Part shown: in pieces, positions 1 through 64,000 of the stretch
How the letters are laid out: each line of letters opens with the position of its first letter
Position numbering within the stretch: position 1 is the stretch's first letter
Source of the DNA: Bacteroidales bacterium
Lineage (GTDB): Bacteria; Bacteroidota; Bacteroidia; Bacteroidales; WCHB1-69
NCBI GenBank assembly: GCA_016285085.1
Contig: JAEEQA010000004.1
Coordinates: 13,836-77,835, forward strand
Reading direction: 5' to 3'
DNA: 64,000 nucleotides
Notes under the pieces: generated by a model
Database searches by the model: none
What the model saw: the letters and a program-made list of their open reading frames with translations, nothing else
What the model was told of the DNA's origin: nothing
Program-made: the position numbers and the translations under genes

Positions 1-327
1 CTCAAACGATTGACACCAGAAGGACACGAAGTGCTGGATGAGCAAATTGCCAACGAAGTGCAGGAGAATGCGCGGCGTGGTCCGTTCCGTTTCTCACAAT
101 GTGGCATAAAAGCAGGGGAAATGGTACAGTTTGTGGAGAATGCGACGATCCAAGCGAAAGTAATTGACGACAGGCATATCGAATATGATGGGCAAACGAC
201 ATCTCTGTCTGCGCTTGCTCAACAGATTAAGGGCTTTGACCATCCCGTACAGGGCACGCTGTGGTTTACTTATAAAGGCGTAAAACTTAATGACCTGCGA
301 TTGCAGTTGGAACAAAATAAACGGTGA
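1..327 (+). CDS. C-terminal fragment of a larger protein whose 5' end lies outside the window. Function is unassigned, possibly a restriction/defence-associated C-terminal module.
   Basis: The frame is open from base 1 (the ORF track starts it at a TTG at 10) and stops at 325-327. The tail '...FRFSQCGIKAGEMVQF...TTSLSALAQQIKG...GTLWFTYKGVKLNDL' resembles, from memory only, small C-terminal modules fused to R-M/GIY-YIG-type proteins. This is unverified. Confidence 0.35.
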   Translation, partial: LKRLTPEGHEVLDEQIANEVQENARRGPFRFSQCGIKAGEMVQFVENATIQAKVIDDRHIEYDGQTTSLSALAQQIKGFDHPVQGTLWFTYKGVKLNDLRLQLEQNKR

Positions 328-352
328 TTTTTTATTTGTATCTTGAATTAAA

Positions 353-922
353 ATGGCGAAAAAATCACAAAAAATATCAACCCCATTGGATGGAATAACA
401 GATGGCCATGCTTTTCAGCGCATTGTTGCTGAGTATTTCCGCTGTCTAAAAAAAGAAAACAATGGTTATTCCATATCAGATATTCATGTTGAAGATAGTG
501 GTATTGGTCCAGATGACTGTTGTGACATTTTGGTAGAATTCTTTTATGAAGATGTTATAGATAGTCACTCCAACAGGTGGGTGGTTGAATGCAAATGCCA
601 TAATAAAAATATTGGAGAACGAGATATAGATGGAAAAAACATTGAAATGATTTTGAAACAACATAACGCGATTGGATATTTACTTGTTTGTAAGCAAGAT
701 GCTTCATCTTCTTTAAAACGGAGGCTGAGTGGTTTAAACAAAAATGGGACAAATCGTTATGTGGTTTGGAATGGTCATCAGTTTTGGCATAAATGTGTAG
801 AATTCAAATCTTTACTAAAAGCATTTTTCCCATCTTATTACAACAAATACTTTATCCAAAATAATGATGAGCAAAGATTCAATCAGATTACGAGTGAATT
901 TGAAGAAAGGAGAAATAAATAA
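353..922 (+). CDS. PD-(D/E)xK (Mrr-like restriction endonuclease fold) nuclease-domain protein
   Basis: 189-aa ORF in a low-GC islet. The layout 'GHAFQRIVAEYF...GPDDCCDILVEF...RWVVECKCH...IGERDI' fits a D(58)...E(79)-x-K(81) nuclease core of Mrr_cat type. Its stop overlaps the next gene's ATG (TAATG). Confidence 0.55.
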   Translation: MAKKSQKISTPLDGITDGHAFQRIVAEYFRCLKKENNGYSISDIHVEDSGIGPDDCCDILVEFFYEDVIDSHSNRWVVECKCHNKNIGERDIDGKNIEMILKQHNAIGYLLVCKQDASSSLKRRLSGLNKNGTNRYVVWNGHQFWHKCVEFKSLLKAFFPSYYNKYFIQNNDEQRFNQITSEFEERRNK

Positions 923-1395
923 TGAAAAGAGCATTTGTTTCATATTCTATAGAAGATCGCAATTTACATCTGATAACCTTATTGTTAGAACACCTGCGAA
1001 GGAACAATTATGAGGTGTCTGTTTCAACACAATGGGGTGATTCGGATTTGAGAATTGCTAATGCTGATATTTTTATTGGAATAATTACCAACAACAGTGA
1101 TAGCATCGATTATGTAATAAAAGAATGGAAAACAGCACAAAGAAATTGTGTCCCGTATGTGCTTGTGGTTGAAAACGGCGTTAAAGTTGAAGATCCGGAA
1201 AGTCTATCATTTATCAGGTTTAATCGTTCCAATCCACAGGACGCCATAGATAGATTGTTCAAAATAAATAAGCCAGTTGCTAGTACCCATAAAAAGAAAA
1301 AAGATAATAATGACACTTTATCCGATGCCTTAATCGGAGTAGCTGTAGTTGCTGGTATCGCCGCTTTAATCAGTTTGTTAAGCAAAAACGAATAG
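922..1395 (+). CDS. Small TIR-like (TIR_2/DUF1863-like) domain protein with a C-terminal transmembrane anchor
   Basis: 157 aa. The N-terminus 'RAFVSYSIEDRN' and the motif 'S-I-D-Y-V-I-K-E(68)-W' match the bacterial TIR pattern FxSYxxxD ... SxxW/YVxxE. A Lys-rich linker is followed by the hydrophobic helix 'ALIGVAVVAGIAALISLL' at the extreme C-terminus. Low GC. Confidence 0.5.
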   Translation: MKRAFVSYSIEDRNLHLITLLLEHLRRNNYEVSVSTQWGDSDLRIANADIFIGIITNNSDSIDYVIKEWKTAQRNCVPYVLVVENGVKVEDPESLSFIRFNRSNPQDAIDRLFKINKPVASTHKKKKDNNDTLSDALIGVAVVAGIAALISLLSKNE

Positions 1396-1418
1396 TGAAT
1401 TACATCTTCATCAGCCCT

Positions 1419-1931
1419 ATGCCTCCCCTCCTCCCTATCCGCCCCGCAAGACTGCCGCAAGATGCTGAGAGAATCCTTGAGGTTTTCGAAGCCGCCAAGG
1501 GTATCATGGTGGCCGACGGCAATACGAAGCAATGGGTCAACGGTTACCCGTCGCTGGAGGCGGTGCAGGCAGACGTGGAGCGAGACGGCGCCTTCGTGAT
1601 GGAAGACAACGGCCGCATCGTGGCCTACTTCGCCTTCCTGCCCTCGCCCGAGCCCACCTACGGCACCATCTACCACGGGCAGTGGATCGACGACAGCCAG
1701 CCCTACCACGTCATCCACCGCATTGCCAGCTTTCCGGAAACGCACGGCATCTTCCACACTATCCTAGAGTTTGCCTTCGCCCGCGACCGCAACATCCGCA
1801 TCGACACCCACCGCGACAACCGCATCATGCAGCATAACATCCTTAAACACGGCTTCTCCTACTGCGGCATCATCCTCCTCGCCAACGGCGACGAACGGCT
1901 GGCGTTTCAGAAATTGAAAACTGAAAATTGA
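1419..1931 (+). CDS. GNAT-family N-acetyltransferase
   Basis: The ORF track gives 1395..1931; an ATG at 1419 (MPPLLPIRPA...) is the more plausible start. The layout is GNAT-like ('VMEDNGRIVAYFAF...', 'HRIAS...GIFHTILEFAF...IRIDTHRDNRIMQHNILKHGF'). GC jumps sharply to the genome-like level at about 1400. Confidence 0.7.
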   Translation: MPPLLPIRPARLPQDAERILEVFEAAKGIMVADGNTKQWVNGYPSLEAVQADVERDGAFVMEDNGRIVAYFAFLPSPEPTYGTIYHGQWIDDSQPYHVIHRIASFPETHGIFHTILEFAFARDRNIRIDTHRDNRIMQHNILKHGFSYCGIILLANGDERLAFQKLKTEN

Positions 1932-1938
1932 GAATTTA
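1911..1938 (+). repeat. Heptamer tract AAATTGA-AAACTGA-AAATTGA-GAATTTA spanning the GNAT stop codon
   Basis: Four 7-bp units. The TGA triplets at 1915, 1922 and 1929 fall in three different frames, and the third is the gene's stop. The ATG of the next gene follows at 1938. Confidence 0.8.
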
Positions 1939-2753
1939 TGAGAAAGTGTTTTATCACAATATTGTTTGTTGCCGCTGGACTGCTTGCCGCCGGGCAGAGC
2001 GCACAGCAGGCAGCATTATTGCGTACCGCCTTCCATGAGCAATCCGACGAAAAGCTGCTTGAGTTTTTCGACAACTGGGCGGACGAGGTGAAATCCAATG
2101 AACAAGAGGCCGCCAACCCGTATGTGGCGGAGGCACACAAGGTTTTCGCTGCCGTGTACCAACCGCTGCAAACAGGAAATTTGGGCTTCCCTGGTTTTTC
2201 AGAAACTTACCGCGACGTGCCCTATTTCATTGTTCAAGGATCCCTTTGGAAGATTTCGCAAACGAAAAAAATCCCCAAAAAAGGTTTCCCCTACGAAACC
2301 ACTCTCCCCACCACCACGCTTGACTCTGCGGTGGAATTTCGCCCGCCCGTAAATTTTGAAAACAAGAAAATCGTCTATCTTACAACTGATTACAGCAAAC
2401 TTCTGGACTTCTATATCAATGAAAGAAGTGCAGATTTCGACTTCTATTCTAAAGCGCAATCCGATTCCACACAAGATTTTGATGAATATTTTAGTTTAAT
2501 TTGGGAACAAGAGTCGGTTTTAACAGAGATGCTCGTCAACTTCCTGAAGAAGGCGGCACTGATTGACCGTCCCCACTTCGACAGTCCATGGCTGTATGAA
2601 ACTTACCCCACGGTGGAGAGCATTGTCTTTAACCAAAAAATGAACCGCGCCGTGGTAATGTTCGGCTTCGGCAACATAGGAGGCGAGGCGCTTTTAAAGA
2701 AGCGCAGCGGAAAATGGTTTATTGTGGCCGCACAGCCGACTTGGATATCGTAA
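1938..2753 (+). CDS. Hypothetical secreted protein
   Basis: 271-aa ORF with an N-terminal signal-like segment 'MRKCFITILFVAAGLLAAGQSAQQ'. No family recognised. Confidence 0.55.
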   Translation: MRKCFITILFVAAGLLAAGQSAQQAALLRTAFHEQSDEKLLEFFDNWADEVKSNEQEAANPYVAEAHKVFAAVYQPLQTGNLGFPGFSETYRDVPYFIVQGSLWKISQTKKIPKKGFPYETTLPTTTLDSAVEFRPPVNFENKKIVYLTTDYSKLLDFYINERSADFDFYSKAQSDSTQDFDEYFSLIWEQESVLTEMLVNFLKKAALIDRPHFDSPWLYETYPTVESIVFNQKMNRAVVMFGFGNIGGEALLKKRSGKWFIVAAQPTWIS

Positions 2754-2803
2754 CGGCATCTGGATGACGCTTTCCCCCCGTTTCGCTATTGACAAAAAAA
2801 TCG

Positions 2804-2811
2804 TACTTTTG
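2804..2811 (+). promoter_or_regulatory. Putative Bacteroidota -7 promoter box TACTTTTG
   Basis: Matches TAnnTTTG, 24 bp upstream of the ATG at 2836. Confidence 0.45.
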
Positions 2812-2835
2812 CCGCCGCTTTTTCAAAATGCACCG

Positions 2836-3270
2836 ATGAACCATATCCCCTTTATACTCAAGACCCTGCTGTGCCTGCTTCTGTTGGCTTGCACCGTCAG
2901 TTGCTTTGCGCAAAAGGCGGACGACATCGTGGGCTACTACTACAGCGTGGACCCGTTCTCGAAAGAGGGTTCGCAGAACTACATCTACAAAGCCGCTGAC
3001 GGCACCTACGAAGGGAAAGTGACATGGGTAAGCAACCCCGAAAAGAAGAAATTTTTGGAATACGTCTTTTTGAAAGGGTTGAAGTACAATGCCGAGAAAA
3101 AAGAGTGGCAGGACGGCGTGCTCACCTACCCGGGAAAGAAGGGAACCTACAAAACCTATATGAGTTTCGAGCCCGACGGCCGGCTCAAGGTACGCGGCTA
3201 CTGGGGCTTTTCCATGCTTGGGAAAACCGTCTATTGGCCAAGAGAAAAAGCGAAAAGAAAACAAGATTAA
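2836..3270 (+). CDS. DUF2147-like secreted protein
   Basis: The ORF track gives 2722..3270. An internal ATG at 2836 yields the signal peptide 'MNHIPFILKTLLCLLLLACTVSCFAQ', followed by 'DDIVGYYY...G.YEGKV.W...' and 'LKVRGYWGFS.LGKT.YW', typical of DUF2147 as I recall it. Confidence 0.6.
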   Translation: MNHIPFILKTLLCLLLLACTVSCFAQKADDIVGYYYSVDPFSKEGSQNYIYKAADGTYEGKVTWVSNPEKKKFLEYVFLKGLKYNAEKKEWQDGVLTYPGKKGTYKTYMSFEPDGRLKVRGYWGFSMLGKTVYWPREKAKRKQD

Positions 3271-3290
3271 TAATATAACTATTTAATACA

Positions 3291-4577
<1,287 letters not shown>

Positions 4578-4584
4578 AATCACC

Positions 4585-4614
4585 TGTAGAGACGCGATTC
4601 ATCGCGTCTCTACA
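4585..4614. repeat. Palindromic element copy 1 (TGTAGAGACG-CGATTCATCG-CGTCTCTACA); likely tyrS terminator hairpin
   Basis: Inverted arms GTAGAGACG/CGTCTCTAC with a self-complementary centre (CGAT..ATCG). Starts 8 bp after the tyrS stop. Confidence 0.85.
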
Positions 4615-4651
4615 AACGAAAGATGGTCGGCGGAATGATAGGACGGTGAAA

Positions 4652-5563
4652 TTATTCCTGCGCCAGCGCAAGAACCTCTTCCTCGGTGAGGCCGGAAATT
4701 TCCGAAATCATGGCTGGGGCAAGATCTTTGGCGAGCATGTTCCGGACAAGGAGGCGGCGTGCCTCTTCAATACCTTCCGCTCTGCCTTCCTCTCTCCCTT
4801 CATCATGTGCCAGCCTGCGGTTGTACTCGATCGCGTCTTTCACATCGTCGTACTCCAAAATGCTTTTTTCATACTCTTCTTTTTCCATGTCGCTCAGTTT
4901 TGACAGTTTGCACTCATCGTACAACTCCCGGAATGTGGTGTCCGCAACGGGGATGTCTCTATCCGACATCCGCCACATGTTCTTGATTGCGTAGCACCAT
5001 TTCTCTCTTGCGCCGGGGAGCTGCCCGAAATCCGTTTGGGCGGCAAATTTAGTCAAATCTATCAGAACAAACGCCACTTTTTCAGAAAATTTTTGGTTTT
5101 CGTCGTCCCGCAATGTCACCCGCTGCATGAACCGGTCACTGCCCTTCAGGTCCGGCAGTTCGAAATCGACAAGGATGATGGAGATGACTTTCGGGAAGTT
5201 GTACTTTCGGTCGCCCTTTTTCAGCGAGTTGCTGATGCTGCGCGCCGAGTACGCGATGACCCTGTCACGGATGAATTCCTGACTTGCCTTCTGCATCTCC
5301 ACGATGATCCTGTCGTCCTTTTTTGTGCTGCAGAACACGTTGTAGATCAGCCGTTTTTCCTTCTCCAAGAGCCCGAGCTGTTCCGTCGGTTTGTAGTCTA
5401 TATCCTTGATAGTGCCTATATATTCCTTCAGAAATGCGTTCAGGAACCGGATGAGGTTATTCTTATGTTCCTCCGTACCGAAAATACGCTTGAAACCGAA
5501 GTCGGTTAACAGGTTGATGGTTGCGCTCTCGATGCGGGCACTTTCGATTTTTTCATCTTCCAT
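4652..5563 (-). CDS. Rpn/YhgA-like PD-(D/E)XK nuclease family protein ('putative transposase', PDDEXK_2-like)
   Basis: The ORF track gives 4652..5605; the ATG at 5563 (MEDEKIES...) lies downstream of a -7 box. Shows 'TDFGFKRIFG', the 'IVEMQK' nuclease core, and a C-terminal 'EGREEGRAEG' helix. Paralogous to 33966..34871. Confidence 0.75.
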   Translation of the reverse strand: MEDEKIESARIESATINLLTDFGFKRIFGTEEHKNNLIRFLNAFLKEYIGTIKDIDYKPTEQLGLLEKEKRLIYNVFCSTKKDDRIIVEMQKASQEFIRDRVIAYSARSISNSLKKGDRKYNFPKVISIILVDFELPDLKGSDRFMQRVTLRDDENQKFSEKVAFVLIDLTKFAAQTDFGQLPGAREKWCYAIKNMWRMSDRDIPVADTTFRELYDECKLSKLSDMEKEEYEKSILEYDDVKDAIEYNRRLAHDEGREEGRAEGIEEARRLLVRNMLAKDLAPAMISEISGLTEEEVLALAQE

Positions 5564-5602
5564 GATATGATTTTTTGAGTGAATTAAAACAGAAACTGTC
5601 CG

Positions 5603-5610
5603 CAAAGATA
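5603..5610 (-). promoter_or_regulatory. Putative -7 box TATCTTTG (minus strand)
   Basis: TAnnTTTG match 40 bp upstream of the start at 5563. The identical octamer precedes the paralog at 33966. Confidence 0.45.
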
Positions 5611-5814
5611 CGGCGCTTGAAATGCATTTTCAAGTGCCGTTTTCTGCTATTTTTCTGAAAAACAAGGAATTAAAAAGATGCGGATTCCCGGCAGAAAGTG
5701 ACAAGGTTTGGGTCGAGAACCTGCAAATTTGTCAGAAAACAGGTTTTTGAAGGTGGTGCCGGGACGAAGTGTGAATTTCGGAAAATTTCGGAGAATGACA
5801 TGAAATCATGTACC

Positions 5815-5844
5815 TGTAGAGACGCGGTGCACCACGTCTCTACA
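5815..5844. repeat. Palindromic element copy 2 (centre CGGTGCACCA)
   Basis: Same arms. The inner GGTGCACC is a perfect palindrome, with one C.A mismatch next to the arms. Lies downstream of the minus-strand gene that ends at 5926. Confidence 0.85.
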
Positions 5845-5874
5845 ACAAAACGATATAAATTATATGTAACCTTT

Positions 5875-5905
5875 TGTAGAGACGCCATATTATGACGTCT
5901 CTACA
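5875..5905. repeat. Palindromic element copy 3 (centre CCATATTATGA)
   Basis: Same arms, with a near-self-complementary 11-nt centre. It is 30 bp from copy 2 and 21 bp downstream of the stop at 5926. Confidence 0.85.
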
Positions 5906-5925
5906 TTATTTATAATCCTGTCACA

Positions 5926-7083
5926 TTATTCCCGGAACAATTTCGAATGCACCGGGAAGACATCGGCCAATTCACCGGAATAGAAGAAATCGTTGCCGAG
6001 GACACCGAAGGTGTAGGTGATGCCGTTGACCGACACGTGCGAGCCGCCGCAGCGAGGTTCCGCGCTGGGTTTGGAGGCGGCGAAACCGAGGTTGAAAAGG
6101 GTACACAGGATGTCGGGGCGGTCGGCGATGCTGTAGCCGGCACGTTCCCACTGCAACATCGTCTGGTGCAGGATACACCCTGTATAGATGTACGAATAGA
6201 GATGGTTGCGATAATCCACCAAGCGGTTGAAACGAGCCAGCTCGATGTCTTCCACTTCGGTGGTGTCGTAATCCAGAATGTTTTCGTACTCCTTGCCCAT
6301 GTAGAAGACGGAGGTGGAGTCCTTCAGGTTGCGTTCGACCTTGGCGGCGGTGAAGTCCTTGATGCCGTTGACTCCGAAGGAGAAGGTGGATTGCACGCTC
6401 ATGACGGCGGGACCAAGGTAGCGTTTCACATCCTCCCGCTTGGAATTGAAGAGGCGGATCTGTTCGCCGACGGTGCAGGCCACGATGAGGCGCGGGTCCA
6501 CGCCGGTGAGTTCGGCTGCCTGCTTGATGGCCTTCTCGTCGCGGAGGATGGCCCGTTTCAGCACTAGCCAGCCGGAGTCGTTCATCCACGGGATGAGGTT
6601 GTCGGGCGTGAGCGACTGCGGGTGCTTGCGGTAGGCCGCCATCACATCGTCGAGAATCAGGCGGTACTGCTGCCCGATGGAGTCATCCTTAAGGTACATG
6701 TTGGCAGCATAGACCATGCGGTTCACGCACTGCGGGTCGTCGCTGTGACGGCTGGCCTCGTAAATCAGGTGCGCGTTCAACGGATACGATTTGCTGAGCA
6801 CGGCGAGGTTGAGGTAGTTCTCCATCCTTTCGGCAAAGAAAGCGGATGAATCCAGCACCGTTTCCCGCTGCTGGTAATCAGCCAGATAGCGGTTGTTCTT
6901 GTCGATGCCGCCGGCGTTGTTGGTGATGCCGACTTTATAGAGGCCCCACGCCGCCACCATCGCCAAACCGACACAAGCGAACAGATGGATGAAAATCTGG
7001 TAGATTTTCGACCGCGTTTTCAGCAAACGCCACGCCTTGAAAAGCGACTTTTTCTCTGATTTTCCTAAGGATTCCGTATTCAT
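5926..7083 (-). CDS. Hypothetical membrane-anchored protein
   Basis: The ORF track gives 5926..7119. The ATG at 7083 (MNTESLG...) is preceded by a -7 box. One N-terminal TM segment ('IFIHLFACVGLAMVAAWGLY'). No family recognised. Confidence 0.55.
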   Translation of the reverse strand: MNTESLGKSEKKSLFKAWRLLKTRSKIYQIFIHLFACVGLAMVAAWGLYKVGITNNAGGIDKNNRYLADYQQRETVLDSSAFFAERMENYLNLAVLSKSYPLNAHLIYEASRHSDDPQCVNRMVYAANMYLKDDSIGQQYRLILDDVMAAYRKHPQSLTPDNLIPWMNDSGWLVLKRAILRDEKAIKQAAELTGVDPRLIVACTVGEQIRLFNSKREDVKRYLGPAVMSVQSTFSFGVNGIKDFTAAKVERNLKDSTSVFYMGKEYENILDYDTTEVEDIELARFNRLVDYRNHLYSYIYTGCILHQTMLQWERAGYSIADRPDILCTLFNLGFAASKPSAEPRCGGSHVSVNGITYTFGVLGNDFFYSGELADVFPVHSKLFRE

Positions 7084-7105
7084 TTCCCCTTGAAAAAAAA
7101 CGGCG

Positions 7106-7113
7106 CAAACATA
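7106..7113 (-). promoter_or_regulatory. Putative -7 box TATGTTTG (minus strand)
   Basis: TAnnTTTG match 23 bp upstream of the start at 7083. Confidence 0.4.
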
Positions 7114-7172
7114 CAACAAAGTTTGTCAAGTTCATCAAGAATATAAAGTTTATCAAATTTTCAAAATTTGCG

Positions 7173-7180
7173 TACTTTTG
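7173..7180 (+). promoter_or_regulatory. Putative -7 box TACTTTTG
   Basis: TAnnTTTG match 20 bp upstream of the GTG start at 7200. Confidence 0.45.
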
Positions 7181-7199
7181 TCGCCTCAATTTTGAGTCT

Positions 7200-8060
7200 G
7201 TGAAAACAAAAATAATCCTGCTCCTTTTTCCCCTGTTTTCCGCTTTCTCCCTTTTCGGGCAGATGACGGCGGAGGAGATGCTGGCCAAGGGCGACAACTA
7301 TTACGAAGGGAAGAACGGGGTGGCCCGCAACCACGCCATGGCGGTGAAATGGTACCAGCAGGCGGCGGAAAAAGGAAACGCCGAGGCGCAGAACCAGTTG
7401 GGTTACTGCTACTTCCAAGGCGAAGGCATCCAGCAGGATTTTGAGGAAGCCCTGAAGTGGTTCAAGAAAGCGGCGGAGGGCGGCAGCGCCAAGGGACAGA
7501 CCAACCTCGCGGCATGCTACCACAAGGGCGAAACCGTGGAAAAGTCGTACGAGGAGGCTTTCAAATGGTACACCGCCGCGGCCAAGCAGGGGTACGCCAT
7601 GGCGCAGTTCAACCTCGGGCTCTGTTACGAAAACGGCGAGGGCACCGACACCTCCTTCACCGATGCCGTGAAGTGGTACCGCGCCGCCGCCGAACAGGGT
7701 CTTTCCGATGCACAGAACAACCTCGGGATGTGCTACGACAGCGGGCACGGCGTAGCGCAGTCATACACAGAAGCCGTGAAGTGGTACAAGCGTGCCGCCG
7801 ACAAAGGCAACACGATGGCCGAATACAACCTCGGCGTTTGCTACAGCAAGGGGCAGGGGGTGAACCTCTCCTACTCCAACGCCGTGAAATACTTCCGCAA
7901 GGCCGCCGACAAGGGGTTCGCCGATGCACAATACAACCTCGGTGTATGCTACTACCACGGTTACGCCGTCACCAAGTCGGAGCACGAAGCCGCCAAGTGG
8001 TGGAGCCGCGCCGCCAAGCAGGGGCACAAGGGCGCCATCGACGCGCTGATGCAGCTGTAA
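7200..8060 (+). CDS. Sel1-repeat (SLR/TPR-like) secreted protein
   Basis: Signal peptide followed by about seven 36-aa repeats of the form 'A.KWY.KAAEQG.A.AQ.NLG.CY..G.GV'. Confidence 0.85.
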   Translation: MKTKIILLLFPLFSAFSLFGQMTAEEMLAKGDNYYEGKNGVARNHAMAVKWYQQAAEKGNAEAQNQLGYCYFQGEGIQQDFEEALKWFKKAAEGGSAKGQTNLAACYHKGETVEKSYEEAFKWYTAAAKQGYAMAQFNLGLCYENGEGTDTSFTDAVKWYRAAAEQGLSDAQNNLGMCYDSGHGVAQSYTEAVKWYKRAADKGNTMAEYNLGVCYSKGQGVNLSYSNAVKYFRKAADKGFADAQYNLGVCYYHGYAVTKSEHEAAKWWSRAAKQGHKGAIDALMQL

Positions 8061-8089
8061 ATTTTCACTCCTGTTTGCAAAAAAAGATG

Positions 8090-8097
8090 TATTTTTG
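8090..8097 (+). promoter_or_regulatory. Putative -7 box TATTTTTG upstream of the RND operon
   Basis: TAnnTTTG match 73 bp upstream of the ATG at 8170. Confidence 0.35.
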
Positions 8098-8169
8098 CAA
8101 ATTATTTTGTCCTGAATCAGGGTGAATATATACATGTCTGCAAACAACATAAACTATTAATAAACTGAT

Positions 8170-9294
8170 ATGAAAATGCAACCGATGAAATGGGCGTGCC
8201 TGCTCGGCCTCGTGGTTGGGCTGGTATCTTGCGGGGTAGATATCCCCCAAGAAACAAAATCATCGTACGAGACGATGACAGTAGAAAAACAAGACATCAC
8301 GGTGCCTATCAAATTCAGTGCCAAGCTGAAGGGACAGGCGGATGTGAATATCTCGCCGCAGGTAAGCGGACAGTTGATGAAAATCTGCGTGAGTGAAGGT
8401 CAGCAGGTGAAGAAAGGCGCGACACTGTTCGTCATCGACTCGCGCAATGCACAGCTGGAGCTTGAGGCGGCACAGGCGAACCTATTGGCTGCCGAGGCTT
8501 CGGCAAACAGCGCGAAACTGGAGTACGAATCAAACAAGAACCTGTTTGAAAAGAAAATCGTAAGCCGTTACATGCTGGACAATTCGGAGAACTCGTACAA
8601 GCAGGCGCAAGCCGCCGTGAGCCAGGCGCAGGCCGCCGTAAGCCGCGCCCAAGTGAACCTCGGTTTCTGCACCATCACCTCCCCCGTGGACGGCATCATC
8701 GGCGAGATTCCCGTTTCCGAAGGACTTCAAGTGAATCCCGGCACCCATCTTACCATCGTCAGCGGCAACACCTTGATGGATGCCGAATTCTCAATTCCCG
8801 AGTCGATATTGGAGATGGCCTTTGCCGCAGGTTACGAGGGAACAATGGAAGATGCTTTGAAGTTATACCCCGATGTGACATTTGTGATGAAGAACGGCAC
8901 GGAATACACGCACAAAGGGCGCATTGCCAGCGCCACCGGTGTGGTGAACGCCGCCACCGGTACCATCGCCTGCAAAGCCACCTTCCCCAACCCCGAGGGT
9001 CTGCTCTATAGCGGCATCCAGGGCACCATCATCCTGCCCGACGACAATAAGGACGTGATGGTGATTCCGCAGATCGCTGTAGTGCGTTTACAAGACAAGT
9101 CATTGGTTTACAAAGTAAAAGAAGACAGTACCGCCTCCGCCGTCGCAGTAACGACAGTGGATGTCGGCAACGGAAAAGACTTCATCGTGACCAGCGGGCT
9201 GAACGTCGGCGACAAGATTGTGACCGTTGGGGCAAACAACGTGCAGGATGGCGAAAAAGTGCTGTTCCCAGCGACAACGCAAAACAAGAAATAA
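8170..9294 (+). CDS. Efflux RND transporter periplasmic adaptor (membrane fusion protein)
   Basis: Lipoprotein-like N-terminus ('LVSC'). Contains a biotinyl-lipoyl-like segment 'VSGQLMKICVSEGQQVKKGATLFVID', a coiled-coil hairpin and beta-barrel segments. It is the first gene of the MFP-RND-OMF order. Confidence 0.88.
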   Translation: MKMQPMKWACLLGLVVGLVSCGVDIPQETKSSYETMTVEKQDITVPIKFSAKLKGQADVNISPQVSGQLMKICVSEGQQVKKGATLFVIDSRNAQLELEAAQANLLAAEASANSAKLEYESNKNLFEKKIVSRYMLDNSENSYKQAQAAVSQAQAAVSRAQVNLGFCTITSPVDGIIGEIPVSEGLQVNPGTHLTIVSGNTLMDAEFSIPESILEMAFAAGYEGTMEDALKLYPDVTFVMKNGTEYTHKGRIASATGVVNAATGTIACKATFPNPEGLLYSGIQGTIILPDDNKDVMVIPQIAVVRLQDKSLVYKVKEDSTASAVAVTTVDVGNGKDFIVTSGLNVGDKIVTVGANNVQDGEKVLFPATTQNKK

Positions 9295-9297
9295 GCC

Positions 9298-12200
9298 ATG
9301 AAGGAAAATATTTTCATCAAAAGACACGTGATGGCCTGCGCAATCGCGGTTGTCATCACTCTGATAGGATTCATCTGCATCACCACGCTGCCCATTGAGC
9401 AGTATCCTGACATCGCTCCTCCGACCGTGCGTGTGTCCACATCCTACACCGGCGCCGATGCAAACACCATCATGAAGTCGGTGGTGCAGCCGTTGGAGGA
9501 AAACATCAACGGCGTGCCCGGCATGACCTACATCACCAGCTCGGCTTCGTCCACGGGCGAAGTGTCCATCCAGGTCTATTTCGAGCAGGGCACCGACCCC
9601 GACCTCGCCGCTGTGAACGTGCAGAACCGCGTCAGCCGCGCCACGGCACTGCTGCCCTCCGAGGTGACAAAAGTGGGCGTGCAAGTGATGAAGCAGCAGA
9701 ACAACATCCTTCACATCGGTGCACTGAAAAGCACCGACGGCAAGTACGATGCCGACTTCATCTCCAACTACATCGACATCAACGTGCGGCCCCGCCTCAT
9801 GCGTATCACCGGCGTGGGCGATGTGATGTCACTCGGTAACACCTACGCCCTCCGCATCTGGCTGAAGCCCGACGTGATGGCGCAGTATGGACTGGAACCC
9901 AACGACGTGTTTGCGGCCATCGGCGGACAGAGCTTCGTCGCCGCCACGGGCTCCTTGGGCGAACAGAGCGAGAACGCCTACCAGTACTCGATGGAGTACA
10001 AAGGCACGCTCAAAAGCGTCGAGGAGTTCAACGACATCGTGCTGCGGACAAGCGACGGCGGCCACCTTCTGCACCTGAGCGATGTGGCAGACGTGGAAAT
10101 CGGTGCCATAAGCTATAACTTCACCTCCAACATCGACGGCAAGCCCGGCACCATTTACATGGTCTTCCAAGCCCCGGGCGCCAACGCCACAGAGGTGAAC
10201 GCCCGCATCAGCAAGCTCTATGAGGATCTGAAGCCGACGATGCCCGCCGGACTCGAATTCGTGATACTGGAGACCTCCGACGACTTCCTTTTCGCCGCCA
10301 TCCACAACGTGGTGGAAACTCTCGTCATTGCCATCATCCTTGTTATCCTGGTCGTTTATTTCTTCCTGCAAAGCTTCAAGGCGACAGTCATCCCCTCCCT
10401 GTCAATCATTGTGTCGATGTTGGGTACCTTTGCGATTGTGAAGGTTGCGGGATTCTCCCTGAATATATTGACATTGTTTGCCTTGGTGCTCGCCATCGGA
10501 ACGGTGGTGGATGACGCCATTGTGGTGGTGGAGGCGGTGATGGCGAAGATGGAGGGCGGCATATCGGACGCCCGCGAAGCCACCCGCCAGGCCATGAGCG
10601 ACGTCTCCGTGGCAGTCATCTCGTGTACCTTGGTCTTCATGGCCGTGTTCATCCCCGTGGCCTTCATGCCCGGCACGTCAGGATCGTTCTTCCTGCAGTT
10701 CGGTGTCACGCTGGCATCCGCCGTCGGTTTGTCGTGCGTGTCGGCTTTGACGCTGTGCCCTGCCCTGTGCGGCCTTATGATGCGCTACTCCGGCGACGAG
10801 CAGGAAAAGAAGAGCCTGAACTATTATGTCAAAAAAGCCTATACCGTCAGCTACAACGCCATTCTTAAAAAATACAAGAAGAGCGTCGGCGGTTTCATCA
10901 AGCGCCCGTGGGTTGCGGGGCTGTTGTTAGCCATCGCTGCCGTGCTGCTCGTTCTGGCCATGCGCGGTCTGCCGTCCGGCCTTGTGCCGCAGGAAGACCA
11001 GGGCGTTTTCTTCGCCGAAGTGCGTGCTCCGGAAGGATGCACCCTCCACGAAACAGAGGAGATTGTGAAAAAGGTGGAGGAAAAAATAAAGAAGATTCCC
11101 GAACTGGAAAGCTACGCCGTAGTCAACGGCTACGGCATGATGGCGAACCAGTCAGCCAGCTGCTACGCCACGCTCATCGTCCGCTTGAAGAACTGGGGTG
11201 ACCGTCCGGGCATGAACCACAACATCGTACTGGTGTACTCCCGTTTCGCCATAGACTGCATGGATATCAAGAACGCGATGGTCATTCCGTTCCAGATGCC
11301 GCAGGTGCCGGGTTACGGTTCCAACAGCTGCGTGAACCTTGTGCTGGAGGATCAGCTGGACCGTCCGATGACGGAGTTCAATGCGGATGCCAACAAATTC
11401 CTGAACAAACTGAACGAGCGGCCGGAAATCATGATGGCCATGTCCTCCTACTCCGAGCGCTTCCCGAAGTATCAAGTCAGCGTCGATGCCACGCAGTGCG
11501 ACCGCGCCGGCGTGTCGCCCGCAGCCGTGCTCCAGACCCTTGGGGCCTATTGCGGCGGCTCGTATATCGGCAACTTCAACCAGTTCGGCAAGGTCTATCG
11601 CATCATGGCGAACGCCTCTCCCGACTACCGCCTCGACCCCTCTGCACTCAACAACATTTTTGTCCGCGTGAGTGGCGGCAAGATGGCTCCCATCTCCGAG
11701 TTCGTCACGCTGAAAGAGATTGTCGGTTCGGCCTCGGTTGAACATTTCAACCTGTTCCAGAGCATCACCTGCGGTGTGATGACCGCCGGCGGTGCCTCGG
11801 AAGGCGACGCGCACCAGGCCATCGCCGAGGTGTTCAAGGAGACGATGCCCACCGGCTACAGTTATGAGTACGGCGGAATGTCGCGCGAAGTGGAGGAGAC
11901 CGCCGGTTCGAACGCCACCGCCCTCATCTACGTCATTTGCGTCATCCTCATTTACCTCATTTTGGCTTCCCTCTACAACTCGTGGTTCACACCGTGGGCC
12001 GTGTTGCTCTCCGTTCCCTTCGGCTTGCTGGGTTCGTTCGGCATCACGTGGATGGTCTCGCTGCTCCACCTGCCGGGAATGGAAAACAACATCTACCTGC
12101 AGACAGGTGTCATCATGCTCATCGGTTTGCTGGCGAAGACGGCCATCCTCATCACCGAGTTTGCTTCGGAGCGCCGGGCGCAGGGACTGAGCATCCGCGA

Positions 12201-12573
12201 TGCTGCCTTTGCAGCCTGTGAGGAGCGTCTCCGTCCCATCCTGATGACTGTCGTCACGATGATTGCGGGTATGATTCCGCTCATCGTCGCCGGCGGTGCG
12301 GGCGCCAACGGCAACCGCGTACTCGCCCTCGGTGTCACCGCCGGTATGGCGGTCGGCACACTGGCCCTGCTCTTCGTCGTTCCCGCCTTCTTCATCGTGT
12401 TCCAGACACTTCACGAGAAGGTACACGGAGCGCCGGTGGCAGTGGTAGCAGAGGAGGTGCCTGAAGTAAGGACTGAAATTGAAACCGAAGTCAAAGAAGA
12501 GACTTCCGTTCAAGATAAAGCTGAAGAAATTATTGATTCAGAGAAGAACAACGAAAATAATTCTGAAAAATGA
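9298..12573 (+). CDS. Efflux RND transporter permease (AcrB/HAE1-type)
   Basis: 1091 aa with a 12-TM architecture and two large periplasmic loops, plus typical segments ('FIKRHVMA..', 'LAIGTVVDDAIVVVE'). It has an unusual acidic C-terminal tail of about 45 aa. Confidence 0.93.
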   Translation: MKENIFIKRHVMACAIAVVITLIGFICITTLPIEQYPDIAPPTVRVSTSYTGADANTIMKSVVQPLEENINGVPGMTYITSSASSTGEVSIQVYFEQGTDPDLAAVNVQNRVSRATALLPSEVTKVGVQVMKQQNNILHIGALKSTDGKYDADFISNYIDINVRPRLMRITGVGDVMSLGNTYALRIWLKPDVMAQYGLEPNDVFAAIGGQSFVAATGSLGEQSENAYQYSMEYKGTLKSVEEFNDIVLRTSDGGHLLHLSDVADVEIGAISYNFTSNIDGKPGTIYMVFQAPGANATEVNARISKLYEDLKPTMPAGLEFVILETSDDFLFAAIHNVVETLVIAIILVILVVYFFLQSFKATVIPSLSIIVSMLGTFAIVKVAGFSLNILTLFALVLAIGTVVDDAIVVVEAVMAKMEGGISDAREATRQAMSDVSVAVISCTLVFMAVFIPVAFMPGTSGSFFLQFGVTLASAVGLSCVSALTLCPALCGLMMRYSGDEQEKKSLNYYVKKAYTVSYNAILKKYKKSVGGFIKRPWVAGLLLAIAAVLLVLAMRGLPSGLVPQEDQGVFFAEVRAPEGCTLHETEEIVKKVEEKIKKIPELESYAVVNGYGMMANQSASCYATLIVRLKNWGDRPGMNHNIVLVYSRFAIDCMDIKNAMVIPFQMPQVPGYGSNSCVNLVLEDQLDRPMTEFNADANKFLNKLNERPEIMMAMSSYSERFPKYQVSVDATQCDRAGVSPAAVLQTLGAYCGGSYIGNFNQFGKVYRIMANASPDYRLDPSALNNIFVRVSGGKMAPISEFVTLKEIVGSASVEHFNLFQSITCGVMTAGGASEGDAHQAIAEVFKETMPTGYSYEYGGMSREVEETAGSNATALIYVICVILIYLILASLYNSWFTPWAVLLSVPFGLLGSFGITWMVSLLHLPGMENNIYLQTGVIMLIGLLAKTAILITEFASERRAQGLSIRDAAFAACEERLRPILMTVVTMIAGMIPLIVAGGAGANGNRVLALGVTAGMAVGTLALLFVVPAFFIVFQTLHEKVHGAPVAVVAEEVPEVRTEIETEVKEETSVQDKAEEIIDSEKNNENNSEK

Positions 12574-13955
12574 AAAGGATATTCTTTGTCATAGCCGTCA
12601 GCGTAATGTGCATCGCGTTCTCAGGCTGCGGCATCTACAACAAATATACATCGCAATCACGAATCGCCTCCGACATCTACGGCACGACGGAGGACGTGAC
12701 GGAGGCACAGAACGAAAAGTCCATTGCGGAGCTGTCGTGGCGCGAGTTCTTCACCGACCCGTTGCTGCAGAAACTCATCGATTCAGCGCTGGTGCACAAC
12801 ACGGATGCCAACTCGGCCCGCATTGCCGTGGAACAGGCACAGATCTCCCTCCGTACCACGAAACTGGGATATTTGCCTTCCGTCGCATTCGCGCCCTCTG
12901 TCGGCGTGAATTCCTACCTGAACGAAGGCAGCATGGCCTCCACATTGACCTACAGTCTCCCCCTACAGTTGGACTGGGACCTCGACATCTTTGCCGTGAA
13001 CACCAACCAGAAGCGCAAAGCGCAGGCGGTTCTGTGGCAGATGGAGGCACATGAGCAGATCGTGAAGGCCAACCTCATCTCTGCCGTGGCACAGCAATAT
13101 TTCATGCTGCAACTTCTTGACCACCAGTTGGAAATCCTGCTTTTCACCGATTCACTTTGGAACACTTCCCTGGAGACGCAGCGGGCACTGTGGGAAAACG
13201 GCAAGGCCTTTTCCACCGCCGTCAACCAGATGGAGTCTTCCTATCTGACCATGAAAATGCAGGTGGTGGATGTAAAACGCAGCATCCGCAACGTGGAAAA
13301 CTCCATTTGCCAACTGCTTGCCATCGCACCGCAGTCCATCGCACGCAGTCGCTGGAACACCTACGAGCTGCCGCAACAGCTGAGCACGGGCGTGCCGGCC
13401 CAGCTGCTTGAAAACCGTCCCGACATCAAAATGGCCGACCACCGACTGGAAGAAGCGTTCTACAACACGCAGGCAGCCCGTGCGGCATTCTACCCCAAGA
13501 TTTCATTGCAGGGTCTATTGGGGTGGGGTAACAACTCCGGCATGATACCGAATCCCGGCTCACTGCTGCTGAACGCCCTTGCCTCCCTCGTACAACCCAT
13601 TTTTGCCCAAGGAAAATTGAAAGCAAACCTCAAAATCAGCAAGCTTTCTCAAGAAGACATCCAACAGCAGTATGTGCAGACGGTTATCAACGCGGGAAAT
13701 CAGGTGAACGAGGCATTGGCCGACTGCCAGGTCGCCCGTGAAAAAGACGTTTACTACAAACGCCAGGTCGAGGTGCTGCACGATGCCTACGACGGCACGC
13801 ACGAACTGATGGACAACGGCAAGGCCAGCTATTTGGAAGTCTTGTCTGCACAGGAGGGACTTCTCTCCGCGCAGATCAGCGAGGCCACGAACCTGTACAA
13901 CGGCAACCGCGCCCTCATCGCGCTTTACATTGCGTTGGGCGGTGGAACGAAATAA
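12570..13955 (+). CDS. Efflux transporter outer-membrane factor (TolC/NodT-family lipoprotein)
   Basis: Shows a lipobox 'AFSGC' and two TolC-like repeats. Its start overlaps the RND permease stop by 4 nt (ATGA). Confidence 0.88.
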   Translation: MKRIFFVIAVSVMCIAFSGCGIYNKYTSQSRIASDIYGTTEDVTEAQNEKSIAELSWREFFTDPLLQKLIDSALVHNTDANSARIAVEQAQISLRTTKLGYLPSVAFAPSVGVNSYLNEGSMASTLTYSLPLQLDWDLDIFAVNTNQKRKAQAVLWQMEAHEQIVKANLISAVAQQYFMLQLLDHQLEILLFTDSLWNTSLETQRALWENGKAFSTAVNQMESSYLTMKMQVVDVKRSIRNVENSICQLLAIAPQSIARSRWNTYELPQQLSTGVPAQLLENRPDIKMADHRLEEAFYNTQAARAAFYPKISLQGLLGWGNNSGMIPNPGSLLLNALASLVQPIFAQGKLKANLKISKLSQEDIQQQYVQTVINAGNQVNEALADCQVAREKDVYYKRQVEVLHDAYDGTHELMDNGKASYLEVLSAQEGLLSAQISEATNLYNGNRALIALYIALGGGTK

Positions 13956-13964
13956 TTTCCATTT

Positions 13965-14840
13965 ATGAAAAAGATGCCCAAAGAGACCGCCTACTTCCTT
14001 GACATGGAGGAGGAATTTGCGCAGGAAGAAACTGCGAAATACGTTCTGATTCCCGTCCCGTACGACGGCACGAGCACGTTCGTGAAAGGGGCGGACAAGG
14101 GCCCGCAGGCCATCATTGAAGCGTCTGACAGTCTGGAACTTTACGACACGGTCTATGAAATGGAGGCCTACACCGCCGGCATCCACACCGACAGTCCGGA
14201 CCTCGACCTCGCCACGCCCGAAGCGATGGTGAACTCGGTGTACGCCCGCACCTGCCGGTTCATGGACCGCGGGAAGACGGTGGGGCTGCTGGGCGGCGAG
14301 CACTCCGTGAGCGTCGGGGCCATCCGCGCCGCCAAGGAGCGCTATCCGAACTTGTCGGTCCTGCAGATCGACGCCCACGCCGACCTCCGCGACGAGTACC
14401 ACCATTCGCCGTACAACCACGCCTGCGTGATGCGGCGGGCGCAAGAGATGGGGGCCAATGTAGTGCAGGTGGGCATCCGCAACGTCTGCATCGAGGAGAA
14501 GTCCAACATCGTAGAAGACAACATCTTCTATGCCCACCGTATCGTAGGTGCCGACCCCGAGTGGATGGACCGCGCCTGCGCCCGCCTCACCGACGAGGTC
14601 TATCTCACCATCGACCTCGACGGCCTGGACCCGTCGGTGCTGCCCGCCACCGGCACTCCCCTGCCCGGCGGCCTCAACTGGTACGAACTGACACGATTCA
14701 TCGACAAGGTGGCGAAGAACCGGCGCATCGTCGGTTTCGATGTGGTGGAACTGTGTCCCCAGCCCGACAATGTGGTTTCGGACGTGCTCGCCGCCACCCT
14801 CGTCTATCGCATCATCACAATGCTGGAATATTACCATTAG
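13965..14840 (+). CDS. speB: Agmatinase (arginase/ureohydrolase family)
   Basis: Mn-ligand motifs are present: 'GGEHSVS', 'DAHADL' and 'TIDLDGLDPS'. The 291-aa length fits the family. Confidence 0.82.
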   Translation: MKKMPKETAYFLDMEEEFAQEETAKYVLIPVPYDGTSTFVKGADKGPQAIIEASDSLELYDTVYEMEAYTAGIHTDSPDLDLATPEAMVNSVYARTCRFMDRGKTVGLLGGEHSVSVGAIRAAKERYPNLSVLQIDAHADLRDEYHHSPYNHACVMRRAQEMGANVVQVGIRNVCIEEKSNIVEDNIFYAHRIVGADPEWMDRACARLTDEVYLTIDLDGLDPSVLPATGTPLPGGLNWYELTRFIDKVAKNRRIVGFDVVELCPQPDNVVSDVLAATLVYRIITMLEYYH

Positions 14841-14859
14841 GAATTTTAAAATTTTATCG

Positions 14860-14867
14860 TATTTTTG
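14860..14867 (+). promoter_or_regulatory. Putative -7 box TATTTTTG
   Basis: TAnnTTTG match 25 bp upstream of the ATG at 14893. Confidence 0.4.
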
Positions 14868-14892
14868 CGCCTCGTTTTGCAAAACAAATCTT

Positions 14893-15114
14893 ATGAAAAA
14901 AATTAGTGTAATCCTTTGTCTTTCATTGATTTTGCTGGTATCGTTCTCCTGCAAGAGAGAATGTGTCTGCACAGGCTATCACCCCACCACCGATGAGGCG
15001 GACGAGTCGCACAGCTACGGCAAGATGACCACCGATGAATGTTTGGACAAACAATATCGTATGAACAAGGATACGATGTTCACCACCAACAAATTGTGGA
15101 TTTGCAAGAACTAA
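14893..15114 (+). CDS. Small Cys-rich lipoprotein (hypothetical)
   Basis: Internal ATG of ORF 14740..15114. Starts 'MKKISVILCLSLILLVSFSC' (lipobox). 73 aa. Confidence 0.45.
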   Translation: MKKISVILCLSLILLVSFSCKRECVCTGYHPTTDEADESHSYGKMTTDECLDKQYRMNKDTMFTTNKLWICKN

Positions 15115-15124
15115 TCTTGCGGAA

Positions 15125-15622
15125 ATGCAGGATTTTGCAGCCATTGATTTCGAGCTCGCCAACAAAGAGAAGACCAGCATCTGCTCCATCGGTCTGGTAG
15201 TGGTGCGGGGCGGTCAGATTGTGGACACTTTTTACAGTCTTATAAAACCTTTTCCCAACATTTACCCGTGGTTCTACACGCGAGTACACGGCATCAACCG
15301 CAAGATGACGGAACAGTCGCCGCTGTTTCCGGAGGCATGGAAGCAGATTGTGCCCAAAATCGAGGGGCTTCCCTTGGTGGCGCACGACAAGACCATTGAG
15401 GAGACCTGCCTCAAGCAGACCTTCGCCCATTACCGGATGAAATATCCCAAATACCAGTTTTACTGCACGTTGATTGCCTCGCAGCAGAAGCTTACCGACG
15501 AGATGGTGGAAAACCACCGCCTGCCGACAGTGGCGAAATATTGCGGTTACGACCTCACCAACCGGCACAACGCGCTTGCCGACGCCGAAGCCTGCGCCGC
15601 CATTGCAATGAAATTGTTATAA
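15125..15622 (+). CDS. DEDDh 3'-5' exonuclease (DnaQ/epsilon-like)
   Basis: Exo I motif 'AAIDFE' and Exo III motif 'HNALADAEA'. 165 aa. Confidence 0.8.
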   Translation: MQDFAAIDFELANKEKTSICSIGLVVVRGGQIVDTFYSLIKPFPNIYPWFYTRVHGINRKMTEQSPLFPEAWKQIVPKIEGLPLVAHDKTIEETCLKQTFAHYRMKYPKYQFYCTLIASQQKLTDEMVENHRLPTVAKYCGYDLTNRHNALADAEACAAIAMKLL

Positions 15623-15647
15623 AATCTATTTCTCCAGACGGTAATTT

Positions 15648-15676
15648 CACTTGTTGCAAGTGGTTTCGTTTTTTTG
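15648..15676 (+). terminator. Weak candidate intrinsic terminator
   Basis: CACTTG-ttg-CAAGTG hairpin followed by GTTTCGTTTTTTT, 26 bp after the exonuclease stop. The stem is only 6 bp. Confidence 0.3.
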
Positions 15677-15772
15677 CTTTTCTTGTCCTCCTCGAAACTC
15701 AACAGGAGGAAACCAAGCGGCAAAGAGACAAAAATATACGATACACGGCTTCAACCATTCTTGGAAATTTTG

Positions 15773-15780
15773 TATTTTTG
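15773..15780 (+). promoter_or_regulatory. Putative -7 box TATTTTTG upstream of the sensor-STAS-PPTase-OMP-NRPS unit
   Basis: TAnnTTTG match 57 bp upstream of the ATG at 15837. Confidence 0.4.
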
Positions 15781-15836
15781 CAGATTTATAGCAGTTTCTG
15801 GTTGAAACCGCGATTTCCAGTCAATAGCCCCCTTTT

Positions 15837-17915
15837 ATGAAGGACAATAACAACAAATACCGTTTTGCAAAGAAAGAGCTTGGCAAAATTTCCATCCCCA
15901 TTGTTGTCCTGTTCATTGTCAGCTTGTCGTACTATTTCTACATGCGGAACGACGCGCTCCGCATGGCTAAAGCAAACTCGGAATTTGCGCTGGAAAATGC
16001 CGAAAACATGATTCTCACTCGCCTGGGAAAGATTCAAACCGTGGTGAATTCCATGCAGCCTTTGGTGGAATACGCCCTTGACGACCCTGATGACATGTTC
16101 GATATCGCCCGCCACACCGTGGAGTCCAGTTCCCGCATCATGGGTTCAGGAATCGCCTTCAAGGAGGACTACTATCCCCAAAAGGGGCACTGGTACGAAA
16201 TCTATGTCGGCCATCAGGCAGGTTGTGACACGCTGATTGCCAAGCAAGTGGGAAGTGCGGAACATGACTATTTCCAGATGGAATGGTATCGGTCGGGGCT
16301 GGCTGCGGAAAAGGGCGTATGGAGCAACCCCTATTACGACAACGTCGGCGGGAAGTCCTACATGATGAGCTATGCCGTTCCCATCCATGACGAGAGCGGC
16401 GAGGTGGTGGGCGTCATCGGTGCGGACATCACCACTGACACCCTCGCCAACATTGTCCGGAGCATCAAGCCCTACCCCCACAGCTTCTGCACACTGACCA
16501 CCAATGACGGCACCATCTTGGTGACACCGCCCGCATATCCCAAAGGAAGATACAAAGTTTTTACGGAGGTTATTGAGGGCAAGAATCTGATCCTGAACAT
16601 CATTGTGCCCTATCCCGACATGTACGGACGACTGTGGCGGTCCACCATCTTCTTTGTCCTTATGGCCTTGACCGGTATTTTGTCAGTGTTTTTCATTGCC
16701 TACCGTTCCATGCAGAACCTGTGGAAACTGAACGAAGTACGCATCAAGGAGCAGCATATCGAGGACGAGCTGGCCATCGCCCGCGAAATCCAGCAGTCGC
16801 TGCTGCCGACGGGTGCCTCCGCATCCTCCATCCCCAAAGTGGATGTGTGCGGGCTGCAGATTCCCGCCAAGTATGTGGGCGGCGACCTTTACGACTACTA
16901 CGTGCGGGGCAACAAGCTGTTTTTCTGCATTGGAGACGTCTCCGGCAAAGGGGTGCCCGCCGCCCTGCTGATGGCCATCTCGCACAGTCTGTTCCGCACC
17001 CTGTCGGCCCACGACGAAAGTCCCGAAAGCATCATGAAGTCGTTCAATGCCGCCATCAACGACAACAACTCCGACATGATGTTCATCACGATGTTCATCG
17101 GCGTCCTTGACATGGAAACGGGCGTTGTACGCTACTGCAATGCCGGACACAACCCGCCGATCATCATCCGGGACGGGCAACCCGAGTACATTGCCACAGA
17201 ACCGTCCCTGCTGTTGGGGGTCGAGACCCATGCGACCTACACCGCTCACACGCTGGAACTCGCCCCGGGCGATTCGCTGTTCCTCTACACCGACGGACTG
17301 ACCGAGGCGGAGAATGCGCGAACGGAACTTTTCGGGGAGAAACGGGCGTTGGAGGTTGCCGCCGGTTTCCACAAGATCACTGCCGCAGAACAGGTGAAGC
17401 AGATGCGGGAGGCGATGCAGCTTTTTGTGGACCACGCCGAACAAAGCGACGACCTCACCCTGCTCGTCATCCGCCATACAGAAACCAGCGCCAATACCAA
17501 CACTCTGACCCTGACCAACAACATCAACGACTTGGAGCGGCTGGAACCGTTTTTGGAGGAGTTCTTCCATCAGAACGGTCTTGCGCCGGCTCCTCTTTCC
17601 CAAATCAGCCTTGCCTTGGAGGAGGCCTTGGCCAACGTCATCATGTACGCCTACCCCGAAGGCACGCAAGGCGATGTCACGCTATCCATGAAAGTGGAGG
17701 GCAAAGCCATCTGTATGGAAATCCGTGACAAGGGCGTGCCGTTCAACCCACTGCAGCAGCAGGAAGTTAACCTTGACGTCCCGCTCGAGGAGCGGAAAAT
17801 CGGCGGTTTGGGCATCCATCTCATCAAGGAAATTATGGATTCGGTGGCGTACGAATACCATGATGGAAGGAACGTGCTGAAGTTGGTTTTTACTACAGAA
17901 ATTAACGAAATTTAA
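15837..17915 (+). CDS. Membrane sensor fusion: Cache-like extracytoplasmic domain, PP2C/SpoIIE phosphatase, and a C-terminal GHKL (RsbW-like) kinase domain
   Basis: Two TM segments bracket a Cache-like region ('WSNPYYDNVGGKSYMMSYAVPIHDESGEVVGVIGADI'). The SpoIIE block carries 'IGDVSGKGVPAALLMA', 'YTDGLTEA' and 'SDDLTLLVI'. The C-terminus carries 'EEALANVIMYAY', 'RDKGVPFNP' and 'GGLGIHLI'. Confidence 0.82.
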   Translation: MKDNNNKYRFAKKELGKISIPIVVLFIVSLSYYFYMRNDALRMAKANSEFALENAENMILTRLGKIQTVVNSMQPLVEYALDDPDDMFDIARHTVESSSRIMGSGIAFKEDYYPQKGHWYEIYVGHQAGCDTLIAKQVGSAEHDYFQMEWYRSGLAAEKGVWSNPYYDNVGGKSYMMSYAVPIHDESGEVVGVIGADITTDTLANIVRSIKPYPHSFCTLTTNDGTILVTPPAYPKGRYKVFTEVIEGKNLILNIIVPYPDMYGRLWRSTIFFVLMALTGILSVFFIAYRSMQNLWKLNEVRIKEQHIEDELAIAREIQQSLLPTGASASSIPKVDVCGLQIPAKYVGGDLYDYYVRGNKLFFCIGDVSGKGVPAALLMAISHSLFRTLSAHDESPESIMKSFNAAINDNNSDMMFITMFIGVLDMETGVVRYCNAGHNPPIIIRDGQPEYIATEPSLLLGVETHATYTAHTLELAPGDSLFLYTDGLTEAENARTELFGEKRALEVAAGFHKITAAEQVKQMREAMQLFVDHAEQSDDLTLLVIRHTETSANTNTLTLTNNINDLERLEPFLEEFFHQNGLAPAPLSQISLALEEALANVIMYAYPEGTQGDVTLSMKVEGKAICMEIRDKGVPFNPLQQQEVNLDVPLEERKIGGLGIHLIKEIMDSVAYEYHDGRNVLKLVFTTEINEI

Positions 17916-17925
17916 TACTGATTTT

Positions 17926-18231
17926 ATGACTATCAACATTACGGAAGAGGGCAACACCATCACCGCCGCATTTGACGGACGGTTGGATACCATTGCCGCA
18001 CAACAGATCAGCGAAACCATCGAGCCGCTGCTGCAACATGCGGACCGCAACATCATCCTTGACTGCGGGAAGATGCCGTTCATCAGCAGTTCAGGTCTTC
18101 GTATTTTCTTGAAAATCAGAAAAGAAGTGGCTGCCAAAGGAGGAAAGGTGTATTTGAAGGATATCTGTCCCGATGTGCAGCAGGTCTTCAAGATGACCAA
18201 GTTGGACGACCTGTTCGAGACCATCGGCTAG
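17926..18231 (+). CDS. STAS-domain anti-sigma-factor antagonist-like protein (SpoIIAA/RsbV-like)
   Basis: 101 aa. Shows 'GRLDT..A......' and the phosphorylatable-Ser motif 'FISSSGLRIFL'. Confidence 0.82.
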   Translation: MTINITEEGNTITAAFDGRLDTIAAQQISETIEPLLQHADRNIILDCGKMPFISSSGLRIFLKIRKEVAAKGGKVYLKDICPDVQQVFKMTKLDDLFETIG

Positions 18232-18232
18232 C

Positions 18233-18793
18233 ATGGTCTATCTCAACGGACATACGGACCGGCTTGACCTTGCGGCGGCATTGGCAAAGGTGTCGGCGCA
18301 ACGCCGCGAGCAGGCGCTGCGGTACCGCTACGAAAGCAGCCAGCGTCTCTCCCTTGCGGTCTATCTGCTCCTGATGGAGGGTTTGGAGAAGGAGTACGGC
18401 ATCTTGGAACCGCCCCTCTTCGACTACACCCCGGAAGGCAAACCCTTTCTTCCCCAGCATCCCGGCATCCACTTCAGCTTCAGCCATTCCGGCACCGTGG
18501 CCCTGTGCGCCCTCAGCGACCGGCCCGTCGGCGCGGATGTGGAAACCACCCGCAAAATCACCCCTTCGTTGGTCAGCTACACCATGAACGAAAGCGAGGA
18601 GGCGATCATCAACGCTTCGGGAAACCCCACAATGCAATTCCTCCACTTCTGGACACGAAAGGAGGCCCTGCTCAAACTCACGGGCGAAGGCATCCGCAAC
18701 AATCTGCGGATGGTGTTGGCCGAAGCGGAAAAATACCAAATGGAAACCGTTCAAACAGAGAATTACATCTACTCCATTGTACAATATAAATAA
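18233..18793 (+). CDS. Sfp-type 4'-phosphopantetheinyl transferase
   Basis: Motifs 'PEGKPFL', 'FSFSHSG', 'VGADVE' and 'FWTRKEALLKLTGEG'. The start is 1 nt after the STAS stop. Confidence 0.82.
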   Translation: MVYLNGHTDRLDLAAALAKVSAQRREQALRYRYESSQRLSLAVYLLLMEGLEKEYGILEPPLFDYTPEGKPFLPQHPGIHFSFSHSGTVALCALSDRPVGADVETTRKITPSLVSYTMNESEEAIINASGNPTMQFLHFWTRKEALLKLTGEGIRNNLRMVLAEAEKYQMETVQTENYIYSIVQYK

Positions 18794-18823
18794 TTTATTA
18801 TCAGTGGATTAAGTTTTTTAATT

Positions 18824-20209
18824 ATGCATATTAATCGTATGAAAATAGCCCAGTGGCTGCTGATGGCGGCATTCTTTTTCGTGACCGGCCAGATACAGGC
18901 GCAGGAAGTCCAAGACACATCGGCGGTACAGGAAACAGAGGAACCCGAACAGGCCGTCAATGAGTTTTCAATCAGTGCCAAGTTGACCACCCGCGGGGAA
19001 ATTCGCTACGGCGGTTTTAATGCCGATGACAACGACAACCAAGCGATGGCACATTTTCTGATGGGTCAGTACAAATTCAGCCTCAGCTATAAGCGTTCGG
19101 ACTGGCTCGAATTGAAACTCACGCCGCAAATGGCGGGAGTCTGGGGGCAGAAGTCGGGGCTGTTGAGTCTCTCTGAAGCGTGGGCGCTTCTGAAGACCAA
19201 GCACACCCTTTTTGCCAAGATCGGACGGCAGACGCTGGAGTACGACGACGAGCGTATTCTGGGTTACGATGACTGGTCGATGACCGCGCCCACCCATGAT
19301 GCGCTGAAATTGGGTTTCGAGGGCTATGGCCACAAGATCCATATCATTTTGGCCTACAATCAGGATCCTGAAAACATAGCCGTCGGGGGAACCTACTATT
19401 CGGGCGGCATCCAGCCCTACAAGACGATGCAGACGTTTTGGTATCACTATGACACCCCGAAATCATTCTTCGGGTTCTCGCTTTTGGCGATGAATATCGG
19501 TATGCAGAACGACAACCCGCAGAAACCAAAGACATTTTACCAGCAAATCTATGGCACCTATATGGAACTGAGGCCGAAATACACGATTCTGTCCGGTGCT
19601 TTCTACTATCAAATGGGCAAGGAGGAGCACGGTATTCCCGTGAGAGCCTTTATGGGCAGTGCAAAACTCAAGGTCAGACCCCACGATATGGTTTCCGTTT
19701 GCGCCGGCTACGATTATCTGAGCGGTGACAAATATTTCGCCGTGCCGCCCATAGGTATGCTGGGAGTGACGCGTCGGGACACGGTTCGGGGGTTCAGCTC
19801 CCTTTTCGGCTCGCACCACGATTTCTACGGCGCCATGGACTTTTTTTATGTTGACAGCTACGTAAGCGGTTTTACCCCCGGTCTGCAGAACCTTTACGCC
19901 GGAATCTCAGTGTATCCAGTGGCAGGTTTAAGCATCAATGCGGCGTACCACTTCTTTGCCATCGCTACCGATCTTGACAACCTTAAGAAACCGCTTGGAC
20001 ACGAAGTGGAAACCTCTCTATCCTACACGTTTGCGAAATTTGTCACCGTCGCAGCGGGATACACCTTTATGAAGGGAACCGAAACCATGCTTGCCCTACA
20101 GCGCGTTTCCAACCAACGCCGGCTGCACTGGGGCTGGGTCATGCTGTCCATCAACCCCACCATTTTCTCCACTACATGGCAAGATAAAAAGAAGAGAGTT
20201 AAGAGTTAA
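18824..20209 (+). CDS. Outer-membrane beta-barrel protein (porin-like; possibly alginate-export family)
   Basis: Signal peptide followed by alternating amphipathic strands rich in Y/G/aromatic residues. A terminal-strand-like '...INPTIFSTTW' is followed by a 9-aa basic tail contributed by the heptamer tract. The family assignment is from memory only. Confidence 0.55.
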   Translation: MHINRMKIAQWLLMAAFFFVTGQIQAQEVQDTSAVQETEEPEQAVNEFSISAKLTTRGEIRYGGFNADDNDNQAMAHFLMGQYKFSLSYKRSDWLELKLTPQMAGVWGQKSGLLSLSEAWALLKTKHTLFAKIGRQTLEYDDERILGYDDWSMTAPTHDALKLGFEGYGHKIHIILAYNQDPENIAVGGTYYSGGIQPYKTMQTFWYHYDTPKSFFGFSLLAMNIGMQNDNPQKPKTFYQQIYGTYMELRPKYTILSGAFYYQMGKEEHGIPVRAFMGSAKLKVRPHDMVSVCAGYDYLSGDKYFAVPPIGMLGVTRRDTVRGFSSLFGSHHDFYGAMDFFYVDSYVSGFTPGLQNLYAGISVYPVAGLSINAAYHFFAIATDLDNLKKPLGHEVETSLSYTFAKFVTVAAGYTFMKGTETMLALQRVSNQRRLHWGWVMLSINPTIFSTTWQDKKKRVKS

Positions 20210-20251
20210 GAGTTAAAAGTTAAAAGTTAAGAGTTAAGAATTTAGAATTCA
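20196..20251 (+). repeat. Heptamer tract (GAGTTAA x3, AAGTTAA x2, GAGTTAA, GAATTTA, GAATTCA) spanning the OMP stop codon
   Basis: Eight consecutive 7-bp units. The embedded TAA rotates through all three frames, and the second unit supplies the gene's stop (20207-20209). The tract ends 17 bp before the NRPS ATG. Confidence 0.85.
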
Positions 20252-20267
20252 GATATATAGAAAATTA

Positions 20268-23200
20268 ATGGATACTATGAAAAATATCGCTCCTTTGTCT
20301 CAATCGCAATTAGGTATTTATGCCGAATGCGTACATCACGAAAACGAGATCTTTTATAACCTCCCCTTTCTCTATGTTTTTGACGGCAGTCTCGACGCCG
20401 ACCGGTTGTGCCGCGCCATAGAGGCGACCTTAAAGGCGCATTCCACTTTCTTCACACGGATTGAACTGAGTGATGACGGAGAACCTTTGCAGACTATTGA
20501 CCTGGAAAAAGAGGAATTCAGCCTTTCCGTCGAGCAGGTTACGGACCTTGAGGCTGAGAAGCGAAAATTCATCGAGCCTTTCAAACTCCATGGCGGCAGG
20601 TTGTTTCATACCAAGGTGATGCGCGACGCGGAGCATGTCTATTGGTTCTTCGACATGCATCATATCATCAGCGACGGCTCCTCGTACCATATTATCGTTT
20701 GCGATGTGGAAACGGCTTACAACGGCGGCACGCTGGCTCCCGAGGAGATGACGATGCAGGAACTGGCCCTTGCCGAAGCCGAGATGCGGAAAACGCCTGC
20801 TTTCGAGGAGGGCAAACAGTGGTATGCCCAGAACTTCGACTGCGGCGACACGTTCACCCAGCTCATGCCCGACCTCGAAATCCCCGAACAAACAGATGCC
20901 AATAAACACCGCGTCCTCAATACTGATATGGACCGGGTGGATGCTTTCTGCAAGACCAACGGCATCAAAAAAAGCACCTTCTTCACGTCGGCATTTTCTT
21001 TCCTGCTGGCCAAGTACAACAACGATCAGGAATCGCTGTTCACCACGGTTTTCAACGGTCGCACCGACCCGAAGTTCCAACATTCCGTCGGCATGACAGT
21101 AAAGACGCTGCCCGTTTACGCCAAGTTCACGGAAGAGACCACGGTGCTCGATTTCATGAAAGCCGGCGAGGAACAGATGATCGGCTGCCGCAAGCACGAC
21201 CTCTATTCCTATACCGACATCATGACCGACCTCAACCTGCAAACCAACGCCATATTTGCATGGCACGGGCTCATACTTGATTTCACCGAACTGATGGGCA
21301 AACCCATGGAGGCCATTCAGCTCCGCAAACATAACGAGGGAGTGTCGTTCTATCTGATGGCTTACTATGTCGGCAAAAAATATCATATCAAAGCGGAATA
21401 CAACGCCAACGAATATTCCGAGACGCTGGTTGACCAATTCATGGAGAGTTACGAGGCGGTTTTGGAGGGCTTCCTAAGCCAAACTCTCCTGTGCGACATC
21501 GACATCTGCACCGAGAGCCAGCGCGCCCTGCTTGACCGTTTCAACCAGACCGACAAGGAGTTGGATATGAACGCGACCATCGTTTCCAAGTTTCGTGAGC
21601 AGGTGGCGAAGACTCCTGACAACATCGCGGTGGTTTATCAGGACAAACGTTTTACCTACAAAGAATTGGATGAGATTTCCGACCGCATCGCAGCCTATAT
21701 CCATGGGAAAGGCCTTCATGAAGAGGATGTCGTTTCTGTGTTGATTCCGCGTTGCGAATGGATGCCTATCGTCTCCATGGGCGTGTTGAAGGCCGGCTGT
21801 GCTTACCAGCCCCTCGACCCCACCTATCCTTCGGAACGTCTCAACTTCATGATGCAGGATGCCTCCGTGAGGTTGCTCATCGCCGACCCGGAACTGCGCG
21901 GTATCGTCGATCAATACACCGGCGAGGTGCTGTTTACCACGGACATCAAAACATTGGAAACCGTAGAGACGTTTCATGAAACGTCTCTACAACAGCCGAA
22001 TTCGTCCTCCCTTTTCATCATGCTTTACACTTCCGGCACTACGGGAACGCCTAAGGGCTGTCAGATTGTGCATCGCAACATCGTTGCGTTCTGCGAGTGG
22101 TACCACCACCGGTTCAACCTCACCGCTGACTGCCGCGTTTCGGCCTACGCCAGTTTCGGTTTCGATGCCAATATGATGGAAACCTATCCTGCGCTCACGT
22201 GTGGTGCCACGCTCTACATTATCCCTGAAGAACTGCGCCTGGATTTGCTGGCATTGAACGAATATTTTGAGCAAGAGCAGATTACTCACGGATTCATGAC
22301 CACGCAGGTGGCTTATCAGTTTGCCACTTCCATTGAGAACCACTGCCTGCACTACCTGTTGACAGGCGGCGAGAAGCTGGCACCCCTGACCCCGCCTGCG
22401 AACTACACGCTGGTGAACCTCTATGGTCCGACCGAAAGCACCGTCTGCATCACCTCCTTCGACGTGACAAAGCCCATGAAGGACATCCCGATTGGCTCGG
22501 CGTTGGACAACACCAAGCTTTATATTGTCGATAAGGCGGGTCACCGTCTGCCGGTGGGGGTAGCGGGTGAGCTCTGGGTCGCCGGACCGCAAGTGAGTCG
22601 CGGCTACCTCAACCGTCCCGAAAAAACCGCTGAGGTCTATATCGACAACCCCTTCGATTCCAGCGAGAAATACGCGCACATCTACCGCACCGGCGACATC
22701 GTACGCTACCTGCCCGACGGCAACATCCAGTTCGTGGGACGTAAGGACGGACAGGTCAAGATCCGCGGTTTCCGCATCGAATTAAAAGAGGTTGAAGGCA
22801 TCATCCTTCAATTCCCCGGCATCAAGGACGCCACCGTGCAAGCCTTCGATGAAGAGGGCGGCGGCAAGTTCATTGCGGCCTATATCGTTTCCGATGAACA
22901 AATTGACATCGATGCCTTGAACAACTTCATCATGGAGGAGAAACCGCCTTACATGGTGCCCGCCGTGACGATGCAGATCGACCGGATTCCGCTCAACCAG
23001 AACCAGAAAGTGAACAAGAAAGCCCTTCCCAAGCCCGAGAAGAAAGCGGCTGAGGCGGTGGTGGAGAGCAATGTGCCCATGAATGTACTTGAGAAGGAAA
23101 TCCACGACATCATTGCAAAAATCATCAATACCGAGGACTTTGGCGTAACGACCGTATTGGGCTATGTCGGCCTCACCTCCATCATGGCCATCAAACTGGC

Positions 23201-26200
23201 CATCCAGATCAACAAACGTTTCGGGGTCACCCTCGACTCGAAATCATTGGCCAAGACGGGTACTTTGCAAAGCATTGAAAACGAAATCCTAAACGCGATG
23301 CTCTCAGGAAATGTCGCTGTTCATTCCAGCGAGTCTGGGCAGTCTGTTCAGACAGAACAGGCCACTCCGACAGGTCCGGTTCCCTTGAGCTACGCGCAGA
23401 TGGGTGTCTATGTGGATTGCATGAAACAGCCCACGTCCACGGTCTATAACATTCCTTCACTCATCCGTTTTCCCAAAGGAACCGACGTGCTGCTGCTTGC
23501 CAAATCTGTGGAGACCCTCGTCAAGGCGCACCCGCAGTTCTTTGTGCATTTTGACAGCGAAGGAGGCGAAATCGTACAGATTGTTGACACCAATCAACCG
23601 GTTACCGTCACAAAGAGCCAGTTAAGTGAAACGGAACTGGAAAAATACAAGGTGAAGTTTGTAAGACCGTTCAACTTGCGGCAGGGACCGCTGTACCGCA
23701 TGGAAATCGTCACCACCGGGCAGGATGTTTACCTCTTGGCCGATGTCCATCACCTGATTTTCGACGGCGGTTCCTTCGACCTGTTCCTGAACCAGTTGTG
23801 CGACCTGATGAACGGCAAAGAGATCGAAGCCGAGGCCATCAACTATGCGGCTTTTGTCGCCGACGAGAAAGCGGCTGAAAACAGTCCGAGCTACCTTGAG
23901 GCCAAGAACTTCTTCAACGAGCGTTTGGGTAAAGTGGAGGGCGTCACCGAAGTGCCTGCCGACCTGACCAATCCCGTGGAGCAAGGCACGGTCAGCGAGG
24001 CTTTCTGCAAGCTGGATTTCGATGCGATGGAGGAATTTTGCAAGAAAAACAATCTCTCACCCGCGCACCTCACCCTGGCGGCGGTGTTCTATGCGCTCTC
24101 GCGTTTCACCAACAACGAACAGATTTGCATCACCACCATCAGCAACGGCCGCTCTGACCTGCGCATCCGCAACACGACGGGCATGTTTGTCAACACGCTG
24201 GCCCTGAGTGCCCAGATTGGCGACCAAAGCGTGATGGACTTCCTGAAGGAGACCAGCCAGAACTTCAACGAGACTTTGACCCATGAAAAATATCCGTTTG
24301 CGCAAATTGCCGCCGACTACGACCTGTCGGCCGAAATCATGTTTGCCTATCAGATGGGTGTTATTGACCAATATCTTGTCAATGGTCAAAAACTTGAAAT
24401 AGAGTCTCTTGAGCTGAACACACCGAAGTTCCGTATCGCTTTCTACATTCAAGAAAAAGAAGGTGTGCCGGGCGTGGTGGTGGAATACGACAATGGTCGC
24501 TACAGCCAGGAACTGATGCAAAGTCTGGCGCAGTCGGTCAGCAATGCAGTCAATGCTTTCATCCGCCAGCCGGAGTCGGCGTTGCAGCATATTTCCCTGC
24601 TGGATGCCGAACAGACCGCTTTGCTCGACAGCTTCAACCAGACGGCTGTGCCTTACGACGACACCCAGACCATTGTTTCGCTGTTCCGCAAGCAGGTGGA
24701 GCAAACGCCCGACAATCTGGCGGTGGTGTATCATGATAATAAATACACCTATCGCGAGGTGGATGAGATTTCGGAGCGCATCGCAGGCTATGTCGTCGCA
24801 CAAGGACTTGGGAACGAAGATGTCGTTTCCGTGCTGATTCCGCGCTGCGAATGGATGGCCATCGTTTCGTTGGGCGTTTTGAAGGCCGGCTGCGCCTACC
24901 AGCCCCTCGACCCGAGCTATCCCGCCGAACGTCTGAACTTTATGATGAAAGACGCCGCTGCAAAACTGCTCATTGCCGATGAAGAATTGCGTCCCATCGT
25001 AAATGAATATGAAGGAAAGGTGTTGTTGACAAAGGATATTGCGACATTGAACCCTGTAGAGACGTTTCATGAAACGTCTCTACATGAAACGTCTCTACAA
25101 CCGACGCCGTCCTCCCTTTTCATCATGCTTTACACCTCCGGTTCCACGGGAACGCCGAAGGGTTGTCAGCTGGAACATGGCAACTTGGTGGCTTTCTGCC
25201 ATTGGTATCAGCGCCATTATGGGCTGACGGCCGCCGACCGCGTGGCGGCGTATGCCAGCTATGGTTTCGACGCCTGCATGATGGACCTTTACCCGGCGTT
25301 GACGTGCGGTGCCTGCGTCCACATCATTGGGGATGACATCCGCCTGAACCTGCCCGACCTCAACAACTATTTCAATGAGCAGGGCATCACCCACTCGTTC
25401 ATCACCACGCAGGTGGGCTACCAGTTTGCCACGAATGTGGACAACCACTCACTGCGTTGCTTCGCGGTGGGTGGCGAGAAGCTGTCCGCCCTCAACCCGC
25501 CGACAAACTACAAGATGTACAACGGCTACGGTCCGACGGAGTGTACCATCTTCACCACCAACTACTGGGTGAAGGATTACGAGCTGGACATCCCCATCGG
25601 CAAACCGCTGGACAACCTGAAACTCTATATCGTTGACAAGCAGTTTAATAGATTGCCTCTCGGGGCTGCCGGCGAACTATGGGTCACGGGACCGCAGGTG
25701 AGCCGTGGCTACCTGAACCGTCCCGAAAAGACGGCCGAGACCTACCTGAAGAACCCCTTCAGCGATGACCCGAAGCACGCCCGCGTCTATCGCACCGGCG
25801 ACATCGTGCGCTACCTCCCTGACGGCAACATCCAGTTTGTGGGGCGCAAGGACGGTCAGGTGAAAATTCGCGGCTTCCGCATCGAGCTGAAGGAGGTGGA
25901 AGCTGTCATCCGCCAGTATCCGGGCATCAAGGACGCCACCGTACAAGCCTTTGATTATGAGAACGGTGGAAAGTACATTGCCACCTATATTGTCAGCGAT
26001 GAGAAAGTTGACATCAAACAGCTCAATGCTTTCATCGGGCAGCAGAAACCGCCCTACATGATTCCGGCGGCGACGATGCAGATTGACAGCATCCCGCTGA
26101 ACCAGAACCAGAAGGTGAACCGCAAGGCACTGCCCACGCCCGTCATCCAAGCCAGCGACCGTGAGTATGTGGCACCGGCCAATTCGGCGGAGGAGCTGTT

Positions 26201-27602
26201 CTGCCGTATCTTCGGTGAGGTGCTCGCTCTCGACAAAGTCGGCGCCACCGACAACTTCTTCGATCTCGGCGGCACCTCTCTGATGGTGACCCGCGTCATC
26301 ATCGAGGCCGACAAGCAGGGGGTGCATGTGGCCTACGGCGACGTCTTCGCCAATCCCACCCCGCGCAAACTCGCCGCACTCGTCATGGGAGGCATTGTTG
26401 TCAATACCGACGATGAGGAGGTGACCCGATTTGATTATTCTTCCATCAACAATTTACTGGGTAACAATACATTGGATAGCTTCCGCAATGGCGAGCGGCA
26501 ATCCTTGGGCAACGTTCTGCTCACCGGTGCCACAGGTTACCTGGGCATTCATGTGTTGCAGGAACTGATCCAGTCGGATGCGCAGAACATCTACTGTCTG
26601 GTACGCGACAAGAACCTGGATGGCGCCGAGCACCGGTTGAAAACATTGCTGTTCTACTATTTTGAATCCACCTACGACGAGCTGTTCGGCAACCGTCTTC
26701 ACATTGTCCTTGGCGATGTCACCAACGACCTGACCGCTCTTGTCGAAGCGAAGATTGACACGGTGTTCAACTGTGCCGCTGTCGTAAAGCACTTCAGTGA
26801 AGGCACCGAGATTGAGGATGTGAATGTGGGAGGCGCGCAGCGTTGTGTGGAGCTCTGTCTGAAGACCGGCGCACGGTTGGTACACATTTCCACGTACAGC
26901 ACCAGCGGGCTCAACGTCAACGACACCATGGCTTCCGACTACATCTTCACCGAGCAGCGGCTTTACGACGGTCAGTACCTCGGAAACCAGTACGTTCATT
27001 CCAAGTTCATGGCCGAACGCATCGTACTGCAATCGATAGTAGAGGACGGGCTGTCGGCCAAGGTGATCCGTGTCGGTAACCTGGCGGCACGCACCAGCGA
27101 CGGTGAGTTCCAGATCAACTTCTCCACCAACTCCTTTATGGGGCGTATCAAAGTCTTTAACATGCTGGGCTGCTTCCCCTATTCTCTGTACGAGAGTAAA
27201 GTGGAGTTTTCACCCATTGATGAGGTGGCGCATGCCATCATTCTGCTCAGTTCCACACCCAAGGAGTGCTGTGTGTTCCATGCTTACAACAGCCACGAGC
27301 AGTTCCTCGGCGACGTCCTCAGCGGATTCAACAACCTGGGCACAAACATCCGTCTCGTGGAGGACGAGGAGTACAACGCCACCATGGAGAGTGCGGGCAA
27401 CGATCCCCAGAAGGCCAAGACGCTTTCCAGCTTGCTCGCTTACCAAGATATGGCCCACGGCATGAAAGTCAAACAGGTGGTCGTTAGTAACCAGTACACC
27501 ACGCAGGTGCTCTATCGTCTGGGCTTCAAATGGTCGCCCACCACGTGGGACTACGTCGATCGCATGTTGAGTGCCATCAGCGGGTTGGGATTCTTTGATT
27601 AG
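20268..27602 (+). CDS. Bimodular non-ribosomal peptide synthetase, C-A-T-C-A-T-R (terminal thioester reductase)
   Basis: 2444 aa. Two 'HHxxxDG' C-domain motifs (HHIISDG, HHLIFDG). Two adenylation cores ('LYTSG(T/S)TGTPKG', 'YGPTE', 'GELWV.GPQVSRGY', 'YRTGD', 'GRKDGQVKIRGFRIEL'). Two carrier sites ('GLTS', 'LGGTS'). The C-terminal SDR carries 'LLTGATGYLG' and 'YVHSK'. Confidence 0.93.
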   Translation: MDTMKNIAPLSQSQLGIYAECVHHENEIFYNLPFLYVFDGSLDADRLCRAIEATLKAHSTFFTRIELSDDGEPLQTIDLEKEEFSLSVEQVTDLEAEKRKFIEPFKLHGGRLFHTKVMRDAEHVYWFFDMHHIISDGSSYHIIVCDVETAYNGGTLAPEEMTMQELALAEAEMRKTPAFEEGKQWYAQNFDCGDTFTQLMPDLEIPEQTDANKHRVLNTDMDRVDAFCKTNGIKKSTFFTSAFSFLLAKYNNDQESLFTTVFNGRTDPKFQHSVGMTVKTLPVYAKFTEETTVLDFMKAGEEQMIGCRKHDLYSYTDIMTDLNLQTNAIFAWHGLILDFTELMGKPMEAIQLRKHNEGVSFYLMAYYVGKKYHIKAEYNANEYSETLVDQFMESYEAVLEGFLSQTLLCDIDICTESQRALLDRFNQTDKELDMNATIVSKFREQVAKTPDNIAVVYQDKRFTYKELDEISDRIAAYIHGKGLHEEDVVSVLIPRCEWMPIVSMGVLKAGCAYQPLDPTYPSERLNFMMQDASVRLLIADPELRGIVDQYTGEVLFTTDIKTLETVETFHETSLQQPNSSSLFIMLYTSGTTGTPKGCQIVHRNIVAFCEWYHHRFNLTADCRVSAYASFGFDANMMETYPALTCGATLYIIPEELRLDLLALNEYFEQEQITHGFMTTQVAYQFATSIENHCLHYLLTGGEKLAPLTPPANYTLVNLYGPTESTVCITSFDVTKPMKDIPIGSALDNTKLYIVDKAGHRLPVGVAGELWVAGPQVSRGYLNRPEKTAEVYIDNPFDSSEKYAHIYRTGDIVRYLPDGNIQFVGRKDGQVKIRGFRIELKEVEGIILQFPGIKDATVQAFDEEGGGKFIAAYIVSDEQIDIDALNNFIMEEKPPYMVPAVTMQIDRIPLNQNQKVNKKALPKPEKKAAEAVVESNVPMNVLEKEIHDIIAKIINTEDFGVTTVLGYVGLTSIMAIKLAIQINKRFGVTLDSKSLAKTGTLQSIENEILNAMLSGNVAVHSSESGQSVQTEQATPTGPVPLSYAQMGVYVDCMKQPTSTVYNIPSLIRFPKGTDVLLLAKSVETLVKAHPQFFVHFDSEGGEIVQIVDTNQPVTVTKSQLSETELEKYKVKFVRPFNLRQGPLYRMEIVTTGQDVYLLADVHHLIFDGGSFDLFLNQLCDLMNGKEIEAEAINYAAFVADEKAAENSPSYLEAKNFFNERLGKVEGVTEVPADLTNPVEQGTVSEAFCKLDFDAMEEFCKKNNLSPAHLTLAAVFYALSRFTNNEQICITTISNGRSDLRIRNTTGMFVNTLALSAQIGDQSVMDFLKETSQNFNETLTHEKYPFAQIAADYDLSAEIMFAYQMGVIDQYLVNGQKLEIESLELNTPKFRIAFYIQEKEGVPGVVVEYDNGRYSQELMQSLAQSVSNAVNAFIRQPESALQHISLLDAEQTALLDSFNQTAVPYDDTQTIVSLFRKQVEQTPDNLAVVYHDNKYTYREVDEISERIAGYVVAQGLGNEDVVSVLIPRCEWMAIVSLGVLKAGCAYQPLDPSYPAERLNFMMKDAAAKLLIADEELRPIVNEYEGKVLLTKDIATLNPVETFHETSLHETSLQPTPSSLFIMLYTSGSTGTPKGCQLEHGNLVAFCHWYQRHYGLTAADRVAAYASYGFDACMMDLYPALTCGACVHIIGDDIRLNLPDLNNYFNEQGITHSFITTQVGYQFATNVDNHSLRCFAVGGEKLSALNPPTNYKMYNGYGPTECTIFTTNYWVKDYELDIPIGKPLDNLKLYIVDKQFNRLPLGAAGELWVTGPQVSRGYLNRPEKTAETYLKNPFSDDPKHARVYRTGDIVRYLPDGNIQFVGRKDGQVKIRGFRIELKEVEAVIRQYPGIKDATVQAFDYENGGKYIATYIVSDEKVDIKQLNAFIGQQKPPYMIPAATMQIDSIPLNQNQKVNRKALPTPVIQASDREYVAPANSAEELFCRIFGEVLALDKVGATDNFFDLGGTSLMVTRVIIEADKQGVHVAYGDVFANPTPRKLAALVMGGIVVNTDDEEVTRFDYSSINNLLGNNTLDSFRNGERQSLGNVLLTGATGYLGIHVLQELIQSDAQNIYCLVRDKNLDGAEHRLKTLLFYYFESTYDELFGNRLHIVLGDVTNDLTALVEAKIDTVFNCAAVVKHFSEGTEIEDVNVGGAQRCVELCLKTGARLVHISTYSTSGLNVNDTMASDYIFTEQRLYDGQYLGNQYVHSKFMAERIVLQSIVEDGLSAKVIRVGNLAARTSDGEFQINFSTNSFMGRIKVFNMLGCFPYSLYESKVEFSPIDEVAHAIILLSSTPKECCVFHAYNSHEQFLGDVLSGFNNLGTNIRLVEDEEYNATMESAGNDPQKAKTLSSLLAYQDMAHGMKVKQVVVSNQYTTQVLYRLGFKWSPTTWDYVDRMLSAISGLGFFD
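20280..21557 (+). other. NRPS condensation domain C1 (N-terminal, starter-like position)
   Basis: Approximately aa 5-430; HHIISDG at aa 131-137 (nt 20658-20678). Boundaries approximate. Confidence 0.7.
21576..23042 (+). other. NRPS adenylation domain A1
   Basis: Approximately aa 437-925. A3 'LYTSGTTGTPKG', A4 'FDANMME', A5 'NLYGPTESTVCIT', A10 'NQNQKVNKKAL'. Boundaries approximate. Confidence 0.75.
21963..21990. repeat. Palindromic element copy 4 (centre TTTCATGAAA), in-frame inside NRPS A1
   Basis: A perfect 28-bp palindrome, GTAGAGACGTTTCATGAAACGTCTCTAC. It is translated as VETFHETSLQ (aa 566-575), immediately N-terminal to the A3 core motif. Confidence 0.9.
23079..23297 (+). other. NRPS carrier (T/PCP) domain T1
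   Basis: Approximately aa 938-1010. The attachment site is 'GYVGLTSIMAIKL' (Ser971, nt 23178-23180), which deviates from the canonical LGGxS. Confidence 0.6.
23373..24662 (+). other. NRPS condensation domain C2
   Basis: Approximately aa 1036-1465; HHLIFDG at aa 1161-1167. Confidence 0.7.
24669..26147 (+). other. NRPS adenylation domain A2
   Basis: Approximately aa 1468-1960. A3 'LYTSGSTGTPKG', A4 'FDACMMD', A5 'NGYGPTECTIFTT'. Long stretches are near-identical to A1. Confidence 0.75.
25055..25099. repeat. Palindromic element copy 5 (centre TTTCATGAAA) plus a 15-bp partial duplication, in-frame inside NRPS A2
   Basis: The full palindrome at 25056-25083 is followed by a repeat of its right half, ATGAAACGTCTCTAC (25084-25098). 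Translated as VETFHETSLHETSLQ (aa 1597-1611), at the position homologous to copy 4. Confidence 0.9.
26175..26387 (+). other. NRPS carrier domain T2
   Basis: Approximately aa 1970-2040. Canonical 'FFDLGGTSLM' (Ser2004). Confidence 0.75.
26514..27599 (+). other. NRPS terminal thioester reductase (R) domain
   Basis: Approximately aa 2083-2444. Rossmann 'TGATGYLG' and catalytic 'Y(2242)VHSK(2246)'. Confidence 0.8.
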
Positions 27603-27636
27603 GGGGATAAAAAGGGAATATTGCTGAAAAAGGTCC

Positions 27637-29328
27637 TTATTCCTTCACCACCTTCCCCACGGATATCACCTTGCCGTCGTCCACCAATTTCACGAAATAG
27701 ATGCCGTTGGCGTAACGGGACAGATCAATCTGTACGGCCTGTAGAGACGTTTCATGAAACGTCTCTACAATATCCAACATCCTGCCAAACACGTCAAACA
27801 CCTGGATTTCAGGGTTAAGGGACAAGGTTTCCGGAGCCAGTTGGACGGTGGCGATGCCCGTGGTGGGGTTCGGATAGAGGATGAGGTCCGTGGTGCTGTT
27901 TTCGGTGATACCGACTATGGCATTTAGACAGCTGGTGGTGTCGGTACATCCGTTATAGGTGATAATGCAAGCGTATGAACCAGATGTCACGGGTTCAAAC
28001 AACCGTTCGGTAGCATTTTCAACCCACTCATTGGTTCCACAATCAATCCATTGGTATTCAGCGTTTTCTTGAGCTGCTTCCATTCTAATTGCGTACCATT
28101 GTGTACCAATCCAAGTAAGTCCTGTATTGATGCGGGTCACTGTCAAGGTCATGATGACAAGGCTGTCGCAGTCATTCGAGGAAGTCAGCATTACGCTGTC
28201 CGTGCCGTCGTTCTCAAACACAATACCGTTCCATGTATAGGGAAGTTCGCTCTCGCAAATGGTGGCTTCAACCAATTCGGTTACCGGTGTGTATATGGTA
28301 AGGTGCAGTATGATAGTGCTGTCGCTGTTCTCGATAGGATGCGTATAGTCTCCGCTGGAGGTGAGTTCTTCGCCGTACCAGTCGAAACTGCCACAGGCAA
28401 CGGCAGTGGTGTCAATAATGACAGGAGGTTCCACTCCCGCTGCCCAAAGCCGGAGGTTGTCGAGATAAAGGGACGAGCCCTGTTGCGGTTCGGAGTTGGC
28501 CGAAGAGAAGATCATAATCACCAGCGAATCGGCCTCCACATATTCAACGGTGCTGTCGATTTCGGAAAGCGGGGTATAGACAATTTCGAAGGGGGTGTAG
28601 GCCGAAACGTCCGTCAGGTTTGCGGTGTATCCGCCGCCCACGACCTCGCGCTGCTGCGTGGCAGGATTGTACTTGGACCCCAGCACCAGAATGCCGCCCT
28701 TGTCCCCGCCAACGCCCGAGGTGTATTTGTAATAGCCCGTCATCCGGCCAAAAGCCTCTCCGTTCAAGGGAATACCGCCGTCAATGATACTGTTGAGATC
28801 GACGCTGTCAAAGACACCCAGCAACAGGGGAAGACTGTCGAAATTGTTGGTGAAATCTTCTAACATCGGCAGCAGCTGGTCGATATCCACCGCGCCTGTG
28901 GTCAAAACCGTCGGGAACACCGTGGTGGTCAGCCACTCGTCTAAAGAGGATGAAGCCAGATTGTAAACGGTGGAATTGACGATGTCGGAGAGCATGAAAC
29001 TCTGCAGCTTGACCGCATGGGAACCCTCGGGCACGCCGGTGGTTTCGTCGGAAACTTTCAGTAGCGGAAGGTCCGTGTTCACATTGACCGTCATTCCGAA
29101 ATAGGTGACACTCTCGTTCACGGGATAGGTGGGGTAATTCCAGCCCGTCGGATACGTATAGCTATCGTAAACAGGCAAGGAGATAAAACCGCCCACGGAT
29201 GCGCTGTACCCATTGCCTGTTGACCAGTTCTCAAAACCGCTGTTTGTCAGAGGAATGGAATTTTGTCCCGTCGTCTTCACCGACAGGAGAAAAAAGAGGG
29301 GTAAAAGGAGAAGGATAAAACGTTTCAT
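27637..29328 (-). CDS. T9SS C-terminal-sorting-domain cargo protein (secreted, function unknown)
   Basis: The ORF track gives 27637..29370, but its first 14 codons derive from palindrome copy 7. The ATG at 29328 gives the signal peptide 'MKRFILLLLPLFFLLSVKTTGQ'. The N-terminal region is 'NSGFENW'-type. The C-terminus 'LYPNPTTG....VFDVFGR......IDLS.YANGIYFVKL...K' matches the Por_Secre_tail pattern. Confidence 0.78.
   Translation of the reverse strand: MKRFILLLLPLFFLLSVKTTGQNSIPLTNSGFENWSTGNGYSASVGGFISLPVYDSYTYPTGWNYPTYPVNESVTYFGMTVNVNTDLPLLKVSDETTGVPEGSHAVKLQSFMLSDIVNSTVYNLASSSLDEWLTTTVFPTVLTTGAVDIDQLLPMLEDFTNNFDSLPLLLGVFDSVDLNSIIDGGIPLNGEAFGRMTGYYKYTSGVGGDKGGILVLGSKYNPATQQREVVGGGYTANLTDVSAYTPFEIVYTPLSEIDSTVEYVEADSLVIMIFSSANSEPQQGSSLYLDNLRLWAAGVEPPVIIDTTAVACGSFDWYGEELTSSGDYTHPIENSDSTIILHLTIYTPVTELVEATICESELPYTWNGIVFENDGTDSVMLTSSNDCDSLVIMTLTVTRINTGLTWIGTQWYAIRMEAAQENAEYQWIDCGTNEWVENATERLFEPVTSGSYACIITYNGCTDTTSCLNAIVGITENSTTDLILYPNPTTGIATVQLAPETLSLNPEIQVFDVFGRMLDIVETFHETSLQAVQIDLSRYANGIYFVKLVDDGKVISVGKVVKE
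27640..27890 (-). other. T9SS type-A C-terminal sorting domain (interrupted by a 10-aa palindrome-encoded insert)
   Basis: The last ~83 aa. Boundaries approximate. Confidence 0.7.
27741..27768. repeat. Palindromic element copy 6 (centre TTTCATGAAA), in-frame inside the T9SS sorting domain
   Basis: The same perfect 28-bp palindrome as copies 4 and 5. On the minus strand it again reads VETFHETSLQ. It lies about 140 bp beyond the convergent NRPS stop. Confidence 0.9.
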
Positions 29329-29358
29329 TTGGGAAATGATTAGGGTTTTGTTTAAAAT

Positions 29359-29386
29359 GTAGAGACGCAAAATTTTGCGTCTCTAC
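29359..29386. repeat. Palindromic element copy 7 (centre CAAAATTTTG), intergenic
   Basis: A perfect palindrome, GTAGAGACGCAAAATTTTGCGTCTCTAC. It sits 16 bp downstream of the stop at 29402 (minus strand) and 31 bp upstream of the start at 29328. Confidence 0.9.
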
Positions 29387-29401
29387 AAATGTTACGGTTA
29401 T

Positions 29402-30601
29402 TTATTTTTCAATCGGCAGCGGTTCGTCGATGCGCTCGTTCCACGGGAGGCCGTATTTCCCGATTTCAGCGAGGAACGGATCCGGGTCGAACTGTTCGAC
29501 GTTGAACACGCCCGTGCCCTTCCATTGGCCGGTAAGGATCATCTTGGCACCGAGCATGCAGGGAACGCCGGTGGTATAGGAAACGGCCTGTGCGCCCACC
29601 TCCTTGAAACATTCGGCGTGGTCGCAGTTGTTCCAGATGTAGTAGGTGCGCTCCTTGCCGTCCTTGATGCCGCGCATCTGGCAGCCGATGGAGGTCTGTC
29701 CCTTGTAGCCTTCGCCCAAGGAGGAGGGCTCCGGTAGAACGGCCTTCAGGAACTGCAGCGGCACGATTTCCTTGCCCTCGTAATTGATGGGCTTGATGGA
29801 GGTGAGCCCCACCTCCTGCAGCACGTTCAGCACCGTAAGGTACTTCTGGCCGAAGGTCATCCAGAAACGGCCCCGCTTGATGGTGGGATAGTTCTTCACC
29901 AGCGATTCCAGTTCCTCATGGTAGAGCAGATAGGATTCCCTTTCGCCGATATTGGGATATTCAACGGATTTATGGATGCTCATCGGGTCGATTTCCACCC
30001 ACTGGCCGTTCTCCCAGTACTTGCCGCGCTGGGTGATTTCACGGATGTTGATTTCGGGGTTGAAGTTGGTGGCGAAAGCCTTGCCGTGGTCGCCGGCGTT
30101 GCAATCGACGATGTCGAGGTAGTGGATTTCGTCGAAGATGTGCTTGGCGGCGTAGGCGGTATAGATGCTGGTGACGCCCGGGTCGAAGCCGCAGCCGAGG
30201 AGGGCCATGATGCCGGCGTCCTTGAAGCGGTCTTGATAGGCCCACTGCCACTTGTACTCAAACTTGGCCACGTCCTTGGGTTCGTAGTTGGCGGTATCCA
30301 TATAGTTGGTGCGGGTGGCGAGGCAGGCGTCCATCAGCGGCAGGTCCTGATACGGGAGGGCGACGTTGATGAGCAGGTCCGGTTTCTCTTTCTCCAAGAG
30401 GGCGATGGTTTCCGGCACGTTGTCGGCATCCACCTGTGCTGTGCTGATGTTCGGTTTGCCGATGGCTGCCGCCAGCTTGTCGCATTTGGCTTTCGTGCGG
30501 CTCGCAATCACGATTTCAGAAAAAACTTCGGGAACGGAAGCACACTTGTGTGCCACCACTGCGCCGACACCACCGGCGCCGATGATTAAGACTTTTGCCA
30601 T
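29402..30601 (-). CDS. Carboxynorspermidine/carboxyspermidine dehydrogenase (saccharopine-dehydrogenase family)
   Basis: 399 aa. The N-terminal Rossmann segment 'KVLIIGAGGVGAVVAHK...IVIASRT..KC' and overall length match the CANSDH/CASDH proteins I recall from Vibrio and Bacteroides. Confidence 0.78.
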   Translation of the reverse strand: MAKVLIIGAGGVGAVVAHKCASVPEVFSEIVIASRTKAKCDKLAAAIGKPNISTAQVDADNVPETIALLEKEKPDLLINVALPYQDLPLMDACLATRTNYMDTANYEPKDVAKFEYKWQWAYQDRFKDAGIMALLGCGFDPGVTSIYTAYAAKHIFDEIHYLDIVDCNAGDHGKAFATNFNPEINIREITQRGKYWENGQWVEIDPMSIHKSVEYPNIGERESYLLYHEELESLVKNYPTIKRGRFWMTFGQKYLTVLNVLQEVGLTSIKPINYEGKEIVPLQFLKAVLPEPSSLGEGYKGQTSIGCQMRGIKDGKERTYYIWNNCDHAECFKEVGAQAVSYTTGVPCMLGAKMILTGQWKGTGVFNVEQFDPDPFLAEIGKYGLPWNERIDEPLPIEK

Positions 30602-30648
30602 AATTATTTGGGTTTATATTGTTAGAATCTTCATTAGGTTGCAGGCGG

Positions 30649-30656
30649 CAAAAATA
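30649..30656 (-). promoter_or_regulatory. Putative -7 box TATTTTTG (minus strand)
   Basis: TAnnTTTG match 48 bp upstream of the start at 30601. Confidence 0.4.
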
Positions 30657-30758
30657 CACAAAATTTCGGTTGGATGACCAGAAAAACAAAGGGGCCTCGG
30701 TTTGCACCTCAGCCCCACAAAAAACAAGGTATGATCTCAGGGTATAGGAAATAGGGGT

Positions 30759-30793
30759 TAGTTTTCAGTTCTCAGTTTTCAGTTTTCTGTTTA
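30759..30793 (-). repeat. Heptamer tract on the minus strand: TAAACAG-AAAACTG-AAAACTG-AGAACTG-AAAACTA, starting at the hydG stop
   Basis: Period 7. The stop triplets (upper coordinates 30793, 30781, 30774, 30767, 30760) cover all three minus-strand frames. Confidence 0.8.
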
Positions 30794-32245
30794 GAAATAC
30801 AGGTCCCGTTCCCCCTTCTTAATCCGCTCGATGCGGGCCAGCAGCTCGTCGCGGAACTGTTCGTCCACGTTGCAGAGGTTGTTCTCGATCACCTTCCAGC
30901 CCTTGGCCGCCACCTCGGGGGTAGCATAGTCCACCAGGTACTCGCTGAGCGTGAGGATGGCGTTGGGCGTGCAGTAACGCTTGATGAAGCCCGGCACGCT
31001 GAACTCCATGAAGTGCTCGCCGGTGCGGCCCAGACGGTAACAGGCCGTGCAGAAGCTGGGGATGTAGTTTCCGTCCAACAGCTCTTCGATGATGTCGCCG
31101 AGGTTGCGGTCGTCTCCAATCTTGAACTGCTCGCGGTGCAGGTTCTGGTTCTCCTGCTTGTCGCTGTTCTTCTCGGTCTCTTCGTGATGGTACTTGTAAT
31201 CACCGATCTGGAGGTTGGTGCCGCCGTCAATCTGCGAGATACCGTACTGGATGGCTTTGGCGCGGAAGTCGGCGTTCTCGCGGGCGGTGAGAATCATGCC
31301 GGTGTAGGGCACGGCCAGACGGAAGATGGCGATGATCTTCTCGAAGGTTTCGTCATCCACAAAGTATTTCTTGTCGATGTCCAGACCGGAGGCATCCTTG
31401 ATGCGCGGGAACGAGATGGTGTGCGGTCCCACGTTGAAGCAGGCTTCCAGGTGGTTGGTGTGGCGGATCATCGCCATCACCTCGAAACGCCAGTCGTACA
31501 GACCGAACAGGATACCGAGACCGTTGTCGTCGATGCCGGCCTGCTGGGCGCGGTCCATGGCGGTGAGGCGCCAGTTGAAGTCACCCTTGATGGTGTTGGC
31601 GGGGTGGTACCACGAGTAAGCCTCCGGGTGGTAGGTCTCCTGGAAAATCTGGTAGGTGCCGATGCCGGCCTCTTTCACCGTGCGGAAGCCCTCCACATCG
31701 AGCGGTGCGGCGTTGATGTTCACGCGGCGGATGGAGCCGTTGCCCTTGTGCACCGAATAGGCGAGGCGGGTGGTGTGGGCGATGAACTCCGGCGAATACT
31801 TCGGCGACTCGCCATAAACGAGGATGAGTCGTTTCTGACCGTCATCTTCCAAAGCCTCAATGTTATGCACGAACTCCTCATCGGTGAGGGTGGTGCGCAC
31901 CTGCTCGTGGTTGGAAGAGCGGAAACCGCAATATTTGCAGTTGTTCACGCAGTAGTTGCCCACGTACAGGGGGGCGAACAGCACGATGCGGTTGCCGTAG
32001 ATGCGGCGTTTCAGCTCGCGGGCACCTTCCTTGATCTCCTCCACGAGAGCGGGGTCGGTGGTGTTGATGAGCACGGCGGTCTCCTCGAGCGTGAGGCGCT
32101 CCTTGTTCAGCGATTTCTGAATCAGCGCGCGCACCCGCTCGGGTGTGCTTTTCGTGTTGTTGATGTAATCCCAAATTTCTTCAGGATCGATAAAAGGCTT
32201 GCCGATTTCGTCGGGAATCCGACATTTTTCTGGATTGAATTTCAT
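30791..32245 (-). CDS. hydG: [FeFe]-hydrogenase H-cluster maturase, radical-SAM tyrosine lyase HydG
   Basis: 484 aa. Carries the radical-SAM motif 'CVNNCKYC' and the HydG-specific C-terminal CX2CX22C motif ('CTAC' + 22 residues + 'C' in 'RYCTPNA'), which a ThiH would lack. Confidence 0.85.
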   Translation of the reverse strand: MKFNPEKCRIPDEIGKPFIDPEEIWDYINNTKSTPERVRALIQKSLNKERLTLEETAVLINTTDPALVEEIKEGARELKRRIYGNRIVLFAPLYVGNYCVNNCKYCGFRSSNHEQVRTTLTDEEFVHNIEALEDDGQKRLILVYGESPKYSPEFIAHTTRLAYSVHKGNGSIRRVNINAAPLDVEGFRTVKEAGIGTYQIFQETYHPEAYSWYHPANTIKGDFNWRLTAMDRAQQAGIDDNGLGILFGLYDWRFEVMAMIRHTNHLEACFNVGPHTISFPRIKDASGLDIDKKYFVDDETFEKIIAIFRLAVPYTGMILTARENADFRAKAIQYGISQIDGGTNLQIGDYKYHHEETEKNSDKQENQNLHREQFKIGDDRNLGDIIEELLDGNYIPSFCTACYRLGRTGEHFMEFSVPGFIKRYCTPNAILTLSEYLVDYATPEVAAKGWKVIENNLCNVDEQFRDELLARIERIKKGERDLYF

Positions 32246-32289
32246 GGTTGTTTATTTGTTTAATTGTTGATTTGTTTATCTGTTGATTC

Positions 32290-32317
32290 GTAGAGACGCA
32301 AAATTTTGCGTCTCTAC
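32290..32317. repeat. Palindromic element copy 8 (centre CAAAATTTTG), between the TM1266-like gene and hydG
   Basis: Identical 28-mer to copy 7. Coordinates are anchored on ORF-track positions (hydG start 32245; ORF 32306; stop 32323). Confidence 0.9.
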
Positions 32318-32345
32318 AATTTTCAATTTTCCGTTTTCAATTTCG
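32318..32345 (-). repeat. Heptamer tract spanning the TM1266-like gene stop and abutting palindrome copy 8
   Basis: The minus strand reads GCGAAATTGAAAACGGAAAATTGAAAATT. It encodes the same C-terminal peptide, KLKTEN*, as the GNAT gene at 1911-1931. Confidence 0.75.
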
Positions 32346-32580
32346 CCACCATTGATTTCGCTTCCACGTCGGGCAGGCGGCCCAGTTTGCCGGTGAGGGC
32401 GCTGATCTGGTCGGTGGTGCCTTCAATGATGAGGGAGATGAAATGGATGCCCTTGTCGCGCAGGGGCAGTCCCTGGCGGGCCAAAACAAGGTCGGCGAAC
32501 TCCGAAAGAAGCTCGTTCACTTGGGGAACAATGTCGCGGTTGCTGATGAGGATGCTGATGCTTCCGATTCTCTTTTCCAT
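32323..32580 (-). CDS. TM1266-family putative iron-only hydrogenase system regulator (small ACT/RHH-like protein)
   Basis: 85 aa, immediately upstream of hydG on the same strand. 'ISILI.NR......VN.LL..F...I..R.G.P......I.LI.EG..D.I.AL.GKLG.L' matches my recollection of this family. Confidence 0.65.
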   Translation of the reverse strand: MEKRIGSISILISNRDIVPQVNELLSEFADLVLARQGLPLRDKGIHFISLIIEGTTDQISALTGKLGRLPDVEAKSMVAKLKTEN

Positions 32581-32673
32581 TAGATTTTCCTTTGGATTAG
32601 ACTGATTATTAATATTTTATAGCGATGTTTTGTTTTGGAGAAGAAACATCCGCTCCGCAAGAAAACAACGCGG

Positions 32674-32681
32674 CAAAAGTA
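32674..32681 (-). promoter_or_regulatory. Putative -7 box TACTTTTG (minus strand) for the TM1266-hydG unit
   Basis: TAnnTTTG match 94 bp upstream of the start at 32580. Confidence 0.35.
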
Positions 32682-32788
32682 CAAAAAAGTTTTGGTAACT
32701 TGCCCCACTGAAAATGGAAAGGTTGACAAATTATATCGAACCATGTTTTCCCCCTTTTTATAATGATTGCTCTGCGAATTAATGTTGA

Positions 32789-33049
32789 TTATAGAAGAAA
32801 AAAACATAATGCTATAAGCGATAAAAAATACAGAATTGCAATTACTTCGAATAGCACTGCCCGCCGAAACAATTGAACATAGCGTACTTTATTATTAACA
32901 TCGTTACAATTCTCTAAAAATAATTTGAATTTTCTATACACCGACAAAGTCGCTAAACTATTGACGGAAATCCCATTTTCACGCAGGCAATTAATCAATT
33001 TATGGTAATAGAAACCTGAAAAATAATAAGGACAAGCCATAAAAAGCAC
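32789..33049 (-). CDS. Hypothetical small protein in the low-GC islet (doubtful)
   Basis: 86-aa ORF with a non-ATG first codon and a C-terminal hydrophobic segment. No family recognised. Confidence 0.2.
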   Translation of the reverse strand: MLFMACPYYFSGFYYHKLINCLRENGISVNSLATLSVYRKFKLFLENCNDVNNKVRYVQLFRRAVLFEVIAILYFLSLIALCFFLL

Positions 33050-33092
33050 ACTACTATTGGAATAATGAAAAAAGTCTGCATGGTGTCGTTTT

Positions 33093-33710
33093 CTATCGTT
33101 TATTGATACAATGTATTATTTTCGGTTTTTTATAGCGACAAATCTTGTGTGGTGAACGATGATTGCAATTCCTTTCACACTTGGGCATTTTCCCCTGTGG
33201 ATCTATTGCTACATTTGGATGAAATAAATAATAGTTTCTAATTGCATCTATTGTTGTTTGTTTTACATTTTGAAATCTGTTCTTTACCCAGTGGACGACA
33301 TCTTCGACATGGTGCTTTTTTCTACAGCAGTTGAGCCCGATAAAAGCATAAATGGTATCATTGTACGGAATAATAATCATTGAAACTTTTCCATAAACAC
33401 TTGGAGTAACAACATGATATATATGCTTATCAATAAAAAGAAGCGTGTCTTGTTCTGATGTCAATTTATTGTCGACATTTTCAATATCATACATGTAATA
33501 GATACCGTGTTTGATTCCTGTTCTATACTTTTTATTTATACCCCGAAACTCTTTGTCAATGCTTTTTTGAAAAGAGTCTCTCGGCCCATATAGGGTCATT
33601 TTTGACAATGTGTCCTGTGCCAAACAGGAATACTGCATGGAAAAAACAATTATTAGAAAAACTGCCATACTCTTATTTAGCATGATAAATCTCCCGGTGT
33701 GACTTTTCAT
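33093..33710 (-). CDS. Hypothetical secreted protein (low-GC islet)
   Basis: The ORF track gives 33093..33737. The ATG at 33710 is 17 bp downstream of a -7 box and gives the signal-like 'MKSHTGRFIMLNKSMAVFLIIVFSMQYSCLAQ'. No family recognised. Confidence 0.45.
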   Translation of the reverse strand: MKSHTGRFIMLNKSMAVFLIIVFSMQYSCLAQDTLSKMTLYGPRDSFQKSIDKEFRGINKKYRTGIKHGIYYMYDIENVDNKLTSEQDTLLFIDKHIYHVVTPSVYGKVSMIIIPYNDTIYAFIGLNCCRKKHHVEDVVHWVKNRFQNVKQTTIDAIRNYYLFHPNVAIDPQGKMPKCERNCNHRSPHKICRYKKPKIIHCINKR

Positions 33711-33726
33711 AAAGCAAATTTGAGCG

Positions 33727-33734
33727 CAAACATA
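33727..33734 (-). promoter_or_regulatory. Putative -7 box TATGTTTG (minus strand)
   Basis: TAnnTTTG match 17 bp upstream of the start at 33710. Confidence 0.4.
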
Positions 33735-33924
33735 CAAATCTTTTGTTTACGTTTGCACGATACCATTGCAGAAAAAAAGTTTTCAACATGCCCCAATTCC
33801 GTACATCGCCCTTTTCAACAACCTGTTTTCCTCAAAATCATACCACAAAAGGAATAAAATCCGCAATATTTTAACCTTCTAAAAACCAATAAATTGACCT
33901 CTTGACAAGCGGTTGCCCATATCG

Positions 33925-33932
33925 TATCTTTG
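33925..33932 (+). promoter_or_regulatory. Putative -7 box TATCTTTG
   Basis: TAnnTTTG match 34 bp upstream of the ATG at 33966. Same octamer as at 5603-5610. Confidence 0.45.
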
Positions 33933-33965
33933 CCATCGCTATTCATTAATTAAATCATAAAGTTT

Positions 33966-34871
33966 ATGGCAAAGAACAAAAACATTTTCCAGATTCCTAC
34001 CACGGATTTCACTTTCAAGAAAATCTTTGGCACAGAGGCGAACAAACGTTTCCTCATCGACTTCCTCAACAGCTTCGTATCCAAGTACACGGGCATCATT
34101 ACAGATGTAACCTATTTGCCCACAGAACAGTATGGACTGAACGACACCGAACGGCGGGCAGTGTTCGACCTGCTGTGTGTGGACCAGAACCAGCAGAATT
34201 TCATCATTGAGATGCAGCGTGCGAACCAGCCGGACTTTGCCGAACGTTCGATATTCTACCTCAGCCGTGCCATCAGCGCCAGTATGGAGAAAGGCGGTTA
34301 CGACTACCACATTCTCCCGTCCTATTCCGTGAACCTTCTCGATTTTGAATTGCCGGAGTACAAAAATTCCGGAGAATGCTTCCAAGTGCTGTTTCTCAAA
34401 GACCAAGAAAATCGAATCCTCACGACAAAAGTGGCAATATTTTACATAAAATTGCGTAATTTTGCCGCCGAAAGCCCCGAACTGACGGAAGGGATGCGAA
34501 ATTGGCTGGATTTGTTGAAGAACATGCCGAAAATGGACGACAGCGACTACGAGAGGCAGAAACCGCTGTTCAGGGAGCTTCTGGACGTATGTCGAATTTC
34601 AAAATTGAACACTATGGAAAAAGAGAATTACCGCAAGAGTGTGCTTGAGTACGAGGACGTGCAACGCGCTGTCTCCTATGCCAAGGAACTGGCTTTTGAG
34701 GATGGAATAAAGAAAGGAAGAGAGGAAGGAAGAGAGGAAGGAAGAGAGGAAGGAAGAGAGGAAGCCCTTGTCAACACGGCTAAAAAATTATTGACAATGG
34801 GTCTTTCCATTGAGGATATTGTGAAAGCGACAGGGTTGAACGAAGATCAGGTGCGGGAAATTGCAAGTTAG
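33966..34871 (+). CDS. Rpn/YhgA-like PD-(D/E)XK nuclease family protein ('putative transposase', PDDEXK_2-like)
   Basis: 301 aa. Shows 'TDFTFKKIFG', 'IIEMQR', and a C-terminal (GREE)x4 plus helix. Paralog of 4652..5563. Confidence 0.75.
   Translation: MAKNKNIFQIPTTDFTFKKIFGTEANKRFLIDFLNSFVSKYTGIITDVTYLPTEQYGLNDTERRAVFDLLCVDQNQQNFIIEMQRANQPDFAERSIFYLSRAISASMEKGGYDYHILPSYSVNLLDFELPEYKNSGECFQVLFLKDQENRILTTKVAIFYIKLRNFAAESPELTEGMRNWLDLLKNMPKMDDSDYERQKPLFRELLDVCRISKLNTMEKENYRKSVLEYEDVQRAVSYAKELAFEDGIKKGREEGREEGREEGREEALVNTAKKLLTMGLSIEDIVKATGLNEDQVREIAS
34716..34763 (+). repeat. Perfect 12-bp tandem repeat (GGAAGAGAGGAA x4) encoding (GREE)4
   Basis: Read directly from the sequence. It lies within the Rpn-like CDS. 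The paralog has a diverged single version (EGREEGRAEG). Confidence 0.9.
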
Positions 34872-34898
34872 GAATGCGGCACAACTCTCTCCATCTAG

Positions 34899-35004
34899 GT
34901 GAGCGTGGATCCAATGGCGGACAAGTACCCCCTGAAAGTCTCCGTATGCATATTGCGCTAACAATCCGGTGAAGCTGGTGGACCCGAACGGGAAAAATAT
35001 ATAG
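34899..35004 (+). pseudogene. Frameshifted remnant of an Rhs/YD-repeat core C-terminus
   Basis: Frame a reads 'VSVDPMADKYPLK'. After a +1 shift the sequence reads 'SPYAYCANNPVKLVDPNGKNI*'. Together these match the conserved Bacteroidota Rhs-core end '..DP.AEKYP..SPYAYC.NNP....DP.G' (from memory). Stops flank both pieces and no toxin domain follows. Confidence 0.5.
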
Positions 35005-35024
35005 CACCCTCAAACCATCCATTA

Positions 35025-35606
35025 TTAGTTTTCCGACACATTCACCGGCACATCCAACCAGTGCCGGTAGTCCGGACCCAGCTGGCGCACCGCCGTCTCC
35101 CACACCGTCGCCGGATTTTCGCAAAACAGCAGCTCCCGGCGGTACTCCGCCACCACCCACATCCCACGTTCCAGCTCATCGTCCAACTGCCCCTCGCCCC
35201 AACCTGAGTAACCGAGGTAAAAACGGTACTTCATCGTGGGAATAGCATTGTACTCGATCATCGAAATCAACATGTCGTCAATGCCGGAATAGACCCCTTC
35301 TGCCACAGGATTGTACTTCCCGCTGCCACCAAACGTGTGCAGGGCGATGATGCCCTCCACTTTGACGGGACCGCCGAAGAAAAACTTGCCGTCGATGCGC
35401 CAGTCGCTCTTGGCCTCCTGGATCGGCACATTGGTGCGGCGGTTCACAATCAGCCCCGCTGCCCCCGACGAATCGTAGTCGGTGAGCAGCACCACCGAAC
35501 GGTTGAAGAACGTGTCGTTGAAAAACGGCACCGCCACCAGCATCACCCCGTCCTGCAACGGAATGCCCGTCGGCTTCACCTTCAGAAAATCCTGCTCAAA
35601 ATCCAT
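35025..35606 (-). CDS. YqgE/AlgH-family (UPF0301) protein
   Basis: 193 aa. The 'LLTDYDSSGAAGLIVNR' and 'FFGGPV' segments are typical of the family. Confidence 0.8.
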   Translation of the reverse strand: MDFEQDFLKVKPTGIPLQDGVMLVAVPFFNDTFFNRSVVLLTDYDSSGAAGLIVNRRTNVPIQEAKSDWRIDGKFFFGGPVKVEGIIALHTFGGSGKYNPVAEGVYSGIDDMLISMIEYNAIPTMKYRFYLGYSGWGEGQLDDELERGMWVVAEYRRELLFCENPATVWETAVRQLGPDYRHWLDVPVNVSEN

Positions 35607-35621
35607 GGCAAACTTGCTTTT

Positions 35622-36551
35622 TTACAAGTTCTTGAAATAGTCGATCGTCTTCAACAACCCTTCCCGTAGCTGTATGGTGGGTTCCCAATGGAGTATCTCC
35701 TTCGCCTTGTCGATGACGGGCTGCCGCTGCTGCGGGTCATCGGCAGGGGAATCCTGATAAATGATCCGGGACTTCGAACCGGTCAGTTCAATGACCAACT
35801 CCGCCAACTGCTTGATGGTAAATTCGTTGGGATTTCCAAGATTGATCGGTCCAATTACGGAATCGTCCGTTGCCATCATCCGTATCAACCCCTCGATGAG
35901 GTCGTCGCAATAGCAGAAACTGCGGGTCTGGTTGCCGTCGCCATAGATGGTGATGTCTTTTCCCTGCAAAGCCTGAATGATGAAGTTGGAAACCACTCGT
36001 CCATCGTTCGGGTGCATTCTCGGACCATAGGTGTTGAAAATACGTATTACTTTGATTCTCACATTATTCTGACGGTGATAGTCAAAGAAAAGGGTTTCGG
36101 CGCACCGTTTCCCTTCGTCGTAACAGGAACGGATGCCGATGGGATTGACATTGCCCCAGTACTCCTCCGGCTGCGGATGCACAAACGGGTCGCCATAGAC
36201 CTCGCTGGTGGAGGTCTGAAGGATTTTGGCATGGATGCGCTTCGCCAACCCCAGCATATTGATGGCGCCCATCACCGAGGTTTTCACTGTCTTGATGGGA
36301 TTGTACTGGTAATGAATCGGGGAGGCGGGACAGGCAAGGTTGTAGATTTCGTCCACCTCGATGTAGAACGGGGAGGTGATGTCGTGGCGGATGACCTCGA
36401 AATAGGGATTGTCCATCAGATGGACGATGTTGCGCTTGTTGCCGGTAAAGTAGTTGTCGAGGCAGATTACCTCGTTTCCTTCCTTGAGGAGGCGTTCGCA
36501 AAGATGGGAGCCGAGGAATCCGGCTCCGCCGGTTACTAATATCTTTTTCAT
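35622..36551 (-). CDS. UDP-glucuronate decarboxylase (UDP-xylose synthase), extended SDR
   Basis: Shows '[14 protein letters not shown]', 'DNYFTG', and the catalytic 'YDEGKR'. 309 aa. Confidence 0.88.
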
Positions 36552-37738
36552 TTTTCGGTTGTTTTTGACAATGAAGAGGGATTGGTTTTATGTGTTCGGA
36601 TAAGGATGTGCTTGTTCCCGAGCGTAGTGGCGAAGAGAGTGGTTCCGCCGCCCGCACCGAGCCTGAGTCGTTTACGGAGCTCCGCCTCCCCTATCGGGAA
36701 ATTGCGCACGGTGATGTCGGCGTTGGTCAGCCCTTGCAGCCCCGCCTTCAGGTCGGCCTTGCCCATCCCGAAGGCGGCCTCCACCTCGAAGCTCCGACCG
36801 AAAAAGTCGGGAACAAGGGCAGACGCGGTGTACAGATGGCTGTGCGGGTGCAGCTTTCCGAGGCCGCATCGGGCGGCTTCGGCATTCATCAGCTCCGCCT
36901 TTAGCAGCGGGGCTGCCGGCTCGTACAGGTACCTTCCCACCTCCGCCACACAGCCGATACTGCGGTTGCGCTGGTCGTACGGAAAGGTGGCTTTGCGCAC
37001 GGCGCCGTCGCGGGCGAGGTCGGCGCAAGTAACGGTCAGCGGGGCTGTGGTTTCACGGTTTGCCAGCAGCAGCAGTTCTTTCACCTCGCCCGCAACGGCC
37101 ACCACATGGATTTCGGCAATGCCGGCCAACGCCCGCACCGCCGAGGTGATGTCGTACATCGGGGAGAGTTTCACGAGGACGGTGGCATAGCGTGCCGTGA
37201 GTTGCGGCCACCAGTCAATCAGATCGGGGGAGCAGTCTTCTATGAGGAAGACGCGCCGTCCCGCCTCCCGCCGCGACGGGTCCAGGAACACGCAGTCGCC
37301 GTCGGGCAGATTATCGATGCTCCCGTCAGGGTTGAGCCGCGCCTCCACGTTGGAAAGTTCCAGCGCCGCGAAGTTACGGCGGGCCAGCTCCACAAGGTTC
37401 GACTGCATCTCCAGGTAAACCACCTGTTGGAAATGGCGGGCGAAAAAACTGCTGTCCACCCCCATCCCGCCGGTGGCATCCACCAAAGTGCCGCCCTCCA
37501 CAAGTGCGGCCTTATACGATGCCGTCAGCTCCGAGGAGGCCTGCTCCACCGACACCGGCGGCGGAAAAAGCAAGTCGAAGTTGCCGTACCACGACGGCAG
37601 CTTCGACTTGGCTTTCTGTCGTGACTGTATCTGCTGCAACAGCCACTTCTTGTCGGAATCGCCGTACCACCCGTCCTTGGCCGACAGCGCATAAACGTCG
37701 TCGTTCAGATGTTGGCGGATGATATCGGTCTCTTCCAC
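36548..37738 (-). CDS. Class I SAM-dependent methyltransferase with a THUMP-like C-terminal region
   Basis: SAM-binding motif '[12 protein letters not shown]'. 396 aa. Its stop overlaps the UXS start (ATGA). Confidence 0.6.
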
Positions 37739-37748
37739 AATGATTCAA

Positions 37749-39878
37749 TTATTCCTGGTTATCGGAACCCATCGCCTTGAACTTGTATTCCAGTTCTTTC
37801 ACCTGTTCTTTGGCGGCTTCGATCTTCTTGGCGAACTCGGCCTTGAGAAGGTCGGCGTTCTTGGAGTTCTCGAAGAAACCGAGGTTGTTTTCCCAAATAG
37901 CAATCTCGTCCTTCAGCTGGGCGATCTTGTTGGCGAGGAAACGGCGTTCCTTGTCGAGGATGCGGTCGGAACCCGGGTCGCCGAGCACGCGGCTGGAGTT
38001 GCGGTTGCCGCTCTGGCGCACCTCAAACGAGCTGACCTTCAGTTCGGCGAAACGTTTGTTGAGTGCCTCGCGGTAAGCAGCGTGAATGCGGTCCTTCTCT
38101 TTTCTGGGAACGTAGCCAATTTCGGTCCATTCGCGCTGGAAAGCGCTCATTGCATCAAGGTTGGCGTTCTTGTCCTCGCTAAATTCATAATCCAGAATAC
38201 GTTGGATAAGATCCTCTTTCTTGCGGAGGTTCTCCGTTTCGTTCTCTTCCACATTGCCGAAATACTTGGCCTTGGCTTCGAAGAACTTGTCGCAGGCGGC
38301 GCGGAAACGTTTCCAGAGAGCTTCGGAATGTTTGCGCGAGGTGGTGCCTACCTTTTTCCACTCCTGTTGCAGAGCGATGATGGCATCGGTGGCGGCGCGC
38401 CAGTCGGTGCGCTCGGCAATACCCTCAGCCTGGATGATGAGGTTCAGCTTCTGGTTGTAGTTGTTCTGCTGCTCCTCTTTCACCTTCGAGAAGAACTCCT
38501 TCTTTTTCTCGAAGAACTTGTCAAGATTGCCTTTGAAGCGGGTCCAGATTTCCTCGTTCACTTTGGGCGGTGCGGCGCCGAGGGTCTTCCATACCTTCAG
38601 CAATTCCGTAAGCTGGTCGCTGATCTTATTGTATTCATTGACATTTTCAGCCGGCTGAGCCGTGAATTCCTCAGCCTTTTCGCATAAAACGAGCTTGGCG
38701 TTGTAGTTGTTCTGCTGCTCGGCAAAAAGTTCGTCGTAATGTTCGCGGCGACGCTGGTTGATCTGGTCGGAAGCGGCTTTGAAACGTTCCCAAAGCTCCT
38801 CCTTCTTGTCGTCCGGCACAGGTCCGATCTCCTTCCACTGGTCGTGGAGGTCCTGAAGGGCGGAAAATGCTTGGTTGATGGATTCCATCAACATCAGTGC
38901 TTCGGCCTGTTCGCACAGTTTTATCTTTTGCTCAAGATTTTTCTTGAGATCCAAATATTTGAGTTCTTTGTTGATACGAAGAATATCAAAGAATTTCTCC
39001 ACAAAGAAATGATAGTTCTGCCAGAGATTGTTGGACTCGTTCTGAGGAACGGGACCCACGGATTTCCACTTTTCCTGAAGATCTTTGAACTTGTCGTTCA
39101 ACACCTTGAGATTGGTTTCATTTTCCACCAACACACGCAGTTCCTCAATGATGCTGCGCTTGGTTTCCAAGTTTTGCTGTTTCTCCTTTTCAAGATTTTC
39201 CAAGAACTTCTCCTTGTTGTCCTTGAAAGTGTGCAGCGCTTCGTTGAATTTCAACTCAATGTCTGTAACTTCGGGCTTGAAATCCTCCTCTTTGTTGTTT
39301 TCGTCGGCGAGGAAGGCCTCTTTCTGAGCCTGGCGGTTTTCTTTAAGGATAGCCAAAATATTGGCCTTCAATACACCGACCCGTGTTTTGATTTTGTTGT
39401 AGTCGGGTTCGACCACCACACGGCAGATTTCCTCCACGGCCTTGTCCAACGAAAGGTCCTTGTACTCTGCCTCGATTTGTTCGAGGGTTTCCACGGGCTC
39501 TTCCGGAGCGGGCTCCGCTTCAACAGGTTCCGATTCCTTGTTTTCAATCTCACTCATCATTTCAGCAGCGGTTTCGGCGGCGGGTTCTTCGGTAGCGGCG
39601 GGCTCTTCGGCCTTGGGTTCCTCTACTGGAATTTCCGTCACTTCGGGGGCGGGTTCCTCGGCTTTGGGTTCTTCGGCGGGAACATCGGCCACGACGGGTG
39701 CTTCAGAGGCGGGTGCTTCAACGGACTGCGGCTGTGCCTTTTCGACGGCTGCAGGTTCTGCGGGGGTCTGCGGAATTTCTTCCGTTACTGTTTCCTGGGC
39801 TGCTTCAGGAGCGCAGGGAGTCGCATCAAGATTCTGATTTTCATCATTTTCCGTGCGGAGAAGGTCTTTTTCTTCCAT
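37749..39878 (-). CDS. DUF349-repeat protein
   Basis: 709 aa. An acidic 'EEPKAEEPA' N-terminal region is followed by repeated helical units with 'W(K/E)..G.VP......LW.RF...'. Confidence 0.78.
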   Translation of the reverse strand: MEEKDLLRTENDENQNLDATPCAPEAAQETVTEEIPQTPAEPAAVEKAQPQSVEAPASEAPVVADVPAEEPKAEEPAPEVTEIPVEEPKAEEPAATEEPAAETAAEMMSEIENKESEPVEAEPAPEEPVETLEQIEAEYKDLSLDKAVEEICRVVVEPDYNKIKTRVGVLKANILAILKENRQAQKEAFLADENNKEEDFKPEVTDIELKFNEALHTFKDNKEKFLENLEKEKQQNLETKRSIIEELRVLVENETNLKVLNDKFKDLQEKWKSVGPVPQNESNNLWQNYHFFVEKFFDILRINKELKYLDLKKNLEQKIKLCEQAEALMLMESINQAFSALQDLHDQWKEIGPVPDDKKEELWERFKAASDQINQRRREHYDELFAEQQNNYNAKLVLCEKAEEFTAQPAENVNEYNKISDQLTELLKVWKTLGAAPPKVNEEIWTRFKGNLDKFFEKKKEFFSKVKEEQQNNYNQKLNLIIQAEGIAERTDWRAATDAIIALQQEWKKVGTTSRKHSEALWKRFRAACDKFFEAKAKYFGNVEENETENLRKKEDLIQRILDYEFSEDKNANLDAMSAFQREWTEIGYVPRKEKDRIHAAYREALNKRFAELKVSSFEVRQSGNRNSSRVLGDPGSDRILDKERRFLANKIAQLKDEIAIWENNLGFFENSKNADLLKAEFAKKIEAAKEQVKELEYKFKAMGSDNQE

Positions 39879-39925
39879 AAAATAAAAAGAATTTTAAATG
39901 AATAAATAGGTTGATAAATTAGGTA

Positions 39926-41719
39926 TTACTCTTCGTTTTTCTCTTTTTTATCGTACTGGTAAATCTCGCGACAGATGGCGTCGTACTTTTTGTAGAGCAC
40001 ACTGCGACGGAGTTTTAACGTTTGTGACAGCTCGCCTGTCTGGGTGGTCCAACTATCGGCCACCAGACGGAACTGACGGATCTGTTCGTGTTCGGGCAAC
40101 GTTTCATTCAGTTTAGAAACCTCCCTCTGAACCCGTTTTATTACATCTGGGTTGTGAACCAGTTCCTCATTGTCAACATAGTGAACTTTGTGCTTGGCGC
40201 ACCAGAAATGAAGTGTGTCGAAATCGGGCACGATGAGGGCAGCGGCTATCTTCTCGTTTTCGCCGATCACCATCGCCTGCTCGATGAAGGAGGACTCTTT
40301 CAGCCGGTTCTCCAACACCTGCGGCGCAATGTACTTGCCCGTGGAAAGTTTGAAAATCTCCTTTTTCCGATCGGTGATTTTCAGGTAGCCGTCCACCAAC
40401 ATGCCGATGTCACCGGTGTGGAACCAACCCTCCTCGTCCACCACTGCCTTGGTGGCGGCATCGTCCTTGTAGTAGCCCACCATCAGGCAGTCGCCCTTGG
40501 TGAGGATTTCACCGTCGTCGGCCAACTTGAACTCAACGCCGGGAAGGATGGGCCCGACCGTACCCGGATGAAGCTCACGCTTGCGCGGATTGTTCACCGA
40601 AATCACCGGAGATGTTTCCGTAAGCCCGTATCCTTCATATATTTGCAGCTTTGCCGCAGTGAAGGTACGAATAATTTTTTCTTGGATGGAGCTGCCGCCC
40701 GACACGATGATCATCGGCATACCGCCGAGGTTTTCGCGCCATTTGGAATAGACCAGTTTGTCGGCAAGATCGTATTTCTTTTTGTAAAACCAGCTTTGGT
40801 TCTCGTTATCATACACTTGCGCAATGCGGAACGCCCATTTGTAGATGCGTTTCTTGATGCCTTTGAGGTCTTTTCCTGCGGCCTGCAACTTGTTGAACAT
40901 CGTTTCCAAGACGCGCGGCACGGCGCAGAATCCGGTGGAATGGATGTCTTTCAAGTCCTTGGCGATGGAGGCCAGACTGGTGGCATAATAGATGCTGGAG
41001 CCTAAAATCTGGTACATGTAGTTGCACACCCTTTCGTAAACGTGGCTGAGTGGCAAGAAACTCAAAATCACGTCTTTGGAAGTATGGGTATGGAGGGAGG
41101 CCACTGTCGCGGCATTGATGACCATGCTCTTGTGGCGGAGCAGCACCCCTTTCGGGTTGCCGGTGGTGCCGGAAGTATAGATGAGGGTGGAAATGTCCTC
41201 GGGCGAAGTTTCCTCCTTGATTTTCTGGATGGTGGGAGCCCATTTTTCCAAATTGGCGCGGCCGGTTTCCAGAAATTCAGCAAAGCTGCGGCGCCCTTCA
41301 ATAGGGTCAATGGTGAAAATCTGCGGATTGAGAACCAAGTCGGGGATGGCAGGTTCCACGCGGCGGTAGATCTGTTCCACCCCGATGAAGATGAACTTGG
41401 CGTCGGAATGGTTCAGGATGTACTTGTATTCTGTGGGACTCAGGGTCGGATAGACGGGCACATGTATGCCGCCGGCCATCGTGATGCCCATGTCAAGGAA
41501 GTTCCATTCGGGACGGTTCTGCATGATGGTGGCCACCTTGTCGCCTTTCTGCACGCCCATTTCCAACAAGGCAGAGGCGATGGCATTAGCGTGTTCGCAA
41601 TACTCTTCAACGGTGTATTCTCGCCATTTTCCAGTGGCATCGCGGCGTCCTAAGACGACTTTGTTTCCGTAGTTTTCTTTGAGATTGTCGAGAATGTCAA
41701 AATTGCGCAGTAACTTCAT
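39926..41719 (-). CDS. Long-chain fatty-acid--CoA ligase (AMP-dependent synthetase)
   Basis: The ORF track gives 39926..41782. The ATG at 41719 (MKLLRNF...) lies downstream of a -7 box. Shows 'LIYTSGTTGNPKGV', 'GYGLTETSP' and 'WFHTGDIG'. Confidence 0.85.
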   Translation of the reverse strand: MKLLRNFDILDNLKENYGNKVVLGRRDATGKWREYTVEEYCEHANAIASALLEMGVQKGDKVATIMQNRPEWNFLDMGITMAGGIHVPVYPTLSPTEYKYILNHSDAKFIFIGVEQIYRRVEPAIPDLVLNPQIFTIDPIEGRRSFAEFLETGRANLEKWAPTIQKIKEETSPEDISTLIYTSGTTGNPKGVLLRHKSMVINAATVASLHTHTSKDVILSFLPLSHVYERVCNYMYQILGSSIYYATSLASIAKDLKDIHSTGFCAVPRVLETMFNKLQAAGKDLKGIKKRIYKWAFRIAQVYDNENQSWFYKKKYDLADKLVYSKWRENLGGMPMIIVSGGSSIQEKIIRTFTAAKLQIYEGYGLTETSPVISVNNPRKRELHPGTVGPILPGVEFKLADDGEILTKGDCLMVGYYKDDAATKAVVDEEGWFHTGDIGMLVDGYLKITDRKKEIFKLSTGKYIAPQVLENRLKESSFIEQAMVIGENEKIAAALIVPDFDTLHFWCAKHKVHYVDNEELVHNPDVIKRVQREVSKLNETLPEHEQIRQFRLVADSWTTQTGELSQTLKLRRSVLYKKYDAICREIYQYDKKEKNEE

Positions 41720-41738
41720 CTTGCTTTTTTTGGGGTGG

Positions 41739-41746
41739 CAAAAATA
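41739..41746 (-). promoter_or_regulatory. Putative -7 box TATTTTTG (minus strand)
   Basis: TAnnTTTG match 20 bp upstream of the start at 41719. Confidence 0.45.
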
Positions 41747-41771
41747 GGATTTTTTTGCACACGGAGCAACG

Positions 41772-42242
41772 TCAATAATCAATCCGGTAGGTGCAGTTTT
41801 TCCATTGTTGCAGCACGCCCACCGCCTCCGTTCTCATCTTTTGGAGAGCAGAAACCTTTCGTTCCGACCAGTTCAGGTCTATCTCATTATAAATGAAGGA
41901 GTCATCAAATCCAGCAGCGGATGCATCCGAGCGGTCGGCGGCGAAATAGACAGTTTCGAGGCGGGCCCAATAGATGGCGCCGAGGCACATCGGACATGGC
42001 TCACAGCTGGTATAAATATCGCAACCGGTAAGTTGGAACGTGTGGAGGTTCCGGCAGGCTTCACGAATGGCGGTCACCTCGGCATGGGCGGTGCAGTCAT
42101 TGTCGAGCGTCACACGGTTGCTGCCGCGTCCCACCACCTTTCCATCCTTCACAATCACCGCCCCGAAAGGTCCTCCCGTTCCCGAAACAAGGCATTTTTT
42201 CGATAGCTCAATGGCCTCACGCATATACTTTTCTTCGTACAT
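41772..42242 (-). CDS. CDA-fold nucleoside/guanine deaminase
   Basis: Zinc motifs 'HAEVTAI' and 'PCPMCLGA'. 156 aa. Confidence 0.82.
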   Translation of the reverse strand: MYEEKYMREAIELSKKCLVSGTGGPFGAVIVKDGKVVGRGSNRVTLDNDCTAHAEVTAIREACRNLHTFQLTGCDIYTSCEPCPMCLGAIYWARLETVYFAADRSDASAAGFDDSFIYNEIDLNWSERKVSALQKMRTEAVGVLQQWKNCTYRIDY

Positions 42243-42262
42243 AGCATCTTTTTTTTAGCCTG

Positions 42263-42270
42263 CAAAAGTA
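42263..42270 (-). promoter_or_regulatory. Putative -7 box TACTTTTG (minus strand)
   Basis: TAnnTTTG match 21 bp upstream of the start at 42242. Confidence 0.45.
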
Positions 42271-42361
42271 CGACTATTAATCGGATAATTTCCCAAAAAA
42301 ACGATAACCGATACGATGAATAAAAAAATTTCAAACCTTTTTAAACTTTCGGAAACAATGT

Positions 42362-43012
42362 ATGTCGTACCCTCGTTTTTTTGTTCCTACAATGGAAAAC
42401 CTCATTGACAAAGTTAAAAAAAGCGATTCCTTTCAGGTCCCTGACGGCTATTTTTCCGAATTGCCCGACAAGGTGATGGAAAAGATTGCTGCGGAGGAAA
42501 AAGTGGCCCAACTGCTGGAAAAACACCGCGAAGGGCACTCCTTTCCCGTACCCGATGGCTACTTTGAAAATCTTCCAAACCAAGTAATGGAACGCATCGG
42601 AGAAACCGAGAAACACCGGACTTTGTTTCTCCGCCGGGTTATCACTTCCATTTCCGTGGCTGCATCATTGATTCTGGTTGTCGGCATCGGTCTGTTATGG
42701 AACACTTTCCAAAACAAGGAGAGCGCAAACACAATGACCGCCACCGTCGTGGAAAAGCCCTCTCCTACCCCCGCCACCGCCGAACTCACACTCCCGGAAA
42801 ACACGCTGGCCAACGTCGTGGTTCCCGACCAAACAGCCTCTGTACCCTCCTCAAGTAAAAGAACCTCGACACAAAGCCAGAACGAGCTCCTTGAAAAGAA
42901 AGCCGACGACTTCGTCGAGAAATATGCATACGAGAACATGGATGATATCGACTACGACATCCTGGACTACTTTTCAGAGGAAGACTACATCACCGTTCTG
43001 TTGGAAAGTTAG
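42362..43012 (+). CDS. Hypothetical single-pass membrane protein with a duplicated N-terminal motif
   Basis: 216 aa. Two copies of 'F.VPDGYF..LP..VME.I' are followed by the TM segment 'VITSISVAASLILVVGIGLLW' and a low-complexity tail. Confidence 0.5.
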   Translation: MSYPRFFVPTMENLIDKVKKSDSFQVPDGYFSELPDKVMEKIAAEEKVAQLLEKHREGHSFPVPDGYFENLPNQVMERIGETEKHRTLFLRRVITSISVAASLILVVGIGLLWNTFQNKESANTMTATVVEKPSPTPATAELTLPENTLANVVVPDQTASVPSSSKRTSTQSQNELLEKKADDFVEKYAYENMDDIDYDILDYFSEEDYITVLLES

Positions 43013-43050
43013 GGGAATAAAAAATAGCCCCAATCATCAAATATTTTTCG

Positions 43051-43058
43051 TACTTTTG
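43051..43058 (+). promoter_or_regulatory. Putative -7 box TACTTTTG for the tRNA gene
   Basis: TAnnTTTG match 37 bp upstream of the tRNA 5' end. Confidence 0.45.
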
Positions 43059-43094
43059 CACCCGCGTTTATGGGAATATCCATAGGATGCATTT

Positions 43095-43168
43095 GCCCCC
43101 GTAGTTCAGCTGAATAGAATGTCAGATTCCGGTTCTGAAGATCGTGGGTTTGAATCCCGCCGGGGGTA
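43095..43168 (+). tRNA. tRNA-Arg (anticodon CCG)
   Basis: Hand-folded cloverleaf of 74 nt. Acceptor GCCCCCG/CGGGGGT, D stem GTTC/GAAT, anticodon stem TCAGA/TCTGA with loop TTCCGGT, T arm GTGGG-TTTGAAT-CCCGC. Confidence 0.88.
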
Positions 43169-43171
43169 CAG

Positions 43172-43200
43172 AAATCCGCCTCAAAAGAGGCGGATTTTTT
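43172..43200 (+). terminator. Rho-independent terminator after tRNA-Arg
   Basis: AAATCCGCCTC-aaaa-GAGGCGGATTT followed by a T run. Confidence 0.85.
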
Positions 43201-43240
43201 GTATTTTTCACGGTTCTCAAAGTCTTTATCGTTTAGTTGA

Positions 43241-43285
43241 AATAAAAGAAAAAAAGGTCAGCTGGAAAGATTCCAACTGACCTTT
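43241..43285 (-). terminator. Rho-independent terminator after the OmpA-family gene (minus strand)
   Basis: A 15-bp stem (AAAGGTCAGTTGGAA / TTCCAGCTGACCTTT, one mismatch) followed on the minus strand by TTTTTTTCTTTTATTT. It lies 20 bp after the stop at 43305. Confidence 0.8.
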
Positions 43286-43304
43286 GTATGTTTTGTGTAT
43301 GCGT

Positions 43305-44867
43305 TTATCTATTCACCTTGATGCTGATGATAGCCGCACGGTGTTCCTCCAATGCCGGATCCGTGATATTGTTGTTGTTTTCAGGATCGGAACTGGTGTA
43401 GGTGTGGAGTTCAAGCTGTGACGGATCAACACCCTTCTCTTCCACGAAGAGTCTCTTGATGCTCTCGGCTCTTCTCTGGGCAAGGTCACGGTTGTGTTCT
43501 TCAGGACCGAGCTTGCAGGTATAACCTTCAATAACGAGGATATACTTCTTGTTGGATTTCAACTTCTTGGCGGCTTTGTCAATGTAATCACCGCTTTCAT
43601 TGATCTTCGGCACATCCTTGTCAAGGTCGAAGAGAATCTTGATCTTTTCGAGATCATCTGCCAAGTCTGACAACTCTTTCTTTTCCTTCGGTGTGAGCTT
43701 TTCACCGCTTTCCGTCGTCTCGGGACAAACAGGAACGATGTAGATGTATTCCGTGTTCTTCTTACAAGCGTTGCAAGTGTCATCCAAGTACTTCTGGGCA
43801 GCTTCCGTCATCTTCTTGTAGAACTTCTTACGAGCGGATTCCTCCACTTGACCGCAAGGCTTGATATGGATACCAACCTTTACACCAACTTGGAGATAAT
43901 GCCACTTGAAGTTTCCAATAACATCGGCACGGCTAATGTCAAGATCATTGTCCATGCGATATGAGATGGTTTCTCTATCCATTGTTTCATAGATATTGGA
44001 ACCCATCATGCCGTTGTAATGAATCTTGCCGTTGTTGTCGTACTCAATCAGGTCATGCTTGTTTTCTCCCTTCGGAAGAATGTTCAGGAACCCGTATGAG
44101 GCGAAAAGGCCGACGTAGGCATCCACCTTGTTGTTGATAGTGAAAATCCCGCCAAAATCAGCCTGCAAATCAATGGAGCATCTGAGTTTTGTGGAATGGC
44201 TTGCACCATCAACCTCTGCCGTGTAAAAACCATGATTTTCCATATCATGGTAAAGGATGTTGTAATATTCATCCCAACCCGTGTAGGTAATGGTTCCGTC
44301 GGTAAGACGAGTACGGTTCATGATCGGAAAATAACCTTTCACACCCAACTGGGCATAGATACCGTTACGGCCGTCGAACTTCTTCTCAAACTGTGCGGTG
44401 AGGGGAACTTCAATCGCCCAAACGACCTCCCGTTCCATAAGATTGTTCGTCTTAAAGAGCAAGTCCACATTGGTGTTGTGAAGAGATGCCTGGTTGTAAT
44501 CTTCCGGATCCTGTGAGTCCGCCACAACGCCGCGAATGTTCATATTGGCACAAGCGGAGAACTTGTTCACGCCAACACCGATACCAAGACCCCAGTTCTG
44601 GTTGAAGAAATAGGTGTAACCCAGTTCCAAAAGATGGGCGTTCGGGTGAATGTACATACCATTCCACACTCCATTTTTGATACCGGGAATCCTATGGTAT
44701 ATATCATTGGTGAAAGCACCGCCAAAACGGATATTCACACGATGATGACATACGGAATCAACAACCATAGAGTCCTGCTCTGTCACCAAATTATCCTCTA
44801 TTTCCTGACAATAACCGGTGGTGAAGAAAGCCAGAATAAGACCGATTAAAATTAATTGTTTTTTCAT
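43305..44867 (-). CDS. OmpA-family outer-membrane protein (N-terminal barrel-like region plus C-terminal OmpA/peptidoglycan-binding domain)
   Basis: 520 aa with a signal peptide. The C-terminal 'IEGYTCKLGPEEHNRDLAQRRAESI' is an OmpA_C-like motif. It lies directly downstream of the giant adhesin gene on the same strand. Confidence 0.82.
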   Translation of the reverse strand: MKKQLILIGLILAFFTTGYCQEIEDNLVTEQDSMVVDSVCHHRVNIRFGGAFTNDIYHRIPGIKNGVWNGMYIHPNAHLLELGYTYFFNQNWGLGIGVGVNKFSACANMNIRGVVADSQDPEDYNQASLHNTNVDLLFKTNNLMEREVVWAIEVPLTAQFEKKFDGRNGIYAQLGVKGYFPIMNRTRLTDGTITYTGWDEYYNILYHDMENHGFYTAEVDGASHSTKLRCSIDLQADFGGIFTINNKVDAYVGLFASYGFLNILPKGENKHDLIEYDNNGKIHYNGMMGSNIYETMDRETISYRMDNDLDISRADVIGNFKWHYLQVGVKVGIHIKPCGQVEESARKKFYKKMTEAAQKYLDDTCNACKKNTEYIYIVPVCPETTESGEKLTPKEKKELSDLADDLEKIKILFDLDKDVPKINESGDYIDKAAKKLKSNKKYILVIEGYTCKLGPEEHNRDLAQRRAESIKRLFVEEKGVDPSQLELHTYTSSDPENNNNITDPALEEHRAAIISIKVNR

Positions 44868-44914
44868 AATATCTATAATTTTTAATTTCGTATTTAGATT
44901 TTTGAATAATCCAA

Positions 44915-44942
44915 ATCCATAGCGGCCGGAGCCGCTATGGAT
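44915..44942 (-). terminator. GC-rich hairpin between the giant ORF and the OmpA-family gene (possible attenuator or terminator)
   Basis: ATCCATAGCGGC-cgga-GCCGCTATGGAT, a 12-bp stem 12 bp after the stop at 44954. The trailing U-tract is weak. No TAnnTTTG box was seen between it and the OmpA-family gene start. Confidence 0.4.
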
Positions 44943-44953
44943 AGGATTGCGTG

Positions 44954-47900
44954 TTATTTCACAATGATGAATTTAACCGTCTTAACATCGTTCGTACCGG
45001 TTACAATACGTCCGAAGTATGTACCCTGCGCTTCGAAGCCGCTAACCTTCGTGATAACCTGGAGGTTGGTGACATGTTGTACGAGGGCACCCTTGGCGTC
45101 ATAGATGTCGAGGTAAGCACCATTCAGTTCTTCGTCGCTCAACGGGAGCTCAACAGTGATTTCGACACCAACGTTGGCAGGAACAGGATAGACACGGATC
45201 TGCGGGTTCGTGGCAATCATCATTTCACAGGTCATGTACTCATTACCCAGATCATCGATGACATACAGGCTGTAGAAGCCGTTGAGACCACCAACCTCCT
45301 GATAGTACTGGTCGTTAGCACCCGGGATGGCTTCACCGTTTCTGTACCACTGGTAGTACACGAAGGTGTGACCACCGTTGGTTGCAGGATTGTTGTTGCA
45401 GACAACAACGTCATCCCACTTCTGATCCATAATCTGAGTGATACCGTAGTTACCCCAGAGAATCTGAACCGTAACATCATATTCGCAACCGTCAATGATG
45501 ATACCGAAGTGGTATGTACCAGGCTCGCTCGTCGGCATGTAAACCGTGGCCGTGTTGTTGGTCAGGTCGAGGATGTCGAAGGAGTAGTCGAAGCCAAGAT
45601 TGTCATAGTCGTCGATCTCGAACCAGACAGTGTCACGATCATCGTTGACCGTCAAGTTGTTGAACAAGAACGTTGCAGTCGGATGGTCTCCTTCCGGACA
45701 GATGGAAACACTGTCAACCACAATCTCGAAGTGAGAAATGACAACCGTAACCGTGTTAGTGTTGACCACCTCACCATCGCAGTATCTGTCAGACAACTGG
45801 AAGACCTGGTAGGTCGTGGACACATTCGGTGTAACCTCGATAGAGTACTGATGCGAGTAAGTGGTGTGCTCGGTAATGACACCAGTGGTCATATCCTGCA
45901 GTGAGAAGTGGAACGGAGCAGTACCCGTGAAGGTGAAGTTAATCGTAGCATTGTCATCACCGTTGTTCCAGCAGAGAATGTCGGAACCGTTACCGAGAGT
46001 CATAGTAACTGTCGGATGTTCGTGTACAGTGATGATGTTACCGGAGAGGTTCGGCGTGTTGCTCGGAGCGCAGTTGGTGTTGGACGGAGCCACGTAAGTC
46101 GGGTAGTAAACGTATGTACCCGGAGTGCTTGCGTAGTCGCAAGAAACACCACCCAATCCGCAGGAGACAAGGTTCACGTCATTCAGGTCGGTAACAGGAG
46201 CATAGACCCACTGGATGTACGAACCAGTCTGGTGGTTGGCATCTTCGACACCGCCTTCGATGTAGGCGATGAGAGTGACGCGCTCACCTTCGCAGATGTC
46301 AGAGTTGCCGCTGGCAGTAGTGACAACAGCCTCTGTCCATCTCGGCTGGTAGAGGACGTGTACCGTAACATTGTCAGAGGTGGCACGACAGCCCGTAGCA
46401 GCGGCGTAGGTGACACCCACAGAGTAGTTGTAGGTACCGACGAGATCATTCGTATCCGTGTAGATAGTGGTCATATTGTCGTAAGCGGAGATACGAGCGC
46501 TGTTGCGTCTCCAGACGATGGTCGGTTCACCAACACCGCCTTCGATGACAGCGTTGAGTTCAACATAACCACCTTCGCAAACCTGGAGGATACCAGCGTA
46601 GTTGATACCAACGTACGGCTGATCAACCACTTCAATATTCACAGTCTGGACATCCGACTGGCAACCAGTGTTGTAGCTGTTGTTCACCGTAGCAAACACG
46701 CTGCAGGTTACCGTACCCGTATGGTCAGGTGTGATCGTAATCGTGTTGGAAGCACCCGTGCTGTAGTTGCGACCATCAACAACCCAAGTGTAGAGGACAT
46801 TGCTGTTGTCAGCATTCAGGTTGTCCGTCATTGAAGCCGTCAGCGTAACGGTACCACCGATACACATCTGGTTCTCAGGCAGAGAGGTCACAATGCTGTC
46901 GATAGTCGGGTCAGCCACAACGGTATAGGTGAAGGTAGCCGTAGCTCTGCAATCAATATCGTAGGTGGCGTTCCAAACCTCAACACTGTAAGTATAGGTA
47001 CCGGCAGCAAGTGTAGCATCCGTGGTGATAGCGGCGGTATTGAAGCCAAGAGCCATACCGTCTCTGTACCAAGCGTAGTTGTAACTGTTACCAGTCAGCA
47101 TCGGATAGACATTGGCTGTGAGCTCAACACTACCGCCTTCGCAGACCGCTTCATAACCAGAGATGGTAACTGTCGGGACAGCGATGACATTGGCATTGAC
47201 TGGTTCAGAAATCGCGTTGCAACCTGTCAGGTCAGCAGGCGTGATTTCAACTCTATAGATATAGTTACCAGCCACCAGTGAAGCATCCGTAGTGTAGGTG
47301 TCACTGTTGGAGCCAACAACTTCGTTGTCTCTGTACCAAGTGTAGTTGTAGGTGACACCGGCAACCGTTTCGGTTACCACAGCGTTCATCGTAACCACAC
47401 CGCCTTCGCAAACGTCAGCATTGTTGACGATGGCAACCACAGGATCAGCAACCACATTGGCAGTGACCACACCCGAGGTGACGGTGCAACCAGAGATCGG
47501 GTTGTTGACCGTTACAGAGTAGCTGTAGGAACCAAGTGCCAGGAGCGTATCCGTGGTGTAGGTGGACTCGGTAGCGCCAGCGATAATCTGAGCGTGACCG
47601 CCTTCAACTCTATTCCACTGATAAGTTACGTTAGCACCATAGGTTTCGTCAACTTCAGCATTCAAGGTGATCTGGCCACCGACACAGACGTTGGCAGCAC
47701 CGCTGATTTCAACCGTAGGAGCAGTGACCACGGAAACGATGACCGTGTTGGATTCACCATCGCAAGCCACACCGTTAGCGCGAACTGTTACATAGTAGCT
47801 GTAGTCAGCTGCCGGCAGCGTGGCATCCGTAGTCAGAGTCGGGTTGGTCTCACCGGCGAGGATGATACCGTTGCGATACCACTGATACTGGTATTCAATA

Positions 47901-50900
47901 CCGTCGATACCATTATCAATGTGGTGGACATACAACTGGGTTGAACCACCTTCGCAAACCGTGGTGTCGTAGTCAACATTGACAGCGATGAACGGAGCAG
48001 GATCGTCAACAACCGTGAAGGTGTAAACGCCTGTGTTACCCTGGACAGCCGTGTTGACATCGCAACCGTAGGCATTGTCTTCGAAGGACATAACCACAGT
48101 GTAGTTATAGGTTCCGGCAGCAAGCGTATCCGGGATGACGTAGGTGTTACCTGTGCCAACCTGTTCGCCGTTGTTGAACCAAGTGTAGGTGGGAGTACCC
48201 ATACCGTTGATCTGGTCAACACCGCCTGTGTAAGAGGCGTTCAAGGTAGCAGTACCGCCGACACAAACCGTGCTTGCGCCATTGTTGTCGATGTCAACCA
48301 AAGTGACAATCGGGTCAGCAACAACGTTGATAGCAACAGCCTGAGCCATCGTGGAGGTGATGCAGCCAGGAGCGCTTTCCACAACAACGTGGACCATGTA
48401 CGGAGTCTCTCTTGCAGCCAGGCCTTCGGCAACATACACATTCGTGTCGTAACCAACCTGTTCGTTGTCCAAGTACCACTGATACGTGTACGTTTCGTTG
48501 GCAGGATCAACATTGGCCGTCAGTGTGACATTGCCACCGTCGCAAACCGTGAGAGAACCATCGGTTACAACACTGACCGTAGCGTGCGGGTTCACCGTCA
48601 CAACCGGAGCAGCAACCTCTTCGGAGGTACAACCGCTGGCGGTCAGGGTCACGATAGCACTATAGATAATCTCAGTGACATCGTTGTCAACAACTGTCGG
48701 GTAGTCAGTGAAGGTGTTGGAAGTGTAACCATCCATTCTTTCACCATTCTTGTACCAAGTGTAGGTAGCCTCGCCGAGGACATCTTCAAGGTTTGCATTG
48801 GCTGTCACCACAACAGCACCACCGTCGCAAACAACCGTGTTGTTCACAGTAATGTCGGTGATGGCCGGATCGTTGTGGACATTGATGACAACGTCAGCAG
48901 AACCGATGCAGTCGGAAGTGGTCTGGTAAACGAGCACCGTGTAGGTGTAAGTACCAGCTCTCAGGTCATTCGGAGTGACATAGGTCTCTTCGTTGGCACC
49001 GTGGATGGTGTCACCTTCGAGCAACCACTGGTAGGTCAAGTTCTCAGCATTTCTGTCAATGATGTGGGACACCAAGGTGGTGGTGCCGCCGACACAGTAG
49101 TCAGCTTCAACAGCCTCAGCATTCACAACAGGAGCAGCCTTCACAAGGACATTGAAATCGTCGCCAGTGGTGCAACCGTTTTCGTTGTGGACAACCACCT
49201 GGAATTCGTACGGATTAACGTTCGGCTCAAGAACAGTGTCAAGTACGTTCGTCGTGAAGCCGAGAGTGTTGTTGAACAATCTCCATTCATAGGTGAAGCC
49301 GTCAACGAGATCGCTGTGGTCATTGACATTGGCCGTCAAGTGGACAGAAGTAGCATTGTCACCCGAACCGCAGATGACCGGGTCTCCAGCGATGACAACC
49401 GTCGGGTTCGGACGGACCGTCACCGTGATGGTGGAGGAGTCAGTCACAACAGACTGGCAACCAGAAGCGGTCAGGGTAGCAATCACCGTGTAGGTGTAGG
49501 TAGTGATGTCGTTGTCAACCGTGACAGGCGACTCAGTCAGAGTGGCATCGTGAGCGTCAACAAGCTCTTCGCCGTTTCTGGTCCAGGTGTAAGTAGCTTC
49601 ACCGAGGACTTCATCGTAATTGGCTGTAGCCGTCAGAGTGAACTCACCACCATCGCAAATCACGGTGTCTTCATCGCTGATAGCCAAGGAGACGGTCGGG
49701 TCTTCGTGGACAGTGACCGTAACGGTGGCTCTGGACAGGCAAGAGGTTGTGGGTTGAGCAACCAAAACTTCAAACGTATAGTCTGCAACAGTATCAAGTG
49801 TAGTAGTGTAGGCAGCGCTGGTGGCACCTGCAATACTGTCGGAACCGAGCATCCACTGATAGGTCAGACCTTCAATATTGTAGTTGTCAAGATGTGCGCT
49901 CACCGTCACCTGACCACCTGCGCAGATGTCAGTTTCGGAAGTGAGAGCGGTGACAACAACCGGTTCGTGGACGGTTACGTCAAACACTTCGCTGGTCGTC
50001 GTGCAACCATTTTCATTGCGTACAATTACAGTGAAGAGATACGGCTCGTCATTGGGTTCGAGAACGATGTTGAGTTCTGAACCGTCAGCACCGCTGATAA
50101 CTCTTGCATCCGTGCTGTCAATTGTTCTGGTGAACAGTCTCCATTCGTAGGTGTAACCGTCAGCATCCGTAATAGTGTCATTGACATTGGCAATGAGCTT
50201 GCAAGTGTCAAGGCCTTCGCCGGCACCGCAGATGTTGTGGTCGCCTTCGATTTCAACCACAGGATTACCATAGACATGGACATCGATTGTGGAGGAGTCG
50301 CTGATGACAGACTGGCAGCCAGACTGTGCAAGGGTAACAATGACCTGGTAACGGTAGTCAGTGACATCACCGTCAACCGTAACCGGGGAGTCGGTCAGGA
50401 CACTGTCAGTAGCATTTTCAACTCTGACACCATTTCTGAACCATGTGAACACCGGTTCGCCAAGTTCAGGATCGTAGCTGGCCGTAGCCGTCAAAGTGAT
50501 CTGGCCACCGTCGCAGATGTTCGTGTCAGGTGTCTCGTCGCTGATGGCGAGGGTGACAGTAGGATCGTTGTGGACAGTGACAGAATCACTACCGTAGGCC
50601 ACGCAACCGGAGGTCGGCTGGTAAATCTTCACGAAGAAGGTGTATGTATCAGCCGTATCCAGCGTGGTGGTGTAAGTGGACTGAGTGGCACCGCCAATCA
50701 TATCGGCATCGGTGGTGTCTTCAGCAAACCACTGGTAGGTCAAGTTCGGCATGTTGTAGTCACCGATGTTGGCCGTGAAGGTGACAGTACCGCCTTCACA
50801 GATGTCAGTTTCATCAACCGTCACAACGATGCTGGCCGTATCGTTCACATAAACATAGAAGTCGGCACTTTCATTGGTGCAACCGTTCGGGTTGTGGACG

Positions 50901-53900
50901 ATGACCTTGAAGATGTACGGGTTGTCGCTCACGGTCAAACCGTAGTCGAGAACCATCGTGTCAGCCACACCATTGATCAAGCTATCATCCGTAGCATCAA
51001 TTGTGCGGTTGAACAATCTCCATTCGTAGGTGTAACCGTCAACATCGGCCACCGTGTCGTTCAGGTGAGCAGTCAAGTGAGCAACCGTGCGGTTCAAACC
51101 AGCACCACAGATAATCGGGTCACCTTCAATCTGAACAGTGCTGTTCGGATAGACGTGGACGTTCATTGTGGAGTTGCTGTCGATGACAGACTGGCAACCG
51201 GAAGCAGTCAGCGTCACAAGAACCTGATAGGTGTAGTTCGTGAGGTCGCCGTCAACCGTAACCGGGGATTCCGTAATCACACTGTCAGTAGCATTGAGGA
51301 TTTCAACACCGTTTCTGAACCATGTGTAGGTCGGAGTACCGAGGTTCTCATCGTAAGAAGCATGGGCAACCAAGGTGAACTGACCACCTTCGCAGATGTT
51401 CGTGTCGCCGTCGCTGATGGTGATCGAATCAATGATCGGGTCAGCGTGGACATTGACTTGGACAGAAGCAACGGTGTAGCAAGAGGAGTTCGGTTGTGAC
51501 ACAACTACGAAGAAGGTCGTGGTGTCCTCAAGCGTCGTGGTATAGGTGGACTCGGTAGCACCGTCAATAATGTTGGCGACGAAGCTGGAATCCGTATCAC
51601 CGACCAGCGTAGTATTCGTTGTCGTGTCGGTGGCCTGGTACCACTGGTAGGTCAGTCCTTCAATATTATAGTTGTCGAGGTGAGCGCTGACGGTAACTTC
51701 ACCACCCTTACAGATGTCGGTTTCCGTCGTGAGAGCCGTCACAGCAACCGCCTTGTTGACGATAGCATAGAACGGTTCGCTGATAGTCGTACAACCATTC
51801 GTATTATGAACCGTCACCGTGAAGATGTAAGGTTCGTCATTGGGTTCGAGAACCATATTCAGGATAGCTGTTTCAGCACCCCAAATCATGTCAGCGCTGT
51901 CTTCGAGGGTTCTGTTGAACAGTCTCCATTCGTAGGTGTAACCGTCAGCAACAACCGTGTCATTGACATTAGCTGTAAGTACGAGAGTATCCATACCGAT
52001 GCCATCACCGCAGATGAAGTGGTCACCTTCGATTTCAACAGTCGGGTTCGGGAACACGTTCACAACCATAGTGGAGGAATCAGTGATGACAGACTGGCAA
52101 CCGGAAGCCGTCAGCGTGGCAATCACCTGATAGACGTAGCGCGTGCTGTCACCGTCAACGGTCAGCGGGCTCTCCACGAGGACACTGTCATGAGCGTTCT
52201 CAATTTCAAAGCCGTTTCTGAACCAAGTGAAGGTGGGAACACCAAGAGCCATCGTGTCGTACTCAACATGAGCAGTCAACATGACCTGACCACCGTCGCA
52301 GATGATAGTATCCTGATCGTAGATAGTCAACTTCACAGTAGGATCATCATAGACATTGATGGTGATAGCAGCCTGGCTCAAGCAAGAGCTGGTGGTCTGG
52401 ACAAGGTCAACATAGAAGGTCGTGGTGGAATCCAGAACCGTGGTGTACGTTGATGAGGTAGCACCCGGGATGGTGTCTTTCACCGTGTCGTTGATGCTCT
52501 GTTCGTACCACTGGTAAGTGAGGCTCGGCACATTGTAGTCGCCCAGGTTGGCGAACAAGGTGACTTCACCACCTCTACAAATGTCGGTTTCGCTAGCCGT
52601 AATCACAAGGCTTGTCGTATCGTTAACAAACACCGGGAATTCTTCGCTGGAGGTAGAGCAGCCGTTCTCATTCCATACATGTACGGTGAAGAGGTACGGG
52701 TTCTCGCTCGGGGCAGCAAGTACTTCGAGTACATTGCTGTCAGCACCAGCAACCACCATAGGATCATCTGCAGTAAGCGTGCGGTTGACCAGTCTCCATT
52801 CGTAGGTGAAGCCATCAACGCGAGCAGATGTATCATTCACATTGGCAATCAGGCGGATGGTGTCAAGTTCGTTACCAGCACCGCAGATAACCGGGTCACC
52901 TTCAATCTGAACAGTAGCGTTCGGGAGGATGGTGATAACTCTTGTGGAGTTGGAATCAATTACAGACTGACAACCGGAAGCTGACATCGTCACAAACACA
53001 GTGTAGGTGTGGTTGATACTGTCGTTGTCCACCGTCATCGGATGTTCGGTGAGGACAGAATCGCGAGCACCGACGATTTCAACACCGTCTCTGAACCAAG
53101 TGTAGGTAGCGATACCGAGGACACTGTCAACCGTCGTGTGGGCTGTGAGAGTGAACTCACCACCGGCGCAAATGACAGTATCGTTGTCGCTAACAGTGAT
53201 GGAATCGATGACCGGGTCTGCATGGACATTGATTTCAATATTATCAATGTCGAAGCATTCTGAACGAGTTCTGTAAACTCTCACAGAGAACTTGTTGACA
53301 CCAGTGTCAGTCAAAGCATTCGTCGTGTAGGTGTACTGCGTAGCACCATAGATTTCATGAGCGAGGTCAACCGTATCGGTGGTGTACCACTGGAAGGTGA
53401 GATCGTCCATGTGATAGTTCTCAAGATTGGCCGTGAGAGTCACACTACCGCCGACACAAATGTCAGTTTCAGTGGAAGTAATCTCAACAATCGGCTTCTC
53501 TTCAACATAGACCTCGAATTGTTCACTCATCGTTCTGCAACCATTGCCTCTGGTAACCTCGACGGAAATCAGGTACGGGTTCGGACGAGCGGTGAAGTAT
53601 TCGCTGTAGAACTTACTGTCACCATAACCATAGGCCATGTTGTCTCTCAACTGACCGGATTCATACCAAGTGTAGTGGAGGCCTCCAACATTGATGGAAG
53701 AGGTGTCAACATTGGCAATGCAGAAGATAGGATCAGTTTCGCAAATGTACGGGTCACCAGTGACTTCAACACGCGGGTTCATGTAAACATTGAGTCTTTC
53801 GGATGAAGTCGGCAGTGACGTACAGCCGGAAGCAGTCTGGTGAACCACAGCAGTATAGACATAGTAGGTGTCGTCATCGTCCACAGCGAATTCACGCGTG

Positions 53901-56900
53901 TTATCGGTGAAGGTATTACCTGTCACACCCTCAATGAGTTCACCATTTCTGTACCAAGTGTAGAAGTACGGATATTCAACCGTGTCAACACCACCATGAG
54001 CGTAGGCCGTAATGGTCGGCTGACCACCGTAGCACATGTCATAGTAGCTGAGGATGACCGTATCAACAACCGGAATCTTGTTCACGTTGATCTGGATGGA
54101 ATCATAGGAGTAGCATTCAGAGCCAACCTGATAGACATCCACATAGTACATCGTGGTGTCGGTCGGATCAACCGTGATGACACGCTGCATACCACCGTCA
54201 ATGCTGTCGATGACACCCGTCTCAATGTTTCTGTAGTGCCAACGATACATCAGGTTGTTCAGGTTGTAGTTGTCAATGTTGGCTGTCAGGACCGTGCTGC
54301 CGCCTTCACAGAACGTCTCTTCATAGGCAGTCACTTCAACCACCGGACGCGGGTTGACAACCACGGAGAACACTTCGCTTTCGGAAGTACAGCCGTGCTC
54401 GTTGGCAACCACCACCGTGTAGTTGTAAGCGTGGTCTCTCGGAGCCTTCACTTCAAAGATCGTGTCATGGCCAACTAGCGGCTCACGAATCGTATCGTTG
54501 TCAAGCAACCATGTGTAAGTCAGGTTAGCTGTAGCATAGTCATAGGTCACATTTGCCGTCAGGTAGATCGTGCTATCCTGGCAGATGAGCGGATCGCCGC
54601 TGATGACAACATACGGGTTCGGGTTGACCGTCAGAGTGTCAGCATAAGCGCGGACAGACTCACAACCGGCAGCATCCTGACGAACCGTAGCGGAGAAGAC
54701 ATACTCAGTGATGTCACCGTCAACCGTGAGGTCGCTCACAGTGAAGGTAGAATCAGTATAGCCTTCCATCAGCTCATTGTTACGATACCATGTGAAGATG
54801 TACGGGAATTCAGTAGAATCAACACCGCCGTGAGCGTGAGCTGTAACCGTCACTTGACCGCCGTCACAAATGTCATAGATAGAGAGGACAATCGTGTCGA
54901 TGACAGGATCCGGACGGACAAACACTGTATCAAAGCCATAGGTTTCGCAAGCAGACGGAGTCTGGAACACGCGCACCCAGAATACGGTGGTCTCGTGAAC
55001 CTCAGTAGTCAGAGTGGACTGCGTGGCACCCCAGATCTGGTTGGCAGCGGTTGTGTCACCCTTGTACCATCTGTAGGTCAGGTCGCTGTCATTGTAGTCA
55101 CCGAGGTTGGCAGTCAACGTAACAACGCCGTCTGTGCAAATCGTATCCTCAGTAGAGGTGACTTCAACAACAATCGTGTCATTTACATATACATAATACG
55201 GAGCGCTTTCAACGCGGCAACCATGCGGGTTGTCAACAACCACTGTGTAGACATAGGCGTAATCCTGAGGACCGCGGACATCAACAATGGTATCCTGTGT
55301 AGTGGAAGCATCGCGGATTGTATCGTTGTAGAGCAACCATGTATAGGTAAGTTCAGCATTCATGTAGTCATTCGTAACATTGGCTGAAAGCATGATTACA
55401 CTGTCTTCGCAGATAATCGGGTCACCAGCAATAACCACGGTCGGGTTCGGGTAAACCGTCAGCGTGTCAGAAGCGAATGTTCTGGCAGACAGACAGCCAG
55501 AGGAGGCCTGCGTCACGGTAGCGCTATAGACATACTTCGTGATATTACCATCAATCGTCAACGGGCTTTCCGTGAAGACAGAATCGGTAATACCTTCCAT
55601 CAGTTCATTGTTACGGTACCATGTGAAGACATACTCATCGCTCGGTACACCGCCAGTAGCGTGGGCCACGATCGTAACCTGGCCACCATCGCAAACACTG
55701 GTGTCGCTGATAACAACAGAGTCAATCACAGGATCATTCACCACTTCAACGCGGAAGGTGTCAAGAGCCGTGCAAAGGTCTGTCAGAGCAGCATACGGTG
55801 ATGAGCTATTCGTCAGACTTGAGTAAACTTCAACATAATACGTAGTAGAAGCATCAGGCATAACAGTGTAAACCGGCTCGTGAGCACCAAGTATTCTGTT
55901 GGCCTCAGTCAGCTCGTCTTTATACCACTGATAACGCAAGTATTCAAGGTTGTAGTTTTCAAGTGTGGCTGTCAAAGTAACCTCGCCACCATTACAGATA
56001 GTGTCTTCTGTGGCAACAATATGCGTAATGGGAGCTTCAACCATCACAACGTGGAACGGATCACTGAAGCCTGAGCAACCATTAGCGTCAATAACTTCAA
56101 CAATGTACTCGTGTGCCCAGTTGGTGGTAGGTCCAGCGACGCCATATTCAACATAGTCATAACGGTAGGAGTCTGCAGACTGGTTCAACTGACCATCTAA
56201 GTACCACTTATAGGTAGTAGAAGCAGGTGTATTCACAGCACCGTTGACCCAAGCAGTCAGGGTGACCGGACTATACTGGCAGACATACGGGCTACCAGAG
56301 ATAATAACCATAGGATTACGTGTCACCGTAATGGTATCGGAAATACCTCTGTTAGAGTAACGGCAGCCAGGAATATCCAGAACGATAGTCGAACTATAGA
56401 CATAGCGGGTCGTGTCGTCGTCTACGGTCAGCGGGCTCTCGCGGAACCACGGGCCACTCAAGAACGGATGCTCGAAGCCATTTCTGAACCACTCGTAGGT
56501 GAACAGCGTAGAATCAACACTGTTGCCATAGAGGTCGCGGACTGCAACAGTCACATCAACCTGACCACCATCGCAAATCTGGTGAGAGTTGGTAGCAACA
56601 TTCAAAGCAGTGACATTGTACACTTCAAACGGAGTTCTCGGCCATACATAGACAGAGTCAAAGCCCCATGCTTCGCAACCAGAGTTGGTCTGGGTGATCT
56701 TGAGGGCGAATCTGTTCCACAATGTGTCTGTCAACACATAGGTCAACCACGGTTCTCTACCGTAATCGATAGCAATCAAGGTGTCAACGCCAGCAGCAGT
56801 CGTGTCAATCTTGTACCACTGGAAGGTGAGATGACGGCTGTTGTAGTCAGCGATGTGAGCTGTGAACGTCACTTCACCACCGACGCACACGCTATCATAA

Positions 56901-59900
56901 TCAGAGGTAACAACAACATTGATAGAAGTAGAGTCATTAACATAGACCGGGAATTCATCGCTCAAGGTTGTGCAACCACGATTGTTCGACACCTGGACCG
57001 TGAAGAGGTACGGGTTGTCGGAAGCTTCCTTACGGATTCTCAGCGTATCAGTGGTGGCACTTGCAATACCTTCAATGTCGCGGTTGAAAAGTCTCCACTG
57101 GAAGTTGAACGGATAGTTAGCTGTATCATTCACATTGGCAACGAGGACAATGCTGTCATTTACCATGTTACAGATAATCGGGTCGCCAGAAATCTGGACG
57201 GTCGGGTTACCGTAAACAATGATTGCAGTATCAGCAGCATCCACACGGCAACCAGCATATTCCGGGAAGTAGGTCAGACCATAGACGTAACGGGTTGAAT
57301 CACCATCAACGGCCAACGGGCTGTCAAGGATTGTAGCACCATTAGCACCTTCGATGACAACGCCATTCTTGGTCCAAACGAAGCTTCCGCTTGTGATGGC
57401 TTCAAGAGCAGCACCAGCTTTCTTCTTGGCAGTCAGCTGGATTTCACCACCGCTACAAATTGTGTCATGGCCAACCAATTCGATAACAACGGTATCCGGA
57501 GTGGTCACTACAATCGTATCGTAACCGATAGCGAAACATTCAGAGGTCGTCTGAGAGACCTTTACCTGATAGTAAGTGGTCTTTTCCGGAGCAATGTTCA
57601 GGATCCGGCTGGTGCCGCCCCAAACTTCAATAGAATCATTTGAGCCTTCTTCTTTATAGTACCATCTGTACACTAAGTTGTCGGCATTGTAGTTACCCAA
57701 ATTAGCAGTCAATGTCACATCAGCACCGGCGCAAATGGTATCGACGCTGGAAGTGACCTCCACAAGAATTGTGTCGTTCACATAGACTGCATAAGGTTCG
57801 CTCATTGTGGTACAACCTCTGTCGTTGTAAATCTTCACAGTATAGAGGTACGGTTCATCTCTGAAGCCTTCCGTAAGTCTCAATGTATCACTGGTTTCAT
57901 TTTCGAGCATACGGTTGGATTCGTACCACTGATAGTGCAAATCGGTGAAGACAGCAGCCGTGTCCATATAGGCATGGAGGTAGATGTTGCCGGCCACAGA
58001 ATCGCATACAATAGCGTCACCAGAAATCTGGATAGTCGGGTTCGGATAGACGTAGATTGTAGTATCAATCAACGTGGAGTTACAACCTTCTTCAACAGGA
58101 ATGTACATGGCAGCATAAGTGTATGCCGTGGAGTCGCCGTCAACAACGACCGGGGAGTCGATGAGGGTATCCAGGTTGGCACCCGGGATCTGCTGACCAT
58201 TTCTGTACCAAATGTAGTAACCGTTAGCATGGTGTGTCACGCTCATTGAAATTTCTCCACCGAAGCAGATGTTAGTGTCGCTAACATGTTCAAACTTGAT
58301 GGTGGGAGCTGTCATGATCTTCACAGAATCAAAACCTTCTGCCACACAACCCGAGTTGGTCTGGAGTATCTTGACCTGATATTTCACCCAACCATTGGCA
58401 TCGGCTTCATCACTTGTCGGATGAACCGTCACAATACGTTCGGTTGCACCGTTAATGGGTTCGTACTGACCCAGGGACGTATTGTACTTGGACCAACGAT
58501 AGGTGAGGAATTCGTCATTGTAATCAGCAAGATGAGCTGTGAGAATTTCTTCTCCACCCGAGCAGATGGAATCTACGGTATGAGTGACTTCCACAATGAT
58601 GGAGTCATTTACATAAACATTGTACGGCTCGCTAATGACAGAGCAACCTCTTTCATTATTGGTTACGACAACCGTGAAGATGTAGGGCTGATCTGTAGGC
58701 TCAGCATTGTAAATCAATGTATCATGTGCTTCAGCAGTTGTACGGATCGTCTGGTTGAAGAGTCTCCATTCATAGCTGTAGGTCACACCGGCAATGGTAT
58801 CGTTGAGATTTGCCTGCAACATAATCACACTGTCTTCACAGATGATCTGGTCGCCGGAAATTTGAACCGTCGGGTTCGGGAATACATAGACAGTGCCTGT
58901 CTTCATTTCGGAAACACAACCGCTGTTCTCCTGTGAAATCACAACACCATAGACATAGACTGCGGTGTCACCCACTGTAGCAACAGCGATTTCACGGAGA
59001 ATTGAGTCGGTAGCACCCACAATTTCAACACCGTTCTTGTACCAAGTGTAAGTATAACCAACACCTGAAACACCCAGTGTATCGTTCGGAACAGCTGCAA
59101 TCTCAATCTGATAGCCATCGCAAACAGTGTCTTGGCTGATCACAATCGTGTCAACAGAAGGAACATTGTTCACCTTGACGTAGGCGTCTTTCACTGACTC
59201 ACAACGAGAGTCAAGATCGATCACAGTAACCGTGAGGGTATCCATACCCACGTTCAAGTCAGAGGTGACGAGTGTGGAGCTGAATGCACCGTCAACTGTC
59301 ACACCATTAACTTTCCATGTGTAGGAAACATTGGCATTCGGATTCAAGACATTGGCTGTAGCAACTGCTGTACCGCCCAAGCAGATGGTATCTTCTGCAA
59401 CTGTAACGACCACCGTCTGTGTATCAGCAATATTAATCGGCAGTACGTTACTGCGGACAGAGCAACCATTTCCGTAAGCAACTTCTAATTGATAGTTGTA
59501 AGCACTGCCACGGACATAATTCCAATTATCTGTGTACTCACCTTCCCAAGCATAACCAGGTACGGTATTGACAATAGGTGTAGTGAGTGAAGCTGCGGAA
59601 ACACCGTTGTCAACAAGGAGTGTCAATGTGCTGGAAGTATTATAGTTTCCAGTAATCTTGACAGCGATGTTAAAGTCGGTGTTCACACAATACGTGTCAT
59701 ATTCAGAGCTAATCTCCACGACCGGGTTAGCTGTAACCGTAACCATTGCTACATTAGAGATTGCAGACTGGCAAGCAGGAGCTTCTGCTGTAGCCATGAC
59801 CGTGTAGTTATGGACGGTATTGTCATTATCAACAGCATCAGGTGAAACGGTATAGACACTGTCGGTCACACCATTGATCAACTGACCATTGTCAAACCAT

Positions 59901-62900
59901 GTGTAGGTAACTTCGCCAAGTTCGGCCGGGACGGCAGCAGCGGGAGTTGCCGTAAGCGTAACCTGACCACCTTCGCAAATGTTATTAGCGGAAGCAACCA
60001 GATTGATAGTCGGCATAGTGTACACGTTGACATCAATGCTACCAGTAGCCGTGCAGCCTGAGTTGGTCTGGCTGATTTCAACAGTATAAGTAGTGGTAGC
60101 GGCAACTGTCGTTGTATAGGTAGCAGCAGTAGCACCCGGAATCTCCGTACCGTTAGCCTTCCAAATGTAGGTCAGGCTATTGGCGTTGTTGTCAACGATA
60201 TTGGCAGTCAATGTGACTTCACCATTGGCGCAGACAGCAGTATCAGTAGCCGTGACAACCACCTGGATAGAAGCAGTGTCATTCACATAGACATAGTACG
60301 GATCGCTGACAGTAGCACATCCAGTGATGTCATTGGTGACCTTCACCGTGAAGATGTACGGATTGTCGCTGCTCTCGTATTCTTTGTCCAAAGTCATATT
60401 CGTTTCAGAAGCAATGTCGGCATTGGCCAGCATCCACTGATAAGAATATGTAGCAGTACCGATTGTGTCATTGACATTGGCTGTCAACTGGACATTGTTA
60501 CCATTGCAGATGATAGGATCACCCGTGATGACCACTGTGTGGTTCGGGTAAACCGTAACAATCGTGTCAATGGAGGGCTGCACGCAGCCAGGAATGTTCG
60601 GAACATACACCAAGGAGTAGTTGTACTCAGTAACATCGCCATCAATAGCAAGCGGAGAATCTGTCAAGGTGTTCATTGTAGCTCCCGGGACTTCCTGACC
60701 ATTTCTGTACCAAGTATAGGTACCGCGGCCCGTGATGTCGGCAGTAAGGGTGATTTGACCACCTTCGCAAATCACATCACTCGGTGTGAGGGCAAGTTTG
60801 ATTGTGTCAAGCGTAATGACCGTGACGGTATCATAACCTACTGCTTCACATTCAGAAGTCGTCTGATACACGCGGACCATGTAGTTGGTCGTGGTATTCG
60901 GGCTCACTGTGAGAGTGCGGCTGGTGGCACCAAAAATCTGGGTTTCAGTTGCACCATCAGTGGTGTACCATCTGTAGGTCAAGTTCTGAGAGTTGTAGTC
61001 ACCAAGATTGGCTGTAAGAGTGACATCGCCGCCAGCGCAGACAGTGTCATCAGAAGCAGTGACTTCAACAAGGATACTATCATTCACATAGACTGCGAAC
61101 GGCTCGCTGATGCTTCTGCAACCGTTGGCGTTAGTCACTTCAACGGTGTAGATGTACGGCTCGTCAGCAGCAGCATGGTAAATCGTGATTGTAGAATTCG
61201 TAGAATCAACAATATCCGTATTGAACAATCTCCATTGATATTCAATGACACCCGTAGCCAAAGCGGTGTCGTTGAGGTTTGCGGTCAGAGTGGTGATGCT
61301 GTCATTGCAAAGCAGAGCGTCGCCGCTGATCATCACAGTGGGATTGTCATAGACATACAAGGTATCTGCAACAGCAACAGAGGTGCAAGCAGCGCTGGCC
61401 TGAGAAACCACAGCGGTGTAAACGAAGCTGTTGGCATCGTAATCGGCCAAGGACGGATTGTCAACGAACATGCTGTCGCTTACATTGTCAATCATAACAC
61501 CGTTTCTGTACCATGTGAAGATGTAGGGTTCATCTTCCACACCACCATTAGCGGAGGCACTGACTGTGACCTGCGCGCCCTGGCAAATGTTCTCTTCGCT
61601 GATTTCAACAGAAGTAATAACCGGAAGTTCTCTCGGAGTGATGGTCACTTCAACAGTATCTGCGCAAAGAGTGGTCGTCTGTTTGACAACGAGATAGTAA
61701 GTAGTAGCGTTTTCAATCGGATCGGTGGTAAGGGTCAATTCATTGCCGCCATTGACTGCGGTATTCAAATCGTTGACGAACCACTGATAAGTGAGGTCTT
61801 CAATATTGTAATTGTCAATATGTCCAGTGAGGTTGGCAACACCACCCTTACAAATGGTCGTGTCATCCACCGTGATAGAGGCCACTGGAGCAGGCTTGAT
61901 GTAAACCTCATAAGGTTCGCTCATAACCGTACAACCTGCGCCAAGGTCAACCTTAACAGTAAAGATGTAAGGTTCATCGCGGGCAGGACGAGGTCCGAGG
62001 TTGGCTTCACTATAGTAGAAAGTAGGAGCTAGCGGTTGTAATGCCATACCTGTCGGCACATTGTTCATGTACCAGGTCTGCTGGATGCTGTCGAGATCAA
62101 AGGTGTGATCCCAGCTTACATTACCGAGGAGTTCAGTGATAACATCACCCTCACAAAGCATCTGGTCGCCAGAGATGACAACAACAGGCAGAGGACGGAC
62201 GGTAACAACATCAGCAGATTTACGCTCTGACACACAGTTGGCGCTCGGCTGGCTGACCACTGCAGAGTAGGTAATCTGTTCGGCTTCTGTGCCAGAGATG
62301 ATAGTAGCATCGTGGAAGATAGAATCGGTCACACCTTCGATAACAACACCGTTCTTATACCAAGTGAAGATGTACGGTTCGTTTGCAATACCACCCTGAG
62401 CAGTAGCCTTGATGGTCAAATCATATCCAGAGCACACGTCAGTGGTATCTGTCTTGATTTGCGAGATAGTGGCAGGATCAACTGCATTCACATGAATATC
62501 GCCAGTAGCAACGCAGTTGGAAGTCGTTTGCAGAACTTTCACTGAATAAGTTTCAGTTGCAGGAACAGTAACCGTAATTACGCGCTCCGTAGCAGCCGTA
62601 ATCTCTTCAGTACCTTTATACCATTGATAGACGAGGTTACTATTGTTGTAATCGCCGAGCACAGCGGTCAATGTCACTTCGCCGTTCTTACAAATGGTGG
62701 TATCGTCAGCAATTACGGCAACCTGAATGCTGTCGTTCACATACACCGGATATTCGTTGCTCAGGATGCGGCAGCCGTTGCTGTCGGAAACCTGGACTGT
62801 GAATATGTAGGCGTCGGTGCTGTCGGGCATGTTGCTGATCTTCAGCGTGTCGTTGTCCGCACCCGTCACGGTCACACTCTTGCCGTTCAGCGTGAATGTC

Positions 62901-64000
62901 CCGTCCTCAAGGTCGCGGTTGGCCAGCATCCACTGGTAGGTCACCGTCGCCGCCGTCGTGTCGTAGCCGTTGATGTTGGCGTGCAGTTCGATTGTTGAAC
63001 CGTCACACACCAGCGGGTCGCCCTCGATGGCAATCGTCGGGTTCGGGTAGGCATACACCGTCGTGTCCTTCGTGGCCACGCAGCCCTCGATGTCGGAGGC
63101 AAACACCACTCCGTACACATAGGCCGTGGAGTCACCGTCAACCGCCATCGGGCTGTCATGAAGCTGCGCCGTGTTGGCTCCTGCTATCTGGACATCGTTG
63201 CGGTACCACTGGTAGCTGCCGCCCTGGACGGGATCCACCGTGGCGTTCAGCACAATCTCACCGCCGGAGCAGATCATCGATCTGTTCAGCGTCAGCTGGA
63301 TCTCCGGAGCGGATATCACATACACAGTGTCAATGCCCGTCATCGCGCATTCGGAGGTCGTCTGCATCACATCCACCTTGTAGATGCTCACCGTGTCGGT
63401 CGGGTTCACCGTCAACGTGCGGGCTGTGCCGCCGGGAACCGGTGTCCAGTCGTCATCGCCCGTACCGGTCTTGCGGGACCACTTGTAGATTATGTTGCTC
63501 GCGTTGTAGTCGCCAAGGTTCGCCGTGAAGGTCACCTCGCCGCCCAGACACATAGTGTCAACCGTGGAGGTCACTTCCACAAACACCGTGTCGTTCACAT
63601 ATACATAGTAAGGATCGCTCGTCACGCGGCAGCCCGTCTGCGGCATCTCCGCCGTGACTGTATAGACGTAGGCCTCGTCGGCAGACTCTCCGGCTACCAT
63701 CACCAACGTGTCATTGGCCTGGAGAACTCCCGTCGAGCTCGTAGTCAGATCGCTGTTGTTCAGTCTCCATGTGTACTGCAGACCGCTCGTGTTGTAGTCA
63801 ATGTCGTTGAGGTGCGCATACAGTGTCACCGTGTCGTGGCCCTGTGCGTCGCAGAGGATCGCGTCGCCGCTGATCGTCAGCGTCGGCTGCGGGATCACCC
63901 ACACCGTGTCGGACTTCGCTTCGGACTCGCATGCGGAGCTCGGCTGGCTCACCTTCACACTGTAGATGAACACCATCGAGTCGGTGGTGCCGCCAACGTA
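44954..64000 (-). CDS. Giant T9SS-secreted Ig-like-repeat surface protein/adhesin (partial; N-terminus beyond the window)
   Basis: A single open frame of >6340 codons, still open at base 64000. It consists of tens of ~90-100-aa modules with recurring 'C.GG.VTLTA...YN...LTYQWY', 'FTWYRNG..I.G.TDS' and 'PNPTV.ISGD..IC' signatures. It ends in a Por_Secre_tail-like sorting domain. Confidence 0.85.
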   Translation of the reverse strand, partial: YVGGTTDSMVFIYSVKVSQPSSACESEAKSDTVWVIPQPTLTISGDAILCDAQGHDTVTLYAHLNDIDYNTSGLQYTWRLNNSDLTTSSTGVLQANDTLVMVAGESADEAYVYTVTAEMPQTGCRVTSDPYYVYVNDTVFVEVTSTVDTMCLGGEVTFTANLGDYNASNIIYKWSRKTGTGDDDWTPVPGGTARTLTVNPTDTVSIYKVDVMQTTSECAMTGIDTVYVISAPEIQLTLNRSMICSGGEIVLNATVDPVQGGSYQWYRNDVQIAGANTAQLHDSPMAVDGDSTAYVYGVVFASDIEGCVATKDTTVYAYPNPTIAIEGDPLVCDGSTIELHANINGYDTTAATVTYQWMLANRDLEDGTFTLNGKSVTVTGADNDTLKISNMPDSTDAYIFTVQVSDSNGCRILSNEYPVYVNDSIQVAVIADDTTICKNGEVTLTAVLGDYNNSNLVYQWYKGTEEITAATERVITVTVPATETYSVKVLQTTSNCVATGDIHVNAVDPATISQIKTDTTDVCSGYDLTIKATAQGGIANEPYIFTWYKNGVVIEGVTDSIFHDATIISGTEAEQITYSAVVSQPSANCVSERKSADVVTVRPLPVVVISGDQMLCEGDVITELLGNVSWDHTFDLDSIQQTWYMNNVPTGMALQPLAPTFYYSEANLGPRPARDEPYIFTVKVDLGAGCTVMSEPYEVYIKPAPVASITVDDTTICKGGVANLTGHIDNYNIEDLTYQWFVNDLNTAVNGGNELTLTTDPIENATTYYLVVKQTTTLCADTVEVTITPRELPVITSVEISEENICQGAQVTVSASANGGVEDEPYIFTWYRNGVMIDNVSDSMFVDNPSLADYDANSFVYTAVVSQASAACTSVAVADTLYVYDNPTVMISGDALLCNDSITTLTANLNDTALATGVIEYQWRLFNTDIVDSTNSTITIYHAAADEPYIYTVEVTNANGCRSISEPFAVYVNDSILVEVTASDDTVCAGGDVTLTANLGDYNSQNLTYRWYTTDGATETQIFGATSRTLTVSPNTTTNYMVRVYQTTSECEAVGYDTVTVITLDTIKLALTPSDVICEGGQITLTADITGRGTYTWYRNGQEVPGATMNTLTDSPLAIDGDVTEYNYSLVYVPNIPGCVQPSIDTIVTVYPNHTVVITGDPIICNGNNVQLTANVNDTIGTATYSYQWMLANADIASETNMTLDKEYESSDNPYIFTVKVTNDITGCATVSDPYYVYVNDTASIQVVVTATDTAVCANGEVTLTANIVDNNANSLTYIWKANGTEIPGATAATYTTTVAATTTYTVEISQTNSGCTATGSIDVNVYTMPTINLVASANNICEGGQVTLTATPAAAVPAELGEVTYTWFDNGQLINGVTDSVYTVSPDAVDNDNTVHNYTVMATAEAPACQSAISNVAMVTVTANPVVEISSEYDTYCVNTDFNIAVKITGNYNTSSTLTLLVDNGVSAASLTTPIVNTVPGYAWEGEYTDNWNYVRGSAYNYQLEVAYGNGCSVRSNVLPINIADTQTVVVTVAEDTICLGGTAVATANVLNPNANVSYTWKVNGVTVDGAFSSTLVTSDLNVGMDTLTVTVIDLDSRCESVKDAYVKVNNVPSVDTIVISQDTVCDGYQIEIAAVPNDTLGVSGVGYTYTWYKNGVEIVGATDSILREIAVATVGDTAVYVYGVVISQENSGCVSEMKTGTVYVFPNPTVQISGDQIICEDSVIMLQANLNDTIAGVTYSYEWRLFNQTIRTTAEAHDTLIYNAEPTDQPYIFTVVVTNNERGCSVISEPYNVYVNDSIIVEVTHTVDSICSGGEEILTAHLADYNDEFLTYRWSKYNTSLGQYEPINGATERIVTVHPTSDEADANGWVKYQVKILQTNSGCVAEGFDSVKIMTAPTIKFEHVSDTNICFGGEISMSVTHHANGYYIWYRNGQQIPGANLDTLIDSPVVVDGDSTAYTYAAMYIPVEEGCNSTLIDTTIYVYPNPTIQISGDAIVCDSVAGNIYLHAYMDTAAVFTDLHYQWYESNRMLENETSDTLRLTEGFRDEPYLYTVKIYNDRGCTTMSEPYAVYVNDTILVEVTSSVDTICAGADVTLTANLGNYNADNLVYRWYYKEEGSNDSIEVWGGTSRILNIAPEKTTYYQVKVSQTTSECFAIGYDTIVVTTPDTVVIELVGHDTICSGGEIQLTAKKKAGAALEAITSGSFVWTKNGVVIEGANGATILDSPLAVDGDSTRYVYGLTYFPEYAGCRVDAADTAIIVYGNPTVQISGDPIICNMVNDSIVLVANVNDTANYPFNFQWRLFNRDIEGIASATTDTLRIRKEASDNPYLFTVQVSNNRGCTTLSDEFPVYVNDSTSINVVVTSDYDSVCVGGEVTFTAHIADYNSRHLTFQWYKIDTTAAGVDTLIAIDYGREPWLTYVLTDTLWNRFALKITQTNSGCEAWGFDSVYVWPRTPFEVYNVTALNVATNSHQICDGGQVDVTVAVRDLYGNSVDSTLFTYEWFRNGFEHPFLSGPWFRESPLTVDDDTTRYVYSSTIVLDIPGCRYSNRGISDTITVTRNPMVIISGSPYVCQYSPVTLTAWVNGAVNTPASTTYKWYLDGQLNQSADSYRYDYVEYGVAGPTTNWAHEYIVEVIDANGCSGFSDPFHVVMVEAPITHIVATEDTICNGGEVTLTATLENYNLEYLRYQWYKDELTEANRILGAHEPVYTVMPDASTTYYVEVYSSLTNSSSPYAALTDLCTALDTFRVEVVNDPVIDSVVISDTSVCDGGQVTIVAHATGGVPSDEYVFTWYRNNELMEGITDSVFTESPLTIDGNITKYVYSATVTQASSGCLSARTFASDTLTVYPNPTVVIAGDPIICEDSVIMLSANVTNDYMNAELTYTWLLYNDTIRDASTTQDTIVDVRGPQDYAYVYTVVVDNPHGCRVESAPYYVYVNDTIVVEVTSTEDTICTDGVVTLTANLGDYNDSDLTYRWYKGDTTAANQIWGATQSTLTTEVHETTVFWVRVFQTPSACETYGFDTVFVRPDPVIDTIVLSIYDICDGGQVTVTAHAHGGVDSTEFPYIFTWYRNNELMEGYTDSTFTVSDLTVDGDITEYVFSATVRQDAAGCESVRAYADTLTVNPNPYVVISGDPLICQDSTIYLTANVTYDYATANLTYTWLLDNDTIREPLVGHDTIFEVKAPRDHAYNYTVVVANEHGCTSESEVFSVVVNPRPVVEVTAYEETFCEGGSTVLTANIDNYNLNNLMYRWHYRNIETGVIDSIDGGMQRVITVDPTDTTMYYVDVYQVGSECYSYDSIQINVNKIPVVDTVILSYYDMCYGGQPTITAYAHGGVDTVEYPYFYTWYRNGELIEGVTGNTFTDNTREFAVDDDDTYYVYTAVVHQTASGCTSLPTSSERLNVYMNPRVEVTGDPYICETDPIFCIANVDTSSINVGGLHYTWYESGQLRDNMAYGYGDSKFYSEYFTARPNPYLISVEVTRGNGCRTMSEQFEVYVEEKPIVEITSTETDICVGGSVTLTANLENYHMDDLTFQWYTTDTVDLAHEIYGATQYTYTTNALTDTGVNKFSVRVYRTRSECFDIDNIEINVHADPVIDSITVSDNDTVICAGGEFTLTAHTTVDSVLGIATYTWFRDGVEIVGARDSVLTEHPMTVDNDSINHTYTVFVTMSASGCQSVIDSNSTRVITILPNATVQIEGDPVICGAGNELDTIRLIANVNDTSARVDGFTYEWRLVNRTLTADDPMVVAGADSNVLEVLAAPSENPYLFTVHVWNENGCSTSSEEFPVFVNDTTSLVITASETDICRGGEVTLFANLGDYNVPSLTYQWYEQSINDTVKDTIPGATSSTYTTVLDSTTTFYVDLVQTTSSCLSQAAITINVYDDPTVKLTIYDQDTIICDGGQVMLTAHVEYDTMALGVPTFTWFRNGFEIENAHDSVLVESPLTVDGDSTRYVYQVIATLTASGCQSVITDSSTMVVNVFPNPTVEIEGDHFICGDGIGMDTLVLTANVNDTVVADGYTYEWRLFNRTLEDSADMIWGAETAILNMVLEPNDEPYIFTVTVHNTNGCTTISEPFYAIVNKAVAVTALTTETDICKGGEVTVSAHLDNYNIEGLTYQWYQATDTTTNTTLVGDTDSSFVANIIDGATESTYTTTLEDTTTFFVVVSQPNSSCYTVASVQVNVHADPIIDSITISDGDTNICEGGQFTLVAHASYDENLGTPTYTWFRNGVEILNATDSVITESPVTVDGDLTNYTYQVLVTLTASGCQSVIDSNSTMNVHVYPNSTVQIEGDPIICGAGLNRTVAHLTAHLNDTVADVDGYTYEWRLFNRTIDATDDSLINGVADTMVLDYGLTVSDNPYIFKVIVHNPNGCTNESADFYVYVNDTASIVVTVDETDICEGGTVTFTANIGDYNMPNLTYQWFAEDTTDADMIGGATQSTYTTTLDTADTYTFFVKIYQPTSGCVAYGSDSVTVHNDPTVTLAISDETPDTNICDGGQITLTATASYDPELGEPVFTWFRNGVRVENATDSVLTDSPVTVDGDVTDYRYQVIVTLAQSGCQSVISDSSTIDVHVYGNPVVEIEGDHNICGAGEGLDTCKLIANVNDTITDADGYTYEWRLFTRTIDSTDARVISGADGSELNIVLEPNDEPYLFTVIVRNENGCTTTSEVFDVTVHEPVVVTALTSETDICAGGQVTVSAHLDNYNIEGLTYQWMLGSDSIAGATSAAYTTTLDTVADYTFEVLVAQPTTSCLSRATVTVTVHEDPTVSLAISDEDTVICDGGEFTLTATANYDEVLGEATYTWTRNGEELVDAHDATLTESPVTVDNDITTYTYTVIATLTASGCQSVVTDSSTITVTVRPNPTVVIAGDPVICGSGDNATSVHLTANVNDHSDLVDGFTYEWRLFNNTLGFTTNVLDTVLEPNVNPYEFQVVVHNENGCTTGDDFNVLVKAAPVVNAEAVEADYCVGGTTTLVSHIIDRNAENLTYQWLLEGDTIHGANEETYVTPNDLRAGTYTYTVLVYQTTSDCIGSADVVINVHNDPAITDITVNNTVVCDGGAVVVTANANLEDVLGEATYTWYKNGERMDGYTSNTFTDYPTVVDNDVTEIIYSAIVTLTASGCTSEEVAAPVVTVNPHATVSVVTDGSLTVCDGGNVTLTANVDPANETYTYQWYLDNEQVGYDTNVYVAEGLAARETPYMVHVVVESAPGCITSTMAQAVAINVVADPIVTLVDIDNNGASTVCVGGTATLNASYTGGVDQINGMGTPTYTWFNNGEQVGTGNTYVIPDTLAAGTYNYTVVMSFEDNAYGCDVNTAVQGNTGVYTFTVVDDPAPFIAVNVDYDTTVCEGGSTQLYVHHIDNGIDGIEYQYQWYRNGIILAGETNPTLTTDATLPAADYSYYVTVRANGVACDGESNTVIVSVVTAPTVEISGAANVCVGGQITLNAEVDETYGANVTYQWNRVEGGHAQIIAGATESTYTTDTLLALGSYSYSVTVNNPISGCTVTSGVVTANVVADPVVAIVNNADVCEGGVVTMNAVVTETVAGVTYNYTWYRDNEVVGSNSDTYTTDASLVAGNYIYRVEITPADLTGCNAISEPVNANVIAVPTVTISGYEAVCEGGSVELTANVYPMLTGNSYNYAWYRDGMALGFNTAAITTDATLAAGTYTYSVEVWNATYDIDCRATATFTYTVVADPTIDSIVTSLPENQMCIGGTVTLTASMTDNLNADNSNVLYTWVVDGRNYSTGASNTITITPDHTGTVTCSVFATVNNSYNTGCQSDVQTVNIEVVDQPYVGINYAGILQVCEGGYVELNAVIEGGVGEPTIVWRRNSARISAYDNMTTIYTDTNDLVGTYNYSVGVTYAAATGCRATSDNVTVHVLYQPRWTEAVVTTASGNSDICEGERVTLIAYIEGGVEDANHQTGSYIQWVYAPVTDLNDVNLVSCGLGGVSCDYASTPGTYVYYPTYVAPSNTNCAPSNTPNLSGNIITVHEHPTVTMTLGNGSDILCWNNGDDNATINFTFTGTAPFHFSLQDMTTGVITEHTTYSHQYSIEVTPNVSTTYQVFQLSDRYCDGEVVNTNTVTVVISHFEIVVDSVSICPEGDHPTATFLFNNLTVNDDRDTVWFEIDDYDNLGFDYSFDILDLTNNTATVYMPTSEPGTYHFGIIIDGCEYDVTVQILWGNYGITQIMDQKWDDVVVCNNNPATNGGHTFVYYQWYRNGEAIPGANDQYYQEVGGLNGFYSLYVIDDLGNEYMTCEMMIATNPQIRVYPVPANVGVEITVELPLSDEELNGAYLDIYDAKGALVQHVTNLQVITKVSGFEAQGTYFGRIVTGTNDVKTVKFIIVK
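44957..45200 (-). other. T9SS C-terminal sorting domain of the giant protein
   Basis: 'IRVYPVPANVGVEITV......LDIYDAKGALV........G..AQGTYFGRI.....VKTVKFIIVK'. Boundaries approximate. Confidence 0.7.
46100..49100 (-). other. About 10 single Ig-like modules (no tri-module periodicity)
   Basis: Hand-read modules such as 'VCEGGSVELTANV....YNYAWYRDG'. Boundaries approximate. Confidence 0.5.
49100..64000 (-). repeat. At least 18 protein-level tri-module super-repeats (~280-300 aa each) in the giant ORF
   Basis: The junction signature '(S)(E/D)P(F/Y).VYVND....V.V...D.IC.GG.VTLTA.L.(D/N)YN...L.Y.W' was counted 18 times by eye. The DNA copies are diverged, not identical. Confidence 0.65.

Follow-up and report, generated by a model that had tools for sequence, protein, structure and literature searches.

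The closest described relatives of the palindrome reported here are the REPs of TnpA_REP subclass 2.4 (RAYT group 4; Bertels et al. 2017). According to PMC6006769 (Quentin, Siguier, Chandler, Fichant 2018), this subclass is common in Cyanobacteria and Bacteroidetes, occurs sporadically in other phyla and has 'double foot' REPs with a 5' GT[AG]G and a 3' C[TC]AC. The paper also reports in-frame REP insertions within the tnpA_REP gene itself, whose motifs are NH[IFV]H, WQ and YIxNNP. For GTAG/CGTC REPs, in-frame copies within genes have been documented as well (PMC3733652; Di Nocera, De Gregorio, Rocco 2013).

The window, that is the whole stretch of 64,000 nucleotides that was analysed, contains at 21963-21990 the sequence GTAGAGACGTTTCATGAAACGTCTCTAC, a perfect palindrome of 28 bp (14+14). 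It is located in the first adenylation domain (A1) of a dimodular NRPS, where it is read in frame as VETFHETSLQ (aa 566-575) and is followed after 10 residues by the A3 motif LYTSGTTGTPKG. A sequence-only reading of this DNA had reported the palindrome, its translation and its distance to A3, and all three were confirmed in the ORF 20268..27602(+). Direct reading also bore out the claim that just one register is open, the remaining two frames being closed by TAG and TGA. Two genes of the window carry the element within their coding sequence:

20268..27602, plus strand: host gene of the dimodular NRPS, 2444 aa, Pfam order C-A-T-C-A-T-reductase, reading frame intact.
27637..29328, minus strand: host gene coding for a secreted protein of 563 aa (start ATG at 29328) that has a C-terminal T9SS sorting domain.

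The number of matches to the 28-bp palindrome expected in shuffles is 0, and the 9-mer arm GTAGAGACG was observed 17 times in the window versus 0.32 expected. The RNA hairpin of the copy at 21963-21990 has a calculated dG of -20.3 kcal/mol (z -5.9); for the mRNA stem in the NRPS gene, dG lies between -20 and -26 kcal/mol and z between -5.9 and -8.0. A comparison of the window with Rfam matched tRNA as the sole family. In an AF2 model of an A1 fragment the peptide lies within residues 122-160, which were predicted with no secondary structure and a pLDDT below 50, in a model that was poor as a whole (mean pLDDT 54.9).

The palindrome is not unique in the window, and the sequence-only reading had missed the other members of its family. 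The 64-kb window contains eight copies, three of them genic and identical and five intergenic:

4586..4613, no strand: REP copy 1, core CGATTCATCG, flanked by two convergent genes, with the TyrRS stop 8 bp and the PDDEXK_2 stop 38 bp away.
5816..5843, no strand: REP copy 2, core CGGTGCACCA, intergenic, forming a dimer with copy 3 at a distance of 32 bp.
5876..5904, no strand: REP copy 3, 11-nt core CCATATTATGA, located 21 bp past the stop codon at the end of gene 5926..7119(-).
21963..21990, no strand: REP copy 4, double-foot, core TTTCATGAAA, in frame in NRPS A1.
25056..25083, no strand: REP copy 5, 28-mer identical to copy 4, at the homologous pre-A3 site of NRPS A2.
25084..25098, plus strand: half-element duplication, a 15-bp tandem copy of the right half ATGAAACGTCTCTAC with an in-frame gain of HETSL.
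27741..27768, no strand: REP copy 6, 28-mer identical to copy 4, in frame (minus strand, VETFHETSLQ, aa 521-530) in the Por_Secre_tail domain of the T9SS-tail protein.
29359..29386, no strand: REP copy 7, core CAAAATTTTG, 15 bp past the stop of the saccharopine-dehydrogenase gene and 30 bp upstream of the T9SS-tail gene's ATG.
32290..32317, no strand: REP copy 8, core CAAAATTTTG, 5 bp past the stop of the 85-aa gene 32323..32580(-).

Each of the eight copies starts with GTAG and ends with CTAC, and 13 to 14 of 14 positions are paired. The intergenic copies have the same arms, GTAGAGACG...CGTCTCTAC, as the genic ones and differ in their palindromic cores. The outer nine bp (GTAGAGACG/CGTCTCTAC) are invariant, whereas the inner five pairs differ among subfamilies yet remain complementary. 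A stop codon is located 5-38 bp upstream in four of the five intergenic copies. Neighbouring copies share cores: within the window TTTCATGAAA is present three times in 6 kb and CAAAATTTTG twice in 3 kb. Copies 5 and 6 are, like copy 4, translated as VETFHETSL.

Scanning of a genome collection of 596 Gb with the arms fixed (18 bases) and the core left free revealed at least 120 loci in Bacteroidota, Cyanobacteria, Chloroflexota, Spirochaetales, Geobacter, Acidobacteria and others. For 18 fixed bases about 40-90 chance matches are expected in such a collection. A chance origin of the cross-phylum matches was nevertheless rejected: the cores were unconstrained in the scan, and of the about 124 cores of ten or eleven nt among the matches listed, 88 are perfectly self-complementary, at a chance rate of 1/1024. 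What the scan detected is thus a genuine family, as opposed to random 18-mers. In the other genomes, again among the matches listed, long open frames hold 18% of the copies versus 66% of random positions, and the copies that are in frame sit in real domains (GH2, Mur ligase, pullulanase, T9SS tails). Several copies per locus were also found elsewhere: the syntenic relative L121 has five copies in 26 kb, and a single core is repeated four times in L065 and twice in L022.

Using tblastn with RAYT sequences, HUH-Y1 genes were identified in 8 of the at least 120 loci. In all eight cases a palindrome is at most 350 bp away or inside the gene, and seven of the eight linked genes show the subclass 2.4 motifs NH[LF]H, WQ and YIxNNP. 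Locus L022 is a REPtron with identical REPs 38 bp and 45 bp from the gene, one on each side. The RAYT gene adjoins a REP in L053, L104 and L001; in L020, L081 and L112 the REP lies in frame inside the gene, and these internal REPs are flanked by short tandem repeats. In NCBIfam the neighbour proteins match only 'REP-associated tyrosine transposase' (E 1e-15 to 1e-18), and in Pfam they match Y1_Tnp. Some results speak against an assignment to the REP/RAYT system. The neighbour proteins score 57-67 bits and thus lie under the NCBIfam equivalog cut-off of 80, the Pfam Y1_Tnp match is borderline for two of them, and one of the eight linked genes (L087, from a cyanobacterium) falls in another subclass. 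Furthermore, no RAYT gene was detected in the 64-kb window or in its syntenic relatives L121-L130. A Y1_Tnp gene in L129 was considered as the RAYT of a close relative and rejected; it is of the subclass 1.2 type (DHVH, YIRGQENHH), and its locus is without REPs. Unsupervised clustering of the ORFs near palindromes showed no obvious partner. The RAYT cluster was masked there by low-complexity N-terminal extensions and was recognised only through the targeted tblastn search.

Taken together, we consider the palindrome to be a member of a dispersed family of double-foot REPs, in which a 14-bp stem has GTAG as its 5' foot and CTAC as its 3' foot, tied to RAYTs of subclass 2.4, with a probability of about 0.8. 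The element is an intragenic REP and as such a clear example of a described phenomenon, not a new one. REPs of this kind are the hairpins to which REP-associated tyrosine transposases (HUH/Y1) of subclass 2.4, or RAYT group 4, are cognate. The enzyme presumably recognises both the GTAG foot and the hairpin in single-stranded DNA, and cleaves and rejoins the strand at the base of the hairpin. The majority of copies are situated shortly after genes, where the transcribed hairpin (about -20 kcal/mol) can act as a 3'-end structure. A minority reach coding DNA and would persist there only if the frame is kept, the register is open and the loop is tolerant; an open register has to avoid TAG (frame 2) and, with this core, TGA (frame 3). 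NRPS A1, NRPS A2 and the T9SS sorting domain appear to be such sites. Many NRPS and T9SS orthologues are without the element, and it is therefore not ancestral. A RAYT has probably moved this particular copy, and the ten encoded residues are presumably functionally neutral. Mobility is indicated indirectly by presence or absence of the element and by core replacement between orthologous loci.

The comparison of the host genes with their homologues shows how the element is accommodated. In most of the 120 NRPS homologues compared the peptide is missing. More than 100 orthologues of the NRPS share 70-94% identity with it. The orthologues L123 and L129 are without the element, and L124 A2 and L130 contain decaying copies with arm mismatches. 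In further orthologues the pre-A3 loop consists of tandem heptamers or unrelated sequence. This hypervariability across orthologues supports a tolerant loop and agrees with the placement of the site in a variable part of the A domain by the sequence-only reading. The distant T9SS-tail homologues all are without the element and have the loop P.KET.EL; the REP-less T9SS allele and the right arm of the REP have GAAACG in common. At both the NRPS and the T9SS sites the REP-less alleles are 3-5 residues (9-15 nt) shorter, with unrelated sequence in the slot, and LgrA, an A domain with a solved structure, has a loop of equal length at the pre-A3 position. A clean empty site was sought among the orthologous alleles and not found; the slots in L123, L126 and L129 hold other sequence of similar length, and none of these alleles differs by exactly the element, contrary to a clean insertion of 30 bp. 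Because the REP-less orthologues are just 3-5 residues shorter and the LgrA loop is equally long, the element has taken the place of loop-coding DNA, that is of a pre-existing variable loop. This small difference of 3-5 codons is not predicted by simple cut-and-paste and counts against the REP explanation. The notion of a repeat inserted in frame was thus right with respect to a repeated palindromic element and did not hold with respect to a clean insertion; as a whole, the earlier interpretation is partly supported and right in spirit.

A further observation, which is possibly new, concerns orthologous sites in which the arms are fixed and the cores are swapped wholesale. The core in the spacer between the SacDH and T9SS genes is CAAAATTTTG in the window, CCATATTATGA in L121, L127 and L128, and CGATTAATCG in L126. 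Across orthologues the A2 site shows four different cores. In the T9SS loop exactly the same 28-bp slot is also taken by another double-foot REP, GTAGGGGCGAAT..ATTCGCCCCTAC.

Tentatively, resident double-foot REPs may be regarded as fixed 'slots' whose contents are exchanged REP for REP, preferably from copies a few kb away. Feet and outer stem would stay, and what is swapped in would be another inner stem or an entire REP from a different arm family, by RAYT catalysis or by hairpin-primed template switching. Such an exchange, if true, would be neither ordinary transposition nor drift by point mutation, and it would account for genic copies that overwrite loops without lengthening them.

The mode of arrival may also have been a different one. 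If no transposase had placed the genic copies, and short-patch gene conversion or template switching had instead copied them from a REP nearby, with the arms or short microhomology as primer, the identity of the element as a REP would be unchanged, and both the overwriting of the loop and the core swaps would be explained. The invariant arms with wholesale core replacement at orthologous sites (the SacDH-T9SS spacer and the four cores at A2), the different double-foot REP in the same T9SS slot and the substitution of the loop by REP alleles, with the shared GAAACG, are consistent with this route. Moreover, A1 and A2 often have the same cassette, so that intermodule conversion seems to be active, but in L121, P0021 and P0045 the two sites do not agree. 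Likewise, the core common to neighbouring copies in one genome (window, L065, L022) fits conversion, but local RAYT hopping could equally produce it, and arms of nine bp are very short for conversion of the RecA type. We regard conversion as possible but rather doubtful. A function of the hairpin in the NRPS, for which it would be retained as a ribosome or polymerase pause, as an RNase site or as A1-A2 identity promoting module recombination, seems improbable. The mRNA stem is stable, as described above, and several lineages have palindromes with different but complementary cores at the pre-A3 site. The A1 and A2 copies are identical over 28-43 bp, and three-module relatives exist with repeats at every pre-A3 site (P0001). 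However, the covariation is present in all intergenic members and hence characterises the family as a whole, not this site. The absence of the element from the close orthologues L123 and L129 and its decay in L124 A2 and L130 argue against purifying selection at the site. In other orthologues the loop is made up of heptamers or unrelated sequence, which also speaks against a function.

The PD-(D/E)XK 'transposase' genes (PF12784, Rpn-like) of the window were also considered as the source or partner enzyme of the element. Two such genes are present in the 64 kb, and three copies flank the one at 4652..5605, at distances of 38 bp on its downstream side and 210/270 bp on its upstream side. The PDDEXK_2 family is multicopy in phyla that also have the palindrome. 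Nevertheless, this partnership is largely refuted, and we consider it highly unlikely: a weak match was obtained in just 1 of the at least 120 palindrome loci listed, no copy lies closer than 1.6 kb to the second gene of the window, the gene in L123 is unflanked, and linkage to RAYT genes is strong in contrast. One might suspect that the palindrome arose by chance, as an error of assembly or as a scar of cloning, since it contains two outward-facing BsmBI sites (CGTCTC/GAGACG), and a literature search by raw sequence retrieved only primers and BsmBI cloning oligos, the matches to the 9-mers being almost all primers. Such an origin can practically be dismissed, as zero chance matches are expected, the same sites carry the same element in assemblies made independently from separate samples (L121 and L122; L124 and L125; P0121), and the family is widespread in unrelated natural genomes (at least 120 loci).

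The reading as double-foot REPs has consequences for annotation, for it explains recurring ten-residue peptides (VET....SLQ,.RDA...VST) in unrelated Bacteroidales proteins, which can be flagged as repeat-derived. With regard to NRPS engineering, it would be useful that the loop before motif A3 naturally tolerates 10-15 foreign residues or translated tandem heptamers; it can also carry the same DNA in both modules, and module recombination may be promoted in this way. For the REP/RAYT field, the sampled rumen Bacteroidales lineages provide orthologous sites that have invariant arms and swapped cores, and the mode of REP turnover is therefore directly testable.

Among the known systems, the E. 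coli REP/BIME elements (TnpA_REP, RAYT subclass 2.2) share with this family an HUH-Y1 enzyme recognising GTAG plus hairpin and the extragenic location at 3' ends. They differ by imperfect, bulged stems, a single foot, an essentially complete lack of genic copies and another RAYT subclass. The REP type at the same locus varies among E. coli strains. The SDR repeats of Nostoc are reportedly hairpins of 21-27 nt with compensatory changes, which occur in Nostocales and often within tandem heptamer arrays; their movement is said to have been proposed to proceed via RNA. By this description the window element resembles them, as the NRPS loop holds either a REP or a heptamer array and the REPs in RAYT genes lie beside short tandem repeats. 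In Rickettsia, RPE-1 is about 100-150 bp long and confined to this genus. The Rickettsia palindromic elements (Ogata et al. 2000), which the sequence-only reading had named as best-known precedent, are likewise found in frame in functional protein genes, in surface-exposed parts. The short RPE-4 and RPE-6 are REPs of the CGTC type without a dedicated transposase, whereas the window element is GTAG-tagged. With 28 bp, a GTAG tag, an unrelated sequence and an origin in Bacteroidales, the element does not belong to the RPEs, for which the RAYT link is absent.

GTAG-tagged REPs (PMC3733652), and specifically the double-foot REPs of PMC6006769, fit better. With the GTAG superfamily of PMC3733652 the element shares stem-loops of 20-40 bp with a GTAG tag, complementary stem changes between subfamilies, a location mostly just 3' of ORFs, dimers and in-frame copies in known genes. 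In that superfamily GTAG is unpaired at one end, whereas in the window copies it is paired with CTAC, a double-foot variant that deviates from the canonical form and counts against the REP explanation. The survey lists Bacteroidetes for CGTC repeats only, and the arm sequence was absent from its supplements. In the available part of PMC6006769 there is no mention of NRPS A-domain copies, T9SS sorting-domain copies or core turnover at fixed sites. The window differs from the subclass 2.4 system in having no RAYT within it. Compared by the descriptions in this part of the paper, subclass 2.4 REPs are nevertheless like the window copies in the GTAG/CTAC feet on a long hairpin and like the whole family in host range (Bacteroidetes, Cyanobacteria and scattered phyla), and both flank or enter tnpA_REP genes in frame, with frame-preserving genic copies in loops.

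The 28-bp element at 21963-21990, GTAGAGACGTTTCATGAAACGTCTCTAC, is a perfect 14+14 palindrome within the plus-strand ORF 20268..27602 (2444 aa), whose Pfam order is condensation, AMP-binding, PP-binding, condensation, AMP-binding, PP-binding and terminal reductase. In the NRPS frame it is read as VETFHETSLQ (aa 566-575), ten residues upstream of LYTSGTTGTPKG; frame 2 begins with TAG and frame 3 runs into TGA. The sequence and the ORF reading thus bore out two claims of the sequence-only reading, that the palindrome lies in frame before the A3 motif of the first adenylation domain (A1) and that just one frame is open. A shuffled-sequence control gave no match to the palindrome in 100 shuffles. 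The AF2 model of A1 shows no secondary structure around the peptide, but at pLDDT 55 it is too poor to serve as a test of loop exposure. The NRPS, of C-A-T-C-A-T-reductase type, is conserved widely: Bacteroidales metagenome assemblies contain more than 100 orthologues of it. Its architecture is presumably reminiscent of gut dipeptide-aldehyde synthetases. It adjoins a SpoIIE/STAS partner-switching pair. A phosphopantetheinyl transferase gene lies beside it in the window and in the related NRPS loci L121 and L123, and a further relative, L130, contains two such NRPS genes in tandem.

Further copies were identified in the window.

Further copies of the palindrome in the window
25056-25083: identical 28-mer at the homologous position in the second adenylation domain (A2), 3093 bp (1031 codons) downstream of the A1 copy
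25084-25098: 15-bp tandem duplicate of the right half (ATGAAACGTCTCTAC) directly after the A2 copy, read HETSL-HETSL
27741-27768: identical 28-mer on the coding strand of the adjoining minus-strand gene, read VETFHETSLQ in its Por_Secre_tail (T9SS sorting) domain
4586, 5816, 5876, 29359 and 32290: five more copies with common arms and other cores, all intergenic

The arms common to the five intergenic copies are GTAGAGACG...CGTCTCTAC, mostly extended by T...A; their cores differ from the core of the 28-mer, and each is itself palindromic. The arm 9-mer was found 17 times in the window versus 0.32 expected. Four of the five intergenic copies are located 5-38 bp past a stop codon, and the fifth forms a dimer with a neighbouring copy 32 bp apart. 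Folded as RNA, the window hairpins have energies of -20 to -26 kcal/mol and z-scores between -5.4 and -8.0. The 15-bp duplication yields an alternative hairpin with 17-bp arms; it is missing in the closest relative, L121, where the A2 site holds another core. Elsewhere the window contains a complete RND efflux operon (8170-13955, plus strand), in which an AcrB-type pump is accompanied by an HlyD-type adaptor and an outer-membrane factor. It also encodes a giant surface protein, a 6340-aa ORF (44954-63976, minus strand) composed of Ig-like, PKD and CHU_C-associated repeats; an OmpA-family gene (43305-44867) and a tRNA (43095-43168) come after it.

The pattern GTAGAGACG-N8-12-CGTCTCTAC was matched by at least 120 loci when one genome per species (596 Gb) was scanned. 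With 18 fixed bases in 596 Gb some tens of chance matches are possible, but of about 124 cores of ten or eleven nt among the matches listed, 88 were perfectly self-complementary, where chance would give about 1 in 1000. The arm-sharing palindromes therefore form a single family, in which the outer stem is invariant and the inner stem covaries, and are not chance matches. Host taxa among the matches listed are Bacteroidota, many Nostocales, other Cyanobacteria, Chloroflexota, Spirochaetales, Geobacter/Desulfuromonas, Acidobacteria, Ignavibacteria, Rhodothermales and candidate phyla. Outside the window about 18% of the copies among the matches listed lie in long open frames, versus 66% for random positions; these are translated as VET....SL. 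or.RDA...VST., and several are held by recognisable domains (GH2, Mur ligase, pullulanase, T9SS tails).

Among small dispersed hairpin repeats (REPs), the double-foot kind is tied to tyrosine transposases (RAYTs). RAYT genes were searched with sequences from the supplement of PMC3733652 and then with the ORFs matched by them. HUH-Y1 genes were detected in 8 of 120 loci (matches listed), and all eight contain the palindrome or sit at most 350 bp away. For a random gene in loci of 8 kb the chance of lying within that distance is about 1/6, so this proximity is not due to chance. One locus, L022, is a classic REPtron: identical REPs flank the gene, 38 bp from one end and 45 bp from the other. Seven of the eight REP-linked proteins show the motifs NH[LF]H, WQ..HDH and YIxNNP; the sole NCBIfam match is 'REP-associated tyrosine transposase' and the Pfam match is Y1_Tnp. 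In the cyanobacterium Dulcicalothrix desertica (L087) a Y1 transposase gene (1071-1838, minus strand) of a different subclass (SNHIH, WE, YIHANP) is followed at a distance of 119 bp by the same REP arms (928-955), a pairing that could be fortuitous or point to a second partner. The NRPS relative L129 carries a Y1_Tnp gene of subclass 1.2 type (25160-25643; DHVH, WQ, YIRGQENHH) 8 kb from the NRPS, and no double-foot REP was found across the 27 kb of this locus. Two PD-(D/E)XK 'transposase' (PF12784) genes are located less than 30 kb apart in the window, at 4652-5605 (minus strand) and 33966-34871 (plus strand), the former bracketed by three REP copies. This flanking made such an enzyme a candidate partner, but it was rejected: a general link between PF12784 and REPs was looked for among the 120 loci listed, and none was found.

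Across more than 100 NRPS orthologues (70-94% identity; Bacteroidales MAGs where named), a hypervariable cassette of 16-21 residues separates TKDI..L from SLFIMLYTSG. It occurs in three forms, as the DNA of relatives confirms: translated REPs whose cores differ (VETFHETSL; VETMCTSSL, from ATGTGCACAT; VETLRATSL, from TTGCGCGCAA; VETRHGTSL), tandem-heptamer translations (NSQLSTLNSQ, VNYQLSTP) and unrelated sequence. The DNA of L129 has (RTCAACT)x4 arrays at its pre-A3 loops (11653-11740 and 14740-14830), and heptamer-type loops are also present in the orthologous proteins P0002, P0007, P0012, P0044, P0048, P0083 and P0112. Short tandem repeats also flank the REPs within the RAYT genes of two scan loci, L081 and L104. 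The copy is not the clean 30-bp insertion that had been proposed, since REP-less alleles are shorter by only a few codons and LgrA has a loop of equal length at the same place. The REP thus replaced loop-coding DNA and was not simply added. What stands of the sequence-only reading is a repeat element in frame, but one of many copies and in place of loop DNA.

The T9SS sorting domain presents the same picture. In the window and in L121 its slot is occupied, with identical boundaries, by the GTAGAGACG element; in the related locus L128 exactly this slot is taken by another double-foot REP, GTAGGGGCGAATAATCATTCGCCCCTAC, of a second family.

Second double-foot REP family, GTAGGGGCGAAT.ATCATTCGCCCCTAC, read VGANNHSPLQ
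L128: 7564-7591
L127: 9652-9679
L127: T9SS loop, a copy of the L128 type with 9 bp deleted

In L126 the T9SS loop is REP-less, 12 nt shorter and similar to the P.KET.EL loop seen in distant homologues. In the TTTCATGAAA-core REP at 27741-27768 the right arm contains a hexamer, GAAACG, that is also present in this allele (..GACGAAACG..) and codes for the conserved 'ET' in the loop of the sorting domain; the sharing could be due to microhomology, or a core that keeps 'ET' may have been selected.

Close relatives have identical arms and wholly different cores at orthologous sites. The spacer between the saccharopine dehydrogenase and T9SS-tail genes has the core CAAAATTTTG in the window, CCATATTATGA in L121, L127 and L128, and CGATTAATCG in L126, and the A2 site shows four different cores.

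Orthologous intergenic REPs compared
Window: 29359-29386 and 32290-32317
L121: 17728 and 20659
L126: 713
L127: 5939
L128: 5938

Adjacent copies in one genome tend to have a common core: in the window the TTTCATGAAA core occurs three times within 6 kb and the CAAAATTTTG core twice within 3 kb, and neighbours share cores also in L065, L022 and the A1/A2 pairs of L124 and L130. Taken together, the differences at orthologous sites and the sharing by neighbours point, tentatively, to REP contents being replaced at fixed slots by local copying, a reading we consider possible but rather doubtful; RAYT or template switching would be candidate agents. The observation of fixed arms with swapped cores may be new.

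The occurrence of either a REP or heptamers in the pre-A3 loops, and the tandem repeats around RAYT-internal REPs, resemble the association with heptamers that has reportedly been seen for Nostoc SDRs. GTAG- and CGTC-tagged REPs were defined by Di Nocera et al. 2013 (PMC3733652); they have complementary stem variants and lie preferentially 3' of ORFs, in-frame copies within known genes are on record, and the GTAG type is tied to RAYTs. According to Quentin et al. 2018 (PMC6006769), TnpA_REP subclass 2.4 corresponds to RAYT group 4, with the motifs NH[IFV]H, WQ and YIxNNP. A 'double foot' type, with GT[AG]G at the 5' end and C[TC]AC at the 3' end, is found among its REPs, and in-frame REPs inside tnpA_REP genes, between HuH and Y, are described there as unique to this subclass. 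All observations made here match this description, which makes the element a double-foot REP, of a kind already known in the REP/RAYT literature.

Follow-up and report, generated by a model that had tools for sequence, protein, structure and literature searches.

A double-foot REP palindrome with a half-unit duplication in the permissive adenylation-domain linker of an NRPS from a rumen Bacteroidales

Introduction

What is a perfect 28-bp palindrome doing in the adenylation domain of an NRPS, why does the same palindrome recur at the equivalent site of the other module, and how did one of the two copies come by another 15 bp? The locus lies in the window analysed here, a stretch of 64,000 nucleotides from G000, a 2.58-Mb rumen Bacteroidales MAG. 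A sequence-only reading had treated the palindrome as a feature of the NRPS modules and had offered three histories for its shared position: insertion before the module duplication, gene conversion between the modules, or site-specific targeting. In the explanation that we consider likely, the palindrome of module 2 is a copy of a dispersed family of 28/29-bp 'double-foot' REPs, whose relatives lie inside or beside genes for RAYT/TnpAREP-like HUH tyrosine transposases, and which turn over within a permissive loop.

Results

The palindrome and its copies in the window

The NRPS gene, its neighbour and the REPs of the window are as follows.

4586..4613, unstranded: REP of the same family, core CGATTCATCG
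5816..5843, unstranded: REP of the same family, core CGGTGCACCA
5876..5904, unstranded: REP of the same family, 11-nt core CCATATTATGA
20268..27602, plus strand: host NRPS gene, 2444 aa, C-A-T-C-A-T-reductase (Pfam: Condensation twice, AMP-binding twice, PP-binding twice, NAD_binding_4)
21963..21990, plus strand: identical REP copy in module 1 (A1), at the aligned codon position; TLET-VETFHETSL-QQPN(SSS)
25056..25083, plus strand: REP in the A2-A3 linker of module 2 (A2), a 28-bp perfect double-foot palindrome GTAGAGACG-TTTCATGAAA-CGTCTCTAC; in frame, encodes VETFHETSL
25084..25098, plus strand: extra half unit ATGAAACGTCTCTAC, a 15-bp exact tandem copy of 25069-25083; adds HETSL
27637..29370, minus strand: type IX secretion cargo gene, 577 aa, with Por_Secre_tail (PF18962) at residues 498-570; hosts the third REP
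27741..27768, minus strand: third identical REP, in frame in the C-terminal sorting domain of this neighbouring gene, at about residues 535-543
29359..29386, unstranded: REP of the same family, core CAAAATTTTG (the commonest subfamily)
32290..32317, unstranded: REP of the same family, core CAAAATTTTG

The palindrome of module 2, GTAGAGACGTTTCATGAAACGTCTCTAC, is real and in frame, and starts at 25056, one base after the 25055 given previously. The stretch around it reads ...TTGAACCCT GTAGAGACGTTTCA|TGAAACGTCTCTAC ATGAAACGTCTCTAC AACCGACG..., which in the NRPS frame translates to TLNP-VETFHETSL-HETSL-QPTPSS, with a period-15 repeat spanning 25068-25099. The identical 28-mer that had been reported at the equivalent site of module 1 stands in the same alignment column, two residues past a conserved TL and ahead of the A3 motif LFIMLYTSG(S/T)TGTPKG. 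Among solved structures, LgrA (6MFY) comes closest to the adenylation domain, and the REP peptide maps to the interval between core motifs A2 and A3. The third exact copy, in the gene for the secretion cargo, is absent from the earlier account. Three exact copies thus lie within the window, versus 0.00 expected (100 shuffles). As DNA, the single 28-mer folds at -12.6 kcal/mol (z = -8.05; 0/200 shuffles as stable), and together with the half-unit duplication a 17-bp stem of -17.7 kcal/mol is possible.

The extra 15 bp had been described as a duplicated half element, and it is indeed of a kind that recurs in the REP family, with four extra copies in the RAYT-like gene discussed below and half units at further loci. 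Both junctions of the half unit coincide with CA dinucleotides, one at the centre of the palindrome (C|ATG) and one at its end (CTAC|A). Misalignment or strand transfer between the central and the terminal CA of the hairpin would have produced the first duplication, and once there are two half units, ordinary slippage may add more, as it would have done in the five-unit array of the RAYT-like gene.

That the duplication is instead an error of assembly or consensus, the true allele being a plain 28-mer, appears quite unlikely to us. It is known from assemblies alone, the 43-bp form occurs in G000 only among about 160 orthologous loci, and palindromes are difficult to sequence and to assemble. 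However, the duplication is exact and in frame, the same lesion with up to five units has kept the frame in another gene as well, and the exact 2444-aa protein including HETSLHETSL is also encoded on a different, 44,112-bp contig in NCBI GCA_016648615.1, a record that may not be independent. Furthermore, De Bruijn assembly is more prone to collapsing short tandem repeats than to creating them, which counts against an artefact.

A REP family dispersed across the order

Far from being a feature of the NRPS modules, the palindrome belongs to a REP family that is dispersed throughout the genome and found across the order. Its members follow the formula GTAGAGACG-N10/11-CGTCTCTAC, comprising a 5' GTAG foot, a conserved outer stem of 9 bp, a variable self-complementary core and a 3' CTAC foot; G000 holds 125 of them under the strict definition, and 158 and 218 as the tolerance is widened. 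The 9-mer GTAGAGACG, for which a literature search returned unrelated primer sequences only, occurs 325 times in this genome versus 17 times for a control. The 28-mer of module 2 is present in 26 exact and six near copies, with 29 copies at no more than one mismatch and none of the control word. The cores fall into discrete types, with CAAAATTTTG (n=42) and TTTCATGAAA (n=26) accompanied by others.

The family expands patchily, and substitutions in its stem preserve the hairpin. It is present in 17 of the 18 genomes of the genus, species of one genus range from 0 to more than 100 copies, and other families of the order carry it with other cores; the exact 28-mer is found in 44 of the 152 genomes of the bacterial family, at 1-76 copies each. 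In the outer stem, 44 compensated pairs (at least 10 independent) compare with 147 single-arm changes, and 98 of the 182 ten-nt cores are perfectly self-complementary. All copies of the module 2 type carry the feet GTAG...CTAC, and the variants GTGG...CCAC and GTTG...CAAC alter both feet together. The flanks are biased as well, the 29 copies having C at -2 in 21 cases, T at -1 in 22, and A at both +1 and +2 in 26.

Open frames of 250 aa or more contain only 37 of 158 REPs (23%), as compared to 75% of random 28-mers, which amounts to a three-fold depletion in coding DNA. In coding DNA, REPs survive only in the frames that are free of stops (VET...SL or RD...VS): 29 of the 37 are read in the VET frame and the other eight in the RD frame, while the TAG frame is not used.

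Several other identities were considered and rejected for these palindromes. A MITE does not match the absence of a direct repeat at the flanks, the asymmetric CCT...AAC context, and occupied alleles that replace ancestral sequence without target-site duplication. A CRISPR array is incompatible with copies that are single and dispersed over more than 60 contigs, and where copies do cluster they differ in core and their 'spacers' are themselves repeated. A bidirectional terminator would be flanked by an A-run and a T-run, whereas the flanks here are T...A. Finally, an engineered or cloning origin, as suggested by two inverted CGTCTC (BsmBI-type) sites, does not agree with about 200 copies in the MAG and with occurrence in 44/152 family genomes.

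Could the palindromes be functional sites that are selected by the host and tolerated in genes, rather than selfish or mobilised elements? Candidate roles include the site of a dimeric DNA-binding or nucleoid protein, an RNA stabiliser, or a restriction-related motif, given two CGTCTC sites per copy. The strong conservation of the outer stem across families of the order and the maintenance of pairing by compensated changes would agree with such a role, and REPs of other bacteria have been credited with binding gyrase and IHF and with a part in the stability of mRNA (PMC3733652). Against it stand the range in copy number within a genus, with the exact 28-mer varying from 0 to 76, the presence/absence polymorphism of orthologous sites, the three-fold depletion in coding DNA, and the physical tie to RAYT-like genes. 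These points fit a replicating element, so that we regard the host-site reading as very improbable; a secondary host function may exist alongside.

RAYT-like genes and their REPs

In G000, RAYT-like genes were detected only at relaxed profile thresholds. One of them is:

G000:C99:12136-12897, minus strand: RAYT-like gene C99, with NHIH...WQPRF...YIEQN; its only NCBIfam match is NF047646 (REP_Tyr_transpos) and its only PDB match is 4ER8 (TnpAREP)

The match of C99 to NF047646 has an E-value of 1e-15, but a score below the curated cut-off of 80 (57.9 and 57.2 for the RAYT-like proteins); that to 4ER8 has an E-value of 3.9e-5, and that to PF01797 scores 18.5, below the cut-off of 23, with an in-gene REP array splitting the domain. 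This array combines a REP with four additional 15-bp half units; module 2 of the NRPS shows the same lesion, and in C99, too, the frame is kept, the protein reading NHIHAIVVIDGGKTGDCRDVP(WRVST)x5...WQPRF. The motifs are NHIH, WQPRF and YIEQNV in C99, and DHIH, WQ and YIRNNP in a second gene, C84.

The REPs of the family are physically associated with such genes: across 41 genomes, they lie inside or within 400 nt of 18 of the 30 RAYT-like loci, with one core type per gene. The RAYT-like gene G080:C66 displays the same association with the core CAAAATTTTG, and in its product SETQNFASL stands between the HuH motif and WQ. For the TTTCATGAAA core, neither G000 nor five genomes carrying 21-76 copies yielded a flanked RAYT gene, and mobilisation of the TTTCATGAAA subfamily by a RAYT is therefore proposed by analogy. 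The only Y1 transposases from the first search of the genome with PF01797, C31 and C77, were rejected as cognate enzymes; they are subclass 1.2-like (DHIH, YIMRQKEHH) and flanked by other hairpins, without GTAGAGACG repeats.

Variation and probable turnover in the A2-A3 linker

The A2-A3 linker is a hypervariable, insertion-tolerant loop. In orthologues of the NRPS, the site in module 2 is empty, carries one of five different REP cores, or carries microsatellites, and this variety extends to close alleles. On a tree of the flanks, at least eight changes in presence and at least ten changes of core are required, and the hypothesis that the REP alleles form one clade is rejected (p-AU 6e-6), with the tested clade having been named after the tree was seen and recombination possibly blurring the tree. 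The closest metagenomic relative, L162 (94% identical), has the same REP with the same flanks in module 1 and a different REP in module 2, where flanks that are 99-100% identical between L162 and G000 enclose a different block; L023 and L169 likewise differ by a 36-nt block. The same behaviour is seen at two unrelated loci. The comparison of occupied and empty sites across loci, run with a concatenated query, gave clean orthologous pairs at three loci only, many matches being paralogues of a secreted-protein family. The REP stands in place of about 24 bp of the ancestral linker, which leaves a net gain of about 6 bp and no target-site duplication, so it is not a clean insertion. A decayed REP in the 'empty' linker of G014 was not apparent, with 9 of 28 positions matching, which is about chance, and for the third REP site synteny with L162 stops at the NRPS stop codon.

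What fits these observations best is a permissive loop that acts as a hot spot and in which REPs turn over in place. A lodged REP would be replaced as a block of about 36 nt, consisting of about 7 nt of 5' flank, the REP and a further 1-5 nt, either by RAYT-type cleavage and rejoining at the flanking CT and CA or by template switching between REP copies. Taken further, it is conceivable, though we hold it with considerable doubt, that the REPs are mainly not spreading anew, but that an occupied site serves as a 'landing pad' where a RAYT recuts at CT/CA and swaps the REP cassette. Such a scheme would account for the presence of five cores at a single codon position within flanks that are almost the same, for the scrambling of 7 nt on the 5' side and for the half-unit arrays, which, with two units in the NRPS and five in the RAYT gene, would be footprints of strand transfer between the CA of the loop and that at the 3' end. 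If true, these arrays would for the first time document in vivo how subclass 2.4 RAYTs cleave and join DNA, and loops occupied by REPs would be fast-evolving peptide cassettes in proteins. The NRPS itself is probably unaffected by the REP peptide, because the reading frame is preserved and every relative shows variation in this loop.

A shared position in two modules

Among the three histories proposed for the shared position, site-specific targeting comes closest, in the form of a linker that is a recurrent hot spot; the other two fared less well. A single insertion that predates the duplication giving rise to modules 1 and 2, and that both inherited, has only the equivalent position in its favour, and we give it practically no credence. 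The modules are 68% identical in protein, as opposed to REPs that are 100% identical in DNA; the two-module gene is common to many genera including Prevotella, mostly without an element at either site; and the closest relative in the genus, G014, has none. The variety of orthologues at module 2, together with L162, leads us to reject this history.

More evidence has to be weighed for gene conversion, in either direction, which would make the shared position a product of concerted evolution between paralogous modules. The same core occupies both sites in four of the five contigs with two REPs (G000, L026, L070, L050/L190), and 27 nt downstream of the REP, TCCTCCCTTTTCATCATGCTTTACAC, are the same in modules 1 and 2 of G000. 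Some distant orthologues, for example L069, have near-identical 72-nt linkers in both modules, so that conversion between modules does take place in this gene family. At the locus in question, however, an indel and several mismatches separate the REP from TCCTCCCTTTTCATCATGCTTTACAC (AACAGCCGAATTCG versus AACCGACGCCG), the immediate 5' flanks differ (GGAAACC versus GAACCCT), and identity between the modules is limited to the REP and an AAC flank that is the family consensus. L162 combines the same REP in module 1 with another in module 2, and single occupancy is found in module 1 of L082 and in module 2 of L023 and L024. Conversion is thus not required, and we judge it unlikely. We prefer to view the two copies as separate occupancies of two paralogous permissive loops, which would owe their likeness neither to inheritance through duplication nor to a long conversion tract.

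Discussion

What can be said about the nature of this element? The palindrome in module 2 is probably a small selfish DNA hairpin, a REP of the RAYT-linked kind, in a loop that tolerates almost any sequence, and as a REP lodged in frame in a tolerant loop it illustrates well something that is already known rather than anything new. A strange-looking feature of a biosynthetic gene is thereby explained as ordinary selfish DNA, and annotators and NRPS engineers can therefore treat VETFHETSL(HETSL) as a probably neutral passenger in a permissive loop. For the A2-A3 loop, nature shows the acceptance of 8-22 unrelated residues. The core swaps between near-identical flanks and the recurrent 15-bp arrays provide testable footprints of how this subclass of transposases may act in vivo; to our knowledge, there is as yet no biochemistry on subclass 2.4 RAYTs.

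The closest known system is subclass 2.4 of the TnpAREP/RAYT enzymes, whose 'double-foot' REPs carry GT[AG]G at the 5' and C[TC]AC at the 3' foot, for which Bacteroidetes are listed, and whose genes contain REPs, with short repeats rendering that region variable; motifs of RAYTs are the HuH NH[IFV]H, WQ, and the Y motif YIxNNP (Quentin et al. 2018, BMC Genomics 19:475, PMC6006769). This subclass corresponds to group 4 of Bertels. Shared with it are the double foot on one long hairpin, the phylum, the in-gene REPs and the repeat-variable region. In contrast, the present hosts are uncultured rumen Bacteroidales, many discrete cores are mounted on one 9-bp outer stem with one core per RAYT-like gene, no cognate gene for the TTTCATGAAA core turned up in G000 and five copy-rich genomes, and the Y motif reads YIEQNV or YIRNNP instead of the consensus. 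Double-foot REPs and RAYT-like genes are extended to these uncultured bacteria as a large family of many cores with bursts, one 28-mer alone varying from 0 to 76 copies between species.

Palindromes inside genes have precedents. A survey of intragenic GTAG/CGTC REPs reported the GTAG type from Proteobacteria, Cyanobacteria, Chloroflexi and the PVC group, and not from Bacteroidetes (Di Nocera et al. 2013, PMC3733652). Like the elements described here, intragenic GTAG REPs and the RPEs of Rickettsia lie wholly within ORFs without disrupting the frame, contribute about 10-30 residues, are sometimes present twice in a gene and are thought to reside in tolerant loops; unlike in those cases, the host here is the adenylation domain of an NRPS, with the same loop occupied in both modules. 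The Rickettsia palindromic elements described by Ogata and colleagues in 2000 (RPE-1) are reportedly 100-150 bp long and without a dedicated transposase. An identity with RPEs was rejected: the in-frame peptide behaviour is alike, but our element has 28 bp, another sequence and another phylum, and it is linked to RAYTs.

The REPINs and REPtrons of Pseudomonas and the BIMEs of E. coli (Bertels & Rainey 2011; Ton-Hoang 2012) resemble the present system in the GTAG guide tetranucleotide, the hairpin, and one RAYT per REP population. TnpAREP cleaves at CT, and in one enzyme also at CA, 5' or 3' of the REP (Corneloup 2021, PMC8266576); in our family, the sequences place a CT before the 5' foot in most copies and a CA at the 3' junction. 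While REPINs are inverted doublets of REPs with a spacer and are almost wholly extragenic, a single palindrome bears both feet here, and about a quarter of the copies lie in long open frames.

Replacement in place has been described before, too. Gilson and colleagues are said to have found, in 1987, that REPs at one and the same intergenic site in E. coli and Salmonella are of the variant typical for each genome, implying in-place replacement or concerted evolution. In the present case, by comparison, the turnover takes place within a coding loop, between flanks that are 97-100% identical, and the exchanged block includes about 7 nt of the 5' flank.

A palindrome in both adenylation domains of an NRPS

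The second module of a two-module NRPS carries a perfect palindrome that is directly followed by a repeat of its own right half (forward strand, 25041-25110: GCGACATTGAACCCT GTAGAGACGTTTCATGAAACGTCTCTAC ATGAAACGTCTCTAC AACCGACGCCGT). The sequence-only reading had described both palindrome and duplication correctly, but had missed one of the window's three copies and all other family members described below. The features are as follows.

20268-27602, + strand: NRPS open frame, 2444 aa, containing the 28-mer and the half unit
21963-21990: identical 28-mer in NRPS module 1, in the same alignment column as the module 2 copy
25056-25083, + strand: perfect 28-bp palindrome in NRPS module 2
25084-25098, + strand: exact 15-bp repeat of the right half of the palindrome, directly 3' of the 28-mer
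27741-27768: third copy of the 28-mer, in the minus-strand neighbour gene, in frame within a Por_Secre_tail domain

These three exact copies compare with 0.00 expected in the window. The NRPS has the Pfam domain order C-A-T-C-A-T-reductase, and its frame reads ...DIATLNP-VETFHETSL-HETSL-QPTPSSLFIMLYTSGSTGTPKG at the module 2 site and TLET-VETFHETSL-QQPNSSSLFIMLY in module 1, with 68% protein identity between the modules around the element. An alignment to LgrA (6MFY), the nearest solved adenylation domain, places the encoded peptide between core motifs A2 (LKAGCAYQPLDP) and A3 (LFIMLYTSGSTG), where no residues are conserved; in the following, A1 and A2 denote the linker sites of modules 1 and 2. 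The full protein, HETSLHETSL included, matches a second public record exactly. Elsewhere in the window, an open frame of 6340 aa (44954-63976, minus strand, open to the window end) is free of related elements.

A genome-wide family of double-foot REPs

What kind of element is this? In the genome carrying the window, G000 (2.58 Mb, 132 contigs, 94% complete), where the window spans C109:13836-77835, the 28-mer has 26 exact copies and 6 more at up to three mismatches, against 0 for a control word. It belongs, as one subfamily, to a wider family, GTAGAGACG-N10/11-CGTCTCTAC, which numbers 125 members by strict matching, 158 if each arm may have one mismatch and 218 if it may have two; its outer 9-mer occurs 325 times, a control word 17 times. 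The cores are self-complementary and fall into discrete types, led by CAAAATTTTG (42 copies) and TTTCATGAAA (26), with CGCCATGGCA/TGCCATGGCG, TGGTGCACCG/CGGTGCACCA, ATGTGCACAT, GGGCGCGCCC, the 11-mer CCATATTATGA and others besides.

By definition, a double-foot REP of subclass 2.4 is a long hairpin that begins with GT[AG]G and ends with C[TC]AC; such REPs are linked to the subclass 2.4 REP-associated tyrosine transposases (TnpAREP, or RAYTs) of Cyanobacteria and Bacteroidetes (Quentin et al., 2018, PMC6006769). Both feet are present in our family, and rare variants alter them jointly (GTGG...CCAC, GTTG...CAAC). The 28-mer hairpin has a folding energy of -12.6 kcal/mol (z = -8), and the stem shows 44 compensated pairs vs 147 single-arm changes; at least 10 of the compensated pairs belong to isolated copies or small groups, for which the number expected by chance is well below one. 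Judged by sequence, the 28-bp element fits the definition of a double-foot REP, and its membership in this known kind of repeat is well supported. The flanks are asymmetric, CCT-[REP]-AAC, with C at position -2 in 21 of 29 copies, T at -1 in 22 and A at both +1 and +2 in 26; according to Corneloup et al. (2021, PMC8266576), purified TnpAREP enzymes cut on the 5' or 3' side of the REP, at CT and, for one enzyme, at CA as well.

Within the genus, 17 of 18 genomes carry the family (3-105 copies), and with other cores it is present in several other families of the order. The TTTCATGAAA 28-mer, at up to one mismatch, is found in 44 of 152 genomes of the taxonomic family and 7 of 22 genera, at 1-76 copies, a patchy, burst-like distribution as would be expected of a replicating element. 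Exact copies number 76, 54, 44 and 36 in single species of other genera (G053, G084, G080 and G126), the sister species of which have none; this contrast indicates that one subfamily has undergone recent bursts or horizontal spread.

REPs with differing cores also cluster intergenically at a spacing of 46-60 nt (G000:C12:31106-31239; C21:4298-4384 and 6013-6099; C45:4708-4795). Four of these clusters share a flank of about 30 nt, aaccgttattatg.aacc.cct [REP] aacggaacattacac.cctgccc; REPs are therefore spread through the genome as part of a larger composite repeat. Every family REP contains GAGACG and CGTCTC, that is, two inverted BsmBI/Esp3I-type recognition sites.

RAYT-like genes associated with the family

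A RAYT-like protein of the same genome (C99:12136-12897, minus strand) has the motifs NHIH, WQPRF and YIEQNV. Its sole NCBIfam match is NF047646, 'REP-associated tyrosine transposase' (E 1e-15, under the curated cut-off), and its sole PDB match is E. coli TnpAREP, 4ER8. Each match is divided into two stretches by an insert, which consists of a family REP (core TGCCATGGCG) and four extra 15-bp half units, translated as (WRVST)x5. Across 41 genomes, 18 of 30 RAYT-like loci have family REPs in the gene or within 400 nt, typically inside it and on both sides, and always of one core type per gene; G080:C66, with core CAAAATTTTG, is another example. From these arrangements, the family would qualify as a REPtron, including the subclass-specific in-gene insertion, though not for the TTTCATGAAA core, the cognate gene of which is missing: neither G000 nor five genomes with 21-76 copies yielded a RAYT gene flanked by this core.

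The two clear PF01797 matches of G000, C31 and C77, were ruled out as the enzymes, as they belong to a different, REP-less subclass. A second RAYT-like gene outside the window (C84:8273-9034, plus strand; DHIH, WQ, YIRNNP; PF01797, 32.6 bits) contains another, canonical REP, GGTAAGGGCACCCTTCACGGGTGCCC, three times in frame, with the peptide EVREVR(A/V)PFTGA, and thus forms a second REP-RAYT pair. A third RAYT-like frame, likewise outside the window (C49:6730-7400, plus strand; VVMPNHIH...), has an internal TGA stop and probably represents a pseudogene; a TTTCATGAAA REP lies 2 kb away, not flanking it.

The half unit

The duplicated 15-bp unit has CA on each side, TTT[CA]TGAAACGTCTCTA[CA]ACC, and the array in the C99 gene, of another core, is built alike (...C|ATGGCGCGTCTCTAC|A..., four extra units, in frame). 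Further REPs (C51, C117, C50, L154, L268) are followed by a single right half, either of their own core or of a different one; the lesion thus recurs in the family and is no peculiarity of the NRPS. It could have arisen by hairpin-promoted replication misalignment at 1-2 nt of microhomology, with ordinary slippage between the 15-bp direct repeats thereafter, or by strand transfer from copy to copy after RAYT-type cutting at two CA sites, one in the loop and one at the 3' side. Either route fits the half unit. With the duplication, the left arm and the distal half can form a 17-bp stem (-17.7 kcal/mol).

Tolerance inside genes

Being identical on both strands, the palindrome offers only three reading frames. 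One contains TAG and, for this core, another TGA, leaving only GTA GAG ACG ... (VETFHETSL) open. Long open frames (250 aa or more, no stop) hold 37 of the 158 REPs well within their limits; for random 28-mers the share is 75%. The VET frame is used by 29 of the 37, the RD frame, which is open to other cores, by 8, and the TAG frame by none. Similarly behaving intragenic REPs are known from other phyla (Di Nocera et al., 2013, PMC3733652).

Turnover at the A1 and A2 sites

How did one element come to occupy the same site in both modules? Many rumen Bacteroidales and Prevotella have the two-module gene, and the linker that separates 'TL' from 'LF(I/T)(M/L)LYTSG' is hypervariable across about 160 orthologous loci. 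At most of them it is of an unrelated 'ancestral' type such as LPAAEPVKADITPSS; at others it contains tandem 6-9-nt microsatellites (CAACTG(T/C), TCAATTG, GACCTTAAG, TTCACTC), and REP-bearing linkers are a minority. At A2, five cores (TTTCATGAAA, GTGCATGCAC, TTGCGCGCAA, TGCCATGGCG, ATGTGCACAT) occur in exactly one register; at A1 there are at least two. In a tree of 2.2 kb of flanking DNA, with the linker excluded, REP alleles are scattered among empty ones, requiring at least 8 presence changes and at least 10 core-type changes; grouping all REP alleles in one clade is rejected (delta lnL 1518, p-AU 6e-6), in a test where the group was named after the tree had been seen and recombination is possible. 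An insertion before the module duplication, as previously proposed, is excluded.

In the closest relative, the metagenomic locus L162 (contig Ga0310690_10000158, 94% aa identity), A1 has the same REP and flanks, and A2 reads ACCGAAT-GTGGAGACAGTGCATGCACCGTCTCCAC-TA in place of GAACCCT-[REP + half unit]-AACCG, within several hundred bases of 95-100% identity. This comparison shows that A1 and A2 evolve separately, so that gene conversion between modules, although possible, is not needed; the identity between the sites ends at the REP and its consensus AAC. Likewise, loci L023 and L169 differ by one 36-nt block within near-identical flanks. The genus relative G014 (91% aa identity) lacks the REP at both sites. 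The REP takes the place of about 24 bp of ancestral linker (VEPVKADI to VETFHETSLP, net +6 bp), a stretch that starts with GTGGAG, resembling a REP foot. Of the three histories proposed, site-specific targeting comes nearest, in modified form: a permissive hot-spot loop in which, once occupied, the REP would be replaced in place as a short block. The pattern of one site with different cores recurs at two unrelated loci: an in-gene REP (C96:26109) common to four genomes of the genus with three cores, and one at the nrdD/nrdG junction (C77:10132), where G000 and G014 differ and four others lack it.

In-frame REPs, even two per gene, have already been described; a new instance is the rumen Bacteroidales NRPS, in which an adenylation-domain loop is occupied in both modules. 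Enterobacteria are reportedly known, from work by Gilson in 1987, to carry species-specific REPs at orthologous sites. For subclass 2.4, we found no description of in-place core turnover, 5'-flank scrambling or half-unit arrays, and the turnover and half-unit patterns provide a useful lead on the action of subclass 2.4 RAYTs.

Microsatellite linkers lie about 20-70 nt upstream of the YTSG codons (L030, L031, L069, L089, L055, L042, L101, L210, L195), and are often near-identical between the modules of one genome. CCGAATACT is a further microsatellite, and one linker has another hairpin, CCTCCCCTCGGGGAGG; with such linkers in many orthologues, the loop is a general sink for slippage-prone DNA. 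In several loci (L023, L035, L048 and others) an unchanged second module is preceded by a first adenylation domain of quite another type (linker ...PHSLMTMIYTSG), and whole-module or A-domain swapping therefore occurs in this NRPS family. Between G000 and L162, nucleotide identity along the NRPS is mostly about 85-100% in 100-nt windows. Their synteny stops exactly at the NRPS stop codon (window 27602-27640, L162 6300-6400), and L162 lacks the T9SS-cargo gene that follows in the window.

Follow-up and report, generated by a model that had tools for sequence, protein, structure and literature searches.

An in-frame double-foot REP in the T9SS sorting domain of a gene that converges on an NRPS gene

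Palindromic repeats of bacterial genomes and the place of this locus among them

The closest described systems are the double-foot REPs, which are defined by a 5' GT[AG]G and a 3' C[TC]AC and are tied to subclass 2.4 of the TnpA_REP (RAYT) proteins, recognizable by the motifs NH[IFV]H, WQ and YIxNNP (Quentin et al. 2018, PMC6006769). Subclass 2.4 and double-foot REPs are frequent in Cyanobacteria and Bacteroidetes; subclass 1.2 is listed without REPs (PMC6006769). A second point of reference is provided by the Rickettsia palindromic elements, which, as the work of Ogata et al. (2000) is summarized in PMC3184786, are ~105-146 bp long and lie in frame in genes, in segments that are surface-exposed or non-critical. 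A third is SPRITE of S. pneumoniae, which carries a Rho-independent terminator motif (PMC3184786).

The element considered here is a perfect palindrome that is read in frame through the C-terminal sorting domain (CTD) of a T9SS cargo gene, in a window (the whole stretch of DNA analysed) of 64,000 nucleotides from a Bacteroidales bacterium. It resembles the double-foot REPs of Quentin et al. (PMC6006769) in having GT[AG]G and C[TC]AC feet, in forming a hairpin, and in existing as many dispersed copies, and differs from them in its host, an uncultured rumen-type Bacteroidales genus, and in that this copy lies in a T9SS sorting domain; the centre swaps on identical flanks that are seen here are also not described in PMC6006769. 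With the Rickettsia palindromic elements it shares the behaviour of a selfish palindromic repeat that is tolerated in frame within protein genes; unlike them, it is 30 bp long, has GTAG/CTAC feet and a candidate RAYT, and is unrelated in sequence. Unlike SPRITE, its hairpin is not followed by a U-tract. An in-frame, tolerated double-foot REP is thus a known kind of event, here located in a T9SS sorting domain; a search of the accessible literature for REPs within T9SS CTDs, or for in-place exchange of REPs at the CTD loop, found neither.

The explanation of the locus as a whole that we consider probable is that a double-foot REP occupies the tip of a β-hairpin in the CTD, that this site is a long-lived harbour for such repeats, and that its proximity to the NRPS gene is a by-product of rearrangement. 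The palindrome would be a double-foot REP copy, a hairpin of 28-30 bp bounded by GTAG and CTAC, and its family would be mobilised by a subclass-2.4-type RAYT, whose gene, on another contig (C99), contains the same repeat in frame. Ten repeat-encoded residues would replace the native turn at the β-hairpin tip, with the fold predicted to be kept. Within one lineage of CTD cassettes, the CTD loop would have harboured REPs over a long time, with REP copies replaced in place there and the cassettes themselves shuffled. A rearrangement specific to this genome would then have joined the tails of two genes, so that the 138-bp distance from the NRPS stop is probably a by-product, and the hairpin would influence read-through NRPS RNA, if at all, only incidentally.

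Table 1. Features of the locus and REP copies of the window (coordinates counted from the first nucleotide of the window)
Feature	Coordinates	Strand	Remarks
Intergenic REP copy	4585..4614	.	centre CGATTCATCG
Intergenic REP copy	5815..5844	.	centre CGGTGCACCA
Intergenic REP copy	5875..5905	.	11-nt centre CCATATTATGA
Two-module NRPS with terminal reductase	20268..27602	+	2444 aa; C-A-T-C-A-T-R
REP in adenylation domain 1	21962..21991	.	in frame; directly ahead of LYTSGTTG motif
REP with 15-bp half-unit duplication	25055..25099	.	homologous site in adenylation domain 2
Spacer between convergent stop codons	27603..27636	.	34 bp; weak AU-rich stem only, then TTTTTAT (minus strand)
T9SS cargo gene	27637..29328	-	563 aa; begins MKRFILLL
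Type A C-terminal sorting domain	27640..27879	-	residues 498-577 of the 577-aa ORF; PF18962 and TIGR04183
Double-foot REP copy	27740..27769	.	perfect 30-bp palindrome; centre TTTCATGAAA; minus-strand reading VETFHETSLQ
REP copy	29358..29387	.	centre CAAAATTTTG; between saccharopine-dehydrogenase-like gene and cargo-gene start
Intergenic REP copy	32289..32318	.	centre CAAAATTTTG

The repeat family and its candidate enzyme

The palindrome that the original prediction placed at 27741-27768 is real, and its full extent is slightly greater: that 28-bp core lies in the 30-bp unit TGTAGAGACGTTTCATGAAACGTCTCTACA, laid out over 27740-27769 as TGTAGAGACG TTTCATGAAA CGTCTCTACA. A perfect palindrome of this kind is far above chance (no match in 100 shuffles). 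As RNA, the unit forms a hairpin of -19.6 kcal/mol (z -6.7); the REP stem is 13-14 bp long, perfectly paired, and is worth -19.6 to -21.5 kcal/mol (z -6.7 and -4.8).

It belongs to the family GTAGAGACG-N10/11-CGTCTCTAC, which has 8 copies in the window and about 117 in the genome (2.58 Mb in 132 contigs, 52% G+C, 94% estimated completeness), and none in shuffled sequence. The feet that define the double-foot class are found at 27741-27768 (GTAGAGACG...CGTCTCTAC) and in 117 of 117 copies; the palindromic stem-loop of that class is likewise present, and the copies are numerous, dispersed over many contigs, and chiefly extragenic. The element reaches one base past the 28-mer, with T at -1 in ~85% of copies and A at +1; apart from these two bases and a pyrimidine at -2, nothing stands out in the flanks, and no target-site duplication was found at the copies. 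The same arms are present in 17 of the 18 other genomes of the genus that were searched, and they recur in several other families of this order, the favoured centres differing from genome to genome. Relatives come from rumen and horse faeces, as MAGs of uncultured Bacteroidales.

When copies are classed by the whole-gene calls of a crude caller based on codon usage (1965 genes, 87% coding), 17 of the 117 fall in CDSs, 10 at gene edges, 85 between genes and 5 at contig ends, and the intergenic copies divide into 31 convergent, 49 co-directional and 5 divergent. Convergent spacers, with 12% of the intergenic bp, thus hold 36% of the intergenic copies (31/85; p 3e-9), and divergent spacers hold fewer than their share (p 2e-5). 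A surplus between convergent genes is classical for REPs (PMC3184786), and the family shares this genomic bias with SPRITE and with the REP/BIME elements of E. coli (PMC3184786).

The majority of centres are themselves palindromic or almost so, CAAAATTTTG (n=42) and TTTCATGAAA (n=26) being the commonest genome-wide. It had also been suggested that copies embedded in CDSs share one centre that the intergenic copies lack. Within the window this is so, the three CDS copies all having TTTCATGAAA and the five intergenic copies other centres; genome-wide the association dissolves, with TTTCATGAAA found in CDSs in 6 of 26 cases as against 11 of 91 for the other centres (Fisher p=0.21), or 3 of 42 for CAAAATTTTG alone (p=0.08). 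Twenty of the 26 TTTCATGAAA-centred copies lie outside CDSs, and about seven other centres occur within them, including CAAAATTTTG, CAAAATATTG, ATGTGCACAT, CGCCATGGCA, CGCCACGGCA, GGGCGCGCCC, CGTTACACCA and TGGTGCACCG. Stop codons were considered as the cause of the relation between centre and CDS, and rejected: TTTCATGAAA is open in one frame and CAAAATTTTG in two.

Filled and empty REP sites are seen in orthologues, which marks the family as mobile. Candidates for a RAYT emerged only from a search with the NF047646 profile at a loose threshold. The ORF at C99:12169-12684 gives split NF047646 matches and has the motifs NHIH, WQ and YIEQNV; between its HuH and its Y it holds five tandem 15-bp half-units and one full GTAGAGACG REP, in frame. 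It answers to a subclass-2.4 cognate enzyme, with its REP inside the ORF and with three caveats: the insert splits the match, which brings its score below the NCBIfam curated cut-off; there are no additional REP copies flanking it within 700 bp; and YIEQNV ends in V where the subclass-2.4 motif has P. It is likely, judging by these sequence features, that a C99-type subclass-2.4 RAYT/TnpA_REP mobilises the GTAGAGACG family. Of two further RAYT-like genes, the one on contig C49 has a second double-foot family, GTAGGGCTG...CAGCCCTAC, inside and upstream of it, and the one on C84 encodes repetitive stretches of peptide. A search with Pfam Y1_Tnp found two genes (on C31 and C77, 151 aa each), which were rejected as the cognate enzyme: their YI.NQ.EHH-type motif fits subclass 1.2, and no double-foot palindrome lies within 1.5 kb of any of 25 Y1_Tnp loci, which comprise these two and 23 homologues elsewhere in the genus.

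The sorting-domain loop and the turnover of its repeats

The extreme C-terminus of the cargo protein matches both Por_Secre_tail (PF18962: 46.5 bits against a cut-off of 27, E 4e-12) and TIGR04183 (44.4 bits against a cut-off of 23, E 1e-11), in each case over residues 498-577. The palindrome lies within this domain in the frame of the minus strand, as had been predicted, and translation confirms that the identical decapeptide is read from either strand. The N-terminus of the protein is signal-peptide-like (MKRFILLLLPLFFLLSVKTTGQ), its frame is intact in orthologues, and the genome holds dozens of CTD-like matches. The minus-strand ORF as listed (27637-29370, 577 aa) extends to a TTG at 29370 because its frame runs into the upstream REP; by comparison with an orthologue (P0003, 563 aa, beginning MKRF) the true start is probably the methionine of MKRFILLL at 29328. 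For annotation, the lesson is that such repeats generate false N-terminal extensions and can pass for regulatory hairpins.

The last 100 residues were modelled with AlphaFold (AF2), using 28 homologues; the model has a mean pLDDT of 82 and seven strands, two of which (residues 54-59 and 67-72) are connected by a loop (60-66). The REP peptide, V58-Q67, spans this connection in the model: V58-E59 close one strand, T60-L66 form the turn and Q67 opens the next strand, with a confidence of ~72 across the block. The best PDB matches to the model are T9SS CTDs (mirolase 8QB1, RgpB 7PQ4, PorZ 5M11), and the substrate- or T9SS-bound CTDs 8GLK/8GL6 are also among the top matches; the predicted β-sandwich, like that of the solved CTDs, agrees with a sorting domain.

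REP-free relatives, in which the orthologous CTD type is GRRLQIIPVTDETTPIDLS, read GRRLQI-IPVTDET-TPIDLS, with 13 residues from GR to IDLS; the REP-bearing form has 17 residues over this interval, and 7 if the REP is deleted. The proposal that removing the 30 bp would restore a plausible contiguous CTD is therefore half right: the deletion does yield ..LDMAVQIDLS.., and leaves 7 residues between GR and IDLS in place of the native 13. The REP peptide therefore replaces part of the native turn, and is not a plain add-on to it. The companion proposal, that the palindrome is tolerated as a loop of the sorting domain, fares well: the position of the turn in the AF2 model, the CTDs among the PDB matches and the REP-free hairpin in close orthologues all support viewing the palindrome as a foreign repeat unit that the modelled domain accommodates in a loop.

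Comparison of the CTD loop among the members of this CTD subfamily, from this genome, from six relatives and from metagenome orthologues, reveals varied content. Some alleles have the same REP (FHET) and others have GTAGAGACG REPs that read as MCTS, CHGA, RHGT, QNFV or RYTT; still others have a double-foot REP of the GTAGGGGC type (GANNHSPLQ, GVNNYSTLQ) or a hairpin of the GGACGCAC type (SDARGASVQ and variants), and the remainder have degraded remnants or no REP. Four alleles (DNA alignment A2) have near-identical flanks, with most of the ~110 nt downstream of the REP identical, and differ in what lies between these flanks: a REP with centre TTTCATGAAA, one with centre ATGTGCACAT, or a member of a different family. 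Variation is also seen at the intergenic REP site ahead of the cargo gene, where the centre is CAAAATTTTG here, CCATATTATGA in a relative (genome G014) and CAAAATATTG in a third allele; two metagenome orthologues have no REP there. Since there are at least 8 changes per 10 bases beside unchanged arms and flanks, point mutation is not the source of these differences; the hairpin has been replaced in place. Replacement may proceed, we infer, by a RAYT cutting at both feet, or by template switching at the hairpin. Orthologues that are close in their N-terminal sequence bear very different CTDs (that of P0014, for example, is a short form), and CTD cassettes must therefore move between genes. The varied REP content on near-identical flanks thus implies both that copies are replaced in place and that CTD cassettes are shuffled, and the swapped centres constitute a natural record of double-foot REP turnover, which is a poorly understood step of the REP/RAYT cycle.

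A more specific reading of the loop, which we put forward tentatively and with somewhat less than even confidence, is that it serves as a harbour in which double-foot REPs are swapped in place on ~98% identical flanks, with the feet fixed and a RAYT cutting at both of them, and that this aids persistence of the repeats. As a cassette-like module that is cleaved off, the CTD would be a place where such exchange is tolerated, to the benefit of the survival of REP families. If this is correct, the loop provides in vivo evidence of RAYT cutting at both GTAG/CTAC feet, with the 10-nt centre or the entire REP family being exchanged while the feet remain; as a side effect, REPs in the CTD loop could cap antisense read-through from convergent neighbours.

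A competitor to an old site with swapped REPs is a series of independent insertions at a hot spot that is specific in sequence or structure, with the CTD loop and a loop of the adenylation domain as its instances. The REP copies of the NRPS gene bear on this question directly, as homologous sites are filled in both of its modules and neither is filled in the G014 orthologue (82% identity), which reads VPCSLP in A1 and VDSVKAE in A2 at the REP positions; the A1 and A2 insertions are therefore recent. Both lie just before the LYTSG(T/S)TG motif, which we take to be core A3 of the adenylation domain. The flank 3' of the REP in A1 is like A2 and unlike A1 of G014, which suggests, at the level of sequence, one insertion into the NRPS gene followed by gene conversion between modules in place of two separate hits. 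In the CTDs, the site is filled in domains that are only 54-61% identical, and by at least three REP families, as a hot spot would allow; against this, REP-free alleles share no target motif, be it GTAG/CTAC or another, the copies lack a target-site duplication, and different centres on near-identical flanks fit replacement better than a fresh hit at the exact base. We accordingly regard a hot spot as unlikely.

The junction with the NRPS gene

The geometry of the junction is as originally described: the converging gene is indeed an NRPS, coordinates and domain order agreeing, with 34 bp between the stops; the palindrome, said to be about 140 bp beyond the NRPS stop, is at a measured 138 bp; and no significant hairpin lies between the stops, the 34-bp spacer giving z -0.66 and +0.43 when its folding is compared with that of shuffled sequence, and the terminator scan finding nothing terminator-like in it. 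What is not supported is the claim that the palindrome is placed to terminate the NRPS transcript. The stable, G+C-containing hairpin that an intrinsic terminator requires is present at 27740-27769, whereas the U-run is absent 3' of it on both strands (...CUCUACAAUAUCCAACAUCC on the plus strand, ...CUCUACAGGCCGUACAG on the minus strand), and the terminator scan does not list this hairpin.

Moreover, the REP is found in the CTD where no NRPS gene converges on it. In G014, the same REP lies at the same CTD site, on the contig of the NRPS gene and 7.6 kb upstream of the NRPS start; the remaining two CTD genes with a REP in this genome (on C77 and C51) have co-directional downstream neighbours; and in metagenome orthologues with a REP in the CTD loop, the converging partner is an RNase T-like gene or a radical-SAM gene. 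These contexts establish that the presence of the REP in the CTD is independent of the tail-to-tail arrangement, which is specific to this genome and, on this comparison of sequences, probably arose later. As the REP is shared with G014 and with metagenome orthologues that lack the arrangement, it was probably not acquired for it. The junction could in principle be a misassembly, since the genome is an assembly of 132 contigs.

The corresponding gene ends in G014 are instructive. There, CAGGTAACTA-cttga-TAGTTACCTG-CTTTTTC, a canonical hairpin with T5 (z -4.4), comes after the NRPS stop and precedes a tRNA-like sequence, and the stop of the CTD gene is followed by a hairpin and ATTTTTTAT; this genome is without these canonical terminators of the NRPS and CTD genes at the junction, probably as a result of a rearrangement. 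With the spacer bare, no strong structure comes before the REP on read-through RNA of the NRPS gene, and NRPS transcripts must be ended or processed further downstream.

It is this situation that lends some credit to the view of the CDS-embedded hairpin as a terminator, a 3'-end stabiliser or a convergent-transcription insulator for the NRPS gene that is tolerated in the protein. Its spacer is unstructured whereas both G014 orthologues have canonical terminators, and the first strong hairpin that read-through RNA would encounter, at -19.6 kcal/mol and z -6.7, is the REP; REPs have been reported to influence mRNA stability (Delihas 2011, PMC3184786). The objection that the same hairpin occurs twice inside the NRPS ORF and can therefore be no terminator was downgraded: translation could melt hairpins in ORFs and would not do so on untranslated antisense RNA, where this copy, unlike those in the NRPS ORF, should be free to form. 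The 3-fold enrichment of the family between convergent genes also points this way, but is equally expected from selection against insertions into promoters, and the missing U-tract on either strand and the occurrence of the REP in CTDs without a converging NRPS gene in G014, on C77 and C51 and in metagenome orthologues weigh more heavily. A dedicated role of this kind is in our judgement improbable. On the preferred explanation, a tolerated REP brought near the NRPS stop by rearrangement, an incidental capping or stabilising effect of the hairpin on read-through NRPS RNA is possible; a striking hairpin by a gene end need not be a terminator.

That the decapeptide itself is selected, for example for tuning T9SS recognition or cleavage of the CTD, is very improbable: orthologues of 89-99% identity keep the REP whole and in frame and, in the AF2 model, its hairpin lengthens two strands of the domain, but the site accepts unrelated peptides (FHET, MCTS, CHGA, RHGT, QNFV, ADARGASLQ, GANNHSPLQ) or none, and the visible constraint acts on the DNA palindrome and not on the protein. 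The same decapeptide is also found in the NRPS loop, in a signal peptide and in a GH2-like enzyme. In-frame REPs mark loops that accept ten arbitrary residues, here the hairpin of the T9SS CTD and the loop ahead of LYTSG(T/S)TG in the NRPS, and such tolerant loops are useful for the engineering of secretion tags and of NRPSs.

The junction behind the NRPS stop

In the relative with an orthologous NRPS (G014; L038:15866-15990), a canonical terminator that looks bidirectional lies behind the NRPS stop, as does a tRNA-like sequence. Both are absent at the corresponding place in this genome (window 27603-27636), where the tail of the gene for the cargo protein with the T9SS C-terminal sorting domain (CTD) adjoins the NRPS gene instead. 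The loss of these two elements, together with the abutting CTD gene tail, marks a putative rearrangement breakpoint directly 3' of the NRPS stop in this genome, with misassembly as an alternative. In one metagenome orthologue (L066:3958-3963), the stops of the REP-bearing CTD gene and of a convergent RNase T-like gene touch, leaving zero spacer.

REP copies in reading frames

The segment of NRPS module 1 lying 3' of its REP (window 21992-22040, compared with L034 and L037) encodes SSSLFIML and is almost identical in DNA sequence to module 2. In module 1 of the G014 NRPS, the corresponding peptide is PEDLFIML. This resemblance of flanks suggests that gene conversion between modules carried the REP along with it. 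The REP located 5' of the cargo gene (window 29328-29387) is open in frame, so that the ORF is lengthened and starts only at a TTG (29370). Gene calls for two metagenome orthologues (P0014 and P0017) start with MARLYIHF, upstream of the MKRF methionine; here too the extra N-terminal residues are likely to be spurious.

Outside the window, a copy of the same TTTCATGAAA REP as at 27741-27768 lies in frame immediately behind a signal-peptide hydrophobic core at G000:C49:4642 (MKKLAIILLAFLV-VETFHETSLQ-AQDP), and another lies in frame within a GH2-like ORF of 1314 aa (G000:C53:4411). A paralogous protein pair (G000:C17:7132 and G000:C38:4581) is a further example of a single site occupied by differing REP centres: each member has a GTAGAGACG REP, read as VETMCTSSLQ and VETCHGASLQ, respectively, at a shared position behind ...NR(V/I)..VGI.

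The conserved arms of all copies, including window 27741-27768, contain GAGACG...CGTCTC, two outward-facing type IIS (BsmBI/Esp3I-type) recognition sequences, possibly by coincidence.

RAYT-like genes outside the window

A second double-foot family, GTAGGGCTGCCATATTATGACAGCCCTAC, is found within and upstream of the C49 gene, and the C84 gene has repeated DEVREVRVPFTGAP-type inserts. Pfam Y1_Tnp misses the RAYT-like ORF at G000:C99:12169-12684, because the match is split.

RAYT-like genes and their motifs
Feature	Location	Motifs
RAYT-like gene	G000:C49:6683-7332	NHIH, YIEQNP
RAYT-like gene	G000:C84:8327-8839	DHIH, YIRNNP
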